Below the pieces are notes generated by a model, which had not been told where the DNA came from, searched no databases, and saw only the letters and a list, made by a program, of their open reading frames with translations. This document shows positions 1 through 64,000 of a DNA stretch of 64,000 nucleotides, in pieces; positions within the stretch are counted from its first letter, which is position 1; each line of letters begins with the position of its first letter. The stretch is taken from the sequence record OR621298, one strand, 5' to 3'. The position numbers were made by a program, and so were the translations under genes. Source of the DNA: Escherichia phage vB_EcoD-Elw.

Positions 1-90
1 GTGCAAGTAAGGATCTTGAGGTATTATTACCTAAACGTTTGTCACTTACTACTAATCGAAATACTTTCATTTCGAAATCCTCTATTAAAG

Positions 91-168
91 TGGAAGCGGG
101 TGCAGGAATCGAACCTACCTCTTTCTAGCTTATGAGACTAGCGATCTCTACCAGAGATCTAACCCGCA
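91..168 (-). tRNA. tRNA-Met/fMet-like (anticodon CAT)
   Basis: Reverse-complement gives T-arm GTAGG-TTCGATT-CCTGC, acceptor ACCCGCT plus encoded CCA, anticodon loop CTCATAA; position 1:72 unpaired, as in initiator tRNA. Confidence 0.65.
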
Positions 169-174
169 ATTGTT

Positions 175-252
175 TGGTCTCCGTGGGAGGATTTGAACCC
201 CCGACCCTATCGCCCCAAACGAAACGCTCTGGCCAAACTGAGCTACACGGAG
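175..252 (-). tRNA. tRNA-Pro (anticodon TGG)
   Basis: T-arm GGGGG-TTCAAAT-CCTCC, 7-bp acceptor CTCCGTG/CACGGAG, encoded CCA, anticodon loop TTTGGGG. Confidence 0.65.
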
Positions 253-256
253 AATA

Positions 257-415
257 TTATTTCTTCAACCACAACAAAGATAAGCCCAGCATACTAAAGC
301 CGCTAACTAATCCGATACATTTTTCTTCTATAGTAAAAGTATCTAGATTAAATGCTGTTATAGCTATTGGCATACACCATAATGTCATAAAAACTTGAGC
401 TATCTTGTGTTTCAT
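257..415 (-). CDS. small hydrophobic protein (52 aa), hypothetical
   Basis: ATG at 415 preceded by GAAGGAAAG RBS; translates MKHKIAQVFMTLWCMPIAITAFNLDTFTIEEKCIGLVSGFSMLGLSLLWLKK; below the 60-aa cutoff of the ORF track. Confidence 0.45.
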   Translation of the reverse strand: MKHKIAQVFMTLWCMPIAITAFNLDTFTIEEKCIGLVSGFSMLGLSLLWLKK

Positions 416-447
416 TTTGCTTTCCTTCTCTTCACTTTATAAAATAT

Positions 448-476
448 ATTATACAGATAATATAGCAGAATAGCAA
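448..476 (-). promoter_or_regulatory. sigma70-type early promoter (TTGCTA-17-TATAAT)
   Basis: On minus strand: TTGCTA, 17-nt spacer, TATAAT; same motif recurs throughout the early region. Confidence 0.6.
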
Positions 477-787
477 ATGAATTTTTAATAAATTTACTTA
501 TTGTGTAGGCCACCTGGAGGCTACCAACCCCACGGCTGACAAAGAAGTTTGCGAGACCTCTCTTAAATGCCAGAATAGACCCGCCGATCTATCGGAACCT
601 ACATAATAAGTAAACTTTCGTTTACTTACGCCCCGTTAGAGGGACTTTAGCGACTAGAACCGGCCGGAAACTTCATCGCCTTGTTTATTCAGAAGTCCGT
701 TCTCTAGGGAGCAGAAATCTAAATTTGGTGGAGTTTGGGAGACTACGTGTTACTCCCTCTGTCCGAAGTAGGATAGTGCTTAACCGT

Positions 788-979
788 TTAGCTGAACCCC
801 TTTAAATATTTATACGTTTTATCTAACAACTCTTGTTTAGAGATTATACCATCACGATATTCAGTAATAAAATTATCTATGTTGGAGTCCTTTGATACAA
901 CGTTATCAGATAGCTCTGTGAATTTATTTGCTAAAAGATCTAATTCTTTGTAATTCACAAAACCTCCAGAATATGCCAT
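788..979 (-). CDS. hypothetical protein (63 aa)
   Basis: ORF only; no Shine-Dalgarno sequence, and the start codon lies inside the adjacent tRNA-like element. Confidence 0.3.
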   Translation of the reverse strand: MAYSGGFVNYKELDLLANKFTELSDNVVSKDSNIDNFITEYRDGIISKQELLDKTYKYLKGFS

Positions 980-1097
980 TCTAGACAGGACTCGAACCTG
1001 CTATCACTTGTGCGGACTTACGAGAACCATTCTTTCACTCGAATCGAACGAGCTTCTGCCCTAGCCAAGCTGGTTTCCCCATCAACCACGCTAGAAT
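978..1097 (-). ncRNA. anomalous tRNA-like element (two T-loop motifs, no encoded CCA)
   Basis: Two canonical T-arm motifs on minus strand (GCAGG-TTCGAGT-CCTGT and GCTCG-TTCGATT-CGAGT) 45 nt apart; only acceptor pairing found (ATTCTAG/CTAGAAT) spans about 120 nt. Confidence 0.3.
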
Positions 1098-1219
1098 GTT
1101 TGATTGTTTTCAGTGCAAGAGTCCGAGTCTTGGACACGACCGCTTCGCAAGTACATAGGCAGCTTATCATGAGTCAGCACTTCCGAATTGCTAGCTCCGT
1201 GTTCTGCACTGAGATTTTG

Positions 1220-1567
1220 TTAATTTAATAGTAAAGTACGATCTACTTCACCATTAATTGTTCGGCATTCCTCTGGAATTGCTGGTGTAGTCTTATATTC
1301 CCACCATTCAGAACCATCATATTCACCACGTTCTAACCAAGTTCCATCAGTAAACCATACGTTACCATAAAGCAATTGTCCACCGAAACCAGAATCATAT
1401 TTAAAGTCTAGATTATTTAGAAAATCTTCAATATCTTTTTCTGTATAACCTACGGGTAATACCCAAACTTCTTTGTCTCCATAATAACCGAATTCTATCT
1501 TAATACACTTAACTTCAGAATTAGTATTCTTTAGGGCAAGTAACAATTCTTCTTTAGCATTAATCAT
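1220..1567 (-). CDS. hypothetical protein (115 aa)
   Basis: ORF with ATG at 1567; no recognisable motif. Confidence 0.5.
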   Translation of the reverse strand: MINAKEELLLALKNTNSEVKCIKIEFGYYGDKEVWVLPVGYTEKDIEDFLNNLDFKYDSGFGGQLLYGNVWFTDGTWLERGEYDGSEWWEYKTTPAIPEECRTINGEVDRTLLLN

Positions 1568-1593
1568 AGCATATTTCTCATACTAAATTAATT

Positions 1594-1669
1594 TGGTACA
1601 CCCACTAGGACTTGAACCTAGAACCCTCCGCTTAAGAGGCGGTAGCTCTAACCATTGAGCTATGGGTGT
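1594..1669 (-). tRNA. tRNA-Lys (anticodon CTT)
   Basis: 76 nt; acceptor ACACCCA/TGGGTGT, D-arm GCTC..GAGC, anticodon loop CTCTTAA, T-arm CTAGG-TTCAAGT-CCTAG, encoded CCA. Confidence 0.7.
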
Positions 1670-1675
1670 ATTAAA

Positions 1676-1828
1676 TTACTTTTCCAGTTCATCAGCTATG
1701 GCTTTGATTTTTTCAAAGTTTACATCACTAATAATGATACCTTCCAGTGACAGAGATATTCTAGCATTTTTCATAGCAGATTCTTTTATCTGCTCTATTT
1801 CTTCTGGAGTAAACTCCCTACGTTCCAT
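1676..1828 (-). CDS. small hypothetical protein (50 aa)
   Basis: ATG at 1828 with AAGGTAGG RBS; MERREFTPEEIEQIKESAMKNARISLSLEGIIISDVNFEKIKAIADELEK; sits between tRNA-Lys and tRNA-Asp. Confidence 0.4.
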   Translation of the reverse strand: MERREFTPEEIEQIKESAMKNARISLSLEGIIISDVNFEKIKAIADELEK

Positions 1829-1845
1829 AGCTAACCTACCTTATT

Positions 1846-1922
1846 TGGCGCGACCGATGGGATTTGAACCCACATTCCCTCCCGTGACAGGAGAGTACCA
1901 TTACCAAGCCAGCCCCGGTCGC
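1846..1922 (-). tRNA. tRNA-Asp (anticodon GTC)
   Basis: Acceptor GCGACCG/CGGTCGC, anticodon loop CTGTCAC, T-loop TTCAAAT, encoded CCA. Confidence 0.7.
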
Positions 1923-1931
1923 ATAATTCAT

Positions 1932-2117
1932 TTACTCAGCTTTGAGCTTTTCAATAGCTGCATTAAGTTCTTTAAGAAACTCTTTTCGTACATTAAGACG
2001 ATTGAGACTTACTAGTATATCGTGTTTAAGTTCTTCGATGTATTTCTTTTCAACTTCAATATTGTTGATAGTGCTATCACGATGAACTTCTAGCTGCGCA
2101 ATTACATTCTTGGACAT
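1932..2117 (-). CDS. hypothetical coiled-coil protein (61 aa)
   Basis: ATG at 2117 with GAGGA RBS. Confidence 0.5.
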   Translation of the reverse strand: MSKNVIAQLEVHRDSTINNIEVEKKYIEELKHDILVSLNRLNVRKEFLKELNAAIEKLKAE

Positions 2118-2144
2118 GCTTGTTTCCTCAGTTATTAATGAAAA

Positions 2145-2217
2145 TGGTATCTGTGGCTGAATTCGATGTCAGCAATGATAGCTGGTTGGCTACCGGTTTA
2201 CTTAACTCTACACAGAA
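2145..2217 (-). tRNA. tRNA-like gene with non-canonical loops (anticodon unresolved)
   Basis: Encoded CCA, acceptor TTCTGTG/CACAGAT (6 bp), T-arm GCTGA-CATCGAAT-TCAGC with 8-nt loop; central stem GGTAG/CTATC with 8-nt loop; ends 2 nt from the next tRNA. Confidence 0.35.
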
Positions 2218-2219
2218 TT

Positions 2220-2297
2220 TGGCGGTTCCTGCTGGATTCGAACCAGCAAACCTCAACTTAACAAGATGCCGCTCTAACCAATTAGAGCTAAGGAACC
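2220..2297 (-). tRNA. tRNA-Asn (anticodon GTT), tentative
   Basis: Perfect acceptor GGTTCCT/AGGAACC, T-arm GCTGG-TTCGAAT-CCAGC, CCA, anticodon loop TTGTTAA; anticodon stem weak (3 of 5 pairs). Confidence 0.6.
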
Positions 2298-2792
2298 ATA
2301 TAAGTCAGAACTAGAGTTAATACGTTCTAGATATTTACTAAGATCCCTAGAATTTATACTAAACCACTCATGTTCTTTTAAATCTTTGAAATACTGGTGA
2401 ATTAGTTTTTCACCTTTTCGTTTGTCAAACCAAAACGACCAATGCTCTAATTTATAATCCCTATATGGGGAATAGGTCTGATATTGAGCTAATCTCTCTT
2501 TTGGATTTTGACTCATACCTATTTTATACTGATTTTTCCATGCAGGATTACTAATACAGTATACAAAACCTTCAGAAATAGGAAGTTTATTTTCCTGCTT
2601 AAACTTTATAAAGGAAAGTGCGGCAAGTTTTCTCGAATACATAGTATTCGTATTCTTTTTGGTATTACCATTAGTTCCTGAAAGATTTATATATTCTTCC
2701 ATAAATCTTTGGATTAGTTCTGCGGTTATACAGAAAGGCCCATTAGTAACAACGCCTTTCTTTACCAAACTATCAAAAACTTTTGTATGCAC
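2274..2792 (-). CDS. T5orf172 / GIY-YIG-like domain protein
   Basis: 172-aa ORF with GTG start and AAGGAAAG RBS; segment FVYCISNPAWKNQYKIGMSQNPKERLAQYQ resembles the T5orf172 (MUG113) domain; 3' end overlaps the tRNA at 2220-2297. Confidence 0.6.
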   Translation of the reverse strand: MHTKVFDSLVKKGVVTNGPFCITAELIQRFMEEYINLSGTNGNTKKNTNTMYSRKLAALSFIKFKQENKLPISEGFVYCISNPAWKNQYKIGMSQNPKERLAQYQTYSPYRDYKLEHWSFWFDKRKGEKLIHQYFKDLKEHEWFSINSRDLSKYLERINSSSDLYGSLALIG

Positions 2793-2813
2793 TACTTCTT
2801 TCCTTTAGTAAAT

Positions 2814-2889
2814 TGGACGACCGCATGAGATTTGAACTCACATAAAAAGGATTTGCAATCCTTCGCCTAAGCCCTTCAGCCAACGGTCG
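2814..2889 (-). tRNA. tRNA-Cys (anticodon GCA)
   Basis: Anticodon arm AAGGA-TTGCAAA-TCCTT (perfect), T-arm GTGAG-TTCAAAT-CTCAT, acceptor CGACCGT/GCGGTCG, CCA. Confidence 0.75.
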
Positions 2890-2958
2890 GTTTATCTTGT
2901 TCTGTCATGTTGCTTCTCCAGTTCAATTTATGTAATTATTATACAGAACTTTTGGAAA

Positions 2959-3231
2959 CTAAGCAACTACATTTTTTAAGAATTTGATGCCTTTCTTTTT
3001 CTTCTTATATTTCCACGTTAATGGATTCTGTCGATTATGAACGCTTGAGATCTTTGTCTCGTCAAAGTTCTTCAATATCATGTAATCACAGGATAATTGT
3101 TCTAGTAGAATGTGATCACCGTCAAAAGCGTATACATAAGGCTGTTGACTAACACGATAATGATAGACTTTGTTAATTCTACGTTTCAGCGACTTATCAG
3201 CGCAGTAAATAAAGAAGTTTTCAGGATGCAT
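2959..3231 (-). CDS. hypothetical protein (about 90 aa)
   Basis: In-frame ATG at 3231 preceded by AAGGAG; the longer ORF would start at TTG 3246. Confidence 0.5.
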   Translation of the reverse strand: MHPENFFIYCADKSLKRRINKVYHYRVSQQPYVYAFDGDHILLEQLSCDYMILKNFDETKISSVHNRQNPLTWKYKKKKKGIKFLKNVVA

Positions 3232-3248
3232 CAGCAGCTCCTTCAATT

Positions 3249-3323
3249 TGGTGCACCCTGTTCGTATCGAACGAACCTCTCAAGCTCTTCAGGCAAGCGC
3301 TAATCCATCTCAGCTAAAGGTGC
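3249..3323 (-). tRNA. tRNA-Phe (anticodon GAA)
   Basis: Acceptor GCACCTT/AGGGTGC, D-arm GCTG..TAGC, anticodon loop CTGAAGA, T-arm GTTCG-TTCGATA-CGAAC, CCA; anticodon stem has two U-U mismatches. Confidence 0.6.
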
Positions 3324-3329
3324 AAATTT

Positions 3330-3406
3330 TGGCAAACCTACTAGGACTCGAACCTAGACCGTACGGTTTTGGAGACCGACATGCTGTCCAGTAACACTCT
3401 AGGAAT
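3330..3406 (-). tRNA. tRNA-Trp (anticodon CCA), tentative
   Basis: T-arm CTAGG-TTCGAGT-CCTAG, CCA, anticodon loop CTCCAAA; acceptor stem has two U-U mismatches, so possibly degenerate. Confidence 0.5.
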
Positions 3407-3414
3407 GCAGAAAT

Positions 3415-3491
3415 TGGCGTCCTGTGCGGGGATCGAACCCGCAAATCCTACCTTGAAAGGGTAGTGACTTTACCAGTTTGTCTAACAGGAC
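3415..3491 (-). tRNA. tRNA-Glu (anticodon TTC)
   Basis: Acceptor GTCCTGT/ACAGGAC, anticodon arm CTACC-CTTTCAA-GGTAG (perfect), T-loop TTCGATC, CCA. Confidence 0.75.
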
Positions 3492-3498
3492 TTAAATT

Positions 3499-3589
3499 TG
3501 GTGTTGGATGATGGAGTCGAACCACCCGAGACCCTTCCGAGTCGGCAGATTTACAGTCTGCTTCGCTACCTCTACGATACTAATCCAAC
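3499..3589 (-). tRNA. tRNA-Tyr (anticodon GTA), long variable arm
   Basis: 91 nt; acceptor GTTGGAT/ATCCAAC, anticodon arm GCAGA-CTGTAAA-TCTGC, long variable arm, T-loop TTCGACT, CCA. Confidence 0.75.
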
Positions 3590-3654
3590 ATATTTAGAAG
3601 TATTCAAAAATTCTCATTTAAACACTTTTAAATATGCTTTCAAATTAGGTAACT

Positions 3655-3663
3655 ATTATACCA
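3655..3663 (-). promoter_or_regulatory. extended -10 promoter (TGGTATAAT) for the tRNA-Tyr/Glu/Trp/Phe cluster
   Basis: Minus-strand TGGTATAAT about 65 nt upstream of the tRNA-Tyr 5' end. Confidence 0.4.
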
Positions 3664-3672
3664 AGTTTTAAG

Positions 3673-3711
3673 GCACTGAGCAAGTCAAATTTTAAAGAAC
3701 TTGCTCAGTGC
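3673..3711. other. perfect 13-bp inverted repeat (stem-loop) downstream of the 3720-3995 gene
   Basis: GCACTGAGCAAGT..ACTTGCTCAGTGC with 13-nt loop; no U-run on either side, so likely a processing or stability hairpin rather than a terminator. Confidence 0.5.
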
Positions 3712-3719
3712 TATATTAG

Positions 3720-3995
3720 TTAGTCGAACTTAGGAGTGACAGTTAAGGAGAACGGAAGTTCGAAAACTTCTTCACCCTCATTACTAACGGTAACTACACG
3801 ACCTTTAAGTTCAGACATTAAAATATCAATATCAGCTTTTGCATCTGGAGCCATGCCAGCTTCAATACATTTAGCTTTAACCTCCGGTAGAAGATCTACG
3901 TTATAGAGATAGAGCCACTCAATCTCACCTTCCCAGTCTTCCCAGGATTTGCAGATTGCACTTTCAATACCAGTTGCTACAACACGATTTTGCAT
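3720..3995 (-). CDS. hypothetical protein (91 aa)
   Basis: ATG at 3995 with GAAGGAG RBS and an upstream TTGCCT-18-TATAAT promoter. Confidence 0.55.
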   Translation of the reverse strand: MQNRVVATGIESAICKSWEDWEGEIEWLYLYNVDLLPEVKAKCIEAGMAPDAKADIDILMSELKGRVVTVSNEGEEVFELPFSLTVTPKFD

Positions 3996-4025
3996 TCGTT
4001 AACTCCTTCATCAATTTATACAACT

Positions 4026-4055
4026 ATTATATCAGAAATTTAAAGCAAAAGGCAA
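4026..4055 (-). promoter_or_regulatory. sigma70-type early promoter
   Basis: Minus strand TTGCCT, 18-nt spacer, TATAAT. Confidence 0.55.
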
Positions 4056-4085
4056 GTACATTTTTAAAAATTCTGTTTGGAGGAG

Positions 4086-4292
4086 CTAAACTCCAGATTC
4101 TTCAGCTAAGTCTAGGCTAATAAGAGTTATAGCCATAATTGCTGCACCGTGTTCTTTTTCTCCGGTGTTTTTAGCAGAGTCTATAATAGTCTTAATCTGT
4201 TCGTAATAGCCTTTTACTTCTTGTTCAATACCTGCCTCGGCTATCATGCCTTTAGTCATGATTCGTTGCATAGTAATTTCACGGTTAGCCAT
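4086..4292 (-). CDS. hypothetical protein (68 aa)
   Basis: ATG at 4292 with GGAGA RBS; start overlaps the stop of the upstream small ORF. Confidence 0.5.
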   Translation of the reverse strand: MANREITMQRIMTKGMIAEAGIEQEVKGYYEQIKTIIDSAKNTGEKEHGAAIMAITLISLDLAEESGV

Positions 4293-4452
4293 GATGTTTC
4301 TCCAGCTTCATTTTTAATAGTTTACAAATGAAATCAACGTCTTCATCTGTACCTAGATCTCTATCTTCAAGAGTTGCCTTGAAGTTTTTAGTCAATTCCA
4401 TGAGGATAACTTCTCTAGAACGACGTGTTGGCGGAGGTGGATGTCTATACAT
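4285..4452 (-). CDS. small hypothetical protein (55 aa, proline-rich N-terminus)
   Basis: ATG at 4452 with AAGGAAA RBS; MYRHPPPPTRRSREVILMEL...; stop overlaps the next start. Confidence 0.4.
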   Translation of the reverse strand: MYRHPPPPTRRSREVILMELTKNFKATLEDRDLGTDEDVDFICKLLKMKLEKHHG

Positions 4453-4467
4453 CTTATTTCCTTAGTT

Positions 4468-4544
4468 TGGTAGGGGTGGTGGGATTCGAACCCACAAAAC
4501 CTGAATTTTAAGTCCAGTACCTATGCCAATTCGATTACACCCCC
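4468..4544 (-). tRNA. tRNA with anticodon TAA (Leu-type anticodon on a short-variable-arm body)
   Basis: Acceptor GGGGGTG/CACCCCT, anticodon arm CTGGA-CTTAAAA-TTCAG, T-arm GTGGG-TTCGAAT-CCCAC, CCA; no long variable arm; D-arm unclear. Confidence 0.55.
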
Positions 4545-4551
4545 GTGTAGT

Positions 4552-4740
4552 TTAGTCAATTACTTTTGAGGCTTCAAGGTAGTCGATATAGTGTATGTTT
4601 TCTACCGTAATCATATAATCTGCCACTTTATCCATAGCTTGGGCTTCAGAGGTAGCTCTGGCTAACCTATATCCTTTTTTATATTCATCCGGGTATTCTC
4701 TATCTTGGATAAACACAACATAAACTATATATAGATCCAT
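4552..4740 (-). CDS. hypothetical protein (62 aa)
   Basis: ATG at 4740 with AGAGG RBS. Confidence 0.5.
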   Translation of the reverse strand: MDLYIVYVVFIQDREYPDEYKKGYRLARATSEAQAMDKVADYMITVENIHYIDYLEASKVID

Positions 4741-4759
4741 TTGTGACCTCTATTTAATT

Positions 4760-4837
4760 TGGTGGCTCCCCGAGGATTCGAACCTACGTACCTTCCGGTT
4801 ATGAGCCGGGTGCTCATACCATATGAGCTTGAGAACC
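4760..4837 (-). tRNA. tRNA with anticodon CAT (elongator Met or Ile-lysidine type)
   Basis: Acceptor GGTTCTC/GGGAGCC (two G-U pairs), anticodon loop CTCATAA, T-loop TTCGAAT with weak T-stem, CCA. Confidence 0.55.
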
Positions 4838-4843
4838 AGAATT

Positions 4844-4932
4844 TGGCGGAAGAAGCGGGAATCGAACCCACAAGGCTATATTTCAAACCGACAGATTAGC
4901 AATCTGCTGCAATACCGTTATGCTATTCTTCC
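4844..4932 (-). tRNA. tRNA-Ser (anticodon GCT), long variable arm
   Basis: 89 nt; acceptor GGAAGAA/TTCTTCC, anticodon loop TTGCTAA, long variable arm, T-arm GTGGG-TTCGATT-CCCGC, CCA. Confidence 0.75.
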
Positions 4933-4947
4933 GAATTTATAAGATAT

Positions 4948-4976
4948 ATTATATTAGAAATTTAGCTTCATAGCAA
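4948..4976 (-). promoter_or_regulatory. sigma70-type early promoter (TTGCTA-17-TATAAT)
   Basis: Minus-strand consensus motif directly upstream of the tRNA-Ser/tRNA-CAT pair. Confidence 0.6.
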
Positions 4977-5472
4977 GAAAATTTTTCAAGTTTTCGGTAG
5001 ACATCTCATCCACATCTACGGGAGAAACAAAGCCGTTTAATTTTCTAGCAAATTTTTCACCCGCAGGATCATTATCTCCGACAGCTACCAATTTAAAAGG
5101 TAGTAATTTCAGTTGCTTTAATAACGCTTTTCCTGGAGAAGAACCCAACATTGCTAGGGCTGGATAACCAGCATTATGTAACGCAACTGCCTTAAATACA
5201 GATTCAGCAATCAATACTACTTTTTCATCTCCATTGAGAGTTTCTAGTCCCCATACACACTGGGTAGTAGAATAAGTAAAGTATTTAGCTTCAAAGGGGC
5301 ACTTACCATGACCTTTTGGAGCAGAAGGATTATAAGTTTGATAGCCCCTCAACATCCCAGAGAAGTCATACAACGGGACTGTTAGCCATCCTTCCGGACT
5401 TAACCAGCAATGATATTTATCTGTATCAAATCCTCTAGATAAGAGGTGCTGTGTTAGCTCATCAACATTCAT
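4954..5472 (-). CDS. TOPRIM-domain protein
   Basis: Start placed at the internal ATG 5472 (AAGAGGA RBS) because the longer ORF runs into its own promoter; conserved Glu (VVLIAESVF) and DxD (VAVGDNDPAG) TOPRIM motifs. Confidence 0.6.
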   Translation of the reverse strand: MNVDELTQHLLSRGFDTDKYHCWLSPEGWLTVPLYDFSGMLRGYQTYNPSAPKGHGKCPFEAKYFTYSTTQCVWGLETLNGDEKVVLIAESVFKAVALHNAGYPALAMLGSSPGKALLKQLKLLPFKLVAVGDNDPAGEKFARKLNGFVSPVDVDEMSTENLKNFLAMKLNF

Positions 5473-5502
5473 ATTTGGTTCCTCTTTCAAATTTATAGAT
5501 AT

Positions 5503-5531
5503 ATTATACAGAGAATTTAGCATTCAAGCAA
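5503..5531 (-). promoter_or_regulatory. sigma70-type early promoter (TTGCTT-17-TATAAT)
   Basis: Minus-strand consensus motif; start site about 25 nt upstream of ATG 5472. Confidence 0.6.
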
Positions 5532-5647
5532 TCAAATTTTTTAACTTTTTAGAGGAAAATCATAGGGCACTTAAGGATAGCAGATAAGTGGTGAGGACCA
5601 AAATTTGTGACCCCACTAAAAATTCAGGGGCAATTTTTAAAGACCCC

Positions 5648-5676
5648 TTGACATTTTCGCTGGGGTAGTGTAAAGT
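5648..5676 (+). promoter_or_regulatory. candidate promoter of the plus-strand island (TTGACA-17-TAAAGT)
   Basis: Perfect -35 TTGACA with 17-nt spacer and weaker -10 TAAAGT; short inverted repeats just upstream. Confidence 0.45.
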
Positions 5677-5737
5677 ATATGTTATGGATGAGTGATCAAA
5701 GAGACACACATTTTCTATATACTAGGAGGTGTCAAAA

Positions 5738-6721
5738 ATGACAGAAGAAGTAGCTAAGAGTCCTGAGACCGTCGCTAGCGTTGCAGCAGAACTGCACCGT
5801 CACGAGGAATCAGATAAGAAAAAGTGGGAGAAGGTCAGAGCCTACGAAGAAAAACATCGTGAACACGATGATGAAGAAGATGATGATGAACATTGTCATA
5901 AATATGGAAAACATAAAATGCAAGAACCAGTAAACGTATTTACTAGTGGCTTCCCTGGCCTACTGGGTGGTTACCCAGCAAACGCAGGTGCTTTCGGTGG
6001 TGAAGGTATGGGACTATTCGGAGCTATCCTAATCGGTGCTCTATTAACAGGCGGATTCGGTGGTTTCGGTGGATTCGGTGGACGTGGTGTAGTTGGTGAT
6101 GGTACCGCAGTTGATGCAGTACTTCAGAACCAAGATACCGCTAGTATTCTAGCAGCTATTAACACTACTCGTACAGAAGCTAACCAGGGTACTGGAGCTG
6201 TTTTAAGCGCAGTTAACAATGGGTTTAGCCAGACATCCCAAAACCAGAGCCGTGATACTCAGTCTGTACTAACTACGATCTATGGTACAGGTGCTAATCT
6301 GTCTAATCAGATCTGTCAGGAAACTCGCAACGTTATTCAGGGTCAGTTCGATCTTTCTCGCCAGATTGATCAATCTTTCGCAGCTAATCAGATAGCTCGT
6401 GCACAAGATAAGTTTGATTCTGCACAGATCGCTTTCCAGCAGACTTTACAAACTAATAACCAGTTTGCCGCTGTTCAGGCTCAGATGTGTGCTAACCAGA
6501 ACTCTCTGGAACGTCAGATCGCTGAATGTTGCTGTGAACTTCAGACTGCGATCGCTGGTGTAACTACTGCGCGTATTCAGGATGAGTTAGATGCATGTCG
6601 CCTACGTGAAGCAATCGCTGCGGGTAACGGTGCTAACGGTCAGGTAATTAATCAAATCGCTGTAAGTCTTGGTGCTATCACTCAGACTCTGGCTGGTCTG
6701 CAGGCTAAACTGCCGGCTTAA
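5738..6721 (+). CDS. glycine-zipper protein with His/acidic N-terminus and Gln/Asn-rich C-terminal half (327 aa), function unknown
   Basis: ATG 5738 with AGGAGG 8 nt upstream (track start 5729 is GTG); hydrophobic GxxxG-repeat segment GLFGAILIGALLTGGFGGFGGFGG; CCC motif; GGT/CGT/CTG-biased codon usage unlike neighbours. Confidence 0.7.
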   Translation: MTEEVAKSPETVASVAAELHRHEESDKKKWEKVRAYEEKHREHDDEEDDDEHCHKYGKHKMQEPVNVFTSGFPGLLGGYPANAGAFGGEGMGLFGAILIGALLTGGFGGFGGFGGRGVVGDGTAVDAVLQNQDTASILAAINTTRTEANQGTGAVLSAVNNGFSQTSQNQSRDTQSVLTTIYGTGANLSNQICQETRNVIQGQFDLSRQIDQSFAANQIARAQDKFDSAQIAFQQTLQTNNQFAAVQAQMCANQNSLERQIAECCCELQTAIAGVTTARIQDELDACRLREAIAAGNGANGQVINQIAVSLGAITQTLAGLQAKLPA

Positions 6722-6742
6722 TATTAAGGGGAGGAGCCCATT

Positions 6743-7159
6743 ATGAGTAAATATGGTTTTGTAAATAACGGACTTAATCAAAGTATGGGCTCCCAGCAGC
6801 CCATTCCGGGTCTGGATAACCCCTACTTACAACAATTGCAACAGCGTTTAGCAGAAGCGCAACAGATGCAGCAACAACTCCAGCAAAACCCTGGAAGTGT
6901 GAGTCCTATGCAAATGATGCAGCAAATGAGCGGGCAGTCGCAAATGCCTCAACAAATGCAGCAACAGGTGCCGCAGCAGCAAGCTCAGCAGCAAACCCAA
7001 CAACCGCAGGTTTCTGCGGAAGGACAGGCAGTACTAGCCCTTTTCGAAGACTTCGCAAAGACAGAGGATGGTAAGCAGCTTGTATCACTTATGGGTAAGT
7101 TTAATAGCTTCTGCCAAAGCCAGGTTGCAAAAGCTCAAAATAGTGGTAATAACTCCTAA
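6743..7159 (+). CDS. Gln-rich low-complexity protein (138 aa), function unknown
   Basis: ATG 6743 with AAGGGGAGGAG RBS; long QQ/MQ runs, ordered C-terminal 50 aa. Confidence 0.7.
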   Translation: MSKYGFVNNGLNQSMGSQQPIPGLDNPYLQQLQQRLAEAQQMQQQLQQNPGSVSPMQMMQQMSGQSQMPQQMQQQVPQQQAQQQTQQPQVSAEGQAVLALFEDFAKTEDGKQLVSLMGKFNSFCQSQVAKAQNSGNNS

Positions 7160-7168
7160 GGAGGAATT

Positions 7169-7363
7169 ATGTGTTGCAGAAAATCTGTTTCGTGCTGCCC
7201 AATGCCTGTAGCACGTTGTTGCTCTCCAGCAATGTTTACGCAAATACCGGCGTTCAATCCGTTTGCCTTTAAGCCTACTCTTATCCTGCCCCCTAGAGTA
7301 GATTTTCAGTCAAGATTGGCCTCCCGTATGGGTGGTTGCTGTAATAAGAGTATATGGTTCTGA
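7169..7363 (+). CDS. Cys-rich small protein (64 aa, four CC dipeptides), function unknown
   Basis: ATG 7169 with AAGGAGG RBS; MCCRKSVSCCPMPVARCCSP...GGCCNKSIWF; followed immediately by an intrinsic terminator. Confidence 0.6.
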   Translation: MCCRKSVSCCPMPVARCCSPAMFTQIPAFNPFAFKPTLILPPRVDFQSRLASRMGGCCNKSIWF

Positions 7364-7379
7364 AGAACCAAACAATAAA

Positions 7380-7413
7380 GCCCCTAGTCGAAAGACTTAG
7401 GGGCTTTTCTTTT
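7380..7413 (+). terminator. rho-independent terminator ending the plus-strand island
   Basis: Stem GCCCCTA/TAGGGGC with 11-nt loop, then TTTTCTTTT. Confidence 0.7.
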
Positions 7414-7420
7414 ATCTTAA

Positions 7421-7458
7421 ATACAGAAAAGCCCTGCGCTCTCCAGGAAACGCAGGGC
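7421..7458 (-). terminator. rho-independent terminator after the SPFH gene
   Basis: Stem GCCCTGCG/CGCAGGGC followed on the minus strand by TTTTCTGTAT. Confidence 0.65.
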
Positions 7459-7483
7459 TTATTTCAGATGTTACATGCGGGTA

Positions 7484-8431
7484 TTACTTATTACGCATAT
7501 CCATAATCATTTGGCCATCATAGCCAGTGCCAACCACAGTCTGCGGTACACCACCTTGGTATTTCTGAGCACGAATCATTTCAACTTCCAGTTGCTTCCA
7601 GCGAATCATCTCAGGAGTAATGGTACGTTGCAACGCGGCGTTAGCTTCAGCTTCTTTCTTAGCTGCGTACAGTTTGGCATCTGCGTCACGCTCATTGGCA
7701 ATAGCTTGGTTATTACGAGCTTCGCGATCTGCTTCTGCTTGTTTAACCTTCTGCTGTGCTTCTTGTTCAACACGAGCCAGTTCAGCTTTCGCAGCATTAA
7801 CTTGCTCTTCACGAACTTTGGTATTCTGTACCTGTTCCATGATTACCGGTGGCAAAGTAATATCCTGAAGGAATACCTGCTTAACTGTATAACCATATGG
7901 GCGTGCATACTCTTCAACTTCCTGTTGAATTGCAGTTTGCAATTGAGCCTGAATTTTAGCATCAAACAAATCTTGTGCTTTAGGTACAGACTTACCAAAC
8001 TCACGAATAGTAGACAGTAATTTTTCAGTTACATATTTGTCTAGCGCTTGATCCTGAGTACCTGCGTTAATACGGTTAATCGGTGCCTTAGAACCATCAA
8101 ACTGCAACATAACAGTCAGGTCAACAGTGGATTTAAACTTATCCTGACTAGGAACCTGAAGTTTATCTAATTTTAGAGCAATATCTTTAGTACTAAAAGT
8201 ATCGAAAGAAGCAAAAGGATTTACAATATGAAAGCCGGGTAGTACTGGGCTAGGGTCAACTTTACCCAGGAAAGTCTGGGTTTTAACAGTACCGTCTTGA
8301 ACAACGGTATAAGAGTTAAAGGCTAGAATCAAGCCTGCTAAACCAACTATAGCACCAATACCCCAACGTTTAATAGTACGAATTACTTTCTGCTCAGAAG
8401 TCAGTTCTTTCATATTTTTAGTATTAAACAT
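7484..8431 (-). CDS. SPFH/band-7 (stomatin/prohibitin/HflC-like) membrane protein
   Basis: 315 aa; N-terminal hydrophobic helix (WGIGAIVGLAGLILAF), central SPFH-like region, C-terminal Ala/Glu/Lys/Gln coiled coil; ATG 8431 with AAGGAAA RBS. Confidence 0.8.
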   Translation of the reverse strand: MFNTKNMKELTSEQKVIRTIKRWGIGAIVGLAGLILAFNSYTVVQDGTVKTQTFLGKVDPSPVLPGFHIVNPFASFDTFSTKDIALKLDKLQVPSQDKFKSTVDLTVMLQFDGSKAPINRINAGTQDQALDKYVTEKLLSTIREFGKSVPKAQDLFDAKIQAQLQTAIQQEVEEYARPYGYTVKQVFLQDITLPPVIMEQVQNTKVREEQVNAAKAELARVEQEAQQKVKQAEADREARNNQAIANERDADAKLYAAKKEAEANAALQRTITPEMIRWKQLEVEMIRAQKYQGGVPQTVVGTGYDGQMIMDMRNK

Positions 8432-8465
8432 ATATTTCCTTTGTTTTAGTTACAGTTAATAAAAT

Positions 8466-8540
8466 TGGCCGAGGTGACAGGATTCGAACCTGCATAAAGG
8501 AATTTAGAAGACTCCTGCCTCTCCATTAGACTACACCCCG
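8466..8540 (-). tRNA. tRNA-Arg (anticodon TCT)
   Basis: Acceptor CGGGGTG/CACCTCG, anticodon arm GGAGT-CTTCTAA-ATTCC, T-arm GCAGG-TTCGAAT-CCTGT, CCA. Confidence 0.75.
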
Positions 8541-9042
8541 TTTAAGTATTTTTAAGAACTCTCGTAAAAACTCTTAAAAATACAGACGATACCGGGAGAG
8601 TCATAAGTCTCACTCATTAAGTATTTCAAGACAAAATACAGTAACGTCTATTATTTTCCAGTTTAAGTCAAGGTGACTTAGTGGTTATGTCCTGCGGTAT
8701 ACTGAGGACTCGGTTAGGATTGGGGTCATGACTTCCCGCCTTTTGCTGCTACTCAACAGGAGTTATCGCGAATTACCTGTGCTATTGTGCACCATTAGTG
8801 ACATCTCTCATGTCAGCATTTCCCACTTTGTGGATAGCTTGAAAAACTACTCCGATATGGAGAAAGAACTTCACTATCCTAGAATACCTTCTAAAGTTCT
8901 TCTTTAGCCTGGACATAGTTAAATCGTAATAAAACTATTCAGCAGACTAGTTGGTTAGTCTGGAACCAACTACCGCGTGGTTTAGGCAGTGCGCAACTAA
9001 CCTCGGAAGCTTTTACGTTAAAAGCATCAGTTATCCAGTTCT

Positions 9043-9114
9043 TACCGACCGTAGGATTCGAACCTACATCTTCCACCAGTTACGGCTTGATAATACCAAT
9101 TATACTAGGACGGC
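9043..9114 (-). pseudogene. degenerate tRNA-like element (no CCA, no anticodon stem)
   Basis: Canonical T-arm GTAGG-TTCGAAT-CCTAC and 6-bp acceptor GCCGTCC/GGTCGGT, but no convincing anticodon arm and no encoded CCA. Confidence 0.35.
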
Positions 9115-9337
9115 AGTGTTACTACATAAGTGATTTCCACACCCCACTATTTATAAATTAGGGAAGAGTTTAGGGGAGAGGTTTCAGACGCCTCATTTTA
9201 TACGTTCTAGCCACTAACCGGGATTGCCGCCCCCTGTGTACTAGTTTTACAACTAACCCACCGACTCTATTCAATGCGCTCCGGTTGGGATTCTGCACTC
9301 AGCGTAATCGGCTCGCTGTTCCCTAATTTATGAATAT

Positions 9338-9366
9338 ATTATACAGAATTTATAAGCATTTAGCAA
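9338..9366 (-). promoter_or_regulatory. sigma70-type early promoter (TTGCTA-17-TATAAT)
   Basis: Minus-strand consensus; would transcribe the 8541-9337 leader, tRNA-Arg and the SPFH gene. Confidence 0.6.
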
Positions 9367-9374
9367 ATGAATTT

Positions 9375-9809
9375 TTAGAAAAATTCACTAGCGATCAAAG
9401 CAGTTGTTTTACCGTCATAACGTCCAGGAAATTCTGCCTTAATAGTTTTCATTAATAGAGCTTTGGTAATACCTGGATTTAATTTAACCAGTTCTGCAAA
9501 ATACTCACGAATCTGAACTTCAGTTAACTGCTCCAGAGCATATTCATGCTCTAGACCTGCTAACAAGTCGAGATATTCAGCATCTGGAGTATATTCGATA
9601 TTTGCTTTTGCAGCAGAAGTCATTGTATTCTCAATTGCTTTGAACTGTGATTTAACCCAGTTAGTAAACTCTAGTCTAGATACGCAATCTTTATCAATTC
9701 GTTGTAAGTCGCCTAAAATCGTACTAAGGTGCTTGACTGACACAGTATCACCGTGTTTGCGAGCTTTTTCAATTAATTCTCGCAGCACACGAATCATATT
9801 CGTACCCAT
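9375..9809 (-). CDS. hypothetical protein (144 aa)
   Basis: ATG at 9809 overlapping the stop of the upstream small ORF (TAATG). Confidence 0.55.
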   Translation of the reverse strand: MGTNMIRVLRELIEKARKHGDTVSVKHLSTILGDLQRIDKDCVSRLEFTNWVKSQFKAIENTMTSAAKANIEYTPDAEYLDLLAGLEHEYALEQLTEVQIREYFAELVKLNPGITKALLMKTIKAEFPGRYDGKTTALIASEFF

Positions 9810-9979
9810 TATTTCATCCCCAATGCTTGGTTAAAAGATTGTTCTGTCATAACTGCTGAGACTTTGGCGAAATCAAACTTTTTAGGGTTCGTAGTGATTT
9901 CAGCAACGTTAGAAGTTTTAACAGTTTTCGTAGTACGAATACCACGAGTGTTAACACCAATAATTACAACTGATTTCAT
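9809..9979 (-). CDS. small hypothetical protein (56 aa)
   Basis: ATG at 9979 with GAGGAAG RBS; translationally coupled to the 144-aa gene. Confidence 0.45.
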   Translation of the reverse strand: MKSVVIIGVNTRGIRTTKTVKTSNVAEITTNPKKFDFAKVSAVMTEQSFNQALGMK

Positions 9980-10010
9980 ATTTCGCTTCCTCTCATTAAT
10001 TTATGAAAGT

Positions 10011-10039
10011 ATTATACAGAAATTTAAGTAGTTAAGCAA
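10011..10039 (-). promoter_or_regulatory. sigma70-type early promoter (TTGCTT-17-TATAAT)
   Basis: Minus-strand consensus motif. Confidence 0.6.
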
Positions 10040-10047
10040 GTAAATTT

Positions 10048-10497
10048 TTAAGTTTTAGTGACAACAGGTTTATAAAACGTATGTCCCTTAATCTTAGTTG
10101 TTTTCTTAAACTTCTTTGTCCAGTAAGGTTTATCTTTACCACTATGGAAGTATAGTGCTCCATGTGTAGGATCTTGTGGTAAATCAACGTAGTATATCAC
10201 TCTAGCTAAATTCTTAGCGGTTTGCCAAGCCTCATCAGTTTTATCAACTTTTGGTCTCTTAGATACCCAAGAGAACTGGTTAGACTGATATACTACTTTA
10301 CAGTAGGAATCTGGGAATTTACCGGAGTTTACACGGTTTTTAGTAACATATGCAATCGCCGTCATTCCCTTTATGCCCTCACCACGACTTTCGAAATAGA
10401 TATTTTTAGCAATGCAATCTATTTCTTTTGCATCGTGCGATGCCTGACTACTAAAGCTGAAGGTAAGGGCAGCTACTAAAAGCAAAGCTGCCTTCAT
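10048..10497 (-). CDS. secreted cell-wall hydrolase (SleB/Hydrolase_2-like)
   Basis: Start placed at ATG 10497 (AGGAG RBS); N-terminal signal peptide MKAALLLVAALTFSFSSQA; cell-wall hydrolase-like core. Confidence 0.7.
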   Translation of the reverse strand: MKAALLLVAALTFSFSSQASHDAKEIDCIAKNIYFESRGEGIKGMTAIAYVTKNRVNSGKFPDSYCKVVYQSNQFSWVSKRPKVDKTDEAWQTAKNLARVIYYVDLPQDPTHGALYFHSGKDKPYWTKKFKKTTKIKGHTFYKPVVTKT

Positions 10498-10502
10498 TCT
10501 TT

Positions 10503-10820
10503 TTACTCCTGCCAATCATATTCAACACGATTGGGATTTTCTTTATACCCTAAGTCAAGCAAATCATTACGCATATTTTGCTTAGCTACTGGGTTCGAGG
10601 TTACTAGTACCACTTTCTTTGGTCTCTGTCCAAATTCTAAGAGTAAACGAAGAATTTGATAACCTTCCATACCATCTACAGCCAAGTCATTATCCATATA
10701 AACGAAATGGCCTGTGGTATCAGTTTTATTCAGAAACTCTACAGCGGCTTCTGGGGTTCGAATGATAATGTCCATTCCGTGAAGATTGCGCACATCATCA
10801 ATCAAAATATGAAAAGTCAT
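10503..10820 (-). CDS. stand-alone receiver (CheY-like REC) domain protein
   Basis: 105 aa; REC-like pattern with acidic pair (HILIDDV), central Asp (YMDNDLAVDG), Thr (VVLVTSNP) and Lys; ATG at 10820; stop lies 6 nt upstream of the hydrolase ATG at 10497. Confidence 0.55.
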   Translation of the reverse strand: MTFHILIDDVRNLHGMDIIIRTPEAAVEFLNKTDTTGHFVYMDNDLAVDGMEGYQILRLLLEFGQRPKKVVLVTSNPVAKQNMRNDLLDLGYKENPNRVEYDWQE

Positions 10821-10850
10821 AATAGCCTCGTTTCATCAATTTAAAAATAT

Positions 10851-10879
10851 ATTATACACATAATTTAGTAAATTAGCAA
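10851..10879 (-). promoter_or_regulatory. sigma70-type early promoter (TTGCTA-17-TATAAT)
   Basis: Minus-strand consensus motif. Confidence 0.6.
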
Positions 10880-11262
10880 ATACATTTTTAAATTGTGAAA
10901 CTAGTAAACCGATAAACAGCCTAGAGGCGCCACAGGCCATATCTTATGAGCCATGTACCTTTGATCTAGGGTTTGAATCATCAACGAATACTTTGCATCT
11001 TTTAGCTTTAGAAGTTTAGAAGTTTGAGTTCTTTAAACTTTTCAGCTTTCATACTTAAATGTTGATCTTTGAAGTTGTGTCGGTAATATCAACGACGCTT
11101 TGTTTTTACGTGTCAGATTAAATGTCTGATGTAATAAACATAATCTCCAATAGATTATACTTTATAGTATGGTCAGCGGTCTTATTTAACCTCGTATTTC
11201 AACCGCTGCTGCGAGGTAAGATGCTTGGGCTTTCGTCTACCGATTTACTAGCTTTTAAATTA

Positions 11263-11901
11263 TTACTCTACTTCAATGAAGGTAGAGGCGTTAGACTCGG
11301 ACAGAACAAAGTCAACATTTGTTGCAAAGTCCTGATATTCCTCGTCATGCTGCTTAATCAGCTTCTCCAGTTCCAGCGGATCAATCAAGAATGGAGTATT
11401 CTTGAGTTCCAGCAGGTTGAGCTGCATTTTAACCTCATCTTCGGAAGTTTTCTTATCGCGGGTAGCCATGCTATCCTGCAAACGCTCATATTTAGTATCA
11501 AACTGTGCTTTCTGCGTATTAAACTTAACCGTAGCGGCGTGGAACTGCTTACGCATGTTAGCCAGCAGTTGAGCTTTAAGTTCCATAGAACGCTTAGCTT
11601 CAATTGCTTCCGCAACAGTCATCTTACGAGAACCAATCTCAACTACTGTTTCCGCATTGCTCTTAATCAGAGCAGCTTTGATACGATCACGCTGGGACAT
11701 CATATCCAGGAGAGATTGGAAATCTGCCTTAATACGAGCAGATAGATCGTCTACTTCGATTGCAGCGCCAACTACAACCTTATTTTTATCCTTACCTTCA
11801 CCAACAGCGATCAGAAGCTGTTGTTCAGTAGCTTTACGGATTTTAGCTTCCAGAGATTTGATAGTTGCCAGAGCGCGAGTTTTAGAGATACGAGTAGTCA
11901 T
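11263..11901 (-). CDS. hypothetical protein (212 aa)
   Basis: ATG at 11901 with AAGGAAG RBS; no recognisable motif. Confidence 0.6.
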   Translation of the reverse strand: MTTRISKTRALATIKSLEAKIRKATEQQLLIAVGEGKDKNKVVVGAAIEVDDLSARIKADFQSLLDMMSQRDRIKAALIKSNAETVVEIGSRKMTVAEAIEAKRSMELKAQLLANMRKQFHAATVKFNTQKAQFDTKYERLQDSMATRDKKTSEDEVKMQLNLLELKNTPFLIDPLELEKLIKQHDEEYQDFATNVDFVLSESNASTFIEVE

Positions 11902-11954
11902 TATTTGCTTCCTTATATGAAGTTTGAGATTTGAATTTGTTTAAATTTGGTCTA

Positions 11955-12137
11955 TTACAGACCAATTGCCAGCAGAGTGCGCAGAACAGTATCGTTACTG
12001 TTATCAATTTTAGGATTAGCACGATTTAGCAGATCAAAGATTTTCTGGATACCTGATTGACGTTCAGCCATACGACGGATACCCAGATTACGAGTAGCTT
12101 TCTTACCATTTTTACGAACATTTTTAGATACTGGCAT
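11955..12137 (-). CDS. small basic protein (60 aa)
   Basis: ATG at 12137 with AAGGAAA RBS. Confidence 0.5.
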   Translation of the reverse strand: MPVSKNVRKNGKKATRNLGIRRMAERQSGIQKIFDLLNRANPKIDNSNDTVLRTLLAIGL

Positions 12138-12177
12138 ATTTGTTTTCCTTTTATTGTTTTCTCAAATTTATGAATAT

Positions 12178-12206
12178 ATTATACAGAATTTTGGAGCCGG
12201 AAGCAA
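12178..12206 (-). promoter_or_regulatory. sigma70-type early promoter (TTGCTT-17-TATAAT)
   Basis: Minus-strand consensus motif. Confidence 0.6.
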
Positions 12207-12207
12207 A

Positions 12208-12909
12208 TCAAATTTTCATTTTTTCGATCATAGCTGCAACACAATAGCTCTCAACTAAGGCATCAAATGCTGGGTCGTGCTTAACCGGATAGATCCCATA
12301 ACGAATGGTGTCCATCTTCTCCATTTTAGCTTTTGCCCAGCTAATACCTTCAGCTTCTAGATCTTTGTAACTATAACCAGCTTGCATCCAGAGATTACGA
12401 AGAGATCGAACATTGCCCAAATTCCAGAATTTCCACGGAACTACCTCTTCATTGGTTCCAGCATGGAACGTGTTTGCCGAGTAGATAGTCATATCAAACT
12501 CTGGGCCATTGCCGTAATACAAAGCATTTTCGCCTAGAGCCAACTCCATAATATTTTGAGCCATAGAGAAGGCAGCATAGTTAGAGCCAAGTTTATTAGT
12601 GCAATGATGTTTACCATTTTGGAAGGCAATCAGCTTTGGATTACGCCCGTTCATAGCTTCCATAATGTGGATAGCAGACGGGCTATTTTTAGCTTGATCC
12701 ATCCAGAATGCTAGAGTAGATGCTGTAACTTTGGCACCAGAATTAAGTTGATCTTGTACATCCAAAGTAACAAATACTAGATCAGGGTCTTTATCAATTC
12801 CATGCATAGCCACAAAAGCGAATGAAGGCATCGCGATATGAGTAGTACCACAATCTCCTGGAGTTCCTAGAGATTCAATATCTAGCATACCAAATGGTTT
12901 TACTTTCAT
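12208..12909 (-). CDS. DEDD-family 3'-5' exonuclease (DnaQ/DexA-like)
   Basis: 233 aa; FGMLDIESLGT (Exo I D-x-E) and HDPAFDAL (Exo III H-x4-D) motifs. Confidence 0.7.
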   Translation of the reverse strand: MKVKPFGMLDIESLGTPGDCGTTHIAMPSFAFVAMHGIDKDPDLVFVTLDVQDQLNSGAKVTASTLAFWMDQAKNSPSAIHIMEAMNGRNPKLIAFQNGKHHCTNKLGSNYAAFSMAQNIMELALGENALYYGNGPEFDMTIYSANTFHAGTNEEVVPWKFWNLGNVRSLRNLWMQAGYSYKDLEAEGISWAKAKMEKMDTIRYGIYPVKHDPAFDALVESYCVAAMIEKMKI

Positions 12910-12937
12910 AACTTATCCTTTATTGTGTAGAAAACTA

Positions 12938-13174
12938 TTAAAGAGCTGTCTCTTTAATAGACTCCCACTTCTTGGGGTCTTTAAAACCAGGAAGCATATC
13001 CTCACTGACATCCCAGTTCTCTTCCATAGAAAAGTCAGGCCATTCATTCCAGCTACCTTCCAGCTCTTCATAACAGGTATCCATTATCTCATGACTAGAA
13101 AGTCGTGTATAATCCCTAGCAGACTTATGAGTGCTAGCACGGTTAAAATCATTCTTTGCTACAAAATTACGCAT
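12938..13174 (-). CDS. hypothetical acidic protein (78 aa)
   Basis: ATG at 13174 with GGAGA RBS. Confidence 0.5.
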   Translation of the reverse strand: MRNFVAKNDFNRASTHKSARDYTRLSSHEIMDTCYEELEGSWNEWPDFSMEENWDVSEDMLPGFKDPKKWESIKETAL

Positions 13175-13180
13175 AGTTTC

Positions 13181-13206
13181 TCCAAATAAGAGGGGCTTTC
13201 GCCCCC
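13181..13206 (-). terminator. rho-independent terminator
   Basis: Stem GGGGC/GCCCC with TTTC loop, U-rich tail on the minus strand. Confidence 0.5.
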
Positions 13207-13215
13207 TGATTTAAA

Positions 13216-13431
13216 TCACTTGCCCAGCAGTTTAAGGATATTTTCCATAATAGTTTGGGCAGACTTTTCACTCTTGTTGGTTTCAGCCAACTTTAAAGCG
13301 AGTTCTTCCTGCTGTTTCTGAATATCCGCAGCAATTTTTTGATCAGCCTCAATACGAGCTTGAAGCTCATCAGTGATAGTGGTAAAGGAAGCAACGATTT
13401 CAGTAACGGAGCGTGGTTTCTTAGAGAACAT
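13216..13431 (-). CDS. hypothetical coiled-coil protein (71 aa)
   Basis: ATG at 13431 with AAGGA RBS. Confidence 0.5.
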   Translation of the reverse strand: MFSKKPRSVTEIVASFTTITDELQARIEADQKIAADIQKQQEELALKLAETNKSEKSAQTIMENILKLLGK

Positions 13432-13495
13432 AAAAAATATCCTTGATTAGTTAGAGAATTAGTAGATTGTAGGGGCTTCTGCCCCTATTTATCTA

Positions 13496-14011
13496 TTACT
13501 TCGCTTTACGCTTGCGAGCTGGTTTAGCAGATTTACGAGCAGAATCACCCGTGAACTTAATGCCTACACCGTAACACAGAGCACGAACGTTATCTTTGCT
13601 ATACTCTACACCGAAGATATTTGGCTTAACAGAACCAAACTGTCCACGAGCATCACGCAGTACATCTGCCGTTGGTTTGCGTTTCTGGTTAACTGATTTC
13701 TCGTAATCTTTCATGGCCATGCCATTACGAGGGAACAATTCTGCTCCAGCATTGAAACTCAGTGTTACTGGAACAGATTTGTGACCATAACCTTGTACAT
13801 AGGTCACAAGGCGGGCTACAGAACGAGTAGCGTTCTTAGCCTTCGGCTTTTGACGAATCGGGGCCGGACGATTCAGTGCCTGTGCAGCTTGAGCATCAGT
13901 AGGGTGTTTGCGCAGGTGGCGTTCCAGACGAGCTTTGCGGTTAGCCTCAGTCTGAGGGAAAGTTTTAACTGCCGGAGCTGCTTGAGTTTTTGCGTTTTTC
14001 TGCTTAGCCAT
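13496..14011 (-). CDS. basic protein (171 aa), possibly nucleic-acid binding
   Basis: Lys/Arg-rich at both termini; GC-richer, E. coli-like codon usage suggesting high expression; ATG 14011 with AAGGAAA RBS. Confidence 0.6.
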   Translation of the reverse strand: MAKQKNAKTQAAPAVKTFPQTEANRKARLERHLRKHPTDAQAAQALNRPAPIRQKPKAKNATRSVARLVTYVQGYGHKSVPVTLSFNAGAELFPRNGMAMKDYEKSVNQKRKPTADVLRDARGQFGSVKPNIFGVEYSKDNVRALCYGVGIKFTGDSARKSAKPARKRKAK

Positions 14012-14049
14012 TATTTGTTTTCCTTTTTGTTTATCAATTTATGAAGTAT

Positions 14050-14078
14050 ATTATACGGTAATTTGAAGCGTTTAGCAA
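14050..14078 (-). promoter_or_regulatory. sigma70-type early promoter (TTGCTA-17-TATAAT)
   Basis: Minus-strand consensus motif. Confidence 0.6.
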
Positions 14079-14086
14079 ATGAATTT

Positions 14087-14536
14087 TTAATTTATTAACT
14101 GTAAGCTTCTTTTAATTTCAGACCTTACCTGCATCAAAAGAACTCCTAAAGTATTGTCCCCGATGCCTCGGCAAACACCCCAATATGTATCTCCCCAGGT
14201 ATTTCCTTCGATCAAAGTTGCATTTTTTGTTGCTAACAGTTTGTCTCTCAAATCAGGGATTGCAAACTTTAACCGTAAAAGCTCTAGCATTACATCATCT
14301 TTTACCTTATCCCAGTCAGAGCGTAGAGTTAATTTACGTCCTCTACGTTTGGCAACTCCTGCATTTAGGGAGCGCAGTACATGAGCTACATCATCTTTTT
14401 GGTCAGATTTCATAGCCTGAAAAGCATGTTCTACAGTATCAGCATGCCATATTTCATTTAGATATTCGAAAGTAATTGGTGATAAATAAAAGTTAGATAA
14501 GAAACTATAAGTACCTTTAAATTCAGTAATCTTCAT
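14087..14536 (-). CDS. NADAR (YbiA-like) domain protein
   Basis: 149 aa; N-terminal GTYSFLSNFY and later WGD/YWG motifs typical of the NADAR family; start overlaps the upstream stop (ATGA). Confidence 0.7.
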   Translation of the reverse strand: MKITEFKGTYSFLSNFYLSPITFEYLNEIWHADTVEHAFQAMKSDQKDDVAHVLRSLNAGVAKRRGRKLTLRSDWDKVKDDVMLELLRLKFAIPDLRDKLLATKNATLIEGNTWGDTYWGVCRGIGDNTLGVLLMQVRSEIKRSLQLIN

Positions 14537-14817
14537 TTTTTACGCCCCGCATCTTTAGCCTCCTCGGCTGTATAGATATACTGATAAGCCCCTTTGGAGT
14601 AGGCTGGAGCAGTACACATTTTCTTACGCTCAATCTCTTCTTGAGCTTTTCTTTCGCGTTCAGCTAATTCTTCGTCCAGATAAACTAAACGTTGTTCTGG
14701 AGGAGGTGGAAGACGTGTTTCTGGCTCACCAATATTAGCCTTTCTTATTTGACGAGGTGATTGTGCACGTTTTCTCAATGGTTTAAATCCTAGTGAATTT
14801 GAGTTATAAATCCGCAT
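14533..14817 (-). CDS. hypothetical basic protein (94 aa)
   Basis: ATG at 14817 with GAGGAGG RBS. Confidence 0.55.
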   Translation of the reverse strand: MRIYNSNSLGFKPLRKRAQSPRQIRKANIGEPETRLPPPPEQRLVYLDEELAERERKAQEEIERKKMCTAPAYSKGAYQYIYTAEEAKDAGRKK

Positions 14818-14844
14818 AAAGCCCTCCTCACTTTCAATACGAAT

Positions 14845-14873
14845 ATTATACTAAATTAGAGAGCTTTAAGCAA
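14845..14873 (-). promoter_or_regulatory. sigma70-type early promoter (TTGCTT-17-TATAAT)
   Basis: Minus-strand consensus motif. Confidence 0.6.
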
Positions 14874-14893
14874 GAGAATTTTTAATTTATTTA

Positions 14894-15370
14894 TTACATC
14901 TCAGCCATTTCAGCTTCAGTAATAACTGTGTTACACAGTGCATCTACAGCTTCATTACCACTAATACCAGAATGTCCTTTAACCTTAATAAAGGTAGGAT
15001 TAGTATTATGAAAGTTGATATACTGCTGTGTTAATTTAAATGCTTCCTGCCAAAGTTCTAGATTAAGAGGAACTTCACCATCTGCTTTCTTCCAGCCTTT
15101 CCTTTGCCAAGAAAACATCCAACTTTCCATACCATTTTTGCAATAAGCAGAATCAGTATAGATAACAATTGGTCTATTATCTTTTTTAACTGACCAACGT
15201 AGAGCCTCTACAATAGCCGTGAGTTCCATCTCATTATTTGTAGTTTTAGGACTATATCCAGATTTAGAACCTAAACGATCATCGTTATCATCATAGACAA
15301 TAAATCCCCAAGCACCTGGACCTGGGTTAGACTTACAAGCACCATCTGTGTAAATGTGGAAAACCGACAT
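14894..15370 (-). CDS. ribonuclease H (RNase HI family)
   Basis: 158 aa; HIYTDGAC, ELTAIVEAL, IYTDS and GHSGISGNEAVDAL motifs. Confidence 0.85.
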   Translation of the reverse strand: MSVFHIYTDGACKSNPGPGAWGFIVYDDNDDRLGSKSGYSPKTTNNEMELTAIVEALRWSVKKDNRPIVIYTDSAYCKNGMESWMFSWQRKGWKKADGEVPLNLELWQEAFKLTQQYINFHNTNPTFIKVKGHSGISGNEAVDALCNTVITEAEMAEM

Positions 15371-15639
15371 TATTTGCTCCAGTCAATTTCAAGCCAAAAA
15401 CCTTCACGCTGCTCATACTTAGCTTCTACGACATAGCCTAGTTTAGTGAGTCGTTGCATAACGCTGTTTCTGGCGTTTTCTGAATATTCAGTTAATCCCT
15501 GAATATGGCAGTTAAATTCTTTTTCTTTGATTGCTTTATCAATCTCTACGGCAATAAGTGACTCTAGATTAAGTACTTCCTGTTTAATAACAGCAATAGT
15601 ATTTTGTTTTGCTTCTAAAGCAGATAAAAGAATAGACAT
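15370..15639 (-). CDS. hypothetical protein (89 aa)
   Basis: TAATG-coupled to both neighbours. Confidence 0.55.
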   Translation of the reverse strand: MSILLSALEAKQNTIAVIKQEVLNLESLIAVEIDKAIKEKEFNCHIQGLTEYSENARNSVMQRLTKLGYVVEAKYEQREGFWLEIDWSK

Positions 15640-15893
15640 TAGTTTTCGCCTTCTATAATTACCCTAGTCGCTGGAGGAATTGGCGGCATAGGAGGAATAC
15701 ATGGTTGACCTCTCTGTGCATCATTTAGTACTCTTGGCGGTTCAGGTCTAATTGCCTTTAATTCCTTTTCTAGGAATTGTTCTAACGCCCGTTCTACAAA
15801 ATGATCGAAAGGTAAGTGATAATACTGAGACAGAGCTAAGAACCTACGTTCTTGACTTTGTGTTAAATAAACTTTCTTTTTAAATAGTCCCAT
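15639..15893 (-). CDS. hypothetical protein (about 84 aa)
   Basis: Start placed at ATG 15893 (GGAGA RBS) because the longer ORF overlaps its own promoter. Confidence 0.5.
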   Translation of the reverse strand: MGLFKKKVYLTQSQERRFLALSQYYHLPFDHFVERALEQFLEKELKAIRPEPPRVLNDAQRGQPCIPPMPPIPPATRVIIEGEN

Positions 15894-15917
15894 AGTTGTC
15901 TCCGATTTATAAAATAT

Positions 15918-15946
15918 ATTATATCTAAATTTCACTCAGTAAGCAA
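15918..15946 (-). promoter_or_regulatory. sigma70-type early promoter (TTGCTT-17-TATAAT)
   Basis: Minus-strand consensus motif. Confidence 0.6.
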
Positions 15947-15985
15947 ATGAAATTTAAATATAATAGCCCCGAAGGGCTATTTGAG

Positions 15986-16825
15986 TTAAGAAGACATCTT
16001 AGCTTTAAGAGCTGGGTGAGGATCGTACCCCTCTAAATGGAATGACCAAGCTGCAGTATTATTCTCCAGTAAATCGTAGAGATCTACAAATTCTGGCATT
16101 ACTAGAGTTGGTAAAGAACGAGGTTTACGTTTTACCTGTTCTTCTACCTGTTCCATATGGTCATTATAGATATGAGTATCACCGCCACTAAAGATAAGGT
16201 AGCGAGGTTTTAATCCAGTCAGTTTTGCCAGGATATGTGTTAATAAAGCATAACTAGCAATATTGAAAGGTAAACCGAGGAAACAATCCACAGAGCGTTG
16301 TGTCCATTTAAGATCTAGGTATCCATCGTTACTTACATAGCACTGGAAGCCGTAGTGACAAGGTGGTAATGCCATTTTATCAAGTTCAGCTACGTTCCAC
16401 GCAGAAACTAGATGTCTGCGGCCATGAGGATTATTCTTGAGTCCTTCAATAAGTTCTAGAATCTGATCTCGCCCACCAAAGTTACGCCACTGTTTACCAT
16501 ATACCGGTCCTAGATTACCCTTATCATACCCCATACTTATAGCTTGGTCTTCATAATTTGGAGTCCAGATGGTCCACTGTCCTTCGTCACGACCAAATGT
16601 GAATACACGTAGATCATGGAGATTTGTGGAACCAGACAAGAACCATAAGAGTTCTCCTACTACGGATTTCCAAGCTAGACGTTTAGTGGTTACAGCTGGG
16701 AATCCCTCACGTAGATCGAATTTAGCGTAAGAATCAAAAATTGAAACTGTGCCTGTTCCTGTACGGTCATTACGGGGTTCACCTAGTAAAATTACATCTG
16801 TCAAAATTTTTAAGTATTGTTGCAT
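15986..16825 (-). CDS. thyA: thymidylate synthase
   Basis: 279 aa; catalytic Cys region ALPPCHYGFQCYV and other conserved ThyA blocks; TAATG-coupled to DHFR. Confidence 0.9.
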   Translation of the reverse strand: MQQYLKILTDVILLGEPRNDRTGTGTVSIFDSYAKFDLREGFPAVTTKRLAWKSVVGELLWFLSGSTNLHDLRVFTFGRDEGQWTIWTPNYEDQAISMGYDKGNLGPVYGKQWRNFGGRDQILELIEGLKNNPHGRRHLVSAWNVAELDKMALPPCHYGFQCYVSNDGYLDLKWTQRSVDCFLGLPFNIASYALLTHILAKLTGLKPRYLIFSGGDTHIYNDHMEQVEEQVKRKPRSLPTLVMPEFVDLYDLLENNTAAWSFHLEGYDPHPALKAKMSS

Positions 16826-17358
16826 TAATAAGTAACCAATTCCTGTACAAATCGCAGGCTGTTATCACTGTTTGCGCCAACTGCATAGACTAATCGAGTG
16901 GATTCATAGTTATAATCCAGTATCATACTATCTAGGTGTGTATCTGCCTCTAGCTTCTGTTCGCTAAAGATTGTAGATACAAAAGCGCTTTCAATATGCC
17001 CATGTTGGTACATTTCTAGAAGAAGATTAGCCCCACCTAGAACTACTGTTTGTTGATCTTTTAGAAAAGTAGGTAATGTATCACCTATCATTGATATGGG
17101 AGTGTAAATATCATGTGTAATATCGTCTGGCAGTGGACGATCAGCACGAATAAATAGGTCAGAAGCTCCAATCATACGTTCTCTAACGGCGTATGGAAGA
17201 GCTAAATAAGTACCCGCACCAATGATAATATTATCTGGATTCAACACGTCCAGTTGAGAATAGAAAGCATCTAGTTCTTCTTTGAAGGAACCCCATGGAA
17301 GTTTACCGCGGAGGCCGAACTCCCCATTCGGCCCAACTGCATACATTGCTGTAATCAT
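16825..17358 (-). CDS. dihydrofolate reductase
   Basis: 177 aa; N-terminal MITAMYAVGPNGEFG and GxGTY motif typical of DHFR; ATGA-coupled to nrdB. Confidence 0.8.
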   Translation of the reverse strand: MITAMYAVGPNGEFGLRGKLPWGSFKEELDAFYSQLDVLNPDNIIIGAGTYLALPYAVRERMIGASDLFIRADRPLPDDITHDIYTPISMIGDTLPTFLKDQQTVVLGGANLLLEMYQHGHIESAFVSTIFSEQKLEADTHLDSMILDYNYESTRLVYAVGANSDNSLRFVQELVTY

Positions 17359-18500
17359 AAGAAATCTCCAAATTCATTACCCAGATCTTTCAGAGTATCA
17401 GTAGAGGTCTCAGTTACCTGACCTACACGGTAGGCTGCACCAATCTGGATTTCTTGCGGAGCAGGCTGTAGAGAAGTAGTATCCAACCAGTTCATGATCC
17501 ACGGAATAGGGTTTTTGGTGATTACTGGTAAGTGACTAGGCCATTCTACACCAATGTGCATAAATGCATTACGCCCCACAAAGTACAGATATTCTTCTAG
17601 AAGTTCTGCGTTCAAGCCAATCAGACTACGACCTTTGAAAATGAAATGACCCCATTCAATTTCAGTTTTCAGAGTTTTCAGGAGCTGTGCTGGTGCTTTA
17701 GCCACTGCTTCATCTACCAGATCTTTATCAAACTGCTGGAACATAATCTGGATGATTGCTTTAGACATCTGGGTGTGCAGAGCCTCATCTTTAGCGATTA
17801 ATTGCAGATTTTTAGCAATACCTTGCAGAATATCGTTCTCTGCTAATGCAAAGGTACATGCAAAGGATGCGTAAAACTGCATTGCTTCCAGACCATAGAT
17901 AGCAAAGTAAGCGTCTAATAGTTTAGCCTGAGTTTCACGTTTAACTTCAGGGAACTCCGTTTCTGGATATGTATTGTCGCCACGATGATCGCGTACTGCG
18001 ATGAAATACTGACCTAACTGGTACAGTTCATCGAATAGTTCAACAGAATCAGCGATGCGTGCGAATGCTTCTTGGTTTTTGGTTACAGAATCAATAAATT
18101 CTGCTGGGTCAGTCAGCACATTACGAATAATATTGCTATAAGCACGACTATGCAGGTCTTCAAAATAGCTCCACTGTTTGAGCATACCTTCCAATTCTGG
18201 ACGACTTACAAGTGGCATAATAGCTGCTTCAGGGGCACGACTGATAAAGGAATCAGTTTGAGTCTGCCATGCTAGGTTCAGGAGTGTAATTTCCTGAATT
18301 TCCCGTGGGAGGTTAGGCCATTGTTTCTTATCTGCTTCCAGACTGATTTCAGTTTCAGTCCAAAATTGAGAGCGTTGCAGAAGTGCCAGACGTTCTAGTT
18401 CTGGATGTGCTACACGTACATAATCTGCGATACCGAGAGAATCTCCCAGGAAAAGGTCAGCATTAGTATGCTCCCAATTCAGGTTTAGTAAAGTAGTCAT
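17355..18500 (-). CDS. nrdB: ribonucleotide reductase small subunit (class Ia)
   Basis: 381 aa; di-iron and radical-site region consistent with R2 proteins; gene order nrdA-nrdB. Confidence 0.85.
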   Translation of the reverse strand: MTTLLNLNWEHTNADLFLGDSLGIADYVRVAHPELERLALLQRSQFWTETEISLEADKKQWPNLPREIQEITLLNLAWQTQTDSFISRAPEAAIMPLVSRPELEGMLKQWSYFEDLHSRAYSNIIRNVLTDPAEFIDSVTKNQEAFARIADSVELFDELYQLGQYFIAVRDHRGDNTYPETEFPEVKRETQAKLLDAYFAIYGLEAMQFYASFACTFALAENDILQGIAKNLQLIAKDEALHTQMSKAIIQIMFQQFDKDLVDEAVAKAPAQLLKTLKTEIEWGHFIFKGRSLIGLNAELLEEYLYFVGRNAFMHIGVEWPSHLPVITKNPIPWIMNWLDTTSLQPAPQEIQIGAAYRVGQVTETSTDTLKDLGNEFGDFL

Positions 18501-18531
18501 TGATTTTCCTCTTTCTCACTATTTCAGGAAT

Positions 18532-18560
18532 ATTATAGCAAATCTGGTAGCGATTAGCAA
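18532..18560 (-). promoter_or_regulatory. sigma70-type promoter (TTGCTA-17-TATAAT) for nrdB
   Basis: Minus-strand consensus between nrdA and nrdB. Confidence 0.6.
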
Positions 18561-18570
18561 GTAAAATTTC

Positions 18571-18599
18571 AAAGAAAAAGGAGACCCGAAGATCTCCTT
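18571..18599 (-). terminator. rho-independent terminator after nrdA
   Basis: Stem AAGGAGA/TCTCCTT followed on the minus strand by TTTTCTTT. Confidence 0.6.
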
Positions 18600-18606
18600 A
18601 TTTTTA

Positions 18607-20937
18607 TTAAATAGTACAACCACCGGATGCACAACCGGCTGCTTCTTCTCCAGCACCTCCACCATTTGCGGTATTGAAGTTAGCATAATACCAAGTTTTC
18701 CACCCATACTTAACAGCAGTCATGAAATCACGAACTACTACTGGACCAGGAATGATTTCATTCTCAAACTTGGTGTAGTCATAGTACATATTCGTACTGA
18801 TAGACTGACTGAAGAATTTCTGCATAGTTGCTACCCATTTGATCCACTCGATACGATCTACATCATAAGCCAGTTTATAGCTCATTAACGTTTCCCAATC
18901 GGTTGCACCCGGAGCAATTGCAATTACTTTATTCACTGCACTACCCTTGATAGATACAATCTTACGAGGCGGTTCAATAGAGTTAGTAACACCTAACAGA
19001 ACAGAAGAACTTTCTCCCGGCATCTGAGCAGTCAGAACAGAGTTACGCATACCGTATTTCAGAATATCTGCACGCAGAGACTCCCAATCCATTTCTAGAC
19101 CTACGGATACCAGTTCATCAACAGTTTTCTTGTACGTGTCTATTACCAGAATTCCTTTAGATGGTTTAGTACGATCAAACCACTCACATGCACCCTGTTC
19201 TTTAGCTAGGCGTACAGAGGCTTTATGCAGGAAGTAAGACAGTTTTTCAGCCTCACGGTGAATCCAGTTACGGGCTTCAATACCTTCATAAGCCAGACCT
19301 TCTGCTGCCATTGCACCTGCTGCGTTCATCAGGCCAATACCAACATTACGACGTTTCTTAGCCGTATATTCCATAGTTGGGAACGGATAATCCTGAATTT
19401 CAATAATTGTATCAACGAATTTCAGAAGGATGTAGCAAGTTTTTTCCCACTCAGCCAGAGATTCCATGCGCCCCAGTACAACACCACCTAAGTTACACAG
19501 AGATACTTCACCAATGTCCTCCGGCTTCATTTGATCAAGCTGCTCTTTTGTCTTATACAGCTCTGTAATGTGATGGAATGGGCGTGTAGGCTGAGTAATC
19601 TCAACACAAAGGTTTGTCATACGGATCGGATCAAGGAAATTACCGTGACGATTAGATTCCCCGATATGATGAGCATACATACGTCCTGTTTCCATTCGGA
19701 TACGTAGCCAAGTATCTAGGATTTCTTTTGCAGAGACTTTAGGAGCTGCAGGAACTGTTTTTCCTTCGTGGTCGATCTTTGTAAGAGATGCCACACGTTT
19801 CTCCGCTGCCACGTAGATTTCTTCAAATTTAGCCTCGTCATCACTATAAAACGCTTCATGAACTTCTGGAGCATAGAAGTATGACATTAGCGTAATATCT
19901 TCATTTTTCAGATAACGTTTTAACAAAAGATTGTTGAAACTCAGAGAATAATCCATCTTATCGATTTTATTCTCATCTGTAGCACGTTGTTGCTTAACCT
20001 GCATCAATTGAATGATTTCAGGGTCGAAGTACGGATAAGACACTGTAGCAGAACCACCACGAGTTTGCTGAGTATTGGCCTTTACTGAGCGGTCAATGTG
20101 TCGATAATATGGCAGTTTTCCGGAATGCGGGAATGCCCCATTTCGCACCGGATCAGCAATTGATCGGCTTTCAAGATGATACCCGATTCCCGCTCTGGCT
20201 GCGACCATTTTGAAGACGATGTGCTCGGCGGTGTCGATTGAATCCAACGTGTCAGTGGAATCCACGAGGCAGCAACTAGCAAATCCACGGTCACTAGAGC
20301 GCAGACCAACCAGTGGCGGCGTAGGAACGTTGATTTTGTGGAGTGACATTGCGTTGTAGAGGTCGATTGCATCTAGAATTGTCCAGTTAGGTTGAGATAG
20401 CATCGCCATTGCCATACCCATGTAGGCAAACTGCGGGGTTTCATAAATTTCACCAGTGGCTATATTACGACGGGAATATTTATCAAAGAACTGTTTCAGC
20501 CCACCACTAGTAAAAAGACGGTCACGATCATGGTCGATAACCTGATTCAGAGCTTCAAATTGCTCATCGGTAATCCATGCACTCATGTCTTCCCATGCAC
20601 CTACGCTAACCATGTGGTCATGGAAGAAACGTAGAGAAGGTGGTTCGAAAGAGTCATAAAGGCGCTTACGCATTTGCGCAAGACGTAATTCCTTTGCTGG
20701 CACATCGTATGCTGGGTTATCTTTGATAAGACTTTCAGCAGCTTTAATTAATGCGTCCATCAGAGTGTCGGAATCTACAACCCCTTTAGGTAGAGTTTTT
20801 TGAGCAGCCATAGTAATGGCTGACCAACTTACATCAACTGTTTTGCAACCATACTCCGCCCAACCATTGAGTTTTTCAGGAGCAAAGTCTTCTACAGTAC
20901 CGTCACGTTTAATTACTTTTTCAATGCGATGGCTCAT
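18607..20937 (-). CDS. nrdA: ribonucleotide reductase large subunit (class Ia)
   Basis: Start placed at ATG 20937 (AAGGAAAG RBS); N-terminal ATP-cone-like region; C-terminal CxxC tail (CASGGC); the longer ORF would begin inside the promoter. Confidence 0.9.
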   Translation of the reverse strand: MSHRIEKVIKRDGTVEDFAPEKLNGWAEYGCKTVDVSWSAITMAAQKTLPKGVVDSDTLMDALIKAAESLIKDNPAYDVPAKELRLAQMRKRLYDSFEPPSLRFFHDHMVSVGAWEDMSAWITDEQFEALNQVIDHDRDRLFTSGGLKQFFDKYSRRNIATGEIYETPQFAYMGMAMAMLSQPNWTILDAIDLYNAMSLHKINVPTPPLVGLRSSDRGFASCCLVDSTDTLDSIDTAEHIVFKMVAARAGIGYHLESRSIADPVRNGAFPHSGKLPYYRHIDRSVKANTQQTRGGSATVSYPYFDPEIIQLMQVKQQRATDENKIDKMDYSLSFNNLLLKRYLKNEDITLMSYFYAPEVHEAFYSDDEAKFEEIYVAAEKRVASLTKIDHEGKTVPAAPKVSAKEILDTWLRIRMETGRMYAHHIGESNRHGNFLDPIRMTNLCVEITQPTRPFHHITELYKTKEQLDQMKPEDIGEVSLCNLGGVVLGRMESLAEWEKTCYILLKFVDTIIEIQDYPFPTMEYTAKKRRNVGIGLMNAAGAMAAEGLAYEGIEARNWIHREAEKLSYFLHKASVRLAKEQGACEWFDRTKPSKGILVIDTYKKTVDELVSVGLEMDWESLRADILKYGMRNSVLTAQMPGESSSVLLGVTNSIEPPRKIVSIKGSAVNKVIAIAPGATDWETLMSYKLAYDVDRIEWIKWVATMQKFFSQSISTNMYYDYTKFENEIIPGPVVVRDFMTAVKYGWKTWYYANFNTANGGGAGEEAAGCASGGCTI

Positions 20938-20975
20938 TTGGCTTTCCTTTTTATATTTATCAGGATTTAAGGAAT

Positions 20976-21004
20976 ATTCTACTTTATTATTGGTCATTAG
21001 GCAA
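20976..21004 (-). promoter_or_regulatory. sigma70-type promoter (TTGCCT-17-TAGAAT) for nrdA
   Basis: Minus-strand motif just upstream of the nrdA RBS. Confidence 0.5.
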
Positions 21005-21017
21005 ATAAAATTTTCTG

Positions 21018-21052
21018 ATAGAAAAGGCCCGGGTATTTTCATACCCAGGCCC
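21018..21052 (-). terminator. rho-independent terminator
   Basis: 11-bp stem GGCCTGGGTAT/ATACCCGGGCC with GAAA loop, followed on the minus strand by CTTTTCT. Confidence 0.65.
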
Positions 21053-21079
21053 TGTATATTACCAGTCTAGCTTTTTAGC

Positions 21080-21301
21080 TTATTCAATTACTTTAGCTCT
21101 AGCCACTTCTTTTAATAGAATATCTATGGAGGTGCTCAGCTCGTTATAATTGAATGGTTTATTTGGATTTGAGGTTACAATTTTCCACGCTAGGGTTGTC
21201 TTAGGACTTTCTTCCCCTTCCTTACGTGTAATCATATTGGCAGCACTCAGTGAAGTACGATGTATTTTAGTTTTACGGCTCAGATGAACGACGTTTCCCA
21301 T
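21080..21301 (-). CDS. hypothetical protein (about 73 aa)
   Basis: Start placed at ATG 21301, 3 nt after the phoH stop. Confidence 0.45.
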   Translation of the reverse strand: MGNVVHLSRKTKIHRTSLSAANMITRKEGEESPKTTLAWKIVTSNPNKPFNYNELSTSIDILLKEVARAKVIE

Positions 21302-21302
21302 A

Positions 21303-22055
21303 TTACACCTTCCCCATGTCTTTAAAGATGTCATAGAATGCTTTAGACTCAACAGAACGAACGTTATCAATCAATTCAATCATTGAGAATGGGGCATTTT
21401 CGTATTTCTCATAGACTTCCATAAGGAGTGCTAGACCTGAGTCACCTTTAATGTCTTTCTGAGCTATATCTCCGCAGATAATTAAACGGCAGTCTTGCCC
21501 TACACGAGTTAGAAGACAAATCATTGCCTCAACGGAAATATTCTGAGCTTCATCGACAATTACATAGGAGTTGTTGAAAGTTCTGCCACGAGCATGTTCG
21601 ACAGCCAAAAATTTAATTTTCTGACGTTCGACATATCCCTTATAGGCGTGATCGCCGATGGCCCATTTCATACCATCAGCTATTGGCTCTAACCAAGGCT
21701 CTAGCTTTTCCGCTAGATCACCAGGAAGCATACCAAGAGACTTACCTAGAGGTTCATTAGGACGTACGAGAATCACTTGCTCAATATCTGAGTGAATGTC
21801 TACGAGTTCCTGAGCTGCAAGAACGGACGGAATAAAGGTTTTACCAGTACCTGGCTCACCGATACCCACAGTTACTGTGTTGTTCTTGATCATATTGATA
21901 TATGATTTTTGCTCGCGGTTTTTACCTACTAGGGATTTAGCAACTGGGTTAGCGTAATCATTAGAAAAATCAGCCTGAATTACGTTATTCTCATATTTGT
22001 TGCCACGCTTTCTTGAACCATTGCGGTTCTCTCTTTTTTGACGTGCTTTTCCCAT
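21303..22055 (-). CDS. phoH: PhoH-like ATPase
   Basis: Start at ATG 22055 (AGGAG RBS); Walker A GEPGTGKT and Walker B region ILVRPNEP...VIVDEAQN typical of PhoH. Confidence 0.85.
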   Translation of the reverse strand: MGKARQKRENRNGSRKRGNKYENNVIQADFSNDYANPVAKSLVGKNREQKSYINMIKNNTVTVGIGEPGTGKTFIPSVLAAQELVDIHSDIEQVILVRPNEPLGKSLGMLPGDLAEKLEPWLEPIADGMKWAIGDHAYKGYVERQKIKFLAVEHARGRTFNNSYVIVDEAQNISVEAMICLLTRVGQDCRLIICGDIAQKDIKGDSGLALLMEVYEKYENAPFSMIELIDNVRSVESKAFYDIFKDMGKV

Positions 22056-22349
22056 AAATAACACTCCTATAGTGTACTTCGCTAACAGAGGATCAACAAA
22101 AAGATCTTGTTTATCAACTTACAAATATATTATACCAATATATACAGTAAAAAGCAACTACAATTTTAAATAAGCCTATGATATTGCATTTAAATAAAAA
22201 ATTTGCTTGCTTTTAACGTGAGATGTGTGATACTAGATAATCATTTTATATCGCGTGCACGAGTGCGTGATTATACAATTTTTAATAGAAATTGGCAAAT
22301 AAAATTTTTTGACTCAGATCATGTTGCAGAACTTTATAGTAAAATATTG

Positions 22350-22378
22350 TTGACATCCGCCCTCGAATGAGTTATAAT
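22350..22378 (+). promoter_or_regulatory. consensus sigma70 promoter (TTGACA-17-TATAAT) for nrdD
   Basis: Perfect -35 and -10 hexamers with 17-nt spacer in the divergent intergenic region. Confidence 0.7.
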
Positions 22379-22407
22379 AGTAGTCTTAGTTAGAGAAGGA
22401 GAGTGTA

Positions 22408-24282
22408 ATGAATCGTAATGAAGAACTAAAATATAAAGAAATGCAGGCGTTAATTAGAAACTGCAAAGAGATTATCGAAGGGTCAGCGGATGAAGAGCTG
22501 CTGTTTAATAATGCCAATAAACCCTCAGAACGTTTCCCTACACAGAGGGATATGCTTGCAGGTGAATTGAGTAAGTATCTGATTCTAGAAGAAATGCCAA
22601 TTCAGATTCGAAATGCTCATATGATTGGGGATATTCATTTCCATGATGCTGATTATGCTGCATTAGGCATGACTAATTGTTGTCTGGTAGCTCTGGAAGA
22701 TATGTTGAAGAATGGTATGAAGGTTGGTAATGCTGAAATTAGCACTCCAAACTCTATCACTACTGCAGCGGCTATTACTGCTCAGATTATCACTCAAGTT
22801 AGCTCCCATCAGTATGGGGGCACTTCCGTGGATCGCCTTGATGAAGTATTAGCTCCTTATGTTCGTAAATCCTATGACAAAAATCATGCGTTTGCAAAAC
22901 GTTGGACTAAGGATGAAGCCAAAGCATCAGTAATGGCTACGGAGATGACTGAAAAAGAAGTCTATGACGCTTGTCAGGGTTTAGAATATGAAATCAATAC
23001 CATGTTCAACTCTAATGGTCAGAGTCCATTTATTACCTTTGGTTTTGGTCTAGGAACTTCTTGGGAAGCACGTCTAGTACAGAAAGCAATATTGAAAGTA
23101 CGCATGGATGGTTTAGGTATCAATAAACGTACAGCTATCTTCCCGAAACTGGTATTTGTACTTCGTGATGGCGTAAATATGAAACCAGGGGATGTTAGTT
23201 ATGACATCAAGAAGTTAGCTATGAAATGTACTGCTGAACGTATGTATCCAGATTATATCAGCTATGACAAGGTTGTAGAAGTTACTGGAGACTATAAAGT
23301 TTCTATGGGCTGCCGTTCATTCCTAGCTGCTACAGAAGATGGTGAAACTGCTGGTCGTAATAACTTAGGTGTTGTTTCTGTAAACTTGCCTAGAATTGCT
23401 ATCGAAGCTGAAGGAAATATTGATCTATTCTTTGATTTGCTTGAGCTACGTGTGGATACAGCGTTAAAAGCATTGGAGTGGAGAGTTGATCGCTTAAAAT
23501 ACATCCAAGCTAAAGCTGCACCCATCCTCTATATGTCAGGAGCCTTTGGGTTACGCTTGGAGCCTGATGAATATGTATTCGATCATTTCTATAACCGTGC
23601 TTCTGTATCTCTAGGATATATTGGTTGCCATGAAATGCTACAGTTCATGTTTGGCAAAGATGTAGATACAATGTCCGAGACCTGCATCAAGTTTGTTCAG
23701 CGTGTGCTGCAGTACATGCGAGATAGAGTCGATCAGAAGAAGGAGGAGACTAAGTTAGGTTATAGCCTGTATGCTACACCGTCGGAATCCCTATGCGATC
23801 GTTTTTGTCGTCTAGACCGTGAATATTTCCCGGAGCATGAAGATATTCTGTCCAAAGGATACTACACTAACTCTCACCACCTTGATGTGGAACGTAAAGT
23901 TGCTCCCAACGTGAAATTTGATTATGAATCTAACTTTACTCCGATTGCTTCTGGTGGGTGTATTTCCTATGTAGAACTACCGGATATGAAACGATTCCCA
24001 GATGCACTAGAATGGGTTATTAATTATGCTGCTAGTAAAGTTCATTACTTCGGTATTAATACTCCGGTGGATTCTTGTGGTAAATGTGGATTCTTAGGTG
24101 AAACAGTAGCATCCGAAGATGGGTTTAAGTGCCCTATCTGTGGTAATCATGACCCCGAAACTCTTGAAGTAACTCGTCGAGTTTGTGGGTATCTTGGAAA
24201 TCCAGGTGCTCGTCCATTTAACCCAGGCAAACAGCATGAGGTTATGGGCAGAGTGAAACATCAGGATATTCGAGCTAAATAA
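22408..24282 (+). CDS. nrdD: anaerobic ribonucleoside-triphosphate reductase (class III)
   Basis: 624 aa; C-terminal glycyl-radical motif RVCGYLG and Zn-ribbon CGKCG...CPICG; GAAGGAGAG RBS. Confidence 0.9.
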   Translation: MNRNEELKYKEMQALIRNCKEIIEGSADEELLFNNANKPSERFPTQRDMLAGELSKYLILEEMPIQIRNAHMIGDIHFHDADYAALGMTNCCLVALEDMLKNGMKVGNAEISTPNSITTAAAITAQIITQVSSHQYGGTSVDRLDEVLAPYVRKSYDKNHAFAKRWTKDEAKASVMATEMTEKEVYDACQGLEYEINTMFNSNGQSPFITFGFGLGTSWEARLVQKAILKVRMDGLGINKRTAIFPKLVFVLRDGVNMKPGDVSYDIKKLAMKCTAERMYPDYISYDKVVEVTGDYKVSMGCRSFLAATEDGETAGRNNLGVVSVNLPRIAIEAEGNIDLFFDLLELRVDTALKALEWRVDRLKYIQAKAAPILYMSGAFGLRLEPDEYVFDHFYNRASVSLGYIGCHEMLQFMFGKDVDTMSETCIKFVQRVLQYMRDRVDQKKEETKLGYSLYATPSESLCDRFCRLDREYFPEHEDILSKGYYTNSHHLDVERKVAPNVKFDYESNFTPIASGGCISYVELPDMKRFPDALEWVINYAASKVHYFGINTPVDSCGKCGFLGETVASEDGFKCPICGNHDPETLEVTRRVCGYLGNPGARPFNPGKQHEVMGRVKHQDIRAK

Positions 24283-24289
24283 GCTAATC

Positions 24290-24322
24290 AGCCGGGTTGC
24301 TAGTCGACCTGGCTTTTATTTT
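24290..24322 (+). terminator. rho-independent terminator after nrdD
   Basis: Stem AGCCGGG/CCTGGCT followed by TTTTATTTT. Confidence 0.6.
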
Positions 24323-24324
24323 AT

Positions 24325-24353
24325 TTGCTTTCAGCCAAAAATTTATATATAAT
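24325..24353 (+). promoter_or_regulatory. sigma70-type promoter (TTGCTT-17-TATAAT)
   Basis: Consensus motif followed by a GAGAGGAG RBS. Confidence 0.65.
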
Positions 24354-24381
24354 AGATTTATAAATTTGAGAGGAGAAAGAT

Positions 24382-24762
24382 ATGGAATTAAAGCACTATA
24401 TAGTTGAATCTACATGTGGTAGTTTCCATCTGGGTGTAGATGATGTTGCTGAGGCTGTCTTTGCTGCCACAGGTGATTACTCGCATATAGAGGGTGTTGG
24501 ATACCCTACCATTATTGGCGATTGGGTGGGAACAAATCTAGATGTATCACCTTATAACCCATATTGCTTGTTTGATGAAGACAGAGATGAAGTAAAATGT
24601 AATCTTGAATTTGTGTATAATAGAGTGTTAAAAGTATACCAACGTAGCCCCAATGGGTACGAAGATATTACTTGGAGTATTAAACAGTATCTTAAAGATG
24701 TGTACTCTAGTTTTTCTGACGAAGACCTAGAAACAGTTGCAGTGGAGTTTAATAATGACTAA
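24382..24762 (+). CDS. hypothetical protein (126 aa)
   Basis: ATG 24382 with strong RBS. Confidence 0.6.
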   Translation: MELKHYIVESTCGSFHLGVDDVAEAVFAATGDYSHIEGVGYPTIIGDWVGTNLDVSPYNPYCLFDEDRDEVKCNLEFVYNRVLKVYQRSPNGYEDITWSIKQYLKDVYSSFSDEDLETVAVEFNND

Positions 24763-24961
24763 GAATGTGAAACACCTTAAATATCGCTTAATTTACAACG
24801 GACGTATGGAAACAGAAGATCTGGCCCAGTTAGCTATTAATTCTAATGAGGTTACGGTGCGTGCGCTGGCAATTGAAAAGTTGCGTGCTTCTTATGAAAA
24901 TCGTGTTATGGAACTAGAGGAGAAACTTTATGGCATTCTCGAAGCCGATGCTACCAGATAA
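24755..24961 (+). CDS. hypothetical protein (about 68 aa)
   Basis: Start placed at ATG 24755 (GGAG RBS); track start 24737 is TTG. Confidence 0.45.
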   Translation: MTKNVKHLKYRLIYNGRMETEDLAQLAINSNEVTVRALAIEKLRASYENRVMELEEKLYGILEADATR

Positions 24962-25151
24962 GGGTTTAAACTCCGCTTTGGAAAACGCATTAATGCAGCA
25001 CTGGGAAACTGGCTATAAGGATGGTGTTGAATCCTGCGCTACTATGCTAGAAGTTATTGCTAATACCTTAATGGAGAAAGGCAATAAAGAATTAGCTGAG
25101 CTATTAGACAGTATTGGGCAAAACTTCAGAGAACAGGTGAAAAATGCGTAG
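24930..25151 (+). CDS. hypothetical protein (73 aa)
   Basis: ATG 24930 with GAGGAGAAA RBS. Confidence 0.5.
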   Translation: MAFSKPMLPDKGLNSALENALMQHWETGYKDGVESCATMLEVIANTLMEKGNKELAELLDSIGQNFREQVKNA

Positions 25152-25968
25152 ATTAATTATTATTAGCGGTGCAGGTTTGAGTGTTGAAAGTGGTGTACGA
25201 GCTTTTCGTACTGATACTGCTAGTGGTAAAGCACTGTGGGATGATTATGATCTAGAAGAAGTATGTAATATTCATGCCTTTCGTGGTAATTTTTATCATA
25301 AAACCCATATGTTTTACAACAAGCGTCGTGAAGAGCTAAAAACTGTTGAACCTAACCTTGCGCATCTTCGTATTGGTGAGTGGTATAAACAATACCCAGG
25401 TCAAGTAGTAAACTTGACTACCAATGTTGATGACCTTATTGAACGTGCTGGCGTTCCACATAGTGACATTCTGCACATTCACGGATATTTAAAAGAGGTT
25501 GTTGTAGCTGACAGCTACAATAGTAGTAATAAACGAATTATTGATGTTGGGTATAACTCTATTGACCCAGATGATTATAAATGGGTTAAACCTAATGTAA
25601 TCTTCTTTGGTGAGCATGCTCCAGCATATACAGAAATGTACAATGTTTTTGATGGTATTACCAGTCAAGATATGATCATTGTGGTTGGTTGCTCTAACCA
25701 AGTAATTAACTTCTACTGGGAATTATTTCCTGTTCTTAATTTGACTGCTGCCAAATTAATGGTAGTTAACTACTATGATAGTGCCCTAGCGACAGAGCCG
25801 GGCTACCAAGGTATGACTCGTAGTGAGATGTACCAGCTGGAAGAACGCGGTATCCCTTACTGGAGTAAAGGGGCTGTAGATGCCTTCAGTGACCCTGATT
25901 TTATTGCTCGTGTAGAAGCTCATCTAGAGGGTAGACCTTATATGCCGGGGAAACAAATATGTCCATAA
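25144..25968 (+). CDS. Sir2-family (sirtuin-like) NAD-dependent protein without the Zn-ribbon
   Basis: 274 aa; GAGLSVESGVRAFR, TTNVDDLIERAG, IHGYL and PNVIFFGE match sirtuin Rossmann motifs; no CxxC...CxxC zinc module. Confidence 0.7.
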   Translation: MRRLIIISGAGLSVESGVRAFRTDTASGKALWDDYDLEEVCNIHAFRGNFYHKTHMFYNKRREELKTVEPNLAHLRIGEWYKQYPGQVVNLTTNVDDLIERAGVPHSDILHIHGYLKEVVVADSYNSSNKRIIDVGYNSIDPDDYKWVKPNVIFFGEHAPAYTEMYNVFDGITSQDMIIVVGCSNQVINFYWELFPVLNLTAAKLMVVNYYDSALATEPGYQGMTRSEMYQLEERGIPYWSKGAVDAFSDPDFIARVEAHLEGRPYMPGKQICP

Positions 25969-26141
25969 TTAAATCTGTGTATACACACCCTGATGATATA
26001 TTTGTATGGGCGGACGGTAGTTGGTGTTATCGCTGTGAGTTGTGGGAAATGGACTATAAATCCGATGACTATGGTGTTATATATGTGGATACGGTTGAGT
26101 ATGATACGTTCTTAGAAAGGAACAAAAATGGAAATAAGTAA
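25959..26141 (+). CDS. hypothetical protein (60 aa)
   Basis: ORF overlapping neighbours by a few codons; weak RBS. Confidence 0.4.
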   Translation: MSIIKSVYTHPDDIFVWADGSWCYRCELWEMDYKSDDYGVIYVDTVEYDTFLERNKNGNK

Positions 26142-26634
26142 TACTCCAATTATTTTTCTAGACATTGATGGGGTGCTCAATTCGAGCATCTCCCACCATC
26201 ATGCACCTGATGATGAAAAGATTTTCTTTGGAAGTGACTGGGTTTTCAAACCACTTCTCAAGGCTTTTCAGGACTTTATTCGTCCTTCTCCGATAATGAT
26301 TGTTGGAGTATCCTCATGGTTCTCTGTCAGGAATGAGATGGAGAACGTTCAGATTATGACCGGATTAGGTCTTATCGATCGTTTTCTTGGTACAACGGAT
26401 TTTACCGGGGGTGGATTATCTAGGGGTAATTCTGTTCTTCGCTTCGTTGAAAAGCATAAGCTCAAACATTGGTGTGTGCTGGATGATGCCGGTGCTATGA
26501 TGTATCAGTATCCAACGGTTATAGTCAATGGTAGAACAGGAATAAATCTTCAGGATTTAAAAGCTGTTAGCTATATGCTAGAATTTAGCCCAGATCTTGA
26601 AATGTGTAAATCCTTACAACAATTTAAGGTGTAA
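26128..26634 (+). CDS. HAD-superfamily phosphatase-like protein
   Basis: 168 aa; N-terminal motif I IIFLDIDGVLN (DxDGV); GAAAGGAAC RBS. Confidence 0.6.
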   Translation: MEISNTPIIFLDIDGVLNSSISHHHAPDDEKIFFGSDWVFKPLLKAFQDFIRPSPIMIVGVSSWFSVRNEMENVQIMTGLGLIDRFLGTTDFTGGGLSRGNSVLRFVEKHKLKHWCVLDDAGAMMYQYPTVIVNGRTGINLQDLKAVSYMLEFSPDLEMCKSLQQFKV

Positions 26635-26636
26635 AT

Positions 26637-27065
26637 ATGTTCAATAATGTATTCTCTAAAGAAGCTAACCCAATTTTGGTTAACTTTTGGCGTACTCTCC
26701 CGGCTAGCCTGTATAATGAGGCTATTAACTCCTTGAAAATATGGTGTGAGAATAACGAAATCTCCTTTGCTTTTAAAGATGATATTGATGAGGCCCCCTG
26801 TATTGGTCTAGTTGTGCAGGTAGAGGAGGGTCTTGAAGAGATTGTGGGCTGGAAAGAGTTAGACGAAATGGGCTTAGTTTTTGCGTTAAATTATAAGCTG
26901 TTTATGCCTGCTAAGCATCGCCTAGTTGTTAACTATAAAACTAGTGAATCTCCTGGTTTTCAGGTTAATGAACGTTATGGTTGGTCTTACTCACCGGAAG
27001 AAGTAAATGATGGTATCCAAAAACTTCGTCGTTTTGGTTATCAAATTCCGGGTTTAACCGCCTAA
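26637..27065 (+). CDS. hypothetical protein, paralogue A of a tandem pair
   Basis: Shares blocks with the next gene (EAPCIGLVVQ vs DDPCIGVFLS; MGLVFALNYKLF vs MGLIVALNFSIF; YQIPGL vs YVPGL). Confidence 0.6.
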   Translation: MFNNVFSKEANPILVNFWRTLPASLYNEAINSLKIWCENNEISFAFKDDIDEAPCIGLVVQVEEGLEEIVGWKELDEMGLVFALNYKLFMPAKHRLVVNYKTSESPGFQVNERYGWSYSPEEVNDGIQKLRRFGYQIPGLTA

Positions 27066-27074
27066 GGGGGCATA

Positions 27075-27467
27075 ATGGAACAAGTATATTGGCGTCAGAT
27101 TGATCCTAGTTTGGTGAAGCGTGCGGAGAAGCTGCTACAACGTTGGTTGGTGGTAAGACAAGTCTCCTTCACTTTTCCGGAGCAGCAAACGGATGATCCA
27201 TGCATTGGCGTTTTCCTGTCTGGATATGCCGGGGAATGGGAATTGGATTGGAATGAATTGTCTGCTATGGGCTTGATTGTTGCCCTAAACTTCTCTATAT
27301 TCCATCCACGTGGTTTGGCCATATGTCGTGTGCCTGATGACGGTTGTTCGCCCCATCTTTTACAGGTGGAAGATGATATTTGGGAGTACACTCCAGATAT
27401 TCTCGCAGAAGCTAAAGAACAATTAAATCGTGTTGGGATTTATGTTCCGGGCTTAAATGATGGATGA
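27075..27467 (+). CDS. hypothetical protein, paralogue B of a tandem pair
   Basis: Paralogue of 26637-27065; AAGGGGG RBS. Confidence 0.6.
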   Translation: MEQVYWRQIDPSLVKRAEKLLQRWLVVRQVSFTFPEQQTDDPCIGVFLSGYAGEWELDWNELSAMGLIVALNFSIFHPRGLAICRVPDDGCSPHLLQVEDDIWEYTPDILAEAKEQLNRVGIYVPGLNDG

Positions 27468-27491
27468 TTTTTATTAGCTAAACTCTGATTA

Positions 27492-27515
27492 CCGAGTCAT
27501 TTTGGCTCGGTTTTA
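27492..27515 (+). terminator. rho-independent terminator
   Basis: Stem CCGAG/CTCGG with 9-nt loop followed by TTTT. Confidence 0.55.
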
Positions 27516-27558
27516 TCCGTACTTAAGACCAATGATAGCACCATCCGGAAAATTTTAC

Positions 27559-27587
27559 TTGCATGATGCCCAAAATCTTGATATAAT
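27559..27587 (+). promoter_or_regulatory. sigma70-type promoter (TTGCAT-17-TATAAT)
   Basis: Consensus spacing; start site about 490 nt upstream of the next CDS. Confidence 0.55.
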
Positions 27588-28084
27588 ATTTATATTGAAT
27601 TGAGAGACATTAGTAAAAATTGATTTTGCTAATTTTTCTTGTTTACAATCCGCGATACGGAACAGTTAGGCTGCCCCATTAAGGGTTGTTTTAACTATTA
27701 CTAGTGTTTATATTGCATTAGTTAATCTTCAATTAAGTGATCTGTGTACCCTGAATTCGGAAAGGTAAATCCAAACCGTGCATATTTAGCTCGTTATATA
27801 GGCAGAGTTTTATATGGGGGTGCGAACGAAAAGAGCAGCGAATGGCGGCACGTACAGTAGTCACCTACCAATAGGATAGTGAGGACAAATAGAATCGGCT
27901 TAGCGGCCAATGACCTAGGTTCTATTCTGTATATGAGCGAAGAGAGCACAGCACTGAGATATGATAACTTATTCATATTGCTTGATGATAATTAATGTTT
28001 ACGTAAATAGTAGTAATAGTTGTTCTATTCTTTCTGAATAGTCCTAAAGAAAAGATTTCGATTAACCAACACAGGAGTATTGTT

Positions 28085-30874
28085 GTGTTTTCTATTCTCC
28101 AAGGTCACGCCGGATTTTCTCGTGATTTAGCAACAGGTATTTGGCGAGAAATCAAAGCGGAAGATTATACCTTTGCCAAGCGATTCTCGAAAAAGCATCC
28201 AGAAGGTAAACCAGCTTCTATGCCCTTCAAATTTGATGTAATAGAAGAGCATGACCCGCAAAGCCTTGCCGAAATGTTACCACTTATGAGACGTTTAACG
28301 TCTGACCCTCATATCGTTGCGGTACGAGGTCGATGTCTTGCACCTAAAAATAACGTGCGACGTAAGAAAGGTAACTTTAATGTATCTAATCCTAGTAATA
28401 TTATTGCTATGGACGTGGATGGTATCCTAGATACCGGTGGGTATGACAAGTTTAACCTTGTTGGTATGGCCCGCCACATTATTAAGATGTTGAATAGTAT
28501 TAGTGAGGACATGTTCCCTCTTGATGCAGGCTTTATAGCTCATGCATCGTCTTCGGCTGGGCTTAAACCAGGTATCCGAATGCACTTAATGCTAGAATCT
28601 AACGTCAAGGTAACTCAGGGTCAGTTAAAGTTCTTATTTACATCTATCAACGATAGTAGTAAGCAAAAATTTGGTTTTGATATTGCCGACTTAGCTTATT
28701 ATTCATCTGTCCAGCTCCACTATTTTGCCGACCCCTTATTTAGTGATGGTATTGTTGATCCGTTTAAAGCGGAGAGTAAGCCACGTCTGGTGTATGTTAA
28801 AGGTTCGAAAGTAAATTTGCCCAATAATCTGGTTGACTATGAAACAACTAGAGGGGAGTTTAAGGAAGAGTTTTATTCTTTACTTGATCAAATTAAAGGC
28901 AAAAAGATCGCGTCTGATAAAGTAGAAGAAACCATCAGCGAATTGGAAGAAGCTGAGGATGGGGTGTACCTGCGTATTATCCCCAAACTATACCATAGAG
29001 CATTAGAGGATGGTGTTGATTTTGCATGGCTAGAACGTGAGATTAAACCCGCTTTATCTGAATATATTGCAACTAAAGATAACAGTCGTAATATTCAAGA
29101 TTACTTTAATAACGGTCGTAAGCAGGCTCTCAAAGCGTTTGTTAATAATTCTAAACGTGAGATTCCATTAAATCTGAAAGGTGTTCCGCTCAAGAAGTTA
29201 GAAGTGGATTCTCCACCAGAAGTTCCGTACCTGAAGATTAACATTGTGCCTCCAAAAGGCCATATAACATTTGTTAAGGCAAGTCTTGGTACTGGTAAAA
29301 CTACGGCAGTAACTAAATGGCTGGACGCAGGTGTTCTTCCTGGCAACTTTTTAGCAGTTACAAATACTAGAGCACTGGTATCTTCAAACGCTAAGAAATT
29401 TAGCGCAGGACAATATGATAAGTCTGTAGATATGCTCAACTTTAAACGTGGAGCTATTGATCGTATGTCCACAACTATTCACTCTTTGCATAAGTTCAAA
29501 AGTTTTATTGGTCAAATAGATACCATTTTTATTGATGAATGTGATGCTGTAATGAATGATCTATTATTCGCACCTGTTGTTAAGCAACGTCGCGAATGTA
29601 TTCAAGTTCTACGTGACATCCTCATGACAGCTAAAACTGTAATTCTATCAGATGGTGATATTAGTGCCGAAACTATTGAAGCATATGGTTCTCTAATTGA
29701 TTTTGATAAACCAGTAGCATTTTATAATCATCACCGTAAGATGCTGTCAAAAGCTCATGCTTATGAGTTCCCGGATGAGTCCAGTATTTGGGTTGCACTT
29801 CAGACTTCTCTAGAGATGGGTGAGAAATCTATCCTAGTATCTGATTGTGGGCCGGATGAACTGAATGAGAAGGGCATGGCGTTGCGTCGTAATACGGGTG
29901 CATTAGTTAAGGAAATCCACTCAAACTCTACGTCTGATGTAGATATTAGACGTATTCTGGATTACACAACTAATGAGCTAATTGACCAACAAATTGATTG
30001 CTTATTATGTAGTCCATCTGTAACGAGTGGTGTTGACTTTAACTATTTTGATAACGTATTCGTTATCACTAGAACTAGCAACCAAGCGCCAAACATGCGT
30101 TTCCAAGCAATCAGGCGCGACCGTGGTGCTCAGAATATCTATTATTTTATTGATAAATCCACTAGTGGGTTCTCCGCAGGTTCTGAACAATATAATATTG
30201 ATGAAGGTTGGCTGGAGTTAGCACAGCAATTATACGCACGTCGCAGAGAACTAGAATCTAGGAACTATACTAGTACTTTACGTTATTACTTGCTTGATCA
30301 GGGTGCAACTATTGATATTTTCAGCGAAAGCTGGGGAACTATTGAAGGTGCTGGTAAAGAATACACAGAAGAGCGAATCAAAGCTATCCTACATTCAACT
30401 CCGGATTACTGTGCACCACGTCATGCGGATGCGTATGAGGCTAAACTACTTCTTGTTCGCTATTATCATCTTGAGTCTATTAAAGATGTAACAGTTGAGC
30501 ATGTTGAACAATATATCAAAGATAAACCGAATGATCGAGCTGCATTCTTCCATAAGATGCACGAGATGTTCTGGGAAGATATTAAGAAGTGTTCAAATGT
30601 GACCATTAAACCATTCATAGAGGCTCTGAAAGGTAAGAAGAAAGACTTCTTCCTTAAAACAGGTCAGAGTGCTAACCCAAAATATGCTAGAATGTATCTT
30701 GGTATGATGGGTATTGGTAAGGATATGAACACTGAAAATATTGTAGACTGGTACAGAACCTATTGTAAAATCGAGTGTATGCCAATCCCATATAAGTTTA
30801 TGACTGATGAGGAGAAACATATGCATGATGAAGCAATGGCAGAGCTAGGTGCTAGAAATGACAGTGAAGAATAA
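28085..30874 (+). CDS. large P-loop NTPase, putative replication initiation / primase-helicase-like protein (929 aa)
   Basis: GTG start with AGGAG RBS; Walker A KASLGTGKTT and Walker B IFIDECDAV in the central region; N-terminal 300 aa with acidic motifs (IIAMDVDG, FDIADL) loosely resembling primase/polymerase-type domains. Confidence 0.65.
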   Translation: MFSILQGHAGFSRDLATGIWREIKAEDYTFAKRFSKKHPEGKPASMPFKFDVIEEHDPQSLAEMLPLMRRLTSDPHIVAVRGRCLAPKNNVRRKKGNFNVSNPSNIIAMDVDGILDTGGYDKFNLVGMARHIIKMLNSISEDMFPLDAGFIAHASSSAGLKPGIRMHLMLESNVKVTQGQLKFLFTSINDSSKQKFGFDIADLAYYSSVQLHYFADPLFSDGIVDPFKAESKPRLVYVKGSKVNLPNNLVDYETTRGEFKEEFYSLLDQIKGKKIASDKVEETISELEEAEDGVYLRIIPKLYHRALEDGVDFAWLEREIKPALSEYIATKDNSRNIQDYFNNGRKQALKAFVNNSKREIPLNLKGVPLKKLEVDSPPEVPYLKINIVPPKGHITFVKASLGTGKTTAVTKWLDAGVLPGNFLAVTNTRALVSSNAKKFSAGQYDKSVDMLNFKRGAIDRMSTTIHSLHKFKSFIGQIDTIFIDECDAVMNDLLFAPVVKQRRECIQVLRDILMTAKTVILSDGDISAETIEAYGSLIDFDKPVAFYNHHRKMLSKAHAYEFPDESSIWVALQTSLEMGEKSILVSDCGPDELNEKGMALRRNTGALVKEIHSNSTSDVDIRRILDYTTNELIDQQIDCLLCSPSVTSGVDFNYFDNVFVITRTSNQAPNMRFQAIRRDRGAQNIYYFIDKSTSGFSAGSEQYNIDEGWLELAQQLYARRRELESRNYTSTLRYYLLDQGATIDIFSESWGTIEGAGKEYTEERIKAILHSTPDYCAPRHADAYEAKLLLVRYYHLESIKDVTVEHVEQYIKDKPNDRAAFFHKMHEMFWEDIKKCSNVTIKPFIEALKGKKKDFFLKTGQSANPKYARMYLGMMGIGKDMNTENIVDWYRTYCKIECMPIPYKFMTDEEKHMHDEAMAELGARNDSEE

Positions 30875-31091
30875 AAAATGGGAAACAAGGAAGTTCCCAG
30901 TAAAAGAACGTAAAGTTCCTGTTTATGATACTTCGGAAAAGCTATGTAGGGTGGTACCACGTAGATTAGCTGGTATCCCTAACATATCCGAGTGGTTACT
31001 TAAACAACGGAAAACAAACGTGTCTCTTCGCATCGGCTTTGAATTAGATAAAGTCTATGCTGAACTTGCTTCTTTGCTCAAGGAATCGTAA
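30858..31091 (+). CDS. hypothetical protein (about 77 aa)
   Basis: Start placed at ATG 30858 (AGGTG RBS); overlaps the end of the 929-aa gene. Confidence 0.45.
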   Translation: MTVKNKKWETRKFPVKERKVPVYDTSEKLCRVVPRRLAGIPNISEWLLKQRKTNVSLRIGFELDKVYAELASLLKES

Positions 31092-31099
31092 AAATTTAT

Positions 31100-31128
31100 T
31101 TGCTTTCAGGAAAAATTTTCTGTATAAT
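31100..31128 (+). promoter_or_regulatory. sigma70-type promoter (TTGCTT-17-TATAAT, extended TG)
   Basis: Consensus motif followed by a GAGAGAGGAG RBS. Confidence 0.65.
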
Positions 31129-31159
31129 AGATTCATAAATTTGAGAGAGGAGTTTAAAT

Positions 31160-31864
31160 ATGGCCGGTTCTCGCAGAAAGAAACATATCCATGAAATCCC
31201 GGATGAAGTCTTTAAAAAAGTTATAGAGCATCTGGAGAACGGTGGTACTAAGAAAGCAGCTTGTGAGATGCTCGGCGTATCATCCAATCCAACTATGGAA
31301 AGGATGATTGAAGAGTGGCAAGACCGCCAGATTCAAGTTGCCGAAATGAAGAAAAAGAAACGTGGCACACTCATTGAAGGTATTGAGTTGGCCAACGTTA
31401 TTGAACAGTATTTATCTGGTGATTCTTTTGAAGAGATTGCCGATCGTAATTATCGCTCTGTAGCAATGGTTAAATCTGTTCTGGAACGCTATGGTGCTCT
31501 GCTTCGTTTGAACGATATTGTAGACCCGTTGAATCCTCCTATTATTCCTGATGATGCTGTAGCAGAAGAATTTGAAGTTGGTGAGCTTGTTTGGGTTCCT
31601 GGATACCAGTGTATCGGTGAAATCAAAAAAGCAATGGATAATCCTGTTGGTTGCTACCGTGTATGGCTTCTATCGGAAGGCAAACAACAGAACGTTCATT
31701 ATATGAATTATGAGCTGGCTTCTGTTAAACACCTGGAAAAGTTAGGAGTTGATGTAAAATCTCTGGGGTATAAATGGACTCGGGAAGAAGTCATTACGTT
31801 GATTAACGAAGCTGTTAAGGCCGCCTTGAAACTTGATAAAGAAAAAGGAAAACGCCGTGAGTAG
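31160..31864 (+). CDS. putative helix-turn-helix DNA-binding protein (234 aa)
   Basis: N-terminal HTH-like segment GGTKKAACEMLGVSSNPTMERMIEEW; basic C-terminus. Confidence 0.6.
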   Translation: MAGSRRKKHIHEIPDEVFKKVIEHLENGGTKKAACEMLGVSSNPTMERMIEEWQDRQIQVAEMKKKKRGTLIEGIELANVIEQYLSGDSFEEIADRNYRSVAMVKSVLERYGALLRLNDIVDPLNPPIIPDDAVAEEFEVGELVWVPGYQCIGEIKKAMDNPVGCYRVWLLSEGKQQNVHYMNYELASVKHLEKLGVDVKSLGYKWTREEVITLINEAVKAALKLDKEKGKRRE

Positions 31865-32108
31865 ACTAACTGATTTACTTAAAGATGGGGAAGTAAAAAC
31901 ACTATATCGTAGAAGCTGGGGTAACGATAATAACGGCTTAGTATTACTAACTTTAGATGCTGACTCGGATGTAGCTACTCAGCATACCTGGGTAGCCGGT
32001 AACTATCCATATAGCGAGGTTGTTTCATTAACAGTATGCGAAGCTATTGCAGACGATTGGGAGGTTGCCAGCATCGAGGATATGCTCGCTGTTGGCCTGG
32101 TGGAGTAA
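31857..32108 (+). CDS. hypothetical protein (about 83 aa)
   Basis: GTG start at 31857 preceded by AAGGAAA; track start 31833 is TTG. Confidence 0.45.
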   Translation: MSRLTDLLKDGEVKTLYRRSWGNDNNGLVLLTLDADSDVATQHTWVAGNYPYSEVVSLTVCEAIADDWEVASIEDMLAVGLVE

Positions 32109-32125
32109 CTACTTAAAAATTTCAG

Positions 32126-32154
32126 TTGCTTAATCCTATAATTCTTGATATAAT
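32126..32154 (+). promoter_or_regulatory. sigma70-type promoter (TTGCTT-17-TATAAT)
   Basis: Consensus motif. Confidence 0.65.
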
Positions 32155-32211
32155 ATTCTCATAGTTTGAAAGAACTATTCTGTTTAATTCTTAATTAAGG
32201 AAATATAAAAT

Positions 32212-32622
32212 ATGACTACTCCAACTCAGTGGACTGATGAACTGTTCGAAAAAATGTCTTCCGAATACGTTGCTCGTATGGAGCAATTCCCAGAGGATGA
32301 ACGTCCTGGTGTTAGCATGGAAATTGTTAGCGAAATTGCCCAGGAAAATGGTGTAACTCCGAACGGTTTTCGTATGAAGCTAACTAAAGCAGGTTTGTAC
32401 ATCAAGAAAGCTGCTGGCTCTGCTTCTAAATCTAGTGCATCTACTGGAGAAAAAGCTTCTGGTGGTTCTCGCACTTCTAAAGCTAAAGCTCATGCCGACC
32501 TTCGTTCCGCATTCTCTGATGCTGGCCTAGCACCAGATTTTCTGGATGATGCAATTATTGACAAACTGACCGGTAAAGCGGCTGCTCATCTGGCAGAAGC
32601 AATCCGAGCTATCACTAAGTAA
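32212..32622 (+). CDS. hypothetical protein (136 aa)
   Basis: ATG 32212 with AAGGAAAT RBS. Confidence 0.6.
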   Translation: MTTPTQWTDELFEKMSSEYVARMEQFPEDERPGVSMEIVSEIAQENGVTPNGFRMKLTKAGLYIKKAAGSASKSSASTGEKASGGSRTSKAKAHADLRSAFSDAGLAPDFLDDAIIDKLTGKAAAHLAEAIRAITK

Positions 32623-32659
32623 TTTTTAGATAAATCCACCAACAAAAGGAACTATAGCT

Positions 32660-32956
32660 ATGACTAAAGCTGAAATTATTGCACAGTGCGAAAAATTTGG
32701 TGAGTTTTATCTTCATTACGAGAAACTTCGTCAGAAAGGAACCACGTACCTTCAGGGTACGATGGAATTTGATCCAGCCCAAGATAAATATCTGGCTGAG
32801 CGTATTAAACGTGAACGTATTCGTAAAGCGAAAGATGATGAAATTCTTGTCTTCTCTCGTACTAATGATAGTTTCCGTTTTATTCCTGTCGAGAAAGTCC
32901 GTCGTGTGACTAGCCTCCAATCAGAGTTAGATCGTGCTTCTCCAGTAGGCCGATAA
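32660..32956 (+). CDS. hypothetical protein (98 aa)
   Basis: ATG 32660 with AAAGGAAC RBS; followed by a terminator. Confidence 0.6.
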   Translation: MTKAEIIAQCEKFGEFYLHYEKLRQKGTTYLQGTMEFDPAQDKYLAERIKRERIRKAKDDEILVFSRTNDSFRFIPVEKVRRVTSLQSELDRASPVGR

Positions 32957-32966
32957 GAAACCAATT

Positions 32967-32988
32967 AGCCCCTATATGGGGCTTTTTG
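32967..32988 (+). terminator. rho-independent terminator
   Basis: Stem AGCCCC/GGGGCT with TATAT loop followed by TTTTT. Confidence 0.65.
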
Positions 32989-33006
32989 TGTATTTGGGAT
33001 ATGTAA

Positions 33007-33315
33007 ATGAGCGAACAGGTAAATCAAAACTATGAAGGACACGTTGATGACCAGTCCATCATACTTTGGGAGAAGGAGGGGGAACAAGTAAGATTAACAG
33101 TATCTGAATTTCGTGGGAATCTATACATGGGTATTCGTTACTGGCTTCTTGATATTAATGATGAATGGTTTCCAACGAAATCTGGCTTCTCTTTTCCTTA
33201 CACCCTAGAAACAACATCACAGCTTTTCTATGCGTTTACACAGATTCTTAGCGAATCTGAGGTTTTACATGAAGTACAGAAACGAGCTGAAGAACTCAAA
33301 GCCAAGAATGCCTAG
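33007..33315 (+). CDS. hypothetical protein (102 aa), possible ssDNA-binding fold
   Basis: ATG 33007; weak resemblance to PC4/p15-like proteins (EFRGNLYMGIRYWLLD...WFPTKSGFSFP); assignment tentative. Confidence 0.55.
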   Translation: MSEQVNQNYEGHVDDQSIILWEKEGEQVRLTVSEFRGNLYMGIRYWLLDINDEWFPTKSGFSFPYTLETTSQLFYAFTQILSESEVLHEVQKRAEELKAKNA

Positions 33316-33342
33316 TTCTTGGCTTTTTCTTTATAAATGTAT

Positions 33343-33371
33343 TTGCTTTCAACTCAGTTTTGTTATATAAT
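33343..33371 (+). promoter_or_regulatory. sigma70-type promoter (TTGCTT-17-TATAAT)
   Basis: Consensus motif; a hairpin plus U-run at 33301-33334 precedes it. Confidence 0.65.
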
Positions 33372-33400
33372 ATTTATATAAATTGATAAGAGGATCAATT

Positions 33401-33589
33401 ATGAAAGTAACACTTCCAAAAATTCAAGCAAAGTTAAATCTAGTATCGAATGCTAGAAATAACTATCTAGATAACTTTGGTGGAATCAACGATAAAGCGT
33501 ACAAAGATGCGTGGTTGAAAGAAGCACAAGAGTTAGCCGATCTCATTGCTCAGTATAATAAAGAACTACAGGTAGAAATGAATGACTAA
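33401..33589 (+). CDS. hypothetical protein (62 aa)
   Basis: ATG 33401 with AGAGGA RBS. Confidence 0.5.
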   Translation: MKVTLPKIQAKLNLVSNARNNYLDNFGGINDKAYKDAWLKEAQELADLIAQYNKELQVEMND

Positions 33590-34553
33590 TGTAAAAGACT
33601 TTATTAAACGTTGCCAAGAAGCATATTATCAAGGTATGTCTTTAATCTCTGATGAGGAGTATGATTGCCTGGTAAAACGCTTCCCACTAGAAGAAGAGAT
33701 CGGGCCTAAGGGCGATATTCCACATCTGTATCGTATGTATTCTTTACAGAAAGTTTATTATAATCGTGGAGATAAACCCCCATTTAACCCATTAGGTCAG
33801 GTAGAAACTGACAAGTTAGATGGTTGTGCGATTTCTCTACTATATATTAATGGCGAATTTGTTCAAGCACTAACTCGTGGTAATGGTATTCTAGGGAATG
33901 ATGTCACAAGCAACGTAAGATTGCTGAACATTCCTAAAAAGATTTCCCAAAAAGTACCTACTCAAATCACTGGTGAAGTTCTAATTACAAAAGAAGTAGA
34001 AAATAAACGTAACTTTGCCTCTGGTGCTATTAACCTAAAAGATAGTGATGCTTTCGTACAACGTATCGGGGAAGGTGGTTTAATCTTCGTTGCATACGGT
34101 ATCCAGTGTTCTGCTGAATCTGTAGGTATTACAGAATCATATTTAAAAGATATGCTTTGGCTAGAGAATGAAGACTTCTTAACAGTTGTTAATGTGCGTT
34201 CCTTCTTTAGATGGATTCCGACGGACGGTAAAGTTGTTCGTATTAATGACAACAACAAATTCTTCCGAGAAGGCTGGACTAATAAATTCCCTCGCGGGGC
34301 GTTCGCTATTAAAGAGGATGAAGAAGGAGAGATTACAACTCTTACTAAAGTTGAATGGCAGGTAGGGGCTTCTGGTAAAGTAACTCCAGTTGGTTATTTC
34401 GAACCGGTAATTATTGATGATGCTACAATTGTTAAAGCGACTCTTAATAACGTTGATTATATTAACTCTCTCGATCTAGAGATCGGTTGCCAGATTCGAG
34501 TGATTCGTGCTGGTGGTGTAATCCCGTGCATAGTAGAGCGAGTATACTATTAA
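33582..34553 (+). CDS. NAD-dependent DNA ligase, N-terminal (adenylation) subunit
   Basis: 323 aa; KxDG adenylation motif in KLDGCAISLLYINGEFVQALTRGNG and an OB-fold-like C-terminal part; separate ORF from the Zn-finger/HhH/BRCT part. Confidence 0.8.
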   Translation: MTNVKDFIKRCQEAYYQGMSLISDEEYDCLVKRFPLEEEIGPKGDIPHLYRMYSLQKVYYNRGDKPPFNPLGQVETDKLDGCAISLLYINGEFVQALTRGNGILGNDVTSNVRLLNIPKKISQKVPTQITGEVLITKEVENKRNFASGAINLKDSDAFVQRIGEGGLIFVAYGIQCSAESVGITESYLKDMLWLENEDFLTVVNVRSFFRWIPTDGKVVRINDNNKFFREGWTNKFPRGAFAIKEDEEGEITTLTKVEWQVGASGKVTPVGYFEPVIIDDATIVKATLNNVDYINSLDLEIGCQIRVIRAGGVIPCIVERVYY

Positions 34554-34754
34554 TACATAACCCTTTGCTACCCATCTACCATATAGGAATTATAAAGTGG
34601 TTATTGACATTTTCGCCGCTTAGGTATATACTATTATCATTCAGTTGAGGGATAGAAAGTTATGGCGAGGGTAAGCAAAGTTAGTTAAAATTGTAGTTGC
34701 TAAATGCTTAAATACTTGCTATAATATTTATATAAATTGATAAGGAAGAAATTT

Positions 34755-35535
34755 GATGAAAATCGAAATTCCAACACAATGTCCCTCTTGTGGTTCTAAG
34801 CTAGATCTTGTCAACGGACAATTATTCTGTCGTAATAAGTCCAACTGTCCAGCGCAATCAAGCAAGTTAATTGAGAACTTCTGTTCAAAAATGAAGTTAA
34901 AGGGCTTTGGCCCAAAAACTATTGAGAAGCTGGAGCTGACGAAGATTTCAGAACTATTTTACCTAACCGAAGAAGATTTGGTTAGAGCCGTGGGTAGCAA
35001 GGTTGCCGCTAAGTTAATTAGCGAATTAAATACTAAAGTTCGCGGAGACATTGACTTTGGTTCAGTTCTCGGTTCTTTAGGAATCCCTCTAATTGGAGAG
35101 GTTGCAGCAAAGAAATTATCCCAAAATTGCACTAGCTTTCACGATGTGAAGGCTGACGGCAAGGCTGGAGAAAATTACAAAGCCTGGCTAAATTCCCCAC
35201 AAGGCAAGGATGTTATTAAACTACCGTGGAAATTTTCAACTGGTATTAAGGGCACTAAAGCTGACGTCATCATTACAGATGAATTAGTTGCCCAGCCAAA
35301 TGGAATCGCGGTATGTATTACCGGATCTTTGCAAGATTTTGCAAATCGAACGGATGCAACAAACTATTTAGAAGGTCTAGGATATACGGTTAAGAAATCC
35401 GTTACCAAAGACGTCAAATACCTAATCTGTGAGGATGAATCAAAACGTTCTTCCTCATCTTATAAGAAAGCCGAAACGAATGGGATAGAAATCCTGTCGA
35501 TTAAAGAACTATTGGAGAAAAATAATAATGTCTAA
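34755..35535 (+). CDS. NAD-dependent DNA ligase, C-terminal (Zn-finger/HhH/BRCT) subunit
   Basis: Start at ATG 34755 (AAGGAAG RBS); Cys4 finger CPSCGS...CRNKSNCPAQ, HhH-like region, BRCT-like C-terminus. Confidence 0.8.
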
Positions 35536-36295
35536 ACTGAACTGGAACGTAGAAGGTGTAACCGAGTCTCTGAAAGCAAAAGCCACTGCTCTGGGTGTTT
35601 CTGTAATCTCTCAAGAACAGGTAGCTGCTATCGCTGCTGAACTGGCTGCTGAAACTGGCAAAGATGTTACTGCTCGCTCTGTTGGCTCTAAACTGCGTAA
35701 AGAAGGTTTTGAAGTACAGAAAGCTAACGAAGTACAGAAATCCCCGTGGACTCCTGAGCAGGAAGCTGAACTGGTTGATTTCCTGAACGCTCATGCTGGT
35801 CAGTATACCTATGCTGAAATCGCTGCTGCTGTAGCTGGTGGTCAGTTCGGTGCTAAGCAGGTACAGGGTAAGATCCTGAGTCTGGAAATGACCGCTTCTG
35901 TTAAACCAACTGAAAAAGCTGCTGCTGTTCGTTCCTTTACTCCGGATGAAGAAACTGATTTTGTTAATCAGGTTGTTGCTGGTGCTACTATTGAAGCTAT
36001 CGCTGCTCACTTCGGCCGCAATATCAAGCAGATCCGTGGTAAAGCTCTGAGCCTGCTTCGTGAAGGTCGTATTGCTGCTATGCCGGTACAGGAAACTTCA
36101 AGTGCTAAAACTCGTGAAGATCTGTTAGAAGGTCTGGATCTGGTTAACATGACTGTTGCTGAGATCGCTGAGAAAACCGGTAAGTCTGAGCGTGGTGTTA
36201 AATCTATGCTGTCTCGTCGTGGTCTGGTTGCTAAGGACTATGATGGTGCCGCTAAGCGTGCTAAACTGGATGCAAAAGCTGCGGCTGCTGAATAA
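35528..36295 (+). CDS. Ala-rich protein with three HTH-like repeats (255 aa), probably abundant DNA-binding protein
   Basis: Three related segments (VSVISQEQVAAIAAELAAETGKDVTARSVGSKLRKEG; ATIEAIAAHFGRNIKQIRGKALSLLREG; MTVAEIAEKTGKSERGVKSMLSRRG); strongly E. coli-like codon usage; followed by a strong terminator. Confidence 0.65.
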   Translation: MSKLNWNVEGVTESLKAKATALGVSVISQEQVAAIAAELAAETGKDVTARSVGSKLRKEGFEVQKANEVQKSPWTPEQEAELVDFLNAHAGQYTYAEIAAAVAGGQFGAKQVQGKILSLEMTASVKPTEKAAAVRSFTPDEETDFVNQVVAGATIEAIAAHFGRNIKQIRGKALSLLREGRIAAMPVQETSSAKTREDLLEGLDLVNMTVAEIAEKTGKSERGVKSMLSRRGLVAKDYDGAAKRAKLDAKAAAAE

Positions 36296-36312
36296 TCTGG
36301 TAAATTAAACCT

Positions 36313-36346
36313 AAGGGGAGGGGGCTATGCTCCTTCCCCTTTTTGC
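36313..36346 (+). terminator. rho-independent terminator (GC-rich 10-bp stem plus U-run)
   Basis: GGGGAGGGGG..CTCCTTCCCC stem with the ATG at 36327 in its loop, followed by TTTTT. Confidence 0.6.
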
Positions 36347-36377
36347 ATTTAGAAGGCACGAAAGCGTGCAAAGGAGA

Positions 36378-37850
36378 ATGACCTTGTTTAACGTGCAAGC
36401 TGTAGTGTTGAAGATGCTTCTAGCTTCCGAACAGAAGCAAATAGCATTGGAAACATTCTCAAAACTGCATAAAGATCATTTTAATGACGCTTTCTCCTCA
36501 ATTTACCAAGCCGTCCAGAATTATTATAAAAAATATAACACAATGCCGTCCATTGACGCACTTATGCTTGAAGCTAATAGGAACGCCCGCCTTTCTCAAG
36601 CTCTAGTCGTCTTAGCTAACACTCAAATTCCAGAAGTGAGCATGGAACAGGCACTTGAAGTCCTAGAAGCCGAATATACACAGGATTTATTCCTGAAGCT
36701 TCTAGAAACAGACGTGCTTCAAGATTTAACAATGCTGGATCAGGGAGAAATTCTCAACCGAGTTGCCTCCCTTCACTTAAAATTAGAAGAGAAAGTAACG
36801 AATACTGGAAAAGTATTCAACGCAGATAACATGCGTATTTTCCAGAGAGAAGAAGATACCAAACTGAACTTAATCGCTCTTGGTATTTGTAATGAGTTCG
36901 ACGCTCAAATTGGTTTAGCTCGCACAGAAACGTTACTGCTTGGTGGTTGGCGTGGTACTGGTAAATCCATTATCTGTTCAAACATACAGGTTCAGCAATA
37001 TTTGAATGGAGATATTGCTCCATACTTCTCAATTGAGATGAAAGAACACGAAGTATTTAGACGTAATCTAGCCATGTTAGCTGGTGTATCAGCACTAGCA
37101 ATGCGTAATAATACTCTAGAAGGTGCAGCTCTGTTGAGATTAGCCAGAACTAGAGCCAGAATGTTTAATGGTGGTGAAGAGCTTTTTGATAACTTCGTTA
37201 AACAGTACACGATGGCTAAGATGAGTGATTTCTACGATATGGAGAGTAAGCTAATAGAGGGATATGAACTACATACTCCTATGATTATCGTTTATGACCC
37301 TGAACTGTCCATTACAACAGTTGACGTAGAATTAAATAAATTAGTTGCTAGATATGGTGATAAAGTTACAGTAGCTTTACTGGACTATATTAACCAAACC
37401 CGACTTCCAGATTCTAAAACCATTGATATGTATGACTGGAAAGAACAGATGGTTGTTAGCTCGTCTTTCAAATCTATCTGCCAGAAACATAACGTGGCTG
37501 GTGTAGCTCCTTACCAGATCGATCAAGATGGTAGAACACGTATGTCAAAGGGGATTCTTGATTCCGCAGACATGGCTGCTAATCTTAATGCTGCAAAAGC
37601 TGATAATGGTCAAGGTGCTATTATGTTTGACTTCGTTAAGACTCGTTCTTCTGATAGCGTGAAGTTTATGCCTAAGATGAACTGGGAAACTCTGCGAATG
37701 GATAATACAACTAACCTAGCAATGGAAGATATATCTCAAATGGAAGCTGAGTTCGTTATCCCTATTGAGAAGGATAAGCCGGCTCAACCTAAACGTGCTA
37801 AGAAAGACAAAACTGAAAATTTAACAGGTGAACAGGCCAGCGATATATGA
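36378..37850 (+). CDS. DnaB-like replicative helicase (start uncertain)
   Basis: Walker A GGWRGTGKS and Walker B-like IIVYDPE; longest ORF starts at ATG 36327 inside the terminator hairpin; ATG 36378 follows AAGGAG with a very short spacer. Confidence 0.65.
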   Translation: MTLFNVQAVVLKMLLASEQKQIALETFSKLHKDHFNDAFSSIYQAVQNYYKKYNTMPSIDALMLEANRNARLSQALVVLANTQIPEVSMEQALEVLEAEYTQDLFLKLLETDVLQDLTMLDQGEILNRVASLHLKLEEKVTNTGKVFNADNMRIFQREEDTKLNLIALGICNEFDAQIGLARTETLLLGGWRGTGKSIICSNIQVQQYLNGDIAPYFSIEMKEHEVFRRNLAMLAGVSALAMRNNTLEGAALLRLARTRARMFNGGEELFDNFVKQYTMAKMSDFYDMESKLIEGYELHTPMIIVYDPELSITTVDVELNKLVARYGDKVTVALLDYINQTRLPDSKTIDMYDWKEQMVVSSSFKSICQKHNVAGVAPYQIDQDGRTRMSKGILDSADMAANLNAAKADNGQGAIMFDFVKTRSSDSVKFMPKMNWETLRMDNTTNLAMEDISQMEAEFVIPIEKDKPAQPKRAKKDKTENLTGEQASDI

Positions 37851-38737
37851 GTAGAATAACAGAACTACTTGATCTGAAAGGCATTGAATATAAAGACACA
37901 GGTGGGGACATCCTCATCTGTTGTCTCAATCCAGATCATGACGATAAACACCCAAGTTTGCGTATTGATCCTGAAACAGGTATTATGCACTGCTTGAGTT
38001 GTGGCTTCGGTAAAGGTATACCGAGCATTTACCATTATTTTAATGAGACTCAGTACCGACAGTCTCCAAGACTATCACAGGTACGTAAAAAGATTTCAGA
38101 GATTAGGAATGGATCAACGAATCTTGCAATTCCTGAATCTGCTTACCTTTTCGAAGGTGATTTCCGAGGTATAAGTTCTAAGACCTTGAAGAAATATTTT
38201 GCTTTCCAACACCAAGCAGACTGGGAAGGCAGAATTGTATTCCCAATCACAGATGCTGTTGGACGCAATATCCTATTTTTGGGTCGTTCTATAAACAGTT
38301 CTGCCCCTCCTAAATACTTAGTAAAACCAAAACAAGTTTCACCGCCAATTTTTCCTGTACGATATAATACTCCAGTTCTTATTCTAGTTGAAGGCATCTT
38401 TGATATGCTGAACCTAGAGGATAATGGTATAGACTATGCTTCTTGCTGCTTTGGTACACATCAGTTTACTTCGGATAACATTGCAGATAAGTTCAGTCCT
38501 TATATTATTGCTGGGGTAAAAGTTGTTGTTATCTTACTAGATAATGATGCTTCTGGTAATAAAGCTGCACAAGCATTGGCTAAGCTAATTCGTACAAAAA
38601 CGCGTTTAACACCTGTAGTTGCTAACTTCCTCCTGCCTGAAGGCAAAGATCCAGGTGATTTAAACAAAGATGAAATTGATATGTTAGCAAAACGTATTGA
38701 AATTTTAGTTGCTGAATCGCTTAAAGATTTGGTATAA
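37847..38737 (+). CDS. DnaG-like DNA primase (Zn-finger plus TOPRIM)
   Basis: 296 aa; Zn finger CCLNPDHDDKHPSLRIDPETGIMHCLSCG; TOPRIM motifs ILVEGIFDM and LLDNDASGNKA; ATGA-coupled to the helicase. Confidence 0.85.
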   Translation: MSRITELLDLKGIEYKDTGGDILICCLNPDHDDKHPSLRIDPETGIMHCLSCGFGKGIPSIYHYFNETQYRQSPRLSQVRKKISEIRNGSTNLAIPESAYLFEGDFRGISSKTLKKYFAFQHQADWEGRIVFPITDAVGRNILFLGRSINSSAPPKYLVKPKQVSPPIFPVRYNTPVLILVEGIFDMLNLEDNGIDYASCCFGTHQFTSDNIADKFSPYIIAGVKVVVILLDNDASGNKAAQALAKLIRTKTRLTPVVANFLLPEGKDPGDLNKDEIDMLAKRIEILVAESLKDLV

Positions 38738-38738
38738 T
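38709..38738 (+). promoter_or_regulatory. promoter with extended -10 (TGGTATAAT)
   Basis: TTGCTG, 18-nt spacer, TATAAT, inside the primase 3' end. Confidence 0.5.
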
Positions 38739-38742
38739 ATAT

Positions 38743-38786
38743 TGGTAAGTTAGAGAAGAAACACTGAAGTTATACTTACTTACCAA
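38743..38786 (+). promoter_or_regulatory. 9-bp inverted repeat (stem-loop) in the DNA polymerase 5' leader
   Basis: TTGGTAAGT..ACTTACCAA with 26-nt loop; 3' arm abuts the AAGAGG RBS of the TTG-initiated polymerase gene. Confidence 0.45.
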
Positions 38787-38799
38787 GAGGAGATTAAAT

Positions 38800-41367
38800 T
38801 TGAAAATCGCAGTAGTTGATAAAGCTCTAAACAACACTCGTTATGATAAACATTTCCAGCTATACGGCGAGGAAGTTGATGTATTCCATATGTGTAACGA
38901 GAAGTTATCTGGTCGTTTGCTTAAAAAGCACATTACTATTGGAACACCAGAAAACCCATTTGATCCGAATGATTATGATTTTGTTATACTAGTAGGTGCT
39001 GAACCTTTCCTGTACTTCGCAGGTAAGAAAGGCATTGGTGACTATACTGGTAAACGTGTAGAGTATAATGGATATGCTAACTGGATTGCGAGTATCAGCC
39101 CAGCCCAGTTACACTTTAAGCCTGAAATGAAACCAGTCTTTGATGCAACAGTAGAGAATATCCACGATATTATCAATGGTCGTGAGAAGATTGCAAAAGC
39201 TGGTGATTACCGTCCTATTACTAACCCTGACGAGGCGGAAGAATATATCAAGATGGTGTATAATATGGTTATCGGACCTGTAGCATTCGACTCCGAAACC
39301 TCAGCACTATACTGTCGAGATGGTTATCTGCTTGGCGTTTCTATGTCTCACCAAGAGTATCAGGGTGTATATATCGATTCTGATTGTCTCACAGAGGTTG
39401 CAGTATATTATCTCCAGAAAATTCTGGATAGTGAAAACCACACTATTGTTTTTCACAACTTGAAGTTTGATATGCACTTTTATAAGTACCATCTGGGACT
39501 TACTTTTGATAAAGCACATAAAGAACGCAGGCTCCATGATACTATGTTGCAGCATTATGTTCTAGATGAGCGTCGTGGTACTCATGGCTTGAAATCTCTA
39601 GCAATGAAGTATACCGATATGGGCGACTATGACTTTGAACTAGATAAGTTCAAGGATGATTACTGCAAAGCACATAAAATCAAGAAAGAAGATTTCACAT
39701 ATGATTTAATTCCGTTTGATATTATGTGGCCTTACGCTGCAAAAGATACAGATGCTACCATACGTTTGCACAACTTCTTCTTACCAAAAATTGAGAAGAA
39801 TGAAAAACTTTGCAGTCTGTATTATGATGTTCTAATGCCTGGTTGTGTATTTCTCCAGCGTGTTGAGGATCGTGGTGTACCTATTTCTATTGATCGTTTA
39901 AAAGAAGCTCAGTACCAGTTAACTCATAATCTGAATAAAGCTCGTGAGAAGCTGTATACTTATCCAGAAGTCGTTCAGCTAGAGAAAGATCAGAACGAAG
40001 CGTTTAACCCAAACTCTGTTAAGCAGCTACGTGTTCTTCTGTTTGATTATGTTGGCTTAACCCCAACAGGTAAATTGACGGATACTGGAGCAGACTCTAC
40101 AGATGCAGAAGCTCTGAACGAATTGTCTACGCAGCATCCAATTGCTAAGACTCTACTAGAGATTCGTAAGCTGACTAAGCTGATCTCTACTTACGTTGAG
40201 AAGATTCTTCTGAGCATTGATGCTGATGGTTGCATTCGTACTGGCTTCCACGAACACATGACTACTTCTGGTCGTCTGAGTTCTTCTGGTAAACTGAACC
40301 TGCAACAGTTACCTCGTGATGAATCTATTATCAAGGGTTGTGTGGTTGCACCACCTGGATACCGTGTAATCGCATGGGACTTAACAACTGCGGAAGTTTA
40401 TTATGCTGCTGTTCTATCTGGTGATAGAAATATGCAACAGGTATTTATCAACATGAGAAATGAACCTGATAAATACCCTGACTTCCACTCTAACATCGCA
40501 CACATGGTATTTAAGCTCCAATGCGAACCTCGTGATGTTAAAAAGTTATTCCCAGCTCTGCGTCAAGCAGCTAAAGCAATCACCTTTGGTATTCTGTATG
40601 GTTCTGGCCCAGCTAAAGTAGCTCATTCTGTTAACGAAGCTCTTCTGGAACAGGCTGCTAAGACAGGCGAACCGTTTGTAGAGTGTACTGTTGCAGATGC
40701 TAAAGAGTACATTGAAACTTACTTCGGTCAGTTCCCGCAGCTTAAGCGTTGGATTGATAAGTGCCACGATCAGATCAAGAATCATGGATTTATCTATAGT
40801 CACTTTGGTCGTAAACGTCGTCTGCATAATATCCACTCCGAAGACCGTGGTGTTCAGGGTGAAGAAATCCGTTCTGGATTTAACGCAATCATTCAGTCTG
40901 CTTCTTCTGATAGCCTCCTTTTAGGTGCGGTAGATGCAGATAATGAGATCATTTCTCTTGGCCTAGAACAAGAGATGAAGATTGTTATGCTGGTTCATGA
41001 CTCCGTAGTTGCTATTGTTCGTGAGGATTTGATCGACCAATACAATGAAATCCTGATTCGTAATATTCAGAAAGACCGTGGTATCAGTATCCCTGGCTGT
41101 CCGATTGGTATTGATTCTGATTCTGAGGCTGGAGGTTCTCGTGACTACTCCTGTGGTAAGATGAAGAAACAGCATCCATCAATCGCTTGTATTGATGATG
41201 ATGAATATACTCGTTATGTCAAGGGTGTATTACTTGATGCAGAGTTCGAGTATAAGAAACTAGCTGCAATGGATAAAGAGCATCCAGATCATAGCAAGTA
41301 CAAGGATGATAAGTTTATTGCTGTATGTAAAGATCTGGATAACGTGAAAAGGATTCTCGGTGCTTAA
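38800..41367 (+). CDS. family-A DNA polymerase with 3'-5' exonuclease domain
   Basis: 855 aa, TTG start with AAGAGG RBS; exo motif VAFDSETSAL; polymerase motifs FNPNSVKQL, FHEHMTTSGRLSS, KAITFGILYG, VHDS. Confidence 0.9.
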   Translation: MKIAVVDKALNNTRYDKHFQLYGEEVDVFHMCNEKLSGRLLKKHITIGTPENPFDPNDYDFVILVGAEPFLYFAGKKGIGDYTGKRVEYNGYANWIASISPAQLHFKPEMKPVFDATVENIHDIINGREKIAKAGDYRPITNPDEAEEYIKMVYNMVIGPVAFDSETSALYCRDGYLLGVSMSHQEYQGVYIDSDCLTEVAVYYLQKILDSENHTIVFHNLKFDMHFYKYHLGLTFDKAHKERRLHDTMLQHYVLDERRGTHGLKSLAMKYTDMGDYDFELDKFKDDYCKAHKIKKEDFTYDLIPFDIMWPYAAKDTDATIRLHNFFLPKIEKNEKLCSLYYDVLMPGCVFLQRVEDRGVPISIDRLKEAQYQLTHNLNKAREKLYTYPEVVQLEKDQNEAFNPNSVKQLRVLLFDYVGLTPTGKLTDTGADSTDAEALNELSTQHPIAKTLLEIRKLTKLISTYVEKILLSIDADGCIRTGFHEHMTTSGRLSSSGKLNLQQLPRDESIIKGCVVAPPGYRVIAWDLTTAEVYYAAVLSGDRNMQQVFINMRNEPDKYPDFHSNIAHMVFKLQCEPRDVKKLFPALRQAAKAITFGILYGSGPAKVAHSVNEALLEQAAKTGEPFVECTVADAKEYIETYFGQFPQLKRWIDKCHDQIKNHGFIYSHFGRKRRLHNIHSEDRGVQGEEIRSGFNAIIQSASSDSLLLGAVDADNEIISLGLEQEMKIVMLVHDSVVAIVREDLIDQYNEILIRNIQKDRGISIPGCPIGIDSDSEAGGSRDYSCGKMKKQHPSIACIDDDEYTRYVKGVLLDAEFEYKKLAAMDKEHPDHSKYKDDKFIAVCKDLDNVKRILGA

Positions 41368-41857
41368 TTTCAAATTGCCCGTCTATGCGTTACGGGCATT
41401 TGTATCAATTGAGCAAGAAGGTGATTATTCCGTAATTACAACAAGATATAATAAATATGTGCTAGATAACAGGAAGTTGCCTGGCACGTTTTCTCAACGT
41501 AGGCTTATTCTATTTGAGAAACGGAAAGAATTACCATACAAGCTCTATCCTATTAGGGGTAGAATATCAATGTTGTCTCAATTAGTGGGGTCAAAGCGTA
41601 ACCAATTTATAGATTCTGATGGAAATCTTATTAATTGGAAGAAAACTACGTTCTATGATGTTGTCACCTCTAAAGTTTTGCATTCAGCTAGAATTTATAA
41701 TGGAAAATACCAATGCTATGTGGCTAAAGTTCCATATCCATTTGTATTATCCTATGTTCCAGCTTATATAAGCTATATTCTGGTAAATAATAGCCCTGTT
41801 ATTTATCAAGTCCATCAAGAGGAGCCTGAAATTCCTAGACTTAGAATAAAATTATGA
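41360..41857 (+). CDS. hypothetical Tyr-rich protein (165 aa), N-terminus uncertain
   Basis: GTG start overlapping the polymerase stop; a hairpin GCCCGT..ACGGGC lies within the first codons. Confidence 0.4.
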   Translation: MLNFKLPVYALRAFVSIEQEGDYSVITTRYNKYVLDNRKLPGTFSQRRLILFEKRKELPYKLYPIRGRISMLSQLVGSKRNQFIDSDGNLINWKKTTFYDVVTSKVLHSARIYNGKYQCYVAKVPYPFVLSYVPAYISYILVNNSPVIYQVHQEEPEIPRLRIKL

Positions 41858-43206
41858 AAGTTGTTATATCTAATAAAGCCTATTTCAAGCCCGATGATGA
41901 ACTTTGGGATTATTGTAGTAAGCAAACCACTTATCACATAGAGACAATGACTAGTAAATACCCTATTATGTACAAGAATAGTGGTGTTGTTGCCAAAGAG
42001 ATTAAGTGGATTCCTATTACGCGTCTGGACTTACTAGATGCTAAAGGAGTAAAATACGAATTAGTAGATAAACGCACATTAGCTCCGGTAGCTATACCAG
42101 AACCTAAGTTCAAGCTGCGTGAAGAAGATCAGCTTCCAATATATGAAGAATGTGACGATACCTGTATTATTAATGGTAAACCTGGATTTGGTAAAACTAT
42201 CCTAGCCCTTGCACTTGCGTATAAATTTGGCCAGAAAACTTTGGTAATCTGTACAAATACATCTATTCGTGAGATGTGGGCAGCAGAAGTTCGTAAATGG
42301 TTTGGGTTTGAACCAGGCATAATAGGTTCTGGGAAATATAACATTGATCCACCAATTGTGGTCAGTAATATTCAAACAGTGAATAAACATGCGAATAATC
42401 TTTCTAAAGTATTCGGTACTGTTATAGTTGATGAAGTTCACCATTGTGTAGCTACAACTTTCACTAACTTCCTAGAAATATCCTGTGCTCGCTATAAAAT
42501 TGGACTATCCGGCACATTAAAACGGAAAGACGGTCTACAAGTTATGTTCAAAGATTTCTTTGGATATAAGATATTTAGTCCGCCGGTTAATAATACTGTT
42601 GCACCTACAATCCATAGGTACTCCGTACCTGTTGAGTTATCAGGAAACCAAAACGTACCATGGGCATTACGTGCTAACGATGTGTATAATCATCCTGAAT
42701 ATCGAGAAACTATTATAAACCTAGCACATTTATATGTGAATATGGGGCATAAAGTACTCATTGTAAGTGATAGAACAGAGTTAATCCAAACAGTACTAGA
42801 AGCTCTTGCACAGCGTGGTGTTACAACATATGAAATTATAGGGGCAACCCACTTGGATGACCGATTAAAAATTCAAGAAGATATAGCAAAAGGTGGTCCT
42901 TGTGTACTTGCAGCAGCTCAAAGTATCTTCTCTGAAGGTATTTCCCTTAATGAGCTATCTTGTTTAATAATGGGAAGCCTCATTAATAATGAATCTCTCA
43001 TTGAACAGCTTGCAGGCCGTGTTCAACGTATTGTCGATGGTAAACTCGACCCTATTGTTGTAGATCTAATTATGAAAGGTGGTACTGGGCTAAGACAGGC
43101 TTCTGGGCGTATGGCAGTATATCGTAATAACGGGTGGAAAACTATTACCATGACTCCTGAGAAAGCAGTTCAATTAGCTAAAATTGCATTTGGCAATAGC
43201 TCATAA
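41854..43206 (+). CDS. SF2 DNA helicase (T5 D10-like)
   Basis: 450 aa; Walker A NGKPGFGKT, DEVH box VIVDEVHH, C-terminal helicase motifs. Confidence 0.8.
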   Translation: MKVVISNKAYFKPDDELWDYCSKQTTYHIETMTSKYPIMYKNSGVVAKEIKWIPITRLDLLDAKGVKYELVDKRTLAPVAIPEPKFKLREEDQLPIYEECDDTCIINGKPGFGKTILALALAYKFGQKTLVICTNTSIREMWAAEVRKWFGFEPGIIGSGKYNIDPPIVVSNIQTVNKHANNLSKVFGTVIVDEVHHCVATTFTNFLEISCARYKIGLSGTLKRKDGLQVMFKDFFGYKIFSPPVNNTVAPTIHRYSVPVELSGNQNVPWALRANDVYNHPEYRETIINLAHLYVNMGHKVLIVSDRTELIQTVLEALAQRGVTTYEIIGATHLDDRLKIQEDIAKGGPCVLAAAQSIFSEGISLNELSCLIMGSLINNESLIEQLAGRVQRIVDGKLDPIVVDLIMKGGTGLRQASGRMAVYRNNGWKTITMTPEKAVQLAKIAFGNSS

Positions 43207-43289
43207 ATGATGTATAATATATACATAAATTTGAGAGAGAAAGTTTCGGATTGATAAGAAAGTCCGAAGCAGAAAAATAAAAATTTTAG

Positions 43290-43319
43290 TTGCTAAATTC
43301 TCTCGAAATCTAGTATAAT
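43290..43319 (+). promoter_or_regulatory. sigma70-type promoter (TTGCTA-18-TATAAT), second of a tandem pair
   Basis: Preceded by another TGTATAAT element at about 43211-43218. Confidence 0.55.
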
Positions 43320-43426
43320 ATATACATAAATTCGAGGAGAAAACAAAAATTAAATTCTTCGATTATGAAAAGCTATACTTACTAGCTAGAGGAAATTCCG
43401 ACCTAATTATTAAGCTATTCAAAAGA

Positions 43427-43711
43427 ATGCTTACAGAGCCTGATGCTCATCAATTATTGGTCGGTTCCTCATTCATTTTGAATGAATCAACAATAGTTGA
43501 TAATCCAAATAAATTGTCTAATAGACAACTGGCAGAATATCTAGGAATTTTAAGTCTACGAAATTATGCCGAATACAAGTTTACAAACGATCCTAGTTTG
43601 GACATACAATATGTTCCAGTATGGATACCACGTTTAGTAATCGACACTAACCCACTAATCGCAATTAACAAATCGAAATTAATCTTTAAAGAGGAAATAA
43701 AATATGGCTAA
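43427..43711 (+). CDS. hypothetical protein (94 aa)
   Basis: ORF with weak RBS; ends overlapping the start of the next gene. Confidence 0.35.
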   Translation: MLTEPDAHQLLVGSSFILNESTIVDNPNKLSNRQLAEYLGILSLRNYAEYKFTNDPSLDIQYVPVWIPRLVIDTNPLIAINKSKLIFKEEIKYG

Positions 43712-44474
43712 GTCTTGGGGCGAAACTACTGGCGGTTCTAACGATAAAATCGAATTCCTGAAGTTCAACAACGGTATCACTCGTGTTCGTATCGTTTCTG
43801 GTGTTCTTCCACGTTATGTCTATTGGCTGACTAATAAAGAGGGTAGCGTAGCTCCTTTCGAATGTCTTCGTTTCAACCGTGACAAAGAGAGCTTTGTTCG
43901 TGGTAAAGCCGATCCGGTTCATGAGATGGGCTTCTTTGAGAAAGAGCTGGATAAAGACGGTAATCGTGTTCCGCTGAAACCGAAGAAAAACTATATCGCT
44001 TTTGTTATTGACCGTTCTGATAACAAGCTGAAAGTAATGGAAGTCAAGGCTACTATTCTGAAAGGCATCCAGTCTATCATGAAGCAGTTGAACCTGGCAA
44101 CTCCGTTTGATATTGATATTTCTATCGAGAAAAAAGGTAAAGGTTTCGATACTGAGTATGATGTACAGCAGATTGCTGCTATGCAGTTCCAGATTAAGCT
44201 GCAAGATCCTAACAGTGCGGAATCTAAGCAATATGCTGCGGATGTAGATCTGATCGGTGAAGCTATGTGTGATGAAGATGGTGACATCATTAAGTTCGAA
44301 AAAGTTCCTTCTCTGGAACAAACCTATCCGGTTCCTACCTATGAAGAGCAGAAAGAAGCAATTCAAGCCTTCATGGAAGGTCGTGAGAATAAAGATGATG
44401 CCAAATCTGGTAACAGCAATGCTGGTTCCCAGAAAGGTATTGACCAAGAAGCTGCAAGCGATCTGGACGACTAA
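43704..44474 (+). CDS. abundant acidic-tailed protein, putative single-stranded DNA-binding protein
   Basis: 256 aa; strong RBS AAAGAGGAAATAAAAT; E. coli-like codon usage; acidic C-terminal tail ...QEAASDLDD; followed by a terminator. Confidence 0.6.
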   Translation: MAKSWGETTGGSNDKIEFLKFNNGITRVRIVSGVLPRYVYWLTNKEGSVAPFECLRFNRDKESFVRGKADPVHEMGFFEKELDKDGNRVPLKPKKNYIAFVIDRSDNKLKVMEVKATILKGIQSIMKQLNLATPFDIDISIEKKGKGFDTEYDVQQIAAMQFQIKLQDPNSAESKQYAADVDLIGEAMCDEDGDIIKFEKVPSLEQTYPVPTYEEQKEAIQAFMEGRENKDDAKSGNSNAGSQKGIDQEAASDLDD

Positions 44475-44480
44475 TAAATA

Positions 44481-44506
44481 GAGGGGCTTCGGCCCCTTTC
44501 TTTTTA
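44481..44506 (+). terminator. rho-independent terminator
   Basis: Stem GGGGC/GCCCC with TTCG loop followed by TTTCTTTTT. Confidence 0.7.
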
Positions 44507-44510
44507 ACCA

Positions 44511-45488
44511 ATGAGAATATTATTTAGTGCTGATCATCATATCAAACTAGGACAAGATAAAGTTCCAAAGGAATGGCAGAAGCGTCGCTTCCTGATGCTA
44601 GGAGAACGGTTAAATGATATATTCCATAATCATAACTGTGATCTTCATATTGCTGGTGGTGATATACTTGATGTTGCCGACCCGTCGTCAGAAGAAATAG
44701 AACTGCTTGAACAGTTCATGTCAAGACTTGACCATCCAGGCAAAATCTTTACTGGAAATCATGAAATGTTAACTAAAACCATTTCATGTCTATATCATTA
44801 TGCGGGGGTTATTAATAAAGTAACGAGTGGTAAGTGGGAAGTAATTACCAAACCATATCGTTCCCCTGAATTTGATATTGTTCCATATGATGAGATCCAT
44901 AAATCCAAATGGAAACCATCTGAATCAAAACTATGTTTCACACATGTTCGTGGTGAAATCCCTCCACATGTAAAACCAGAAATTGATCTAACTAAGTACA
45001 ACTGTTATGATACTGTAATTGCTGGCGATTTACATTCTTATACTAATAGCCAGACTATCGGATCTACTAGACTTCTCTACCCAGGATCCCCATTAACTAC
45101 ATCGTTCCATAGAGAACGCACAAAAGGTACAAATGGTTGCTTTATCATTGATACCGACACATTAAAAGTAGAATGGATTGAACTAGGTGATTTACCACAA
45201 CTGATTCGTAAAACAATCGGAGCTGGTGAAGAGATGGAACCTAGTGATTATGATCGTGTAGTCTATGAAGTTACTGGTGACGTTGTTCAATTAAAGTCTA
45301 TCAAAGACTCTGATTTATTAGATAAGAAGATTAATCATCGAGTCACTAAAGACGCTAAGTTAAATCTTGTTGATCTTGATATGTTAGGTGAACTTGAACT
45401 TTACTTCCGTGAAGTCGAGAAGCTATCTCAAGGCGACATTGATAGAATCTTGGCTAGAGCTGCGAAATATGTCAAAGATTACAATTAA
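44511..45488 (+). CDS. SbcD/Mre11-like nuclease (T5 D12-like)
   Basis: 325 aa; metallophosphatase motifs ILFSADHH, GDILD, GNHEM, AGDLHS. Confidence 0.8.
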   Translation: MRILFSADHHIKLGQDKVPKEWQKRRFLMLGERLNDIFHNHNCDLHIAGGDILDVADPSSEEIELLEQFMSRLDHPGKIFTGNHEMLTKTISCLYHYAGVINKVTSGKWEVITKPYRSPEFDIVPYDEIHKSKWKPSESKLCFTHVRGEIPPHVKPEIDLTKYNCYDTVIAGDLHSYTNSQTIGSTRLLYPGSPLTTSFHRERTKGTNGCFIIDTDTLKVEWIELGDLPQLIRKTIGAGEEMEPSDYDRVVYEVTGDVVQLKSIKDSDLLDKKINHRVTKDAKLNLVDLDMLGELELYFREVEKLSQGDIDRILARAAKYVKDYN

Positions 45489-47307
45489 GACACTAAAATT
45501 TAGTAACGTTATGTCTTATGGTAAGGACATCGTAATTCATTTCGATAAGAATCCAGTTACTCAACTAATTGGTGGCAATGGACTAGGGAAATCCACCATC
45601 GCTACGGTTATTGAAGAACTATTTTATAATAAGAACTCACGCGGCATTAAGAAGGATGCTCTGTTCTCTTGGTCTTCTCCGAAGAAAGAGTATGATATGC
45701 ACGCTTACTTCTCGAAAGATGAAGATGAGTACGAACTGCATAAAGTAGTTAAGTCAACTGCTAAAGTAACCCTTATTAAGAATGGAGAAGATATTAGTGG
45801 ACACACGGCAACCCAAACATACAAGATGATTGAAGAAATTATGGGTGGTGACTTCCAAACATTCACCAAACTGATTTATCAATCGGTGGGTTCCAATCTA
45901 GATTTTCTAAAAGCAACGGATGCAACACGTAAGGCTTTTCTGGTTAACTTGTTCAATCAAGAACAGTATAAAGAAATGTCAGAAACTATTAAGGCTGACC
46001 GTAAAGAAATAGCAAATACCTTAAATAATTTGCAGGGCCAGATGGCTGTAATTACGAAAATCCTTAATGGGAAAAATAATCTAGGTACTTTGCAGGAACC
46101 TGTAGAAGTACCGGAGTTTGATGAAGAGCCATTAGCACAAGAACTTACTGAATCGAAAATTAAGGCGGCATTAGCCAAGTCTCAAGAGGCTAATATTACT
46201 AAATTGCGTAATTTGGACAAAGCTGTACAAGTTGCTGAACAATCTTTCGAGCCTTTCAAAAATTTACCCGCGCCCACTGACCAAAATGAAGAGATCTCAA
46301 GTGTTACGCGTGACCTAACGATTGTGACCTCACGTGCGGGCGAAGTTAAGAAACGTTATCAGAAGTTCAAGCAAGAGGCTTCAAATACTGAATGTCCTAC
46401 CTGTGGTACTCATCTGGATACAACTGCTGCGCAAAAAGCAATGGATATGGCTAGAATAGAATATGACCCTCTGTTCAAAGAGAAGCAATCTCTTGAAGCT
46501 AAGCTAGAACAGTTGAAGAAAGAACAACTTGAGTACGTTGCATATACTAGAGCAAAGGATGCTTTGGATAAGGCAGTAGCAGCTAGAGACGAATTCAAAA
46601 ATTCAATGAGTGATACTTCTTTTGAAGAACTCAATGTGCAAAACCTACAGGTGCAAATCCGACAATTAGAACAGGAAATAGCTGATGGCCGTTCTAAGGT
46701 TGCAATTGCCAAAGAGCATAATGCAAATGTTGAATTAGCCAATGCAAAATATAAAGCGAAACTAGAACAGATTGAGAAAGCTGAGGCAGAAATGTCTGAG
46801 ATTACTTCTAAACTGGATGAGGTATCAGAAGCTGTTGCTGATCTCGATATTCTGATCGCTGCATTAAAGAATCTAGTAGGATATAAACTAGAGCATAGTG
46901 TGAAAGTATTTGAAGAGCTTATCAATAAATATCTTTCCATTATGACTGGCGGTAAGTTCGCACTTGGATTTGAACTTGATGAAACAAAATTACAAGTAGT
47001 AATTTTCAATGATGGAAACCGTACCAGTATGGAGAACTGCTCTACTGGTCAGCAAAGTCGAATCAACCTAGCAACCCTGTTAGCTATTCGAATGCTACTA
47101 ACATCTATTAGTAAAGTTAATATTAATCTTCTATTCCTTGATGAAGTAATTAGCTTTATTGATACTAAAGGACTTGACACTCTTGTTGAACTATTAAATG
47201 AGGAAGAAAGTCTAAACTCTATCATTGTTTCTCATGGGCATACGCATCCTTTAGCTCATAAGATTACTGTCAAAAAAGATGCAGAAGGATTTTCCTACTT
47301 AGAATAA
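45469..47307 (+). CDS. SbcC/Rad50-like ATPase (T5 D13-like)
   Basis: Start placed at ATG 45469; Walker A GGNGLGKST, long coiled coil with zinc hook CPTCG, signature and Walker B LLFLDEVISFID. Confidence 0.8.
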   Translation: MSKITIKTLKFSNVMSYGKDIVIHFDKNPVTQLIGGNGLGKSTIATVIEELFYNKNSRGIKKDALFSWSSPKKEYDMHAYFSKDEDEYELHKVVKSTAKVTLIKNGEDISGHTATQTYKMIEEIMGGDFQTFTKLIYQSVGSNLDFLKATDATRKAFLVNLFNQEQYKEMSETIKADRKEIANTLNNLQGQMAVITKILNGKNNLGTLQEPVEVPEFDEEPLAQELTESKIKAALAKSQEANITKLRNLDKAVQVAEQSFEPFKNLPAPTDQNEEISSVTRDLTIVTSRAGEVKKRYQKFKQEASNTECPTCGTHLDTTAAQKAMDMARIEYDPLFKEKQSLEAKLEQLKKEQLEYVAYTRAKDALDKAVAARDEFKNSMSDTSFEELNVQNLQVQIRQLEQEIADGRSKVAIAKEHNANVELANAKYKAKLEQIEKAEAEMSEITSKLDEVSEAVADLDILIAALKNLVGYKLEHSVKVFEELINKYLSIMTGGKFALGFELDETKLQVVIFNDGNRTSMENCSTGQQSRINLATLLAIRMLLTSISKVNINLLFLDEVISFIDTKGLDTLVELLNEEESLNSIIVSHGHTHPLAHKITVKKDAEGFSYLE

Positions 47308-47310
47308 AAC

Positions 47311-47793
47311 ATGGCTGTAGATAGTAGAGAGAAGGGTAAACGTGGAGAATATCAAGTAAGAGATATTTTACGCGAACGTACAGGTCTTGAGTGGGAACGT
47401 GTTCCAGGCTCTGGTGCTTTTGGCCAGAGCCATGGACTGAAGGGCGACATCTACCTTCCACCACAAAGCGGACACATTAGTAAATACTGCTTCGAGGTTA
47501 AGTGGTATAAAGATGATAATATATCAAGTAATTTATTTAATGTTGGTGAATCCACTCTAGAGAAGTGGTGGCAGCAGTGCTCACGTGAAGGTGAGCAGAT
47601 GAACTCCAAGCCTGCATTAATATTCAAAAAAGACAGAGGACAGTGGTTAATAGCTTTGGATAGCTCAGACCCGATGGTTGACAACTTAATGAGTCGTACC
47701 CATATGGTGTTAAATAAGAAAGACATGGAAATCGTAATTGGTTTATTTGAGCCGTGGCTACATCATGCATCTGTTGAGGACTTAATTAAATAA
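47311..47793 (+). CDS. PD-(D/E)xK nuclease, Holliday-junction-resolvase-like (T5 D14-like)
   Basis: 160 aa; GEYQV, GDIYL and FEVKW resemble the E...D...ExK catalytic arrangement. Confidence 0.6.
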   Translation: MAVDSREKGKRGEYQVRDILRERTGLEWERVPGSGAFGQSHGLKGDIYLPPQSGHISKYCFEVKWYKDDNISSNLFNVGESTLEKWWQQCSREGEQMNSKPALIFKKDRGQWLIALDSSDPMVDNLMSRTHMVLNKKDMEIVIGLFEPWLHHASVEDLIK

Positions 47794-48668
47794 TGAGTAA
47801 ATCCTGGGGAAAATTTATTGAAGAAGAGGAAGCTGAAATGGCTTCCCGTCGTAACCTAATGATTGTCGATGGAACTAACTTAGGCTTTCGCTTCAAACAT
47901 AATAATAGTAAAAAACCATTTGCCTCAAGTTATGTTTCCACTATTCAATCTCTTGCAAAATCTTATTCTGCTAGAACTACAATAGTTTTAGGAGATAAGG
48001 GGAAGTCTGTATTCCGCTTAGAACATCTCCCCGAGTATAAAGGGAACCGAGATGAGAAATACTCGCAGCGTACGGAAGAGGAGAAAGCGCTAGATGAGCA
48101 GTTCTTCGAGTATTTGAGAGATGCTTTCGAATTATGTGAAACTACATTCCCAACTTTCACCATTCGTGGTGTAGAAGCAGATGATATGGCGGCTTATATT
48201 GTTAAACTCATTGGGCATCTATATGATCATGTTTGGTTAATCTCTACAGACGGTGACTGGGATACTTTACTAACAGATAAAGTTTCTCGCTTCTCTTTCA
48301 CAACACGTCGTGAATATCATCTTCGTGATATGTATGAGCATCATAATGTTGACGATGTAGAGCAGTTCATCTCTCTAAAGGCAATTATGGGTGATTTAGG
48401 GGATAATATCCGAGGTGTTGAAGGTATTGGGGCAAAACGCGGATATAATATTATTCGTGAATTTGGTAACGTTCTGGATATTATTGATCAGCTTCCACTG
48501 CCTGGAAAACAGAAATATATACAGAATTTAAATGCTTCGGAAGAATTGCTTTATCGAAACCTAATTCTGGTTGATTTACCTACCTACTGTGTGGATGCTA
48601 TTGCTGCTGTAGGTCAAGACGTATTAGATAAGTTTACAAAAGATATTTTGGAGATTGCAGAACAATGA
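47793..48668 (+). CDS. 5'-3' flap endonuclease (T5 D15-like)
   Basis: 291 aa; N-terminal NLMIVDGTNLGFRF and acidic clusters typical of the FEN/5'-nuclease family. Confidence 0.9.
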   Translation: MSKSWGKFIEEEEAEMASRRNLMIVDGTNLGFRFKHNNSKKPFASSYVSTIQSLAKSYSARTTIVLGDKGKSVFRLEHLPEYKGNRDEKYSQRTEEEKALDEQFFEYLRDAFELCETTFPTFTIRGVEADDMAAYIVKLIGHLYDHVWLISTDGDWDTLLTDKVSRFSFTTRREYHLRDMYEHHNVDDVEQFISLKAIMGDLGDNIRGVEGIGAKRGYNIIREFGNVLDIIDQLPLPGKQKYIQNLNASEELLYRNLILVDLPTYCVDAIAAVGQDVLDKFTKDILEIAEQ

Positions 48669-49111
48669 TTAAAATTAAATTAACTCATCCAGATTGTATG
48701 CCTAAGATCGGTTCCGAAGATGCCGCAGGTATGGATCTGCGAGCATTCTTTGGTACTAACCCTGCTGCAGATTTACGTGCTATTGCACCAGGCAAATCCT
48801 TAATGATTGACACCGGTGTCGCGGTGGAAATTCCGCGAGGCTGGTTCGGTTTGGTAGTTCCACGTAGTTCTTTAGGTAAACGCCATCTGATGATTGCAAA
48901 TACCGCAGGGGTGATCGACTCAGACTATCGTGGGACTATTAAGATGAACCTGTTCAACTACGGTTCTGAAATTCAAACTCTGGAGAATTTTGAAAGACTT
49001 TGTCAGCTAGTAGTAGTACCACACTACTCAACTCATAATTTTGAAATCGTTGACGAATTAGGGGAGACTGATCGTGGGGAAGGCGGATTTGGAAGTTCGG
49101 GAAGCAAATAA
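48665..49111 (+). CDS. dut: dUTPase
   Basis: 148 aa; AAGMDLRA, IANTAGVIDSDYRG and C-terminal GGFGSSG motifs. Confidence 0.9.
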   Translation: MIKIKLTHPDCMPKIGSEDAAGMDLRAFFGTNPAADLRAIAPGKSLMIDTGVAVEIPRGWFGLVVPRSSLGKRHLMIANTAGVIDSDYRGTIKMNLFNYGSEIQTLENFERLCQLVVVPHYSTHNFEIVDELGETDRGEGGFGSSGSK

Positions 49112-49337
49112 TTTTACTGATCCTAATATGATCGGTGTTGATACTAGTATGTCAACTTATCAGATTAAAACTGCTGAACCAGAAACGTTGGTGCTAAAAA
49201 CAGATAAAGAAGGTAATGTTACTTTCTGGGACCCTGAAGGTTTTGTAGAGCTTTGTACTAATACGGATAATGAGCAGTTAAAATTACTACTAACTATTTA
49301 TAATCTTGGTGTTATAGAAGGTTGTAGAAGCAAGTAA
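49074..49337 (+). CDS. hypothetical protein (87 aa)
   Basis: GTG start with AGGGGAGA RBS overlapping the dUTPase 3' end; last plus-strand ORF before the bidirectional terminator. Confidence 0.4.
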   Translation: MGKADLEVREANNFTDPNMIGVDTSMSTYQIKTAEPETLVLKTDKEGNVTFWDPEGFVELCTNTDNEQLKLLLTIYNLGVIEGCRSK

Positions 49338-49338
49338 T

Positions 49339-49377
49339 AGAAAAACCCCGGTGGACAAAATCCACCGGGGTTTCTTT
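49339..49377. terminator. bidirectional rho-independent terminator between the convergent replication and tail operons
   Basis: Stem CCCCGGTGGA/TCCACCGGGG with A-run on one side and U-run on the other. Confidence 0.75.
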
Positions 49378-49393
49378 GTACTATGTATATGTA

Positions 49394-52162
49394 CTATGAG
49401 TTATCTGGCTTAATAAGCTCGCTAACAAGTTTCTTCAGTTCGGTTAATTCTTGCTCAAGTTTGTTAACTTTATCAGCTTGATAACGAAATGCGCAAGCTA
49501 GATCTGCCATAATGACGTTGTTATCAAGCGCTAATGTGTCATCCGCTTTGTCAACAACAATTTGACGATCTACATACTCTTCACCCTCATCGTTAACACC
49601 TATAACATCTGCAAAGATGTCCCCGCCAGGAATTAATTTTACATATTCCGGATCTATTTTTAGCAGGTCTTGGGCTATTAAGCCGAACCGCTGAATGTCG
49701 CTGCCGTTGTATTTAAACATTGTTGGCAGCCACTGCATAACTCGGTCATAGCTTTCTTTTCCGTCCGTATAGATGATATCATGTTTTAAGTCTCTGTCAG
49801 AGGAAGCAGCCTTTTGAAAAACGTAGTTACCAGTGGAGGACCATGTTGTTATATCATTTGACGCTGGTTGAAACTGGAAGTTGCAGAAAAACTCACCATC
49901 GCCACGAAGCCTTAACGAGCAAAAAGGCCAATTATTATTACCTTGTGCAATAAGACCCCATGTTGCGCGAAGTGGATATCCACCAGTGGATTGTGTACCC
50001 CATGAAAGGCCAGGTGCCCATCCACCATCATTGTTAGGAATAATCTCGCCCCAAACAAGAGCATTACCCCAATAGTTAGGATCATCCCATCCCATTTGTT
50101 TGGTTTTGCCAGTGTATTGAGCAGAATGCGTTCTGCCGTCAGGGTAAAACTTGTGCATATAGGACTGTATCCCTGCTTGATACAACTCTATTCCAAAAGA
50201 TTCAACGTGTGTGTCGCCTCTTCTGATTAAACCAGCGATAGCGTAATCGTCATACCAGTTGTAACGACTTACACCAGTCCATGTGTTTATTGGTGGATTC
50301 ATGATTGAAAATAGTTGTGACGCATTGCGTTCATTCCCATCTGCATAAATACCAGCCCCAGGAGCTAAGGAAATACTTTTCGCTCCTGAAAAAGTACCAT
50401 TTTCATTAAACTGATAATACTGTGATGCCCCATTATGAAATACGCCTATTGTATGCTTTCCTACGCCTACTTGAGTCTCAAAATAAGACTGAGAAGAACC
50501 AATATCTTCGCCTTGTGTATTCTTTAATTTTGAATGATATATACCTGCATTTGCAGTAGTTGCATTTTCCGTTTCGTTTTCAACATTAAGACTTAGGAAC
50601 TTTGGTGCATGTTTCTCACCAAGCCCTATATTATTTCTGATACCATTCGCATCCTTAGCACCTGTACCACCAAATTGAATACCTAGTGGTATCCATTGAT
50701 TGGTTGTAGCATCATAAACGCCCCAATGATCCCCCTCATCTGGAATGGTTAGATACTTGTTTTTATTTGGAGAATATAAAACTGTTTCCCCAGAATTCTG
50801 AAACAGCCTATCAACTCCTAAATTATATCTAGCACCTTCAGGAGTATCTGCTCCTGTACCACCAGCCGCAGTTGATAATGGAAGAGTTTCCCATGATATT
50901 CCGTCACCTTTTGTATCTCTCTGAAGTACAATAAGACCATCATCTCTAATAACAAATCTATATAATCTATTATGTGAGTATAGAAAAGTATGAACCCCAT
51001 CTTGTACAAGTGAGTCTATAAGGAGTGTCTGACGAGAAGCATTGATATTTGACAGATCTGAGAGATTATTTTCTTTTAGTAACGATTTACTAATGATACC
51101 TTCAGCTTTTCCAGCAGCCACTTCTGCGCGTCCGGCATCTGTAAATGCACTTTGTGCGCTACCAGCAGCATTGCCAGCTTGTTGTCCTGCTTCGATAGCG
51201 CTATTACTTGCTTGTGCAGCTGAAGCAGCAGCAGCATCTTTTAGCACTGTAGTTTCTGTTACTGCGCTATCTTTAATACTCTGTGTATCTATTTTTAATT
51301 GCTCAACATCAGATTTTAAAGCCGTTGTTTCACTTATAGTGCTGTCTTTAATTAGTTGAGTATCTGTTTTTAATTGCTCAACATCTGATTTTAAGCCTTG
51401 AATAGTAGTTACTGATTGGCTAGCTGAGGCTGCGGAATGGGCTGCATTAGTCTCACTAGTTTTTGCATTAGTCTCACTAGTTTTAGCATTTGTTTCACTA
51501 GTTTTAGCATTTGTTTCCGAGGTTTTTGCAGCAGATGCTGATGCGCCGGCTTGTGCAGAGAATATCTCCGCCTCATCTCTATAACCTTTAGAATCCGAAG
51601 CAGAAGCAGCAGCATTAGTTTCACTAGATTTTGCCTTATCTTCACTAGCTTTTGCTGCAATAGCAGAAGCAGCAGCATTAGTTTCACTAGATTTTGCCTT
51701 ATCTTCACTAGCTTTTGCATTAGTCTCACTAGTTTTTGCATTAGTCTCACTAGTTTTAGCATTTGTTTCACTAGCCTTTGCCTTATCTTCACTAGTTTTT
51801 GCGTTAGTTTCTGATACTTTAGCTGCTGCGGCTGATTCTGCAGATCTATCAGCTGATGCAGCAGATTGAGTAGCAGATGTAGCGGACTGAGCGGCAGAGG
51901 CTTCAGAAGCTCCAGCAGAAATAGCAGCTTCCTGTTCAGAGTTCTTAGCGTTAAGCTCCGAGGTTTTAGCCGCTATCTCAGAATCTTTTGCAGCAGCAGC
52001 AGACTTAGCTGCTGCCTCAATAGAAGATACTAATTCACTTGCAGTAATAGAGCTAATAGAATTACCTAGAGTTACTGTATATCTAGGAAACTTACTAGCA
52101 GTAGCTTTAGTATCATCAATATTTAATATTTGTTGTACAATAATTTTAGTAGTTACTGCCAT
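49394..52162 (-). CDS. L-shaped tail fibre protein with C-terminal intramolecular chaperone domain
   Basis: 922 aa; Ala/Ser-rich coiled region with KTSETNA heptad repeats; C-terminal peptidase-S74-like region (DRDLKHDIIYTDGKESYDRVMQWLP...GLIAQDLLKIDPEYV). Confidence 0.8.
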   Translation of the reverse strand: MAVTTKIIVQQILNIDDTKATASKFPRYTVTLGNSISSITASELVSSIEAAAKSAAAAKDSEIAAKTSELNAKNSEQEAAISAGASEASAAQSATSATQSAASADRSAESAAAAKVSETNAKTSEDKAKASETNAKTSETNAKTSETNAKASEDKAKSSETNAAASAIAAKASEDKAKSSETNAAASASDSKGYRDEAEIFSAQAGASASAAKTSETNAKTSETNAKTSETNAKTSETNAAHSAASASQSVTTIQGLKSDVEQLKTDTQLIKDSTISETTALKSDVEQLKIDTQSIKDSAVTETTVLKDAAAASAAQASNSAIEAGQQAGNAAGSAQSAFTDAGRAEVAAGKAEGIISKSLLKENNLSDLSNINASRQTLLIDSLVQDGVHTFLYSHNRLYRFVIRDDGLIVLQRDTKGDGISWETLPLSTAAGGTGADTPEGARYNLGVDRLFQNSGETVLYSPNKNKYLTIPDEGDHWGVYDATTNQWIPLGIQFGGTGAKDANGIRNNIGLGEKHAPKFLSLNVENETENATTANAGIYHSKLKNTQGEDIGSSQSYFETQVGVGKHTIGVFHNGASQYYQFNENGTFSGAKSISLAPGAGIYADGNERNASQLFSIMNPPINTWTGVSRYNWYDDYAIAGLIRRGDTHVESFGIELYQAGIQSYMHKFYPDGRTHSAQYTGKTKQMGWDDPNYWGNALVWGEIIPNNDGGWAPGLSWGTQSTGGYPLRATWGLIAQGNNNWPFCSLRLRGDGEFFCNFQFQPASNDITTWSSTGNYVFQKAASSDRDLKHDIIYTDGKESYDRVMQWLPTMFKYNGSDIQRFGLIAQDLLKIDPEYVKLIPGGDIFADVIGVNDEGEEYVDRQIVVDKADDTLALDNNVIMADLACAFRYQADKVNKLEQELTELKKLVSELIKPDNS
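51445..51810 (-). repeat. tandem 21-bp repeats inside the tail-fibre gene
   Basis: Repeated units such as GCATTAGTCTCACTAGTTTTT / GCATTTGTTTCACTAGTTTTA encoding (KTSETNA)n; boundaries approximate. Confidence 0.7.
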
Positions 52163-52584
52163 TATTTAGTTACCCCATCACTGATAAATACTTTACCCTC
52201 CATTATACGAAAGGAGCTAATTGCAGATCCTATAACATCTCTAGTCATAATTATATCATAGTATCCTGCGAATCGCTGACGAGGGTTATATTTATCTCTA
52301 TCTTTAGATGCTTTAGCCCCTATATTTTCCACAGATTCTACTGGCAAACTTATAGCTACAGCCCCTTGAGCAGCATCAATAATTTTAGTAGTAAAAGATG
52401 CCAATATCTCCGCATTCTCATCTAGACTATTTTTTACAGTACCTCTTAGAGAATATCCAGTTAAGTTAACTGGGGTATCTGTAGACGGGTAAGTACTATC
52501 ATCAACGTCTAAAAACTGCATCATTAAACCATATGGTACATTTTCGTCTATTACTAAGTCTATAACTCTATTTTCAGTACTCAT
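52162..52584 (-). CDS. tail collar protein (T5 p132-like)
   Basis: 140 aa; size and position between the pb4-like and tail-fibre genes. Confidence 0.6.
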
Positions 52585-52587
52585 TAT

Positions 52588-54660
52588 TTACCTTATATGA
52601 ATATACCCGTTTTGCAGGTCTATCTTCATTCTGTAATAGGCTTCCGGATTATCAGATAATGCAGCGTTTCTATCATAAATAACGTTAACACCGATCTGAG
52701 ATAAGAAGGCATTATTTGCTACAATCTTACTGGCAGTTACCGTACCGTTAACTATCATATCACCATGCAGTACCATTGCTGGATTAATCCAACCGGAACC
52801 ATTCCATTGACGAGTAAACGCAGATTGCGGAGCATTACTATTAAACTCAGTCAATACGTCATATCTAACTGGTGGGCTACCAAAGTTATTCTGGAAGAAG
52901 GTATTAGCTTGCCCATCATCCCAACCACCAAGACCTGGAATACCTAAGGAATACATGCCAGGACCTCTTTGCCCATCTGCACCGATAGTACCTTCAGTAC
53001 CACTCCATTGAACTACATCAGACCAGCTAGTACCCGCAAGTAGCTTATTAGTTACTGGATCAAGCGTGCCTGTAGTCACATAGATATTTTGAGTCATATC
53101 TGTGCGATTAGGTGGGGTTTTAGACCAACCAGGAGGTGGATAATCTTGTTCTAGTGGTTTTGCTGGAAGTGCAGTTGCTAGCTTATAAACAAATACTGTT
53201 TGCTTGCCCTGTATACCTGTTTGGATATCTACATCGCCATTTGGTGTTCCAATTACTACACCACTAGAAATACGCAGAGTAGTACCATCATAACGAATCC
53301 ATTGTGTAGCGTTACCAATGTCTAATTTAGCTTTGGCAGAGGTATTATCCATACCCATCCAAATACCAGAGTTATTATCACCCCAAGATTTACCTTGAGT
53401 GTAAATTGCTGGGTTATCCTTACCAGATAAGTTGGTCATTATAAAATTCGCAGCGTTAATATCTCTAGTAATTACTTTACCATCAACGTTAACAACACGG
53501 TTTATAGGATCAAAAGAAATAGGTGCTTTTCCCTCTTCATCTAGCAGACCAATGTTAATAGCCCCAGTAGCTGCGTCGATTAAGAATGTCTGTCTCCATA
53601 TTTCTCCATCTTTCATGCTGCCCTTAATAAAGGCATAGTTAACATCAATACCCGTCTCATTGACAAAGCTGTTGTCTAGAGGGGTATCTTCATTTAATAT
53701 AAATGTTACAGGAGCTGATTCTGTTATATCTTGTTTATTTGGTCCCCAGGCAATTGACGAAACCTTAAAGGTATGTTCAACTTTCCACGGGAATGATATA
53801 ATCGTTGCAGCTCTAGCAGCACCAACGTTTATCTTTTGAGCTTTAGTCCAGCCAGTCTTAGCGTATTCTTCAGAATTTATATAAGTAACCAAGAACTCAC
53901 GAACATTAGCACCAGCTCCGCGTTCCCAATCCCACTCAATTCTAACATCATAGCGTTCTTTACCATCAGCAATTCGTGCAGCTTTAAAAACAATATTGAT
54001 AGGTGCAGTAGGAGGAACAAAATTATAAGCTACTGTTAAAATATTAGGGAATTCATAGTACCCAGAGGAATCAACTGTAACACCATCAGGCATAGTTACT
54101 TGACCGGATATTCTGATCTTATAATCTCCGATAGGAACTCCACCAAATTTAATAGTAGAACCTAAAGCCCCCATGTAATACTTAGTCCAAGGACTGTCTT
54201 CAGTAGCTGTACTTTTTAACTCAATAGTACAATAGCTCGCTTCACCAGTTGTTTCTACGACAACTATCGGTGCACCTACCCCAACATCCACAGGTTCTGA
54301 TTCAGATCTTGCTGCAACAATTGTTGGCTTCTCTTTTGTCTTAAAGTTGGTTTCATTAGATAGATTGATACCAATTTTAGCCTCTAGTAATTCAGAATCT
54401 ATAATAGAATCATAAAAAGCCCCTTGAATCTCGTAAGAGGTTGAAGGGGTTAGATTATTAATCATTACGAAAAAAGTATCTATACCGGTATAATCACGTC
54501 TATCTATACTTTCTCCCCTCTTTAACCAAAAAGATCTACCAATAACATCATAGTCAGTATATATAGAGTGCTGGACATACGCCATTGTATATCCAGTCAT
54601 TATACTATTTAAGACCATTTTGGCTGGTGCATTATTCGAAATCATTAAATGGATGCCCAC
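52588..54660 (-). CDS. baseplate / tail-tip protein (T5 pb4-like)
   Basis: 690 aa; position downstream of the pb3-like gene. Confidence 0.65.
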   Translation of the reverse strand: MGIHLMISNNAPAKMVLNSIMTGYTMAYVQHSIYTDYDVIGRSFWLKRGESIDRRDYTGIDTFFVMINNLTPSTSYEIQGAFYDSIIDSELLEAKIGINLSNETNFKTKEKPTIVAARSESEPVDVGVGAPIVVVETTGEASYCTIELKSTATEDSPWTKYYMGALGSTIKFGGVPIGDYKIRISGQVTMPDGVTVDSSGYYEFPNILTVAYNFVPPTAPINIVFKAARIADGKERYDVRIEWDWERGAGANVREFLVTYINSEEYAKTGWTKAQKINVGAARAATIISFPWKVEHTFKVSSIAWGPNKQDITESAPVTFILNEDTPLDNSFVNETGIDVNYAFIKGSMKDGEIWRQTFLIDAATGAINIGLLDEEGKAPISFDPINRVVNVDGKVITRDINAANFIMTNLSGKDNPAIYTQGKSWGDNNSGIWMGMDNTSAKAKLDIGNATQWIRYDGTTLRISSGVVIGTPNGDVDIQTGIQGKQTVFVYKLATALPAKPLEQDYPPPGWSKTPPNRTDMTQNIYVTTGTLDPVTNKLLAGTSWSDVVQWSGTEGTIGADGQRGPGMYSLGIPGLGGWDDGQANTFFQNNFGSPPVRYDVLTEFNSNAPQSAFTRQWNGSGWINPAMVLHGDMIVNGTVTASKIVANNAFLSQIGVNVIYDRNAALSDNPEAYYRMKIDLQNGYIHIR

Positions 54661-57494
54661 TCCACAGACTGTTCTCCATCATCTCCTTCTGCTCTAATAC
54701 GAAAATATAGTTTTCTATTGATTCCTAGAGCATCACTATTATGAAGAGCAAAATCTGCCTTATTATACATTAATAAATAGTCATAAGTATACTGATTTTC
54801 AATACGTACACTTCTTAGCATTCTATTCTGGGAATCATAGATTTCCAGAGTATAGAATATACTTTCTATTATATCTTCTTCGGGTATCCTATCCCAAGCT
54901 AGTTTTACATCTGGGCCTACAAATTCAGTTACATCCCCAGAAGCCGTATTAGTTACCCTAAAATTAGATACTACGCTTAGGTTTTTAGCAGAGTTAAGTT
55001 CTATAGATAATGTTACTGGAGAGCTTCTTCTACCGTTTATATCCACAGCCCTTATTTCAAATATTGCTAAACCTGCGGGCTCTCCAATTATCTCTTGTAT
55101 CATGCGTTCATTGGGATTTGTTTCTAGTTGCTGCACAATATAAGGTTCAGCATGACCGGAATGCACGATAGAGTAATAAACTACGTTATTAGTTAAGCTT
55201 GGAAGCCAAGATAACTCACCATTTTTTCCTATAGAACCAACTAAACCACCTGGTGTCGGGGTATATTTAAAATCTCTAGGAGGAAGAACGTTGTTACTAA
55301 TATCTGGTATATCATTACCACTATTATCTACTTGATCAGAGTTGATAAATACATCTTCCCCATATTCCTGTAGAGTAACATTTATCTTTCCTTCTCTAGA
55401 GTTTTCTACTTCATCTACTAAAAAGTACTTCTTATCCCATCCGTAACGGTCGTATGTAAATGCAATAGCATCGTTAGGCTCAATACCAATGAATTGATAT
55501 GGTAAAGAAAATGAGAGGGTTCTAGAATACCTAGATTTCTTAAGTTCTCTGTCTGCAAAACTTCTAGCAGTATAGTAGTTAGTTATATTTGCAAAAGATA
55601 ATTGTAATTTTTTGTCTAAATTTTTATCTTGTTCTTTATATTTAGAGTTGTAAAAGGTAATAGAGTTAGTTTTCCAGCTAAGAGCTGGGTCTACGATGGA
55701 TGCTTGAACTGAGTTGAATTTATTTCTACCAGTAGTATCTGATAGCTCTAAATCACCATAAGTATCCAGAAAATTAATCTCTAATGGAGTATTAGAATAT
55801 TTTTCTACAGTAATCCTATATTGACCAGATAAGTTGTTAATAGCCCCACCGTAGGACTCTAGCAAACCTTGCACGTTTTTAAATACTGATTCAGACGTAT
55901 CTAGAATAGTATTCATTTGTACTATTTGTCTATTTTCTGCTAATGGATCAGTCCACCCAACATATCTCCAGTATGGCTGCCAGGATACTTGGTAAGATTC
56001 ATCTATAATATCTAAAATAGCTGCTTCCTGTATTAATTGCTGAAGGGGGAACTGATCAATGGTAATATTAGCGCCATATCTATCAGAGGTTAAGTAATCA
56101 AGTGTTTGCCAAATACCATTTAAACTAGTACTATTAGCAGTTACTCTACCATCAGAATGATAGACTTTTACTTTTTTACCTTGAATTTCAGCACTAACTT
56201 CAGGAATCTCAGTCCTATTTTCATTAATAGTGAAACGCACCACTGCGTATGCAGTATCTAGTAGTTTATACCTAGCATCCCAGTACTCCGGTCCATTGCC
56301 ATTCATATTCTGAAGGTAGAACCCACGTTCTTTAGCTATATCTACTAGTACTTCAGAAGCCGTTTGGTCAGGTTTTCCATGATACGTCCAAATCCTTATA
56401 TCACCATTACCATCATTATACTTATATTCCTGACCATGCACAGAAGGACTACTAGAAGATATTCCTGATGCTATTCTTTGCATGGTGTCTCCGGCTACTT
56501 TTTTAACACCGAAACAGGTTCTAGCAGAGCTATCATTAGAGTCCATACAAATCATAGGGTTATCCCCAAAGGAAAAGTCAAGAAAACCGTCTATCTCTCC
56601 TTCAGCAAAAGCATATACTACGTAAACTATATTAGGATTGTGTAATTCCGTATCCGCAAAAATAGGTATTCCAGGTATTTTCTGTACACCATAAACTACT
56701 GGTAGATACTTAGCAGCAAGGTTAAAGTCTATATCTACTTCTTTAGTAACAGTCTCGTAATACTTTTTAAGACTATAACTTCTAGATAGTCCAAATAGCT
56801 TTTTCTTAGACTTTAGCTTGTATCTTTCTTCCTGTACCTGATACTTTGCTAGAATAGAGATACTTTTATTGGCATGAAAGAAACCGTAGTCTTCTTGGTA
56901 CTCAAGTCTTTTAGCCCCGTTAGATGGAAGTAATTGTCCTGCTACAACTTCAAGCCCTCTATGAGAAGCATCATCAGTAAATCTACCATTAACCCTATCA
57001 AAATCATAGAATTGGTTAGAACAATTCCAAGTAATTGTGGAGGTTCCAACTCCCGAAGTGCTAATATTATCCTTAATACCCCCACCAGTAATTCTACCTC
57101 TAAAGTATAATAAAGGCCCATTTGTGTCTGGGTCTACAGGTAAAATAGAACCATCTTCTGTAATAATTGCTTGGTGAATTGATACTAATCTATCTAAAAA
57201 AGACACACCATTCTGCACTAATTTCAGTACTTCATCATGCGCTGTACCTGTAATAGTAAAAGATAGGCTGCCAATAGATAAATCTCTATTTTGTTTATGT
57301 GTGCTAATAGACTTAACTTTACCGGCCTGGTACAAAATACCATTATATAGTACATCTCTAAAATAGTCAGTTAAGTAAATAAAAGCAGTACTAGTACCAG
57401 TAGAGCCGGGTAATTCTAGAGAAATTAGACTAGCAGTTTTTATTCTGCTATTATTTTTTAAGTAGTTTCTAGCACTATCTAATATTTTTTTCAT
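54645..57494 (-). CDS. baseplate hub protein (T5 pb3-like)
   Basis: 949 aa; position between the distal tail protein and pb4-like genes. Confidence 0.7.
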   Translation of the reverse strand: MKKILDSARNYLKNNSRIKTASLISLELPGSTGTSTAFIYLTDYFRDVLYNGILYQAGKVKSISTHKQNRDLSIGSLSFTITGTAHDEVLKLVQNGVSFLDRLVSIHQAIITEDGSILPVDPDTNGPLLYFRGRITGGGIKDNISTSGVGTSTITWNCSNQFYDFDRVNGRFTDDASHRGLEVVAGQLLPSNGAKRLEYQEDYGFFHANKSISILAKYQVQEERYKLKSKKKLFGLSRSYSLKKYYETVTKEVDIDFNLAAKYLPVVYGVQKIPGIPIFADTELHNPNIVYVVYAFAEGEIDGFLDFSFGDNPMICMDSNDSSARTCFGVKKVAGDTMQRIASGISSSSPSVHGQEYKYNDGNGDIRIWTYHGKPDQTASEVLVDIAKERGFYLQNMNGNGPEYWDARYKLLDTAYAVVRFTINENRTEIPEVSAEIQGKKVKVYHSDGRVTANSTSLNGIWQTLDYLTSDRYGANITIDQFPLQQLIQEAAILDIIDESYQVSWQPYWRYVGWTDPLAENRQIVQMNTILDTSESVFKNVQGLLESYGGAINNLSGQYRITVEKYSNTPLEINFLDTYGDLELSDTTGRNKFNSVQASIVDPALSWKTNSITFYNSKYKEQDKNLDKKLQLSFANITNYYTARSFADRELKKSRYSRTLSFSLPYQFIGIEPNDAIAFTYDRYGWDKKYFLVDEVENSREGKINVTLQEYGEDVFINSDQVDNSGNDIPDISNNVLPPRDFKYTPTPGGLVGSIGKNGELSWLPSLTNNVVYYSIVHSGHAEPYIVQQLETNPNERMIQEIIGEPAGLAIFEIRAVDINGRRSSPVTLSIELNSAKNLSVVSNFRVTNTASGDVTEFVGPDVKLAWDRIPEEDIIESIFYTLEIYDSQNRMLRSVRIENQYTYDYLLMYNKADFALHNSDALGINRKLYFRIRAEGDDGEQSVEWASI

Positions 57495-58105
57495 AGACTT
57501 TCCCGTAAATTTAATGAGATGTTGGAGTATGTTCCGTTATTATTTAGTGTAGATCCAAAAGCATCACCATTCATGAGTTTTGTTCTAAATAGTATTCCAT
57601 TAAATACTGGCTTCTCCGCTCCAGTAGTAGTTATAAATAAATCAGGGTATAAGTTTATAGACCATGTATTACCTGATTTGTTAAATGATGTTATTTTATA
57701 TACTTTTGGGTGGTTAGACAGCTTAAATAGATCCCCCGGTTTTGGAGTACCTGTAAGAAGTCCTTTTGTATCCATAGTTATATTAGAACCCTTCTGTCCA
57801 GCAGGTATATTTACTAGACTAGTATTACCTCTAACTCTAAAAGCTTCGTATTGGGGTAATATAACATCTATATAACCACCAGTCCTTTTGTATTCTAGAA
57901 TAAAAGCATCTAGAACACTATATTCATCTGGAAATAATTCTGGATAAGAAATATTTATACCCCAGTATTGAGCAGATACCTTAACTTCGTTAACTTTACC
58001 ATTTGGTAACTCATCACGAATTACTGGGTCATTATCAATCAGGTTAACACTTTCGAATCCTAAGCCTGAAAGTTCTGGATTCGTGTATGGGTCTGGTAAT
58101 CTCAT
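57491..58105 (-). CDS. distal tail protein (T5 pb9-like)
   Basis: 204 aa; immediately downstream of the tape measure gene; AGAGGAGA RBS. Confidence 0.7.
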   Translation of the reverse strand: MRLPDPYTNPELSGLGFESVNLIDNDPVIRDELPNGKVNEVKVSAQYWGINISYPELFPDEYSVLDAFILEYKRTGGYIDVILPQYEAFRVRGNTSLVNIPAGQKGSNITMDTKGLLTGTPKPGDLFKLSNHPKVYKITSFNKSGNTWSINLYPDLFITTTGAEKPVFNGILFRTKLMNGDAFGSTLNNNGTYSNISLNLRESL

Positions 58106-58132
58106 AGTTAATTTCTCCTCTTTAATAACAAT

Positions 58133-58161
58133 ATTATAATAGTATTAGAAAATTTTATCAA
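58133..58161 (-). promoter_or_regulatory. sigma70-like promoter (TTGATA-17-TATAAT) inside the tail operon
   Basis: Minus-strand motif between the tape measure and distal tail protein genes. Confidence 0.45.
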
Positions 58162-58177
58162 GAAATTTTTATTTTTC

Positions 58178-58207
58178 CATAAAGAAAAGGAGGACTCAAA
58201 GTCCTCC
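58178..58207 (-). terminator. rho-independent terminator or attenuator after the tape measure gene
   Basis: Stem GGAGGACT/AGTCCTCC followed on the minus strand by TTTTCTTTAT. Confidence 0.55.
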
Positions 58208-58214
58208 TCCAGTT

Positions 58215-61200
58215 TTAAGAATTTCCTAATGTTTTCAGACTAGCACCGTTCTCATTCAGAGCTAATTCTACTGCGTCTCTTAGAGCACCACTATTACTAG
58301 AAGCAAACTCTCTAAAACTTGCAGCATCCATAGCACTAATATTCAAGATGATAGGTCTTCCTGAAGTTGAGTTAGATGAGGTTTTTAGCTCATCATTAGG
58401 CGTAGCTTTCATAGGAACCATAGGGGTAACTACTTCTGTACCATGCTCACCCATTTGATAGCTAACCCCAGGGTACATATTACCACCCTCAGCACGAGGA
58501 ACGAAAGAGTTAGCACCGCCTATGCCTTTATCACCACGGATATAAGATAATTCACCAGCATTAGCAGACATAGACACATCTATATTCTTCTGACGCTCTC
58601 CTAAGGTTAGGTAACTAGTTGTATCCGCTCCAGAATCAGCAATACTTGACATACCAGATGCAGAAGATGCTTGTGCTAATGCCAATGCACCCGCTAAACC
58701 TGCCGCAACCATTAGTGGAATAGAGAACGGATATGGAACAGCGGTGGCTGCCTGCATTACAGCTACTGCAGTTTGGATGATAATCTGCTTCTTAGCTGCG
58801 TCTTGTTGAATCTTCAGCTTTTCAGCTTCCAACTTCTTCAACTTAGCTTTAGATGCTTCTGATTTACCATCACGTTTCTGCTCTGCTGCAATAGCCTGAT
58901 CAATTGCACTAACCTGCTGGTTGGTACTATACTGTATCATAGAAGATACGGTTTGCATACCAGAAGCAATCAGGGAAGTAGTATCTAAAGACCCCTGGGA
59001 GAACTGGATCATGGCATTAGTTAGATTACCCATACTTTGAGCCACAGCGGTTGCTTCAGAGTTTAGCTCAGATAATTTAGAGATTGCCTGGTCATAAGAA
59101 GCCATTCTATTTTGCATATCAGCAAAATCTTTATCTTCTCCAGATAGTCCAGTTGTAGGAGTATATACAGCACCTACAGAAGATCCAACAGAAGCTTGCA
59201 TCTCCGCATTTCTCTGTGCCCTTAAACCTGCTAGTTGTGCCCTAGTTTCAGCTATCTTTTTATTATACTCCGCTTGTGCCGCAGCATTACCTAATGTTTT
59301 CTGCTTTAAGTCTTCATATAATTTTAGCTGTTCCTGTAAGCGCTCCGCATTTCCCATTAATGGTTTAGTAGTAAATTGTCTTTGCTGTTCTTCCTCTCTA
59401 CCAGCAGCCATTGAAGCAATCTGATCTTGGCGGAATTTCCAGATTTCACGTTCAATTTGGGCTTGAGCACGTCTAGACTGTTCCGCCTCCTTCTGTTTAT
59501 CAGCTTGTTTTGTATACCATTCGTACTTCTCTTTTTCAATGGTCAATTCAAGATTTAACTGTGCTAGACGATACTGAGTATCTGTCATAGTACGGTTATT
59601 TAAGAGAGCTATCTCACGATCTACACCCAGGATTTTATCTGTATAATCCTTAACCTTCTTCTGGGCCTCCATACCCTGATTGGTAAGTTTAAGTTTCTCC
59701 AGCTGAATTTTTTCAATTTCTTTCTCAACAGCTTTATTTCCCTGGTTTGTTTGAAGAACACGGCGTAAAGCAGCTTCTTGCTCTTCTAACTGTTGGAGTT
59801 CTAAACGCCTACCGGCTTCCTGTGCTTTTTCTTTATCCTTAGTTTGGTTATATACATCAGCTATCTTCTGTTGAACTGCTAACTGATTTTTAGTTTCATT
59901 ACCAGTTAGTTTAACATACTCAGATAGAGCCTGAGATGCAGTTTTCATTTCAGACAGGGTGTTATAACCCAGATTAAGGTTTTTAACATATTCATCAGCA
60001 CTCTTACCAGTACCTAGAGATAGAGATTCTATGTTTTTTATAGCATCTGCTAAAGTAGCACTAGTTTTAGCAGCAGTATCTGTATTCTGAGCAACGTTCT
60101 GTATGTCATTAGCTAAGTCACTAGCCGTTTTCTTAGTCTGATTGTACGCTTTCTGCTGCTCAGTTAGTCCTTTTAATACAGTAGAGTTAAAATCGTATAC
60201 AGCATCAGGATCAGTAGTATCTCTCTGTAGATTAATTTGCTTCTGAAACTCTGGACTAGCCTTTGCAGCAGCGGCCCCAGCAGCTTGATACGCTGATTTC
60301 CAAGCATTGAGATTCTCTGTAGAATCCTCTACTTCCTTACCAAGTCTAGTTACTTGTAGACCCATAGCTGCAGTTTCTGCTACAAATTGCTTATTGGCCT
60401 CCGAAGCACCTGCTGCTGCAAGACCAACAGGAATACCTTCACCAACTTGACGTATAGCTAATTTTGTATAGAAATCTGCTTGTTCCATTCGTTTATCGAA
60501 CTCAGATTTTAGCTTATTACGCTTATCAAGAGATTCCTTATACATATCTAGAGCTTTATTATACCCTTCTTCAGAAGCGGCTAAACTTAAAGCAACAGCA
60601 CCAACGTTGGTAGGATCTATCTGTCTATTAGTTTTTTCTTGAGCTCTAGCTGCTTCAGCAGATACAGAAGCCTGAGAAGTATAAAATACTGTGTTGATAG
60701 CATCAATTACGGGCCCTAAGTATTTAGCAGCAGCCTGCTGAATCTTTCTCAGTGCGGCATCAGCATTAGCGGCAAATTGCTCCCACGGAGTAGCACGTAA
60801 AACTTCATCTAAGTAGCCAAAACGTTTAGTAGACTCTGCTATAACAGCATTAGCATACGCCTGCTGTTTCTGGAAAGTAGTAAGGCTGTTAATATTATAT
60901 GTTATACCTGTGTTTGCAGCATTTAACTGCTTAACGTAATCAGCATAAGCATCATTAAGACGAATAGTAACACCAAGTTCATCCAGAAGTTCGATTTCTT
61001 GTTTAGATACACCCTTAATTACACGGTTAAGTGCATCAGTCATATCAACGCCAAGAACAGCAGCAGCACGACGAGCTACTAAACCAAATTTATTAAGTTG
61101 TTCGGCGTCAAATCCATAAGCGGACGCTGAGGATGCTTGCCTCATAGCTTCTTCAAAAGAGATTGCATAGCCAGCTGCCTCTTGTAGTGATCTAGCAAGG

Positions 61201-61895
61201 GACTGAACAGGAGTACCTGTCTGAGTACCTACTATAACACCAAATTTTTCTAGACGATTTAGCTGATCACCTAGTTTAAGTTGTTCAAATGCTGATTGCA
61301 AAACGAAGATGTTGGAAGCAAGAGCTGCGTACATAATAGGTAGACTACCACCGATCTTAGCCATTGCCGCAAAATCACGAGTTGCACCACGTGCTGAACC
61401 AGAAGTATTACCAATAGCTCTAGAAGCTCTACCAGCGGCACCAGCAGTATCATTAAAACCCCTAGCTGTGCCACCTAATGCTCTATTAGTATCATATAAT
61501 CTATCCTGGACTTTTTCTGTTGCAGCTGCAACATCATTACCCATTGTTTTAACAGATCTAGAAACTCCATCGAATCCAATTTCTAGTTTATCTGTTACTT
61601 CAATAAGCTGGATAGCCAGGTAGTCTAGCTTATCACCAATACCATCAATGGATTTAGTGATACCAGCCATACCCCTACTAGCTTGCATTTTAGTAAGACT
61701 TTTCGCTGCTCTATCTGCTGCCCTCTCAATGGAATAAAGAGTTCTGGGCATTTTACCTAACTGCTCATTTGTCAGTTCGGAAGCAGCAGCAGCATTTTCC
61801 AACGCATCAGATACGTTTTCAATAGACTTTGCAGTACGAGTTGCCCCCTTCTGTTTAACGTCTATTAGTAATTCTCGTATTAGCTTATCAGTCAT
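58215..61895 (-). CDS. tail tape measure protein (T5 pb2-like)
   Basis: 1226 aa, mostly Ala/Gln/Glu/Lys-rich helical sequence; largest gene of the tail block. Confidence 0.85.
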   Translation of the reverse strand: MTDKLIRELLIDVKQKGATRTAKSIENVSDALENAAAASELTNEQLGKMPRTLYSIERAADRAAKSLTKMQASRGMAGITKSIDGIGDKLDYLAIQLIEVTDKLEIGFDGVSRSVKTMGNDVAAATEKVQDRLYDTNRALGGTARGFNDTAGAAGRASRAIGNTSGSARGATRDFAAMAKIGGSLPIMYAALASNIFVLQSAFEQLKLGDQLNRLEKFGVIVGTQTGTPVQSLARSLQEAAGYAISFEEAMRQASSASAYGFDAEQLNKFGLVARRAAAVLGVDMTDALNRVIKGVSKQEIELLDELGVTIRLNDAYADYVKQLNAANTGITYNINSLTTFQKQQAYANAVIAESTKRFGYLDEVLRATPWEQFAANADAALRKIQQAAAKYLGPVIDAINTVFYTSQASVSAEAARAQEKTNRQIDPTNVGAVALSLAASEEGYNKALDMYKESLDKRNKLKSEFDKRMEQADFYTKLAIRQVGEGIPVGLAAAGASEANKQFVAETAAMGLQVTRLGKEVEDSTENLNAWKSAYQAAGAAAAKASPEFQKQINLQRDTTDPDAVYDFNSTVLKGLTEQQKAYNQTKKTASDLANDIQNVAQNTDTAAKTSATLADAIKNIESLSLGTGKSADEYVKNLNLGYNTLSEMKTASQALSEYVKLTGNETKNQLAVQQKIADVYNQTKDKEKAQEAGRRLELQQLEEQEAALRRVLQTNQGNKAVEKEIEKIQLEKLKLTNQGMEAQKKVKDYTDKILGVDREIALLNNRTMTDTQYRLAQLNLELTIEKEKYEWYTKQADKQKEAEQSRRAQAQIEREIWKFRQDQIASMAAGREEEQQRQFTTKPLMGNAERLQEQLKLYEDLKQKTLGNAAAQAEYNKKIAETRAQLAGLRAQRNAEMQASVGSSVGAVYTPTTGLSGEDKDFADMQNRMASYDQAISKLSELNSEATAVAQSMGNLTNAMIQFSQGSLDTTSLIASGMQTVSSMIQYSTNQQVSAIDQAIAAEQKRDGKSEASKAKLKKLEAEKLKIQQDAAKKQIIIQTAVAVMQAATAVPYPFSIPLMVAAGLAGALALAQASSASGMSSIADSGADTTSYLTLGERQKNIDVSMSANAGELSYIRGDKGIGGANSFVPRAEGGNMYPGVSYQMGEHGTEVVTPMVPMKATPNDELKTSSNSTSGRPIILNISAMDAASFREFASSNSGALRDAVELALNENGASLKTLGNS

Positions 61896-61978
61896 GTTTT
61901 ATTTTTCCCAATAAAAAAGGCTCTGGGCAAATCACCCAGAGCCAAGCCTCATCGTGGAACGCCCATTGGAGGAAACTT

Positions 61979-62347
61979 TTACCGTGCACGAGATCTAGCA
62001 TGTGGCTTAACGTTAGGAATCCTTCCGTTTTGCGGTTTATGCTTCTCAGCACGTTTACGTGCAGCATCTACAGCTTTAGCATCAAATATATTGATAATGT
62101 GTAGAACAAATTCTTTCTCTATAGGATCAGTAATCCCATAAATATCAAATAAAACACCTAGAGCAGCCTTATCTTTACCTATAAAGATAGGAAAGTCACC
62201 TGGTATGAAGCAGTCAATTAGACTGTTATAAATATTCATACTAGTAGCTACAATAGGTGGAAAGTCTTCAAGTTCAACAGGCATGGCCTTAGGATCAGGC
62301 TCTATACCCATTGATTCACAAAGTATTAAATATTGTTGTTTAGTCAT
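61979..62347 (-). CDS. tail assembly chaperone, distal ORF (possible frameshift extension)
   Basis: 122 aa; its frame is open upstream to 62434, overlapping the last 8 codons of the preceding ORF in the +1 frame. Confidence 0.55.
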   Translation of the reverse strand: MTKQQYLILCESMGIEPDPKAMPVELEDFPPIVATSMNIYNSLIDCFIPGDFPIFIGKDKAALGVLFDIYGITDPIEKEFVLHIINIFDAKAVDAARKRAEKHKPQNGRIPNVKPHARSRAR

Positions 62348-62408
62348 TTTAGATGCTGAGCTTTTAATACACTTATCTGCAAAATCAGCAATAGCATCTA
62401 GGAGTTCT

Positions 62409-62828
62409 TTACGCTTTTGGGCTACGAAAAGTGTCTAAGTGGAACACTGTCTGGTTGATCCAAGAATCAAACGCAGCAGAGTTCTGCATGAGCATTACAG
62501 CATTATCGCGGCTAAAAGGAACTTCAGTAGCAGGATCAGCATCTGTTTCAATCAGCATCAGTTTTTCAACGTCACCTACAGTCAAACCGGTCCAACCTTT
62601 AATAGCTGCGTCAACGAAGGCTTCAATGAACTTATCATCATCCTGTACCTGAATCAAAGTACCATTAACCCATTCATCGCGTTTAGCAGAAGAAATAACA
62701 CGTTTAGAGGTAGCACGAGACATATAGTTAAGTTCTAATTTAAAGTTCGGCATACCTGGGTAGGAAAGAGTAATAGTACGAGTATCAAGAGTAATATCTT
62801 TTAAATTAATCATTTTTAATTTCTCCAA
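62409..62828 (-). CDS. tail assembly chaperone, proximal ORF
   Basis: 139 aa; between the collar/tail-tube genes and the tape measure gene. Confidence 0.6.
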   Translation of the reverse strand: MEKLKMINLKDITLDTRTITLSYPGMPNFKLELNYMSRATSKRVISSAKRDEWVNGTLIQVQDDDKFIEAFVDAAIKGWTGLTVGDVEKLMLIETDADPATEVPFSRDNAVMLMQNSAAFDSWINQTVFHLDTFRSPKA

Positions 62829-63708
62829 AGAAATCTATTCTCACTGGGTCTGAAGAAGCAGTAGGTATAATATCCCACTCAACTCTATACACATCTGAGA
62901 AATCTAGGCGTTTTGTAATACGTGCTGAAGGAAAATCTATAGAAATATTATTATTTCTTATATTTAAAGGTACATCTGTCTCCGGTTCGATATTGTAAAC
63001 CATATCTCCTGCAAAACGTTTTAAGTAATATAGAGAAATGGTTGCCGAAGCATTCATTTCATTTACATAAGCTCTTTTATTATTATAAATTTTATTTATA
63101 TCAAAAACACTCTTATCCTCTCTCCAGGAGCACTGCTGTTGGAAAGATAAAGAGGCAGAAATAAGACCGGGTAAGATGCTGCCATTAGTAGAAGCTATTA
63201 CTGGGCTGTAAGACATTACTTCACCCTGTATAATAGAAGCTGCTTCTCTATAGGTAGATACTTCTGAGAATTTCCCAGACTCAATACCAACATTAAGAAT
63301 TGGTATGTTCTTATCTAAAGAAAAATCTACCGTAGATACATAACAGTTTTCAAAATATGCACAGTTATTATCTTTATTTACTATATAGATATTGAACATA
63401 ATAGGTTCAATATTACTACTATATAGTGGGAGTAAGAAAGTATTACCTTTTCTATCAAAACCTAACCATTCAAAGAAGTTAGCCTCTGTAAGAGTATTAC
63501 TGAAATTTATTGCTAGAGAGATAGAAGAGGGGGTTTGAGCATTTATAATAGAGTCTGCATAGTTAGTTCTACGATGAACAGTCCTACGAAGAGTCTTGAA
63601 TTCCTCGTATGAAGTCTGTATATCATAGTTTGATAGGGCATCAAAATGAAATGCCCTACCATCATACTCAACTATAACTTTTGACTCTCGCATTAGAGAG
63701 TAGTACAT
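62806..63708 (-). CDS. tail structural protein (T5 p140-like collar protein)
   Basis: 300 aa; between the Ig-domain tail tube gene and the chaperone genes. Confidence 0.55.
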   Translation of the reverse strand: MYYSLMRESKVIVEYDGRAFHFDALSNYDIQTSYEEFKTLRRTVHRRTNYADSIINAQTPSSISLAINFSNTLTEANFFEWLGFDRKGNTFLLPLYSSNIEPIMFNIYIVNKDNNCAYFENCYVSTVDFSLDKNIPILNVGIESGKFSEVSTYREAASIIQGEVMSYSPVIASTNGSILPGLISASLSFQQQCSWREDKSVFDINKIYNNKRAYVNEMNASATISLYYLKRFAGDMVYNIEPETDVPLNIRNNNISIDFPSARITKRLDFSDVYRVEWDIIPTASSDPVRIDFFGEIKND

Positions 63709-63712
63709 TTAT

Positions 63713-64000
63713 TTAACCACCAGCACTAACTGTGATAGTTTTAGTACCTTCTACACCAGAACCATCTTTAGCTACAGCCTTCACAGTAACTGCACCAGTT
63801 TTAGAGGCATCAGCTGTTAATAACCCAGATTCTGCATCAATTGTAGCTGCGTTACCACTAGAAATAGACCAAGTTACAGCCTTATTAGTAGCTTCTGAAG
63901 GTGTTACCTCAACAGACATCTGTAAAGTATTACTATTTGTTACAGAAACAGCCTCACCTGCCGACTTAACTGTAATGGATTTAACGGGAACTGGAGGAGT
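63713..64000 (-). CDS. tail tube protein, C-terminal part with bacterial Ig-like (Big_2) domain (partial)
   Basis: Open to the window edge; C-terminal TVKSAGEAVSVTNSNTLQMSVEVTPSEATNKAVTWSISSGNAATIDAESGLLTADASKTGAVTVKAVAKDGSGVEGTKTITV is Big_2-like. Confidence 0.6.
   Translation of the reverse strand, partial: TPPVPVKSITVKSAGEAVSVTNSNTLQMSVEVTPSEATNKAVTWSISSGNAATIDAESGLLTADASKTGAVTVKAVAKDGSGVEGTKTITVSAGG

Follow-up and report, generated by a model that had tools for sequence, protein, structure and literature searches.

T5-like phages carry, to our knowledge, the largest tRNA sets among coliphages, and stable RNAs of the T5 tRNA operon have been annotated in GenBank since 2004. In the T5 record AY543070, RNAIV is labelled 'stable RNA with unknown functions' and RNA2 'tRNA-like stable RNA with unknown functions'; RNAIV is also annotated in the curated record of the phage 5 tRNA region (AJ604531). 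A full-text literature search returned no paper describing RNAIV, and the papers retrieved cite only the T5 genome or tRNA-region deletion mutants. PARIS is an example of a tRNA-cleaving defence that individual T5 tRNAs neutralise (PMC11464382).

The locus considered here lies in a 64-kb stretch of Escherichia phage vB_EcoD-Elw DNA (OR621298), hereafter the window. A preliminary description had singled out positions 480-790 as an ORF-free, GC-richer segment with inverted repeats that might encode a processed stable RNA. Our analysis supports the stable-RNA reading, in that the core of the segment is a T5 rnaIV homologue with a conserved fold, its stability being that given in the GenBank annotation. 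Instead of one RNA, the segment comprises three modules, namely a tRNA-like element (tl), a hairpin spacer (mid) and RNAIV. Very probably, positions 480-800 form the non-coding 3′ end of a polycistronic tRNA-operon transcript that a T5-like phage (Tequintavirus) makes from its minus strand, and encode these three structured RNA modules.

Position, strand and composition of the segment

The homologous T5 unit has the order P14b, tRNA-Cys, tRNA-Asn, RNA3, tRNA-Asp, T5.067, RNA2 and RNAIV, and the next promoter is P13a. In the window, an orthologue of T5 RNA2 at 974-1098 on the minus strand (97.5% identity over 118 nt to T5 rna2) is the upstream neighbour of the segment within one transcription unit, and a T5 RNA3 orthologue occupies 2145-2217. 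RNAIV follows RNA2 in T5 and in phage 5 and lies directly upstream of P13a, at the homologous minus-strand position as in the window; in the window and in phage 5, a cassette of a small ORF, tl and mid is inserted between RNA2 and RNAIV. Homing endonuclease genes interrupt the tRNA region in relatives. The RNA strand of the segment is the minus strand, because all 13 tRNAs of the window, as detected with ARAGORN, are encoded on it, because about ten G·U pairs of the RNAIV fold are possible on this strand only, and because the RNAIV covariance model (R2) scores far higher on the minus than on the plus strand (167 versus 25 bits).

The promoter placed at 448-476 by the preliminary description is present as a sigma-70-type site (TTGCTA-17-TATAAT, 10/12 matches), but it lies on the minus strand and points away from the segment. 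The T5 annotation has promoter P13a at the homologous position, and the operon downstream consists of a small membrane-protein gene (415-257), tRNA-Pro and tRNA-Met. This promoter drives the next operon, not the segment. The gene described at 788-979 was found as claimed, on the minus strand; it encodes 63 aa, or 56 aa from a GTG at 958, the start from which its phage 5 counterpart is annotated (ORF trn 2.10.1). No Pfam or PHROG family matched this ORF, and the neighbouring proteins give no hint at function in the same searches. Together with tl and mid it forms the cassette, which is missing from T5 and from most Tequintavirus genomes. T5 escaper mutants with deletions of 200-15,000 bp in the tRNA-rich del-1 region are viable, which, together with the absence of the cassette from T5 and most Tequintavirus genomes, suggests that the modules are likely dispensable in the laboratory (PMC12483538).

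The absence of open reading frames from 480-790 was borne out by an ORF listing with a minimum of 20 aa. Two ORFs in all touch the segment, the longest being 33 aa (412-513, minus strand, overlapping the promoter) and the other 26 aa with a TTG start (725-805, plus strand). Given this maximum of 33 aa and the frame-breaking 1-nt indels present among homologues of the segment, a protein-coding reading was rejected. The higher GC content likewise holds, at 44.4% for 480-790 versus 39.2% for the whole window, which corresponds to the 90.6th percentile among all 311-nt windows of the 64 kb. The core at 502-800 reaches 48.2%, with flanks of 28.9% (300-479) and 27.2% (801-973), and the tRNA genes of the window average 51.4%. 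As to its limits, the core of the segment was confirmed, but tl runs beyond 790 to 800, overlapping the end of the gene at 788-979. An inverted-repeat search recovered the expected repeats, including I1, with 20-nt arms at 490-509 and 598-617 that are 90% complementary, and I3, with fully complementary 9-nt arms at 607-615 and 620-628; two additional pairs were reported.

The Rfam search suggested by the preliminary description matched no family in 480-810: the Rfam 15 covariance models gave no hit there when 10 kb were searched at E ≤ 1, nor when 761 nt were searched at E ≤ 10, and at the same thresholds RNA2 and the upstream element were also without a match. Two weak, chance-level hits of the 761-nt search (470-1230) fall in the area of the ORF and RNA2. 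No blastn match to 490-810 was obtained in 5,426 complete E. coli genomes.

RNAIV and its enclosing stem

The 103 nt at 604-502 on the minus strand are the orthologue of T5 RNAIV, with 101 of 103 nt identical to the misc_RNA rnaIV of AY543070 (98.06% identity over the full length). The fold comprises four arms inside an enclosing stem of about 21 bp. These are a terminal stem P1 (602-594 with 514-505), an arm P2 (593-574) with a GGCG loop at 585-582, an arm P3 (573-536) with a conserved 7-nt loop, CUCGCAA, at 555-549, and an arm P4 (531-517), all on the minus strand. RNAIV with its flanks (485-625, minus strand) folds with a z-score of -4.4, and none of 200 shuffled sequences folded as well.

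The proposed folding and covariation check across T5-like phages turned out in favour of an RNA, the structure being kept with compensatory changes. Of the 48 pairs in the RNAalifold consensus, 11 are compensatory, and 98.9% of the cells of the alignment pair. The 11 pairs changed on both sides compare with 3.2 ± 1.3 in shuffled alignments, none of 500 of which reached 11, and sliding the pairing partners left 2-4 such pairs only. The Pectobacterium phages My1 and DU_PP_V carry homologues that score 45 and 44 bits, respectively, with model R2. In both, the enclosing stem and P2 are kept with different sequence, and the loops GGCG and CUCGCA are kept as well. When these homologues are added, 36 of the 48 pairs are changed on both sides, in an alignment that, like the one behind the tl covariation, was model-fitted and leans towards structure. 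RNAIV itself was already catalogued in T5; its fold, the covariation, the enclosing stem, the conserved loops and the Pectobacterium phage homologues are new. We propose that RNAIV may act through its conserved GGCG and CUCGCA loops, either by binding a partner or by a loop-loop contact.

The enclosing stem is AU-rich and is formed by inverted repeat I1, its 3′ arm at 490-502 pairing with its 5′ arm at 605-617 (both minus strand). Alignment columns 124-136 pair with columns 9-21 in 37-38 of 38 sequences, and in phage My1 the structure of the stem is preserved with a different sequence. The whole helix, which is conserved and covarying, consists of 12 bp, a 2x2 internal loop and 9 bp, and thus offers the double-stranded length of about 20 bp or more that is found in RNase III substrates. 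In the alignment, the RNAIV ends annotated in T5, at 3124 and 3022 of L003, fall in columns 22 and 124, the latter being the pairing partner of column 21. The two ends therefore lie opposite each other in the stem with a 1-nt 3′ overhang; the canonical RNase III overhang is 2 nt. The 5′ arm of the stem is also the 3′ half of hairpin D of mid, so that the two pairings, which use the same bases (I1 and I3 share 607-615), are mutually exclusive.

Based on this model, we propose a hypothetical processing scheme in which host RNases would cut the modules out of the precursor. RNase III may cleave the enclosing stem, much as the stems flanking pre-16S and pre-23S rRNA release these molecules; we put forward this step, for and against which we see about equal weight, because the annotated RNAIV ends face each other within the helix. 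At tl, RNase P would cleave the 5′ end, and the AU-rich linker that follows the CCA would be a cleavage site for an endonuclease. For RNAIV, the analysis thus provides a fold supported by covariation, a candidate mechanism of excision, a pair of conserved loops open to mutation and a wider phylogenetic range.

The tRNA-like element and the hairpin spacer

The tRNA-like element tl covers 75 nt at 726-800 on the minus strand and shares its first 13 nt with the end of the ORF at 788-979. Its minimum-free-energy fold is a cloverleaf, which is obtained in four lineages. With a covariance model (R1), the tl of the window scores 58.8 bits (E 9e-13), and the members of the family score 57-115 bits, whereas the next best matches are genuine tRNAs with at most 26 bits. 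The 7-bp acceptor stem, GGGGUU(C)/(A)AACUCC, contains a G3·U70 pair, and the discriminator A73 and an encoded CCA are present in all family members. The D-like arm is GCU-AAACGGUUA-AGC, with GG in its loop. The T-like arm (757-737) is GGGAG-UAACACGUAGU-CUCCC; its loop, UAACACGUAGU, is 11 nt long in all members, with one A-to-G variant. The middle arm of the window copy has a 6-nt loop on a 6-bp stem, and other lineages have loops of 4, 6 and 7 nt on stems of 7-12 bp. Since the length of the middle arm (6-12 bp), the length of its loop and the loop sequence all vary between lineages, tl has no conserved anticodon.

The lineages were aligned by covariance model, as a MAFFT alignment had misplaced the 5′ end. 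Across the 11 distinct members, 98.1% of the cells pair and, in this model-fitted alignment, ten pairs are changed on both sides; G·U is found at 3-70 in 11 of 11 members while pairs 4-6 covary. Members occur in Tequintavirus, Epseptimavirus, Sugarlandvirus and Myunavirus (Demerecviridae) and in one N4-like Klebsiella phage (Schitoviridae), and a block of 24-34 nt is identical across genera. The GenBank phage set contains about 92 tl loci, next to about 409 of RNAIV. For the collection of homologues, the exact 14-mer GGTCTCGCAAACTT was unusable, with about 120 mostly unrelated loci in viral contigs; two-anchor patterns were usable and yielded almost only near-identical T5-like genomes. A D-arm pattern added just one more tl variant from viral contigs, and a T-like-loop pattern gave three chance matches in bacterial genomes, none with tl context. 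The reverse complement of the 11-nt loop, as a possible target, occurs nowhere else in the 64-kb window. In global alignments, tl scores low with every tRNA of the window and of T5, and its derivation from a recently duplicated tRNA was rejected on that basis. ARAGORN gives no tRNA call for tl, the Rfam tRNA model gives none at E ≤ 10 in 470-1230, and curated T5-group records leave the element unannotated; phage 5 has both tl and mid without annotation of either. Two pairs are mismatched in the window copy, A·C in the middle arm and C7·A66, and in the copies of OSYSP and phage 5 the T-like stem is interrupted by A·C, which fits some decay.

G3·U70 is said, from work of Hou and Schimmel and of McClain and Foss in 1988, to be the main identity element for alanyl-tRNA synthetase (AlaRS). 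G3·U70 and A73 in an accessible acceptor helix are features that tl shares with AlaRS substrates. The tRNA-Arg(UCU) of the window has G3·U70 too, so the pair alone is no proof of alanine identity. From these sequence features we tentatively suggest that tl might be a mimic of the tRNA top half, possibly charged by AlaRS. If so charged, it might conceivably take part, although we consider this unlikely, in the conflict over tRNAs between T5-like phages and host defences, as either a decoy or a substrate. A still broader and more speculative proposal, which we hold to be improbable as a whole, is that tl represents a new family of phage tRNA mimics with an alanine-identity 'top half' (G3·U70, A73 and CCA) and a fixed 11-nt loop replacing the T-loop, spread horizontally between unrelated phage families. 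Such RNAs would be non-decoding, would be charged or bound by host tRNA-handling proteins, and would act as a decoy or cofactor against tRNA-targeting defences or in non-ribosomal aminoacyl transfer; RNAIV would also count among these mimics, its conserved CUCGCAA resembling an anticodon loop.

Between tl and RNAIV, the spacer mid (605-725, minus strand) folds into four hairpins, A (724-687), B (680-649), C (645-630) and D (629-606, with a GAAA loop), with a minimum free energy of -37.7 kcal/mol and a z-score of -3.26; none of 200 shuffles folds as well. Covariation in mid is not significant, the two pairs found being equalled by 147 of 500 shuffles. Hairpin A is swapped for unrelated hairpin-forming sequences in loci L164/L197, L019 and L158. 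The spacer is present in about 155 records, mostly of Epseptimavirus, where it follows tRNA-Gly, and is absent from T5.

Alternative readings and comparison with known systems

The three modules could be decaying relics of tRNA genes and recombination scars in a hypervariable region, maybe transcribed but with no function of their own. This would agree with the patchy cassette and the lack of tl and mid in T5, with the stem mismatches in the tl copies of the window, OSYSP and phage 5, with the non-significant covariation of mid, with the homing endonuclease genes that interrupt the region in relatives, and with the tRNA region being a deletion hotspot in which large deletions are viable (PMC12483538). 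However, pairing at 98% is not expected of neutral relics. The RNAIV loops GGCG and CUCGCA are fixed from Tequintavirus to the Pectobacterium phages while the stems covary, and four Demerecviridae genera and the Schitoviridae phage all retain the 11-nt tl loop and G3·U70 although acceptor pairs 4-6 change on both sides; we regard mere decay as improbable. Unlikely, in our judgement, is that the segment is solely a cis-acting element at the operon end, that is, a processing site or 3′-end stabiliser that sets the P13a operon apart from the tRNA operon upstream of it, with RNAIV as a by-product that has no role in trans. The location of RNAIV at the operon end directly upstream of P13a, the structural conservation of the enclosing stem and the competition of hairpin D for one of its arms are consistent with such an element. 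Yet the stem would suffice for processing, and conservation extends well beyond it to three inner arms and two loops; moreover, no intrinsic terminator is predicted at the RNAIV/P13a junction, and the excised RNA is reported as stable in the T5 annotation.

Conservation at the DNA level, as a site for homing endonucleases, recombination, nicking or protein binding, appears very improbable to us. Relatives do carry HNH endonuclease genes alongside the locus (in phage 5, F-TflIII adjoins P13a), the region is mosaic and the tl block is identical across genera, but pairing is preserved by compensatory changes, and many pairs are G·U, corresponding to C·A on the other strand. Such a strand asymmetry is what selection on a minus-strand RNA would be expected to leave, unlike selection on a DNA site. 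Hardly more credible is a decoding role of tl on the ribosome as a genuine, if unusual, elongator or suppressor tRNA: its cloverleaf of tRNA length, 7-bp acceptor stem and GG in the D-like loop, its encoded CCA, as in all tRNAs of the window, and the 7-nt middle loop UUGAAUC of the My1 copy are tRNA-like, whereas no anticodon is conserved on a middle arm of 6-12 bp with loops of 6, 4 or 7 nt by lineage, the 11-nt T-like loop has no UUC, and neither ARAGORN nor the Rfam tRNA model calls it, even at E ≤ 10.

Under the reading we prefer, that of three structured RNA modules at the end of a tRNA-operon transcript, tl is a tRNA-shaped RNA with an alanine-type acceptor, missed by standard tRNA finders and also found in an unrelated phage family. 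If RNAIV and tl were indeed tRNA mimics, the tRNA conflict between phage and host would widen from true tRNAs to non-decoding look-alikes; if they are not, the annotation of several hundred T5-like genomes is still corrected.

Among described systems, T5 RNAIV is the closest, and its orthologue at 604-502 shows no material difference from it. With the T5 stable and tRNA-like RNAs RNA1, RNA2, RNA3, RNAI, RNAIII and RNA2H, the segment shares its context, being ORF-free, GC-richer and co-transcribed with tRNAs; neither tl nor mid resembles any T5 stable RNA in sequence, and both are, by kind, additional putative stable RNAs of the T5 tRNA region that were not previously annotated. Canonical tRNA (RF00005) and tl have in common the cloverleaf shape, an acceptor stem of 7 bp, a discriminator base and a terminal CCA, and the acceptor pairs G1-C72, G2-C71, G3·U70 and G4-C69 of tl are those of E. 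coli tRNA-Ala. In contrast to the 7-nt T-loop of canonical tRNA with T-Psi-C-purine-A, the T-like loop of tl has 11 nt and no T-Psi-C; tl has no conserved counterpart of the anticodon arm, whose 5-bp stem carries a loop of 7 nt with U33 and a purine at 37, and it lacks a variable region. The tmRNA also uses G3·U70 for AlaRS identity. However, it carries an mRNA-like tag frame and pseudoknots between its tRNA-like halves, whereas tl is a closed 75-nt cloverleaf without an mRNA-like domain and is matched by the tmRNA models of neither ARAGORN nor Rfam. The tRNA cluster of phage T4 encodes two small stable RNAs, species 1 and species 2, that are processed from a tRNA precursor; likened here by description, they resemble the RNAs of the window in their tRNA-cluster location and belong to a different phage family. 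RNase III processing stems flank 16S and 23S rRNA, and phage T7 also has RNase III sites. The flanks of RNAIV likewise form a helix of about 21 bp, here predicted from sequence and with a 1-nt overhang.

Arrangement of the locus and its relatives

To judge from sequence identity, the phage carrying the segment at 480-790 is T5-like: Escherichia phage OSYSP (Tequintavirus) matches 400-1250 at 97.8%, phage NBSal003 matches 480-790 at 99%, and T5 (AY543070) aligns with 481-618 at 97.8%. The 13 tRNA genes that ARAGORN predicts within the first 8.6 kb all read from the minus strand, and the segment is flanked by tRNA-Pro/tRNA-Met (91-252) and tRNA-Lys (1594-1669), in line with the tRNA context given in the preliminary description. 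What that description reported of the segment itself was confirmed: it contains no credible ORF (at a 20-aa minimum, only a 33-aa minus-strand ORF at 412..513, overlapping the promoter, and a 26-aa plus-strand ORF with a TTG start at 725..805 touch it), its GC content is raised (44.4%, where the window averages 39.2%; this ranks at the 90.6th percentile among 311-nt windows), and it holds four inverted repeats, of which one has 20-nt arms at 490-509/598-617 and another has fully complementary 9-nt arms at 607-615/620-628. The GC contrast is much greater against the immediate flanks (48.2% for 502-800; 28.9% and 27.2% for the flanks), and the tRNA genes of the window average 51.4%. The promoter described at 448-476 is indeed a promoter-like TTGCTA-17-TATAAT sequence, but it lies on the minus strand and so does not drive the segment.

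Along the minus strand, the ORF at 979..788, present where described, is followed by a tRNA-like element, tl (800..726), whose start overlaps the last 13 nt of the ORF, by a hairpin spacer, mid (725..605), by RNAIV (604..502) and by the homologue of the T5 promoter P13a (476..448). At the homologous place, the T5 record lists three minus-strand features, P13a, rnaIV and rna2, the last a misc_RNA annotated as 'tRNA-like stable RNA with unknown functions'. The curated tRNA-region record of phage 5 (AJ604531) has the same order as the window: RNA2 is followed by the small ORF 'trn 2.10.1', then by some 180 nt without annotation, RNAIV and P13a; a counterpart of 605-800 exists in phage 5, yet is unannotated there too. 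By direct comparison, T5 rnaIV (misc_RNA, 103 nt, 'stable RNA with unknown functions') maps to 604..502 at 98.06% over 103/103 nt. Given this match and the phage 5 arrangement, RNAIV is on sequence grounds the orthologue of an already known, functionally uncharacterised T5 RNA, and one third of the finding is accordingly a known stable RNA. The ORF-tl-mid cassette is missing from T5 and most Tequintavirus genomes, the full arrangement occurring in 7 records; in Epseptimavirus phages, tRNA-Gly(GCC) replaces the ORF and tl, with mid and then RNAIV downstream.

Several neighbouring features were also recorded. The protein of ORF 788-979 (-) matches no Pfam or PHROG family, and its phage 5 homologue starts not at the ATG at 979 but at a GTG equivalent to 958, which a GGAGG ribosome-binding site precedes in the phage 5 record. 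Orthologues of RNA2 (974-1098, minus strand, 97.5% to T5 RNA2; T5 rna2 maps to 1098..981) and RNA3 (2145-2217, minus strand; T5 rna3 maps to 2217..2145 at 100%), the T5 counterparts of which are both listed as tRNA-like RNAs without known function, receive no ARAGORN or Rfam call. Between the T5.067 homologue and RNA2, a 121-nt ORF-free stretch (1099-1219, minus strand), unannotated in both T5 and phage 5, keeps 96.6-99% identity throughout Tequintavirus and Epseptimavirus, exceeding the conservation of its flanks; its ends form a stem, CAGUGCAGA/UCUUGCACUG, but the z-score for folding is only -1.1. At 4763-4837 and 9043-9114, both on the minus strand, where ARAGORN calls no tRNA, matches to the Rfam tRNA model reach 40.3 and 35.5 bits (gathering score 29).

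Fold and ends of RNAIV

The RNAalifold consensus of 38 distinct RNAIV sequences with flanks, drawn from GenBank phages, IMG/VR and metagenomes, predicts a cloverleaf-like four-way junction, in which a 12-bp AU-rich enclosing stem, a 2x2 internal loop and a 9-bp stem P1 lead to the arms P2 (8 bp, loop GGCG), P3 (5+8 bp, 7-nt loop CUCGCAA) and P4 (4-6 bp, variable loop). Pair counting gives 98.9% paired cells, and RNAalifold finds compensatory changes in 11/48 pairs; 11 pairs changed on both sides compare with 3.2 +/- 1.3 in column shuffles (0/500 equal) and 2-4 with slid partners. The loop CUCGCAA is invariant in 38/38 sequences and GGCG in 37/38, and the window copy with flanks folds at -48.7 kcal/mol (z = -4.4). 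About ten pairs are G·U, which identifies the minus strand as the RNA strand. The covariance model R2 additionally finds homologues, both missed by blastn, in the Pectobacterium phages My1 (45 bits) and DU_PP_V (44 bits) of the subfamily Mccorquodalevirinae, which retain the loops GGCG and CUCGCA and keep the pairing of an enclosing stem and P2 diverged in sequence. With these two, 36/48 pairs are changed on both sides (6.6 +/- 2.0 shuffled, 5-9 slid), in an alignment that was fitted to R2 and therefore leans towards structure. Orthology to rnaIV and this conserved fold support the earlier stable-RNA interpretation. The GGCG (582-585) and CUCGCAA (549-555) loops hold complementary GCG/CGC triplets, and a P2-P3 loop-loop contact resembling the tRNA elbow is possible.

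In the alignment, the T5-annotated 5' end falls in column 22 and the 3' end in column 124, whose pairing partner is column 21. The ends thus lie opposite each other inside a helix of some 21 bp and leave a 3' overhang of 1 nt. RNase III makes double-strand-specific cuts in the stems flanking rRNAs, and the end geometry would fit a cut of this type, although a canonical RNase III product has an overhang longer by one nucleotide. Where a genome carries mid, an upstream copy of the partner strand offers the 5' arm of the enclosing stem an alternative pairing, which yields mid hairpin D with a GAAA loop. Hairpin D (606-629) and the enclosing stem (490-502/605-617) share bases 607-615 and are therefore mutually exclusive; T5, without the spacer, has the enclosing stem alone.

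The tRNA-like element and the spacer

The minimum-energy fold of tl (800..726, GGGGUUCAGCUAAACGGUUAAGCACUAUCCUACUUCGGACAGAGGGAGUAACACGUAGUCUCCCAAACUCCACCA) is a cloverleaf with a 6-7-bp acceptor stem carrying G3·U70, a discriminator A and an encoded CCA (which every genuine tRNA gene of the window encodes as well), a D-like arm containing GG, a middle arm with a 6-nt loop in the window copy and a T-like arm with an 11-nt loop UAACACGUAGU. An identical T-like arm occurs in Epseptimavirus PRF-SP13, Klebsiella Sugarlandvirus phages, Pectobacterium phage My1 and the N4-like Klebsiella phage MY01 (Schitoviridae), and 92 GenBank phage records match it. The MY01 element (392-471 of locus L204) shares G3·U70 and the exact 11-nt loop; it stands alone, directly after a terminator-like hairpin, with a hypothetical gene on one side and the gene for the virion RNA polymerase on the other. 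Its occurrence in this phage suggests that the element has moved horizontally between phage families that are not related.

The covariance model R1, for which six members of 88 nt served as input, gives the window copy 58.8 bits and 11 distinct sequences 57-115 bits, the next matches being genuine tRNAs (<=26 bits); it finds no copy in T5. In the R1 model alignment, 98.1% of cells are paired and 10/26 pairs are changed on both sides; in the acceptor stem, pairs 4, 5 and 6 covary, while position 3-70 stays G·U in 11/11. Two mismatches, A·C and C·A, interrupt the window copy, the OSYSP and phage 5 copies carry another, and some Tequintavirus copies may be decaying. A role as a conserved decoder was rejected because the middle arm differs in length and loop sequence among lineages. 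G3·U70, the main AlaRS identity element, normally marks tRNA-Ala, and the first four acceptor pairs and A73 of tl equal those of E. coli tRNA-Ala; one may thus reasonably hypothesise that tl is charged with alanine. The argument is made less specific by the phage tRNA-Arg(UCU) (8466-8540, minus strand), whose acceptor also has G3·U70, with C1-G72 and G73.

The spacer mid is predicted to form four hairpins (-37.7 kcal/mol, z = -3.3). Hairpin A is replaced in other lineages (loci L164/L197, L019 and L158) by unrelated sequence that again forms a hairpin in the same place, alignments of Epseptimavirus variants reveal two compensatory changes in hairpin C, and hairpins B and D do not vary among 14 sequences. 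The formal covariation count over these 14 was not significant (2 both-side pairs, matched by 147/500 shuffles), and we therefore regard mid as a structured spacer whose standing is uncertain. In the Epseptimavirus phages S124 and phagemcphageface, some 110 nt of additional GC-rich sequence (L158 ~1640-1760 and L163 ~1345-1470) are inserted between hairpin B and RNAIV and may form a further structured module. The 5' side of hairpin B (665-674, GAAGUUUCCG) is 9/10 complementary to RNAIV 544-553 (CGCAAACUUC), comprising the P3 loop and 3' strand; this could reflect a long-range contact or chance.

Possible roles and relation to known RNAs

RNAIV might be no more than a by-product of processing at the end of the operon, and tl and mid might be decaying relics, but loop conservation and covariation oppose both readings. 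Large deletions in the tRNA-rich del-1 region leave T5 escaper mutants viable (PMC12483538), which makes it probable that the modules are accessory. The known action of T5 tRNAs against tRNA-cleaving defences (PMC11464382) makes a putative mimic or decoy role of tl and RNAIV, improbable as it is, the most attractive hypothesis.

Neither tl, mid nor RNAIV matches any Rfam 15 family, the search proposed in the preliminary description, or has a copy in E. coli genomes. ARAGORN and Rfam make no call on tl, which departs from tRNA in two defining features, the T-loop and the anticodon loop, and from tmRNA in lacking an mRNA-like domain; we regard it as belonging to neither family, with a predicted tRNA top-half-like role. 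Compared with the annotated T5 RNAs, tl and mid are of the same kind, stable or tRNA-like RNAs of the tRNA operon, without sequence similarity to them, and among such RNAs tl is new and, less securely, so is mid.

What the first reader, a model, noticed from the sequence alone, without database searches (positions are those of the whole stretch)
978..1100. Anomalous tRNA-like element with two T-loop motifs and no CCA
Two canonical T-arm motifs lie 45 nt apart on the minus strand, but the only 7-bp acceptor pairing (ATTCTAG/CTAGAAT) encloses about 120 nt, too long for a normal or long-variable-arm tRNA. Unlike the other tRNAs here, no CCA is encoded. This could be a fused or degenerate tRNA pair, a tRNA-derived structured RNA, or a processing substrate.
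Basis: seen in the sequence. Interest (0 to 1): 0.45.

Follow-up and report, generated by a model that had tools for sequence, protein, structure and literature searches.

The report
Phage tRNA carrying a conserved insert
This is the T5-type phage gene "RNA2": a transfer-RNA-shaped stable RNA whose anticodon loop is replaced by a conserved 51-base folded module, a design shared by many unrelated large phages but still without a known job.

Summary
On the minus strand, 977-1097 holds a 121-nt element with a 7-bp acceptor stem, a D arm, two T-arm motifs and no encoded CCA. ARAGORN and Rfam do not call it.

It is not a fused or decayed tRNA pair. It is the orthologue of "rna2 / RNA2, tRNA-like stable RNA with unknown functions", annotated in phages T5, BF23 and phage 5.

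New here is the anatomy. A complete tRNA chassis carries a conserved ~51-nt three-way junction in place of the 7-nt anticodon loop. The junction has a short stem, a second T-arm-like hairpin and a mini-hairpin with a UGG loop.

A covariance model finds more than 70 distinct members in T5-like, Acinetobacter T4-like, jumbo and uncultured phages. Most sit in tRNA arrays on the tRNA strand. One turned up in 185,579 cellular species genomes and none in 5,426 E. coli genomes. In 60 distinct sequences, 94% of base-pair cells pair, with heavy compensatory change.

It cannot decode. It is most likely cut out and stabilised like a tRNA, with the insert as the working surface. Function is unknown and it is dispensable in the laboratory. 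Known object, new family-level description.

The parts
977..1097 (-). Whole RNA2-family element, 121 nt from the first acceptor base to the discriminator G. The T5 annotation adds one 5' C (1098) and three 3' bases.
   Evidence: Model R1 scores it 87.2 bits. It is 93-98% identical to the annotated rna2 of T5, BF23 and phage 5.
1091..1097 (-). Acceptor stem, 5' strand (AUUCUAG).
   Evidence: Pairs 7/7 with 978-984. All 7 pairs covary across the family (helix 1, 93% of cells paired).
1072..1087 (-). D arm (GGUU-GAUGGGGA-AACC) with GG in the loop.
   Evidence: All 4 pairs covary (helix 2, 96.6% paired). RNAalifold recovers it on its own.
1066..1070 (-). Anticodon-type stem, 5' strand (GCUUG).
   Evidence: Pairs with 1006-1010. 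All 5 pairs covary, 98% paired.
1062..1065 (-). 5' joining segment of the insert (GCUA; family consensus N-C-G/U-A).
   Evidence: Column make-up: C in 35 of 46 at position 2, A in 30 of 46 at position 4.
1058..1061 (-). Insert stem Px, 5' strand (GGGC).
   Evidence: The two inner G are invariant. Y-R with 1017 covaries (UA 19, CG 15, other 12). The first G covaries perfectly with the C of GCA at 1012 (GC 38, AU 8). The register is therefore not settled.
1037..1053 (-). Inner T-arm-like hairpin T1 (GCUCG-UUCGAUU-CGAGU).
   Evidence: 4 of 5 stem pairs covary. The loop is UUCRAUU in nearly all members, with UUCGACU or UUCAAAU in a few found by a scan that did not fix those bases.
1024..1032 (-). 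Mini-hairpin Py (GAA-UGG-UUC).
   Evidence: Variants GAA/UUC, GUA/UAC, CUA/UAG, UUA/UAA and CGUA/UACG. All 3 pairs show double-sided changes but only 74% of cells pair (helix 5). The second G of the loop is invariant and the first is G in 41 of 46.
1018..1023 (-). Conserved joining segment U-CGUAA.
   Evidence: C, U, A and A are invariant and G is present in 39 of 46. This is partly forced by the search pattern. UGUAA was seen in a relaxed scan.
1011..1017 (-). Px 3' strand (GUCC) followed by the 3' joining segment GCA.
   Evidence: UCC is invariant. GCA switches to AUA together with GGG to AGG.
1006..1010 (-). Anticodon-type stem, 3' strand (CAAGU).
985..1005 (-). Variable loop (GAUA) and the canonical T arm T2 (GCAGG-UUCGAGU-CCUGU).
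   Evidence: helix 6, 96.6% paired; 3 of 5 pairs covary and the other 2 are invariant G-C.
977..984 (-). Acceptor stem 3' strand (CUAGAAU) plus discriminator G. It is followed by GCA, not CCA.

Best explanation
The element is the orthologue of phage T5 'RNA2'. It is a non-decoding RNA derived from a tRNA.

Shown:
- It has a complete tRNA chassis: a 7-bp acceptor stem, a D arm with GG, a 5-bp anticodon-type stem, a 4-nt variable loop and a canonical T arm.
- The 7-nt anticodon loop is replaced by a conserved ~51-nt three-way junction. The junction consists of a short stem (GGGY/RUCC), a second T-arm-like hairpin and a 2-4-bp hairpin with a UGG loop. These are joined by conserved single strands (NCGA, WG.., UGAAA, CGUAA, GCA).
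- The family is widespread in large phages that carry tRNA arrays. Members lie on the tRNA strand, often a few bases from a tRNA, and are essentially absent from cellular genomes.
- The chassis sequence drifts freely under compensatory change, whereas the insert is conserved in sequence.

Inferred:
- It is co-transcribed with the tRNAs. RNase P cuts the 5' end, and the 3' end is trimmed and perhaps given CCA, because the chassis looks like a tRNA to those enzymes. The chassis also makes it stable. This is the natural counterpart of the engineered 'tRNA scaffold'.
- The GG of the mini-hairpin docks on the inner T loop, as D-loop G18/G19 dock on the T loop of a tRNA, giving a second 'elbow' at the anticodon end.
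- This insert is the working surface. It binds a partner that is not yet known, most plausibly a host or defence protein that handles tRNAs.
- It is an accessory function rather than a core one.
For: Identity:
- 93.6-97.5% identity over 1 kb to T5-like phages. The locus coincides with misc_RNA rna2, 'tRNA-like (stable) RNA with unknown functions', in AJ604531, AJ604530 and AY543070.

Structure:
- On 60 distinct sequences, 94.4% of 1683 pair cells are standard pairs and 611 cells changed on both sides. 0 of 500 shuffles reach this, and partners slid by 1-3 columns pair only 35-50%.
- RNAalifold recovers the acceptor, D, anticodon-type, T1 and T2 stems without being told.
- Rfam's tRNA model matches four other family members end to end, treating the module as an insertion, at 31-48 bits against a gathering score of 29.

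Distribution:
- 482 phage records match.
- IMG/VR and metagenome scans gave more than 70 distinct members, including Acinetobacter T4-like phages and contigs of 160-570 kb.
- 1 real hit in 185,579 species genomes and none in 5,426 E. coli genomes.

Context:
- 38 of 60 members have a same-strand tRNA within 500 nt, 25 of 60 within 100 nt, and no locus has a tRNA on the opposite strand.

Not a decoder:
- The bases left beside the insert have C, not U, at the position of U33, and no conserved anticodon.

Accessory role:
- T5Mos lacks 30661-38625, which includes RNA2 at 32959-33083, and grows (PMC11464382; coordinates).
Against: - No experiment on function exists in anything I could read.
- 'Stable RNA' rests on a GenBank note. 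I could not read the primary papers.
- Processing by RNase P and 3' trimming are inferred from shape only.
- The window copy and most members lack an encoded CCA (6 of 60 have it). T5-type copies also lack U8 and A14, so recognition by tRNA enzymes may be partial.
- The docking of GG on the inner T loop involves invariant bases and so cannot be tested by covariation.
- The Px register is ambiguous.
- Several conserved positions were fixed by my own search patterns, which inflates the apparent invariance of UUCRAUU and CRUAA.UCC.
- A few members (phage 133, AB2I3, L013, L014) have a weak acceptor or D arm, so the chassis is not always intact.
Confidence: 0.7

Rival explanations
1. Anti-defence decoy. 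The tRNA body lures a host nuclease or tRNA-modifying toxin (anticodon nucleases such as PrrC or PARIS AriB, the retron PtuAB, or toxins acting on the acceptor end). The bulky insert blocks or traps the enzyme and so spares real tRNAs. This is a specific version of the best explanation, not an exclusive alternative.
For: The same dispensable T5 region encodes tRNAs that neutralise PARIS and retron Eco7 (PMC11464382; PMC10644984). The family is phage-only and is tied to large tRNA arrays. RNA2 is dispensable in a laboratory host.
Against: No defence system is known to be countered by RNA2. The anticodon loop that most such nucleases read is absent. Most members lack an encoded CCA, which weakens the case for a decoy of toxins acting on the acceptor end. 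The strong sequence conservation of the insert across phages of very different hosts argues for a universal partner rather than a patchily distributed defence system.
Confidence: 0.25
2. Cis-acting processing or punctuation element. A tRNA-shaped signal recruits RNase P and 3' nucleases to cut the long early transcript and to set the ends or stability of neighbouring mRNAs. It would have no function in trans.
For: It lies between small ORFs and tRNAs on one strand. In the window the next ORF starts 0-20 nt after it. tRNA-like punctuation is known in other systems (my own knowledge).
Against: Any tRNA would serve that purpose. It does not explain a 51-nt insert conserved in sequence from T5-like phages to Acinetobacter T4-like and jumbo phages. 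Many members sit directly between two tRNAs, where no extra signal is needed.
Confidence: 0.07
3. Ligand-binding aptamer carried on a tRNA body. The RNA would sponge or sense a small molecule such as an alarmone or an immune signalling nucleotide.
For: A three-way junction with highly conserved joining strands and a T-loop is typical of riboswitch aptamers, and T-loops offer an intercalation gap (my own knowledge). The chassis would allow high copy number.
Against: No match to any Rfam riboswitch family, even at E<=10. There is no expression platform and no ligand candidate. The GG mini-hairpin already supplies the likely intercalating base.
Confidence: 0.05
4. Intron-containing tRNA. The insert is spliced out to give a working tRNA.
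For: The insert sits exactly where the anticodon loop should be. The bases left on either side add up to 7 (4 + 3). Other tRNAs with 55-70-nt inserts exist in phage arrays.
Against: The 7 leftover bases (for example GCUA+GCA) have C at the place of the universal U33 and a pyrimidine at the place of purine 37, and there is no conserved anticodon. At 51 nt it is far too short for a group I intron, and Rfam reports none. The insert, not the exons, is the conserved part.
Confidence: 0.03
5. Decayed or fused tRNA pair: a pseudogene with no function.
For: Two T-arm motifs, no CCA, and not called by tRNA finders.
Against: The architecture is conserved with compensatory changes in at least 60 distinct sequences from several phage families. 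There is only one acceptor stem, one D arm and one anticodon-type stem.
Confidence: 0.02
6. tmRNA-like or aminoacylated translation factor that enters the ribosome.
For: tRNA-like acceptor and T-arm domain with a non-anticodon domain below it. From memory, the CCGAGGG...CUCGUAA..CCGCA string of some members recalls pseudoknot 1 of E. coli tmRNA. This is a lead only and was not tested.
Against: ARAGORN finds no tmRNA. A 1-nt indel between close relatives breaks any reading frame. There is no conserved discriminator, no G3:U70 and no conserved first pair (pair 1-72 is AU 27, UA 15, GC 10). CCA is usually not encoded.
Confidence: 0.03

Closest known systems
Phage T5 / BF23 / phage 5 'rna2' (RNA2), GenBank AY543070, AJ604530, AJ604531
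   Same: Same gene. It occupies the same position, downstream of tRNA-Asp and ORF trn 2.10 and upstream of RNAIV and promoter P13a, at 93-98% identity. It is annotated there as a tRNA-like stable RNA of unknown function.
   Different: The window copy has GCA where T5 has ACA after the stem, and an extra small ORF follows it, as in phage 5. The records give no structure, no family and no function.
Ordinary tRNA (Rfam RF00005)
   Same: Acceptor stem, D arm, anticodon-type stem, variable loop and T arm all have tRNA geometry. Four family members pass Rfam's tRNA threshold end to end.
   Different: There is no 7-nt anticodon loop, no U33 and no anticodon. A 51-nt module takes their place. CCA is mostly not encoded. 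The window copy scores below threshold.
Other phage 'stable RNAs' in tRNA clusters: T4 species 1 and 2 RNAs (rnaC, rnaD), T5 RNA1 and RNA3
   Same: Small RNAs of unknown function co-located with phage tRNA genes. rnaC and RNA1 also end in a T arm and an acceptor-like stem.
   Different: Not the same family. T4 rnaC scores 24.8 bits with the RNA2 model, no better than ordinary tRNAs. RNA1 has a long anticodon arm and a long variable arm instead of the three-way junction.
Engineered 'tRNA scaffold' for expressing recombinant RNA in E. coli (the approach referred to in PMC3753655; details are my own knowledge)
   Same: Same design principle. The anticodon stem of a tRNA carries a foreign RNA, and the tRNA body gives correct processing and protection from nucleases.
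   Different: That one is man-made. Here the arrangement is natural and conserved. This is a functional analogy only, not homology.
Bacterial Y RNA-like YrlA (PMC4201824)
   Same: A modular non-coding RNA in which a tRNA-mimicking module with a T arm and D-arm-like elements is joined to a second functional module. It is also found in some phages.
   Different: No Rfam match to YrlA at E<=10. In RNA2 the RNA ends form a true acceptor stem rather than a Ro-binding stem. No Ro orthologue was looked for.
tmRNA
   Same: A tRNA-like acceptor and T-arm domain with a non-anticodon domain below it.
   Different: No tag reading frame and a full D arm. It is about a third of the size. It is not called by ARAGORN.

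Membership tests
T5 RNA2 (annotated misc_RNA rna2) | Sequence orthology to the annotated rna2 of T5, BF23 and phage 5 | tested here: met
   93.6% identity to AJ604531 over 1 kb and 97.5% to phage OSYSP. The element aligns base for base with T5 rna2 at AY543070 32959-33083 and scores 87 bits with the family model.
T5 RNA2 (annotated misc_RNA rna2) | Synteny: between ORF trn 2.10 / tRNA-Asp and RNAIV / promoter P13a, on the tRNA strand | tested here: met
   A P13a-like promoter lies at 448-476(-) in the window.
T5 RNA2 (annotated misc_RNA rna2) | Accumulates as a stable RNA of about 125 nt | not testable with these tools
   Only the GenBank note says so. The primary papers are not held.
tRNA (RF00005) | Cloverleaf arms: 7-bp acceptor stem, D arm, 5-bp anticodon stem and a T arm with a UUCRA loop | tested here: met
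tRNA (RF00005) | 7-nt anticodon loop with U33, an anticodon and purine 37 | tested here: not met
   The loop is replaced by 51 nt. The flanking bases have C at the place of U33.
tRNA (RF00005) | Reaches Rfam's gathering score or is called by ARAGORN | tested here: not met
   The window copy is not reported, even at E<=10. Four other members do pass.
tRNA (RF00005) | 3' CCA, encoded or added, and aminoacylation | tested here: inconclusive
   CCA is not encoded here and is encoded in only 6 of 60 members. Addition after transcription and charging cannot be tested in silico.
Intron-containing tRNA | Removing the insert restores a canonical anticodon loop; the insert has group I or bulge-helix-bulge features | tested here: not met
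tmRNA | Tag-peptide reading frame with a resume codon; detected by ARAGORN | tested here: not met
   An indel that breaks any frame separates close relatives.
T4 species 1 RNA (rnaC) | Homology to rnaC | tested here: not met
   24.8 bits with model R1, within the range of ordinary tRNAs. No BLAST match to T4.
YrlA / bacterial Y RNA | Match to the Rfam model; a Ro-binding stem formed by the RNA ends | tested here: not met
   No Rfam hit at E<=10. The RNA ends form a tRNA acceptor stem.

The most novel reading that the evidence does not exclude
RNA2 is the founding member of a phage-wide, phage-only class of natural 'tRNA-scaffolded' effector RNAs. The tRNA body hijacks the host's tRNA processing and protection. 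The conserved second-elbow module is a trans-acting effector, for example an inhibitor or decoy of a universal tRNA-handling or tRNA-targeting host factor. Other tRNAs with different long inserts in phage arrays (T5 RNA1, L092, L018) would be further cargoes of the same strategy.
Probability: 0.3. Interest if true: 0.8.

Novelty: already known. Interest (0 to 1): 0.5.

Why it matters
The small stable RNAs that sit among the tRNA genes of T4 and T5 have had no explanation for decades. The T5 tRNA region has recently turned out to be a counter-defence locus. This analysis shows that RNA2 is a precisely conserved, phage-specific design, not a broken tRNA: a tRNA chassis with a 51-nt module. It is shared by T5-like, T4-like and jumbo phages. 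That turns a vague annotation into a testable object with defined parts to mutate. It also gives annotators a model for a gene that tRNA finders and Rfam miss and that several genome records mis-annotate as protein-coding. If the chassis-plus-cargo reading holds, nature anticipated the engineered tRNA scaffold.

Tried and rejected
- ARAGORN and Rfam (gathering score and E<=10) on the locus gave nothing.
- Single-sequence folding gave z = -0.7, which is uninformative.
- Plain MAFFT alignments mis-registered the 5' half. I replaced them with an anchor-based, N-padded alignment and then with model-based alignments.
- Pairing between the strand after Px ('AGAA') and the strand before CGUAA works in T5 and Klebsiella phages but in different registers, and not elsewhere. 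I dropped it in favour of the UGG mini-hairpin.
- A tmRNA-PK1-like pseudoknot (CGAG with CUCG) is not supported outside T5-like copies.
- A reading frame in the insert is broken by a 1-nt indel between relatives.
- The intron reading was rejected on the loop bases.
- Homology to T4 rnaC/rnaD was rejected.
- Gene neighbours gave only small unknown ORFs. The exception is one YqeY/GatB-C-terminal-like ORF 200 nt upstream in L010. Its homologues are in jumbo and T4-like phages but not in T5-likes, so there is no consistent partner.
- Six literature searches that ran (three more calls failed on term format) found no paper on RNA2 or on a natural tRNA-scaffold family. The Glukhov 2018 paper on T5 deletions is not held.
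- The ~95-nt stretch just upstream folds no better than shuffles.

Full report
**What the window is.** The window comes from a T5-like phage (Tequintavirus, Demerecviridae). Bases 600-1600 are 97.5% identical to Escherichia phage OSYSP and 93.6% identical to the tRNA region of Salmonella phage 5. Its first 9 kb carry 13 ARAGORN tRNAs and two more Rfam-only tRNAs, all on the minus strand.

**Checking the observation.**
- The minus strand of 977-1097 reads AUUCUAG...CUAGAAU-G. This is a perfect 7-bp pairing that encloses 121 nt.
- It contains two T-arm motifs, at 1037-1053 and 985-1001.
- It is followed by GCA, whereas 14 of the 15 tRNAs in the window end in an encoded CCA (the Rfam-only one at 9043-9114 does not).
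- ARAGORN and Rfam report nothing there, even at E<=10.
- The fold energy of the single sequence is unremarkable, z = -0.7.

**It is an annotated gene.** In AJ604531 (phage 5), AJ604530 (BF23) and AY543070 (T5) the same stretch is annotated as misc_RNA rna2, 'RNA2, tRNA-like (stable) RNA with unknown functions', 125 nt. The T5 feature begins one base before my acceptor stem and ends three bases after the discriminator. The object is therefore known, with no structure or function attached. Rfam 15 has no family for it.

**Relatives.**
- BLAST of the 156-nt region finds 482 phage records. Most are T5-like phages of Salmonella, Escherichia and Klebsiella. Yersinia phiR2-01 and Pectobacterium My1 also match.
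- Unexpectedly, so do T4-like Acinetobacter phages. In phage 133 it lies between tRNA-Gly and tRNA-Cys.
- A pattern built from the conserved core gave 42 IMG/VR loci, 70 metagenome loci and 6 loci from genomes.
- A covariance model (R1) built from a hand-anchored seed separates members, at 44-108 bits, from ordinary tRNAs. Ordinary tRNAs score at most 41 bits because they match the chassis with the insert deleted.
- The window has one copy, at 87.2 bits.
- A second scan with different anchors added 14 more members.
- Host contigs range from 18 kb to 570 kb, and one is 1.46 Mb.
- Only one of the six genome hits is real, and it lies on a 167-kb contig that looks like a phage.
- 5,426 complete E. 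coli genomes have no match. The family is essentially phage-only.

**Anatomy.** Lining up the sequences shows a full tRNA chassis:
- a 7-bp acceptor stem;
- two or three linker bases, UA in most non-T5 members;
- a 4-bp D stem with GG in its loop;
- a 5-bp anticodon-type stem;
- a 3-5-nt variable loop;
- a canonical T arm;
- a discriminator.

Where the 7-nt anticodon loop should be there are about 51 nt. In order, these are:
- a 3-4-nt joining strand (N-C-G/U-A);
- GGGY;
- 3-6 nt beginning with W-G;
- a T-arm-like hairpin (4-5 bp, loop UUCRAUU);
- a linker, often UGAAA, which in some members hosts an extra hairpin;
- a 2-4-bp hairpin with a UGG loop;
- N0-3 followed by CGUAA;
- RUCC;
- GCA.

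**Statistical support.**
- On 60 distinct sequences, 94.4% of 1683 pair cells are standard pairs and 611 cells changed on both sides. No shuffle out of 500 reaches these values. Sliding the partners by 1-3 columns drops pairing to 35-50%.
- Every pair of the acceptor, D and anticodon-type stems covaries. So do 4 of 5 pairs in the inner T arm and 3 of 5 in the outer T arm.
- RNAalifold finds the same five helices without being given them.
- In the insert, the GGGY/RUCC stem has only one covarying pair (UA 19, CG 15, other 12).
- The first G of GGG covaries perfectly with the C of GCA (GC 38, AU 8). A neighbouring A/G switch accompanies this change. The register of this short stem is therefore unsettled, and the eight switched sequences may stem from few events.
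- The UGG mini-hairpin shows GAA/UUC, GUA/UAC, CUA/UAG, UUA/UAA and CGUA/UACG variants, but only 74% of its cells pair. I regard it as likely, not proven.

Two caveats apply. The seed alignment was fitted to the structure, and my search patterns fixed several loop bases, so their invariance is overstated. The relaxed scan did find UUCGACU, UUCAAAU and UGUAA variants.

**What it is not.**
- *Not a fused or decayed tRNA pair.* There is one set of chassis arms, and selection clearly maintains the fold.
- *Not a decoder.* The leftover loop bases have C at the place of U33, a pyrimidine at the place of purine 37, and no conserved anticodon.
- *Not an intron-bearing tRNA,* for the same reason, and because the insert rather than the 'exons' is the conserved part.
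- *Not a tmRNA.* ARAGORN is negative and no reading frame survives a 1-nt indel between relatives.
- *Not likely charged by a particular synthetase.* The discriminator and the first acceptor pairs are not conserved, and only 6 of 60 members encode CCA.
- *Not the same family as T4 species 1 RNA,* which scores 24.8 bits.

**Context.** Of 60 distinct members, 25 have a tRNA on the same strand within 100 nt, 38 within 500 nt and 45 within 2 kb. None of the loci has a tRNA on the opposite strand. Four members with a more orthodox chassis pass Rfam's tRNA threshold over the full model, with the module treated as an insertion. This independently confirms that the chassis is a tRNA. In T5 the gene lies inside the 30661-38625 deletion of the viable strain T5Mos (PMC11464382; coordinates). 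It is therefore dispensable on a laboratory host, like the neighbouring tRNAs that counter PARIS and a retron.

**How it most likely works.**
- *Shown:* the architecture, its conservation, its restriction to phages, its placement in tRNA arrays and its dispensability.
- *Inferred from the established rule that RNase P and the 3' maturation enzymes recognise the acceptor/T-arm shape of tRNAs:* the RNA is released from the early polycistronic transcript like its tRNA neighbours and is stable for the same reason. This is the same logic as the engineered tRNA scaffold.
- *Inferred from the tRNA precedent of D-loop G18/G19 docking on the T loop:* the GG of the mini-hairpin docks on the inner T loop, giving a second elbow at the far end of the anticodon arm.
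- *Inferred from the pattern of conservation (chassis free to drift, insert fixed):* the insert is the functional surface.
- *Unknown:* what it binds. I rank a tRNA-handling or tRNA-targeting host protein first, the anti-defence decoy being the most specific form of that idea. A pure cis processing signal, a ligand sponge, splicing, decay and a tmRNA-like role follow, with the confidences given.

**Verdict.**
- The finding is real and correctly located.
- Its 'anomalous tRNA' reading is right in spirit, but the 'fused or degenerate' option is wrong.
- The object is already annotated as T5 RNA2.
- What this work adds is a structural model, a family of more than 70 distinct members across unrelated phage groups, and evidence that the family is phage-specific and absent from Rfam.
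- Interest is moderate. It is an old unexplained RNA that is now well defined and directly testable, but its function is still open.

Noticed in passing
window 4763-4837 (-) and 9043-9114 (-): Rfam calls two more tRNAs (40.3 and 35.5 bits) that ARAGORN misses. The second has no encoded CCA (it ends ...GGTCGGTA), unlike every other tRNA in the window.
   Followed up: partly
window about 1110-1207 (-): A ~95-nt stretch closed by AGUGCAGA/UCUUGCACU sits directly upstream of RNA2 and is unannotated in T5. Pectobacterium phage My1 has a shorter one at the same place with a different closing helix (ACAGAGU/ACUCUGU; L004 337-393). Fold z-scores are only about -1.
   Followed up: partly
window 788-979 (-): A 63-aa ORF, the counterpart of 'ORF trn 2.10.1' of phage 5 and absent from T5, starts with an ATG that overlaps the last 3 nt of the RNA. 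An alternative GTG start with a GGAGG ribosome-binding site lies about 20 nt further on.
   Followed up: no
L003 386-532 (Yersinia phiR2-01 g056); also NBSal003 and others: Several GenBank records place a 'hypothetical protein' CDS on top of the RNA2 element. This is probably mis-annotation of a non-coding gene.
   Followed up: no
L128 502-645 (T5 rna1) and L051 1409-1547 (T4 rnaC): T5 RNA1 is another tRNA-like RNA. It has a long anticodon arm (loop ACAUCCGC) and a long variable arm (GAGAUA-AAUGGUC-UAUCUC). It shares the string GGUUGAGAUA(A)AUGG with T4 species 1 RNA, which hints that these two old 'stable RNAs' are related to each other.
   Followed up: partly
L092 1967-2098; L054 1016-1161; L018 6361-6492: Other tRNAs or tRNA-like genes in phage or MAG tRNA arrays carry unrelated 55-70-nt inserts at the anticodon loop. 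L092 passes Rfam tRNA at 47 bits. tRNAs with long inserts may be a wider phenomenon.
   Followed up: no
L010 3005-3508: A YqeY / GatB-C-terminal-like ORF (a tRNA-binding domain family; Pfam PF09424, E = 1e-15) lies 200 nt upstream of the RNA2-family element in a 164-kb phage contig. Homologues occur in jumbo and T4-like phages, once next to RtcB, but not in T5-like phages.
   Followed up: partly
L084 4391-4509: A second, diverged copy of the element (47.6 bits) lies on the same contig as a normal copy. It lacks the CGUAA.UCC string.
   Followed up: no
L062 (contig Ga0308158_10000004, 1.46 Mb) and L059 (570 kb): Family members occur on very large contigs. The 8.3-kb L062 locus alone holds 47 tRNA genes. 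Whether the 1.46-Mb contig is viral or cellular is unknown.
   Followed up: no
window 448-476 (-): A promoter-like site, TTGCTA-17-TATAAT (10 of 12), lies at the position of T5 promoter P13a. The RNAIV-equivalent region lies between it and the small ORF.
   Followed up: no

Follow-up and report, generated by a model that had tools for sequence, protein, structure and literature searches.

A mobile three-gene operon of T5-like phages and its possible role at the cell envelope

Accessory genes of phages include moron-encoded membrane proteins that exclude superinfecting phages, such as T4 Imm and Sp, P22 SieA, HK97 gp15 and T5 Llp. Long membrane-anchored helices are familiar from the spanins (lambda Rz/Rz1), in which a helical protein with a conserved Cys has a very small Pro/Cys-rich partner encoded nearby, and from TolA-type proteins, which span the periplasm by means of an N-terminal membrane anchor and a very long helical domain. 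Glycine-zipper membrane proteins include the SlyB/PCP-type lipoproteins and pinholin S21, and glycine zippers are also known from channel-forming proteins. In T5 and its relatives, a further group of accessory genes (Rad, tRNA-Tyr and ORF71/72) counters retrons (bioRxiv 10.1101/2023.03.15.532788).

We analysed a three-gene operon in a 64,000-nucleotide stretch of Escherichia phage vB_EcoD-Elw (OR621298), hereafter the window, whose source genome is a T5-like phage. The trio resembles the superinfection-exclusion morons in being accessory, in having its own promoter and terminator, in its dispensability for lytic growth, in a putative membrane association and in its patchy horizontal spread. 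It differs from them in lacking homology, in comprising three genes with a long rod, and in showing no prophage copy in scans of 185,579 representative genomes. From its context and architecture, we tentatively propose that the trio is a moron-like mobile accessory envelope complex, most plausibly acting in the exclusion of competing phages or in counter-defence, a functional reading that we hold at somewhat short of even confidence.

The operon and its counterpart in T5

All three plus-strand genes are real and correspond to T5.077, T5.078 and T5.079, a dispensable operon (Table 1). An earlier note, made from the DNA letters alone, had described three co-oriented genes inside a minus-strand block, and they lie exactly there, between minus-strand genes at 4954-5523 and 7484-8431. 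The T5 record (NC_005859) has an identical gene order and identical features around T5.077-T5.079, with all three genes annotated as hypothetical. Orthology was assigned by sequence and synteny, the slot being flanked by tRNA-Ser and a Toprim gene on one side and an SPFH gene on the other. ORF1 is 87% identical to its T5 counterpart (locus L015) and ORF2 95% (L048), whilst ORF3 is identical. The synteny comparison proposed in the earlier note placed the trio in the T5 slot. The three reading frames are closely packed and in some phages overlap. Because the T5 reference record already contains the operon together with promoter P12 and the terminator, this anatomy is not a new finding.

Table 1. 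Features of the three-gene operon and its borders, in window coordinates
Feature	Position	Strand	Description or basis
Sigma-70-type promoter TTGACA-17-TAAAGT, equivalent of T5 P12	5648-5676	+	Promoter scan; 10/12 consensus positions
AGGAGG ribosome binding site of ORF1	5724-5729	+	8 nt before ATG at 5738
ORF1, T5.077 homologue, 327 aa	5738-6721	+	Charged N-terminal domain, putative glycine-zipper anchor, predicted long helical rod with CCC
ORF1 residues 1-60, charged His/Asp/Glu-rich N-terminal domain	5738-5917	+	Conserved helix VAAEL.RHE..D
ORF1 residues 90-115, glycine-zipper hydrophobic segment, putative membrane anchor	6005-6082	+	GMGLFGAILIGALLTGGFGGFGGFGG
ORF1 residues 134-324, predicted single continuous alpha-helix	6137-6709	+	~190 residues, ~28 nm
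CCC motif, Cys264-266 of ORF1	6527-6535	+	Invariant in the ORF1 family (alignments A1, A5)
GGAGG ribosome binding site of ORF2	6730-6734	+	Sequence
ORF2, T5.078 homologue, 138 aa	6743-7159	+	N-terminal helix motif, P/Q-rich linker, conserved C-terminal domain
AGGAGG ribosome binding site of ORF3	7159-7164	+	Overlaps ORF2 stop codon
ORF3, T5.079 homologue, 64 aa	7169-7363	+	Cationic Cys/Pro-rich peptide
Intrinsic operon terminator, bulged G+C-rich hairpin then U tract	7377-7416	+	Fold energy; annotated in VAH1 and T5
Convergent terminator of the SPFH gene, bounds the island	7429-7460	-	13-bp stem and T tract

The signals claimed for independent expression were all recovered. The promoter matches the annotated P12 of T5, and the divergent T5-like contig L024 has the same two hexamers ahead of its cassette. 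Ribosome binding sites described as near-consensus proved to be AGGAGG for ORF1 and ORF3 and GGAGG for ORF2. The position of the first of these favours ATG 5738 over GTG 5729 as the start of ORF1. A dual start at the conserved internal Met61 of ORF1 was considered and is unsupported, with just a weak GGA upstream.

A dedicated terminator is likewise present as a hairpin at 7377-7407 (-20.2 kcal/mol, z = -5.1, 0 of 200 shuffles equally stable) followed by UUUUCUUUU. It was overlooked by a simple terminator scan because its stem is bulged. The homologous T5 site is annotated as an 'efficient bidirectional rho-independent terminator'. ORF3 followed by a terminator was also found in all three other contexts scanned (L024, L025 and L027). 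With the same trio in six phage backbones and a terminator right behind ORF3 wherever scanned, the description of a self-contained transcription unit stands. The SPFH-gene terminator contains, at 7436-7439, the GCGC consensus of a T5 nick site, and the corresponding position in the T5 record is annotated as a 'major DNA single-chain interruption'.

Codon usage in ORF1 had been called E. coli-like and unlike that of its AT-rich neighbours. The first part was borne out, the fraction of E. coli optimal codons (Fop) being 0.655, the fifth highest of 51 window ORFs. The second part was not, since ORF1 has a GC3 of 0.33 against a window median of 0.31 and the neighbouring SPFH gene itself has a Fop of 0.61. 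The codon usage of ORF1 is thus a high-expression bias with no foreign composition, and a foreign origin argued from codon usage was rejected, as GC3 equals that of the neighbours. The higher overall GC of the gene is mostly due to its Gly/Ala/Gln-rich amino acid content.

Predicted architecture of the three proteins

The earlier note knew of no characterised function for this combination of proteins. Consistent with this, sequence and profile searches of Pfam, NCBIfam, PADLOC and the PDB found no family match for ORF1, ORF2 or ORF3. The matches obtained were all sub-threshold and driven by composition (e.g. RIFIN, Granulin, SlyB). None of the three proteins matched any of the 5,027 models of PADLOC-DB at E <= 1, and no known superinfection-exclusion or defence family in PADLOC or Pfam matched the trio. 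ORF1 matched phrog_8119 (E = 4e-203 over residues 1-327) and ORF2 phrog_7894 (E = 1.4e-79 over 1-138), both labelled 'unknown function', and no PHROG matched ORF3.

ORF1 has every protein feature first noticed in it: a charged, His-rich N-terminus (52% D/E/K/R, 12% His), a glycine zipper, a C-terminal half rich in Q/N/S/T and a CCC motif. A first AlphaFold2 run on the full-length protein with 16 sequences reached a pLDDT of 48 and was left out of the fold search; within that model, an N-terminal helix at residues 12-45 was predicted at a pLDDT of around 80. The length and His content of the N-terminal domain vary among homologues. The zipper segment has a small-xxx-small pattern in which every fourth residue follows the register G/A/G/T/G/G for about six helical turns, and its hydrophobic core is kept across the ORF1 family (alignment A1).

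This register and the six or so turns are shared with known glycine-zipper proteins, from which ORF1 differs in its large flanking domains and in its family matches. None of the Pfam glycine-zipper families (Gly-zipper_Omp, Gly-zipper_YMGG, Rick_17kDa_Anti) was found in ORF1 at E <= 1, and the sole PDB profile match was SlyB at a non-significant E = 3. The term 'glycine zipper' is therefore a motif description only. Membrane association, one of the roles raised as speculation in the earlier note, would fit the hydrophobic segment.

A second AlphaFold2 model, made with a 69-sequence superfamily alignment, predicted one helix over domain residues 14-204 at a pLDDT of 88.4. Foldseek of this model against the PDB gave no match, the expected outcome for a single helix. 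The rod is 14% charged and 38% Q/N/S/T and shows a hydrophobic periodicity of 3.7 over residues 125-230. The CCC lies in a wider conserved motif, QLxAC.N...L.RQ.AECCCE. Like TolA, ORF1 has a putative N-terminal anchor followed by a very long helix that could cross the periplasm. It differs from TolA in lacking a globular domain at the C-terminus and in a composition rich in Q/N/S/T instead of Ala, Lys and Glu, and there is no similarity between the two.

On which side of the membrane the rod would lie can be judged from charge. The 60 residues on the N-terminal side of the hydrophobic core contain 3-15 K+R, compared with 2-5 in the 60 residues on the C-terminal side, a bias that favours an N-in orientation and an external rod, with a core that in several homologues is just 14-16 residues long. 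The rod could instead be cytoplasmic, given this short core, the lack of export signals in ORF2 and ORF3, and the absence of any hydrophobic segment from about half of the wider superfamily described below.

ORF2 has an N-terminal helix motif, PYLQQLQQRL, and a strongly conserved C-terminal domain, LFxEFAxTxDGKQLVxxxGKFxxFCQS, that has one invariant Cys. A variable P/Q-rich linker lies between them. The protein had been described as a Gln-rich low-complexity protein; the Q-rich stretch is indeed there, but it is only the linker between two conserved ends. No export signal was seen in ORF2. Its 117 homologues are all hypothetical and none has a Pfam domain, and a word-indexed homologue search with the C-terminal-domain alignment returned no candidates. 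A condensate or prion-like assembly driven by Q-rich ORF2, a condensate having been among the speculative roles in the earlier note, might be suggested by the composition of the linker in T5-likes, which is uncharged and 61% Q/N/S/T. However, no part of ORF2 is less conserved than this Q-rich stretch, and other backbones have shorter, Pro-rich linkers in its place. Selection is on the two end domains, and the middle therefore behaves as a spacer. We regard an assembly of this kind as the least probable of the readings considered here, and very improbable in absolute terms.

ORF3 was confirmed as a 64-residue peptide with four CC dipeptides. It follows the pattern MCC...CC...NPF, with an N-terminal MCC, further CC pairs and an FNPF motif. 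It is intact in 22 of 22 close T5-like loci, has a dN/dS of about 0.38 and has a positional homologue behind ORF2 in seven further loci (L023, L024, L025/26, L027, L052, L053 and L054). Homologues have 4-11 Cys, mostly in vicinal pairs. Neither a lipobox ([LVI][ASTVI][GAS]C) nor a signal-like hydrophobic N-region was found in any of eight ORF3 homologues, in which Cys begin at position 2.

Metal binding was another speculative role in the earlier note. It would take the form of a metal or redox module, in which the His/Asp/Glu-rich N-terminus of ORF1, the CCC motif and CC-rich ORF3 would bind a soft metal (Zn, Cu or Ni) and the zipper would perhaps form a small channel, as zippers do in other proteins. 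The His content of the N-terminal domain in the window, HHYHHHHHEH runs at the same place in other T5-likes, His-rich juxtamembrane stretches that recur in the distant relatives P0038 and P0039 and the vicinal Cys of ORF3 all point this way. Against it, His-/Met-rich stretches are missing from the lambdoid, N4-like, RSP and divergent T5-like homologues, just two of the ORF3 CC pairs are conserved, and no metal-binding family was matched. We consider a metal module improbable.

Distribution of the trio and the CCC-motif rod superfamily

In none of the contexts examined was the trio split up. It occurs whole in T5-likes, divergent members among them, in two different lambdoid phages, Pseudomonas phage RSP, an N4-like phage that encodes a virion RNA polymerase, and an RdgC-encoding phage. 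Intact copies occur in at least five phage backbones besides T5. Between unrelated phage genomes, the trio travels as a single block. It shows several features of a moron: its own promoter and terminator, a strand opposite to both neighbours, a patchy presence, occurrence in unrelated backbones and dispensability. In Yersinia phage phiR2-01 the syntenic slot is filled by other genes, and for this reason the phiR2-01 virion and lysate proteome is uninformative on the trio.

Two scans, covering one genome for each of 185,579 bacterial and archaeal species and requiring exact matches to short peptide patterns, detected no prophage copy. This is unexpected for a moron that protects lysogens. Complete E. 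coli genomes gave no megablast match to the lambdoid cassette either, and scans of IMG/VR returned close T5-likes only.

In the two lambdoid phages the trio lies in antisense orientation, with the Q antiterminator gene on one side and the genes for holin, lysozyme and Rz on the other, and directly adjoins the lysis cassette. A distant crAss-like homologue of ORF1 likewise lies between holin/endolysin/LysB-like genes and tail genes. Such positions would suit a lysis-associated envelope device, either spanin-like or concerned with lysis timing, whose rod bridges or braces both membranes and whose small partner, like Rz1, is ORF3. The predicted architecture of ORF1 resembles that of an i-spanin (putative N-terminal anchor, long helical domain, conserved Cys), and ORF3 is small and Pro/Cys-rich like o-spanins.

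Several observations argue against a lysis device. ORF1 gave no match to PF03245 at E <= 1, and BLASTP against Rz of the lambdoid L025 aligned just 8 of 13 residues as identities (E = 0.16). The predicted helix of ORF1, at ~190 residues, compares with 164-190 residues for the whole of Rz in the two lambdoid loci. ORF3 homologues have no signal peptide or lipobox, as described above, and ORF2 is a third gene that has no spanin counterpart. The operon is on the opposite strand under an early-type sigma-70 promoter. Every lambdoid and T5-like host phage already has holin, endolysin and Rz-type spanins of its own (lambdoid loci; PMC11664485). We consider a role in lysis improbable, to about the same degree as metal binding. 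A spanin was rejected on three grounds: the missing lipobox of ORF3, the dissimilarity of ORF1 and Rz, and the spanins that the host phages encode themselves. So was a holin, since there is no holin Pfam match and the lambdoid holins are separate genes on the other strand.

Beyond the trio, a profile search from ORF1 recovered 97 cluster representatives at E <= 1e-3. We refer to these proteins as the CCC-motif rod superfamily, a name coined here. It comprises PHROGs 8119, 9288, 16490 and 9415, and its members cross-match all four. The CCC is at least 90% conserved over 69 aligned sequences, within a signature of the helical region that is present in ORF1, QLxAC.N...L.RQ.AECCCE...TRxLI...L. The homologues reach crAss-like phages. 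By these profile matches, ORF1 is a member of a large uncharacterised phage superfamily extending to crAss-like phages. The genomic context of the distant soluble CCC proteins is mostly contigs of 1-2 kb.

The crAss-like phages encode their ORF1 homologues near tail genes, some under the label 'outer capsid protein/viral fiber' or 'spike protein/glycoprotein'. If ORF1-family rods were structural coiled-coil fibres, the protein would be a virion component, and the long single helix and fibre-like composition would fit. These labels nevertheless read as transferred from distant similarity rather than experimental. The T5 operon is in the early region, on its own strand and under an early-type sigma-70 promoter, the lambdoid copies are antisense to the late operon, and the trio is dispensable for plaque formation. 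A virion component is thus very unlikely.

A possible function at the envelope

In a genome-wide CRISPRi-ART knock-down, T5.077, T5.078 and T5.079 were all scored 'Not Fit' (PMC11879866, supplementary files 8 and 16). The trio directly adjoins Rad (4954-5523 in the window; ORF75 next to ORF76/77 in SP15). Rad lies within an anti-defence island of ~8 kb that is missing from the viable mutants T5n and SP15m (bioRxiv 10.1101/2023.03.15.532788). A laboratory stock of Bas33 carries a ~10-kb deletion that appears to cover the trio region, which explains why bas33_0083 to 0141, and with them the trio genes, are missing from its RNA-seq table. The trio thus shares with the T5 anti-defence genes its neighbourhood, its dispensability and its loss in spontaneous deletion mutants of laboratory stocks. 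It differs from them in that its proteins have the look of envelope components and not of nucleic-acid enzymes, and in that ORF76 and ORF77 are absent from the text of the island paper.

This setting gives weight to a cytoplasmic counter-defence cargo, in which the rod, ORF2 and ORF3 would act on the cytoplasmic face of the membrane to sequester or disable a sensor or effector of host immunity. The trio stands at the edge of an experimentally defined anti-defence island. Of the nine fragments into which that island was split, function was assigned to fragments 6 to 8 only, and the reduced plating efficiency of T5n on a strain with AVAST type 2 has no gene assigned to it (bioRxiv 10.1101/2023.03.15.532788). 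The missing export signals of ORF2 and ORF3 and the many superfamily members that lack a hydrophobic segment would agree with a cytoplasmic site. Several points count against such a cargo: the paper's silence on ORF76/77, the lack of a match in PADLOC or other families, and the N-side excess of K+R, which favours an external rod. A 28-nm rod of low charge and high Q/N/S/T content with conserved Cys would also be unusual for a cytoplasmic inhibitor. We judge this alternative unlikely, though clearly less so than a role in lysis.

Under the envelope complex that we favour, the glycine-zipper segment would anchor ORF1 to the inner membrane and leave its charged N-terminal domain on the cytoplasmic side. 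Its chains may oligomerise into a coiled-coil rod of ~28 nm, locked together by the invariant CCC and flanking Cys, and such a rod, if periplasmic, could reach across the periplasm. ORF2 and ORF3 would be stoichiometric partners of ORF1. In an infected or lysogenised cell the complex would alter the envelope, protecting the investment of the phage, and this change may block superinfecting phages or counter an envelope-linked host defence. The trio would then probably serve neither replication, lysis nor virion structure.

In its most specific form the proposal is of an inner-membrane, periplasm-spanning rod knotted by CCC disulfides, with two cytoplasmic partners (a P/Q-linker protein and a cationic MCC peptide), which together form a backbone-independent barrier against competing phages or envelope-linked defence. 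This would be a previously undescribed accessory machine. All of these details holding together is doubtful, and less probable than an accessory envelope complex in the general sense.

T5 is a classical model phage, yet the trio, at the edge of an experimentally defined anti-defence island, is annotated as hypothetical. The operon is experimentally easy to test, as deletion mutants arise spontaneously and it is only 1.8 kb long. Its intact exchange among T5-like, lambdoid, N4-like and Pseudomonas phages, together with the reach of the superfamily to the abundant crAss-like gut phages, suggests a self-sufficient function useful in many phage-host settings. For this reason the trio is a promising candidate for a novel mechanism of exclusion or counter-defence that acts at the envelope. 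If the most specific form of the proposal is true, ORF1 would be the first member to be characterised, and so the founder, of a large superfamily of CCC rods that extends to the crAss-like phages of the gut.

Anatomy of the operon and its counterpart in T5

The earlier note described three co-oriented plus-strand genes with their own promoter, ribosome binding sites and terminator. We found all three ORFs (ORF1, ORF2 and ORF3, hereafter the trio) at exactly the same coordinates, flanked by minus-strand genes, and confirmed the promoter, a Shine-Dalgarno sequence for each gene and the terminator in the sequence. Thus, the anatomy of the trio is real. It is not new, as the T5 reference record already lists the genes as T5.077, T5.078 and T5.079, each named 'hypothetical protein', and places promoter P12 before them and an 'efficient bidirectional rho-independent transcription terminator' after them. 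Escherichia phage vB_EcoS_VAH1 shares 99.2% identity with the window over 5630-7460, a region that matches 237 T5-like (Demerecviridae) records. The T5 'major DNA single-chain interruption' lies just past the trio terminator, inside a second hairpin.

Coordinates of the trio and associated features (in the window unless another record or locus is named)
Feature	Location	Strand	Details
tRNA-Tyr	3499-3589	-	
Rad, Toprim/primase-like	4954-5523	-	189 aa; homologue of T5.076 and SP15 ORF75
Promoter TTGACA-17-TAAAGT	5648-5676	+	from sequence
ORF1	5738-6721	+	327 aa
ORF1 Met61	5918-5920	+	start of M(Q/S)EPVNV
ORF2	6743-7159	+	138 aa
ORF3	7169-7363	+	64 aa
Terminator hairpin of trio	7377-7407	+	fold -20.2 kcal/mol, z = -5.1
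Terminator hairpin of SPFH gene	7429-7460	-	contains nick site
Nick site	7436-7439		GCGC consensus
SPFH/Band-7 membrane protein	7484-8431	-	T5.080 homologue; PF01145, E = 2.5e-17
rnaX counterpart	8541-9374		~830 bases between tRNA-Arg and next gene
255-aa ORF	35528-36295	+	Fop 0.83
phiR2-01 slot (L057)	HE956708 37522-39256		PnuC-like and NadR-like NAD-salvage genes
33-aa ORF annotated in SSP1	L002 4546-4647		
CCC-motif protein P0047	L029 358-1107		soluble; 1.8-kb contig

ORF1 is indeed heavy in E. coli-optimal codons (Fop 0.655, rank 5 of 51 among window ORFs). The further claim that this sets it apart from its neighbours did not hold: its GC3 (0.33) is near the median of the window (0.31), and the SPFH gene next door shows a similar bias (Fop 0.61). 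High expression therefore explains the codon usage of ORF1 better than foreign origin. A 255-aa ORF has the most pronounced preference for optimal codons in the window and presumably encodes a very abundantly expressed protein.

In most GenBank records this region carries just two annotated genes, and ORF3 is usually missing. In SSP1 a shorter ORF is annotated, though the DNA encodes the same 64-aa ORF3. We found ORF3 intact in all 22 close loci fetched, with a dN/dS of ~0.38 across 13 alleles, and in every distant context ORF2 is followed directly by a small ORF of like character. These counterparts have MCC (or MCGCC, or MSCNCGC) at the N-terminus, a further CC pair and, as a rule, (F/V)NPF. 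They are Pro-rich and net cationic, with neither a lipobox nor a signal-like hydrophobic stretch. Given its intactness, dN/dS and positional counterparts, ORF3 is a real, conserved gene, a finding that appears to be new.

The trio across phage backbones and its genomic slot

Contigs with different backbones were reached through ORF1 homologues at 36-55% identity. The full trio was found in divergent T5-like phages (loci L023 and L024), in a pair of distinct lambdoid phages (L025/L026 and L052), in Pseudomonas aeruginosa phage RSP (63 kb; L027), in an N4-like phage with a virion RNA polymerase of 3,440 aa (L054/L055) and in an RdgC-encoding phage of 56% GC (L053); its mobility spans lytic and lambdoid phages. 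Gene order was identical in every backbone, with overlapping or closely spaced frames. An intrinsic terminator follows ORF3 in all three other contexts scanned, and L024 retains both promoter hexamers found in the window. In the lambdoid phages the trio is encoded on the opposite strand, with the Q antiterminator on one side and the holin-lysozyme-Rz-terminase genes on the other. These comparisons show the trio to be a conserved module that moves across backbones, which is our main result and appears to be new.

Within T5-like phages the slot is variable. Yersinia phage phiR2-01 has neither the trio nor Rad there, and carries PnuC-like and NadR-like genes instead. In Bas26, Bas27 and Bas28 (L059, L060 and L061) NadR-like genes adjoin the trio, accompanied in Bas26 and Bas28 by a PnuC-type transporter. 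Judged by gene content, accessory genes are swapped in and out at the slot beside the SPFH gene. The SPFH/Band-7 gene itself is convergent with the trio, which thus has a further membrane-associated accessory gene as its neighbour.

On the other side the trio adjoins Rad, which is transcribed divergently from it; ORF76 and ORF77 of SP15 correspond to ORF1 and ORF2. Rad counters retron defence, reportedly by degrading the non-coding RNA of the retron, and lies within an ~8-kb 'anti-defence island' whose spontaneous loss left the mutants T5n and SP15m viable; T5n also plated less efficiently on an AVAST type 2 strain (bioRxiv 10.1101/2023.03.15.532788). In a genome-wide CRISPRi-ART knock-down of T5, all three trio genes were classed as 'Not Fit' and of 'unknown function' (PMC11879866, supplementary files 8 and 16). 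A laboratory stock of Bas33 carries a ~10-kb deletion (69,093-78,863), and the RNA-seq table of this stock lacks bas33_0083 to 0141. Going by the gene order in Bas26, Bas27 and Bas28, the trio would lie inside this deletion.

The surrounding stretch (window 1-12000) is the T5 tRNA and anti-defence region, with small ORFs scattered among thirteen minus-strand tRNA genes. Its tRNA-Tyr belongs to the type that reportedly cancels retron Ec78 defence (bioRxiv 10.1101/2023.03.15.532788). An interval beyond the SPFH gene has no ORF of at least 60 aa and corresponds to T5 'rnaX', a stable RNA of unknown function.

Protein families and predicted architecture

Searches of Pfam, NCBIfam, PADLOC and the PDB (sequence and profile) gave nothing above noise for any trio protein, in agreement with the earlier view that no characterised function matches their combination. 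ORF1 belongs to PHROG 8119 and ORF2 to PHROG 7894, neither with a known function, and ORF3 is in no PHROG. The ORF2 homologues likewise lack a supported name (117 of 117). Several T5-like records label ORF2 'cAMP-dependent protein kinase catalytic subunit', a label that is unsupported; Pfam detects no kinase domain. ORF2 had been described as a Gln-rich low-complexity protein. The Q-rich part exists, but comparison of five divergent homologues shows it to be a variable linker, Pro-rich in other phages, between a strongly conserved N-terminal helix motif (PYLQQLQQRL) and a likewise strongly conserved C-terminal domain (LFxEFAxTxDGKQLVxxxGKFxxFCQS) with one invariant Cys.

Alignment of 16 homologues resolved ORF1 into five parts: a conserved helix at the N-terminus; a stretch of variable sequence, either acidic or His-rich; the conserved motif M(Q/S)EPVNV(F/Y); a hydrophobic, glycine-rich segment whose small-xxx-small register extends across six turns; and a C-terminal half with invariant Cys, including CCC (Cys264-266), whose last 30 residues are almost invariant. 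Nearly all members of the family keep Met61, a short way ahead of the glycine-rich segment. An internal start here, giving a shorter isoform, is conceivable, with only a weak GGA upstream.

Among 1.84 billion representative proteins, a profile search returned 97 ORF1 relatives sharing the motif QLxAC.N...L.RQ.AECCCE...TRxLI...L, which we term the CCC superfamily. They fall into four PHROGs, each of unknown function, and a hydrophobic segment is missing from about half of the representatives. Some occur in crAss-like phages, in a gene between lysis and tail genes, with the labels 'viral fiber' or 'spike'. This link to a large superfamily including crAss-like phages appears to be new. Under the standard code, in-frame stops interrupt the crAss-like homologues L028, L031 and L032. 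Some of those in L031 and L032 align with Q in a sister phage, which suggests stop-codon recoding. On contig L029, a CCC-motif protein lies beside a gene with a weak match to a Pox_A32-like packaging ATPase, a hint that the superfamily may reach membrane-containing, non-tailed viruses.

With the deeper superfamily alignment, AlphaFold2 predicted ORF1 134-324 as a single continuous helix (pLDDT 88), a rod prediction that appears to be new. At 1.5 Å per residue its ~190 residues would span ~28 nm, and because a lone helix is this long we infer an oligomeric coiled coil. The rod is 14% charged and 38% Q/N/S/T, and its first half has a hydrophobic period of 3.7 residues, not 3.5.

Within the 60 residues flanking the hydrophobic core, K+R number 3-15 on the N-side versus 2-5 on the C-side, an excess seen in every homologue with a long N-tail (for example the cluster KKHYKEKYRGKYRRMMKKAKK of P0033). 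Such a bias favours an N-terminus in the cytoplasm and a rod outside it. Conserved Cys and a fibre-like composition would suit an oxidising compartment. Against an external rod, the hydrophobic core is just 14-16 residues in some homologues, export signals were found in neither ORF2 nor ORF3, and soluble ORF1 relatives exist. We give the periplasmic-rod topology a little better than an even chance.

Possible roles of the trio

The trio fits a moron-type accessory module, that is, an autonomous accessory transcription unit: it is a tightly packed, dispensable and mobile operon beside proven anti-defence genes. A structural component is unlikely, since the promoter is of early type, the genes are dispensable and in lambdoid phages they run antisense to the late operon. 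A phage spanin or holin was rejected because ORF1 has no similarity to Rz, ORF3 lacks a lipobox and the lambdoid hosts have their own holin, lysozyme and Rz; T5-like phages encode holin, endolysin and Rz-like spanins elsewhere (PMC11664485).

The earlier note had also speculated on metal-binding and condensate-forming roles. The His-rich, Met-rich and Q-rich stretches that prompt these ideas are not kept from one backbone to the next, which speaks against both. A role in protecting lysogens is disfavoured, since scans of 185,579 representative genomes, which need exact short peptide patterns, found no prophage copy.

Given the moron-type fit and a putative membrane-anchored rod, we tentatively favour exclusion or counter-defence at the cell envelope, a reading we hold at somewhat under an even chance. 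ORF1 would be a Cys-locked rod anchored in the membrane, with ORF2 and ORF3 as two small partners, and its architecture would place the action at the envelope. The main rival, counter-defence in the cytoplasm, seems improbable. The trio belongs to a known category, the moron-like accessory operon, which it fills with protein families that have no characterised relatives.
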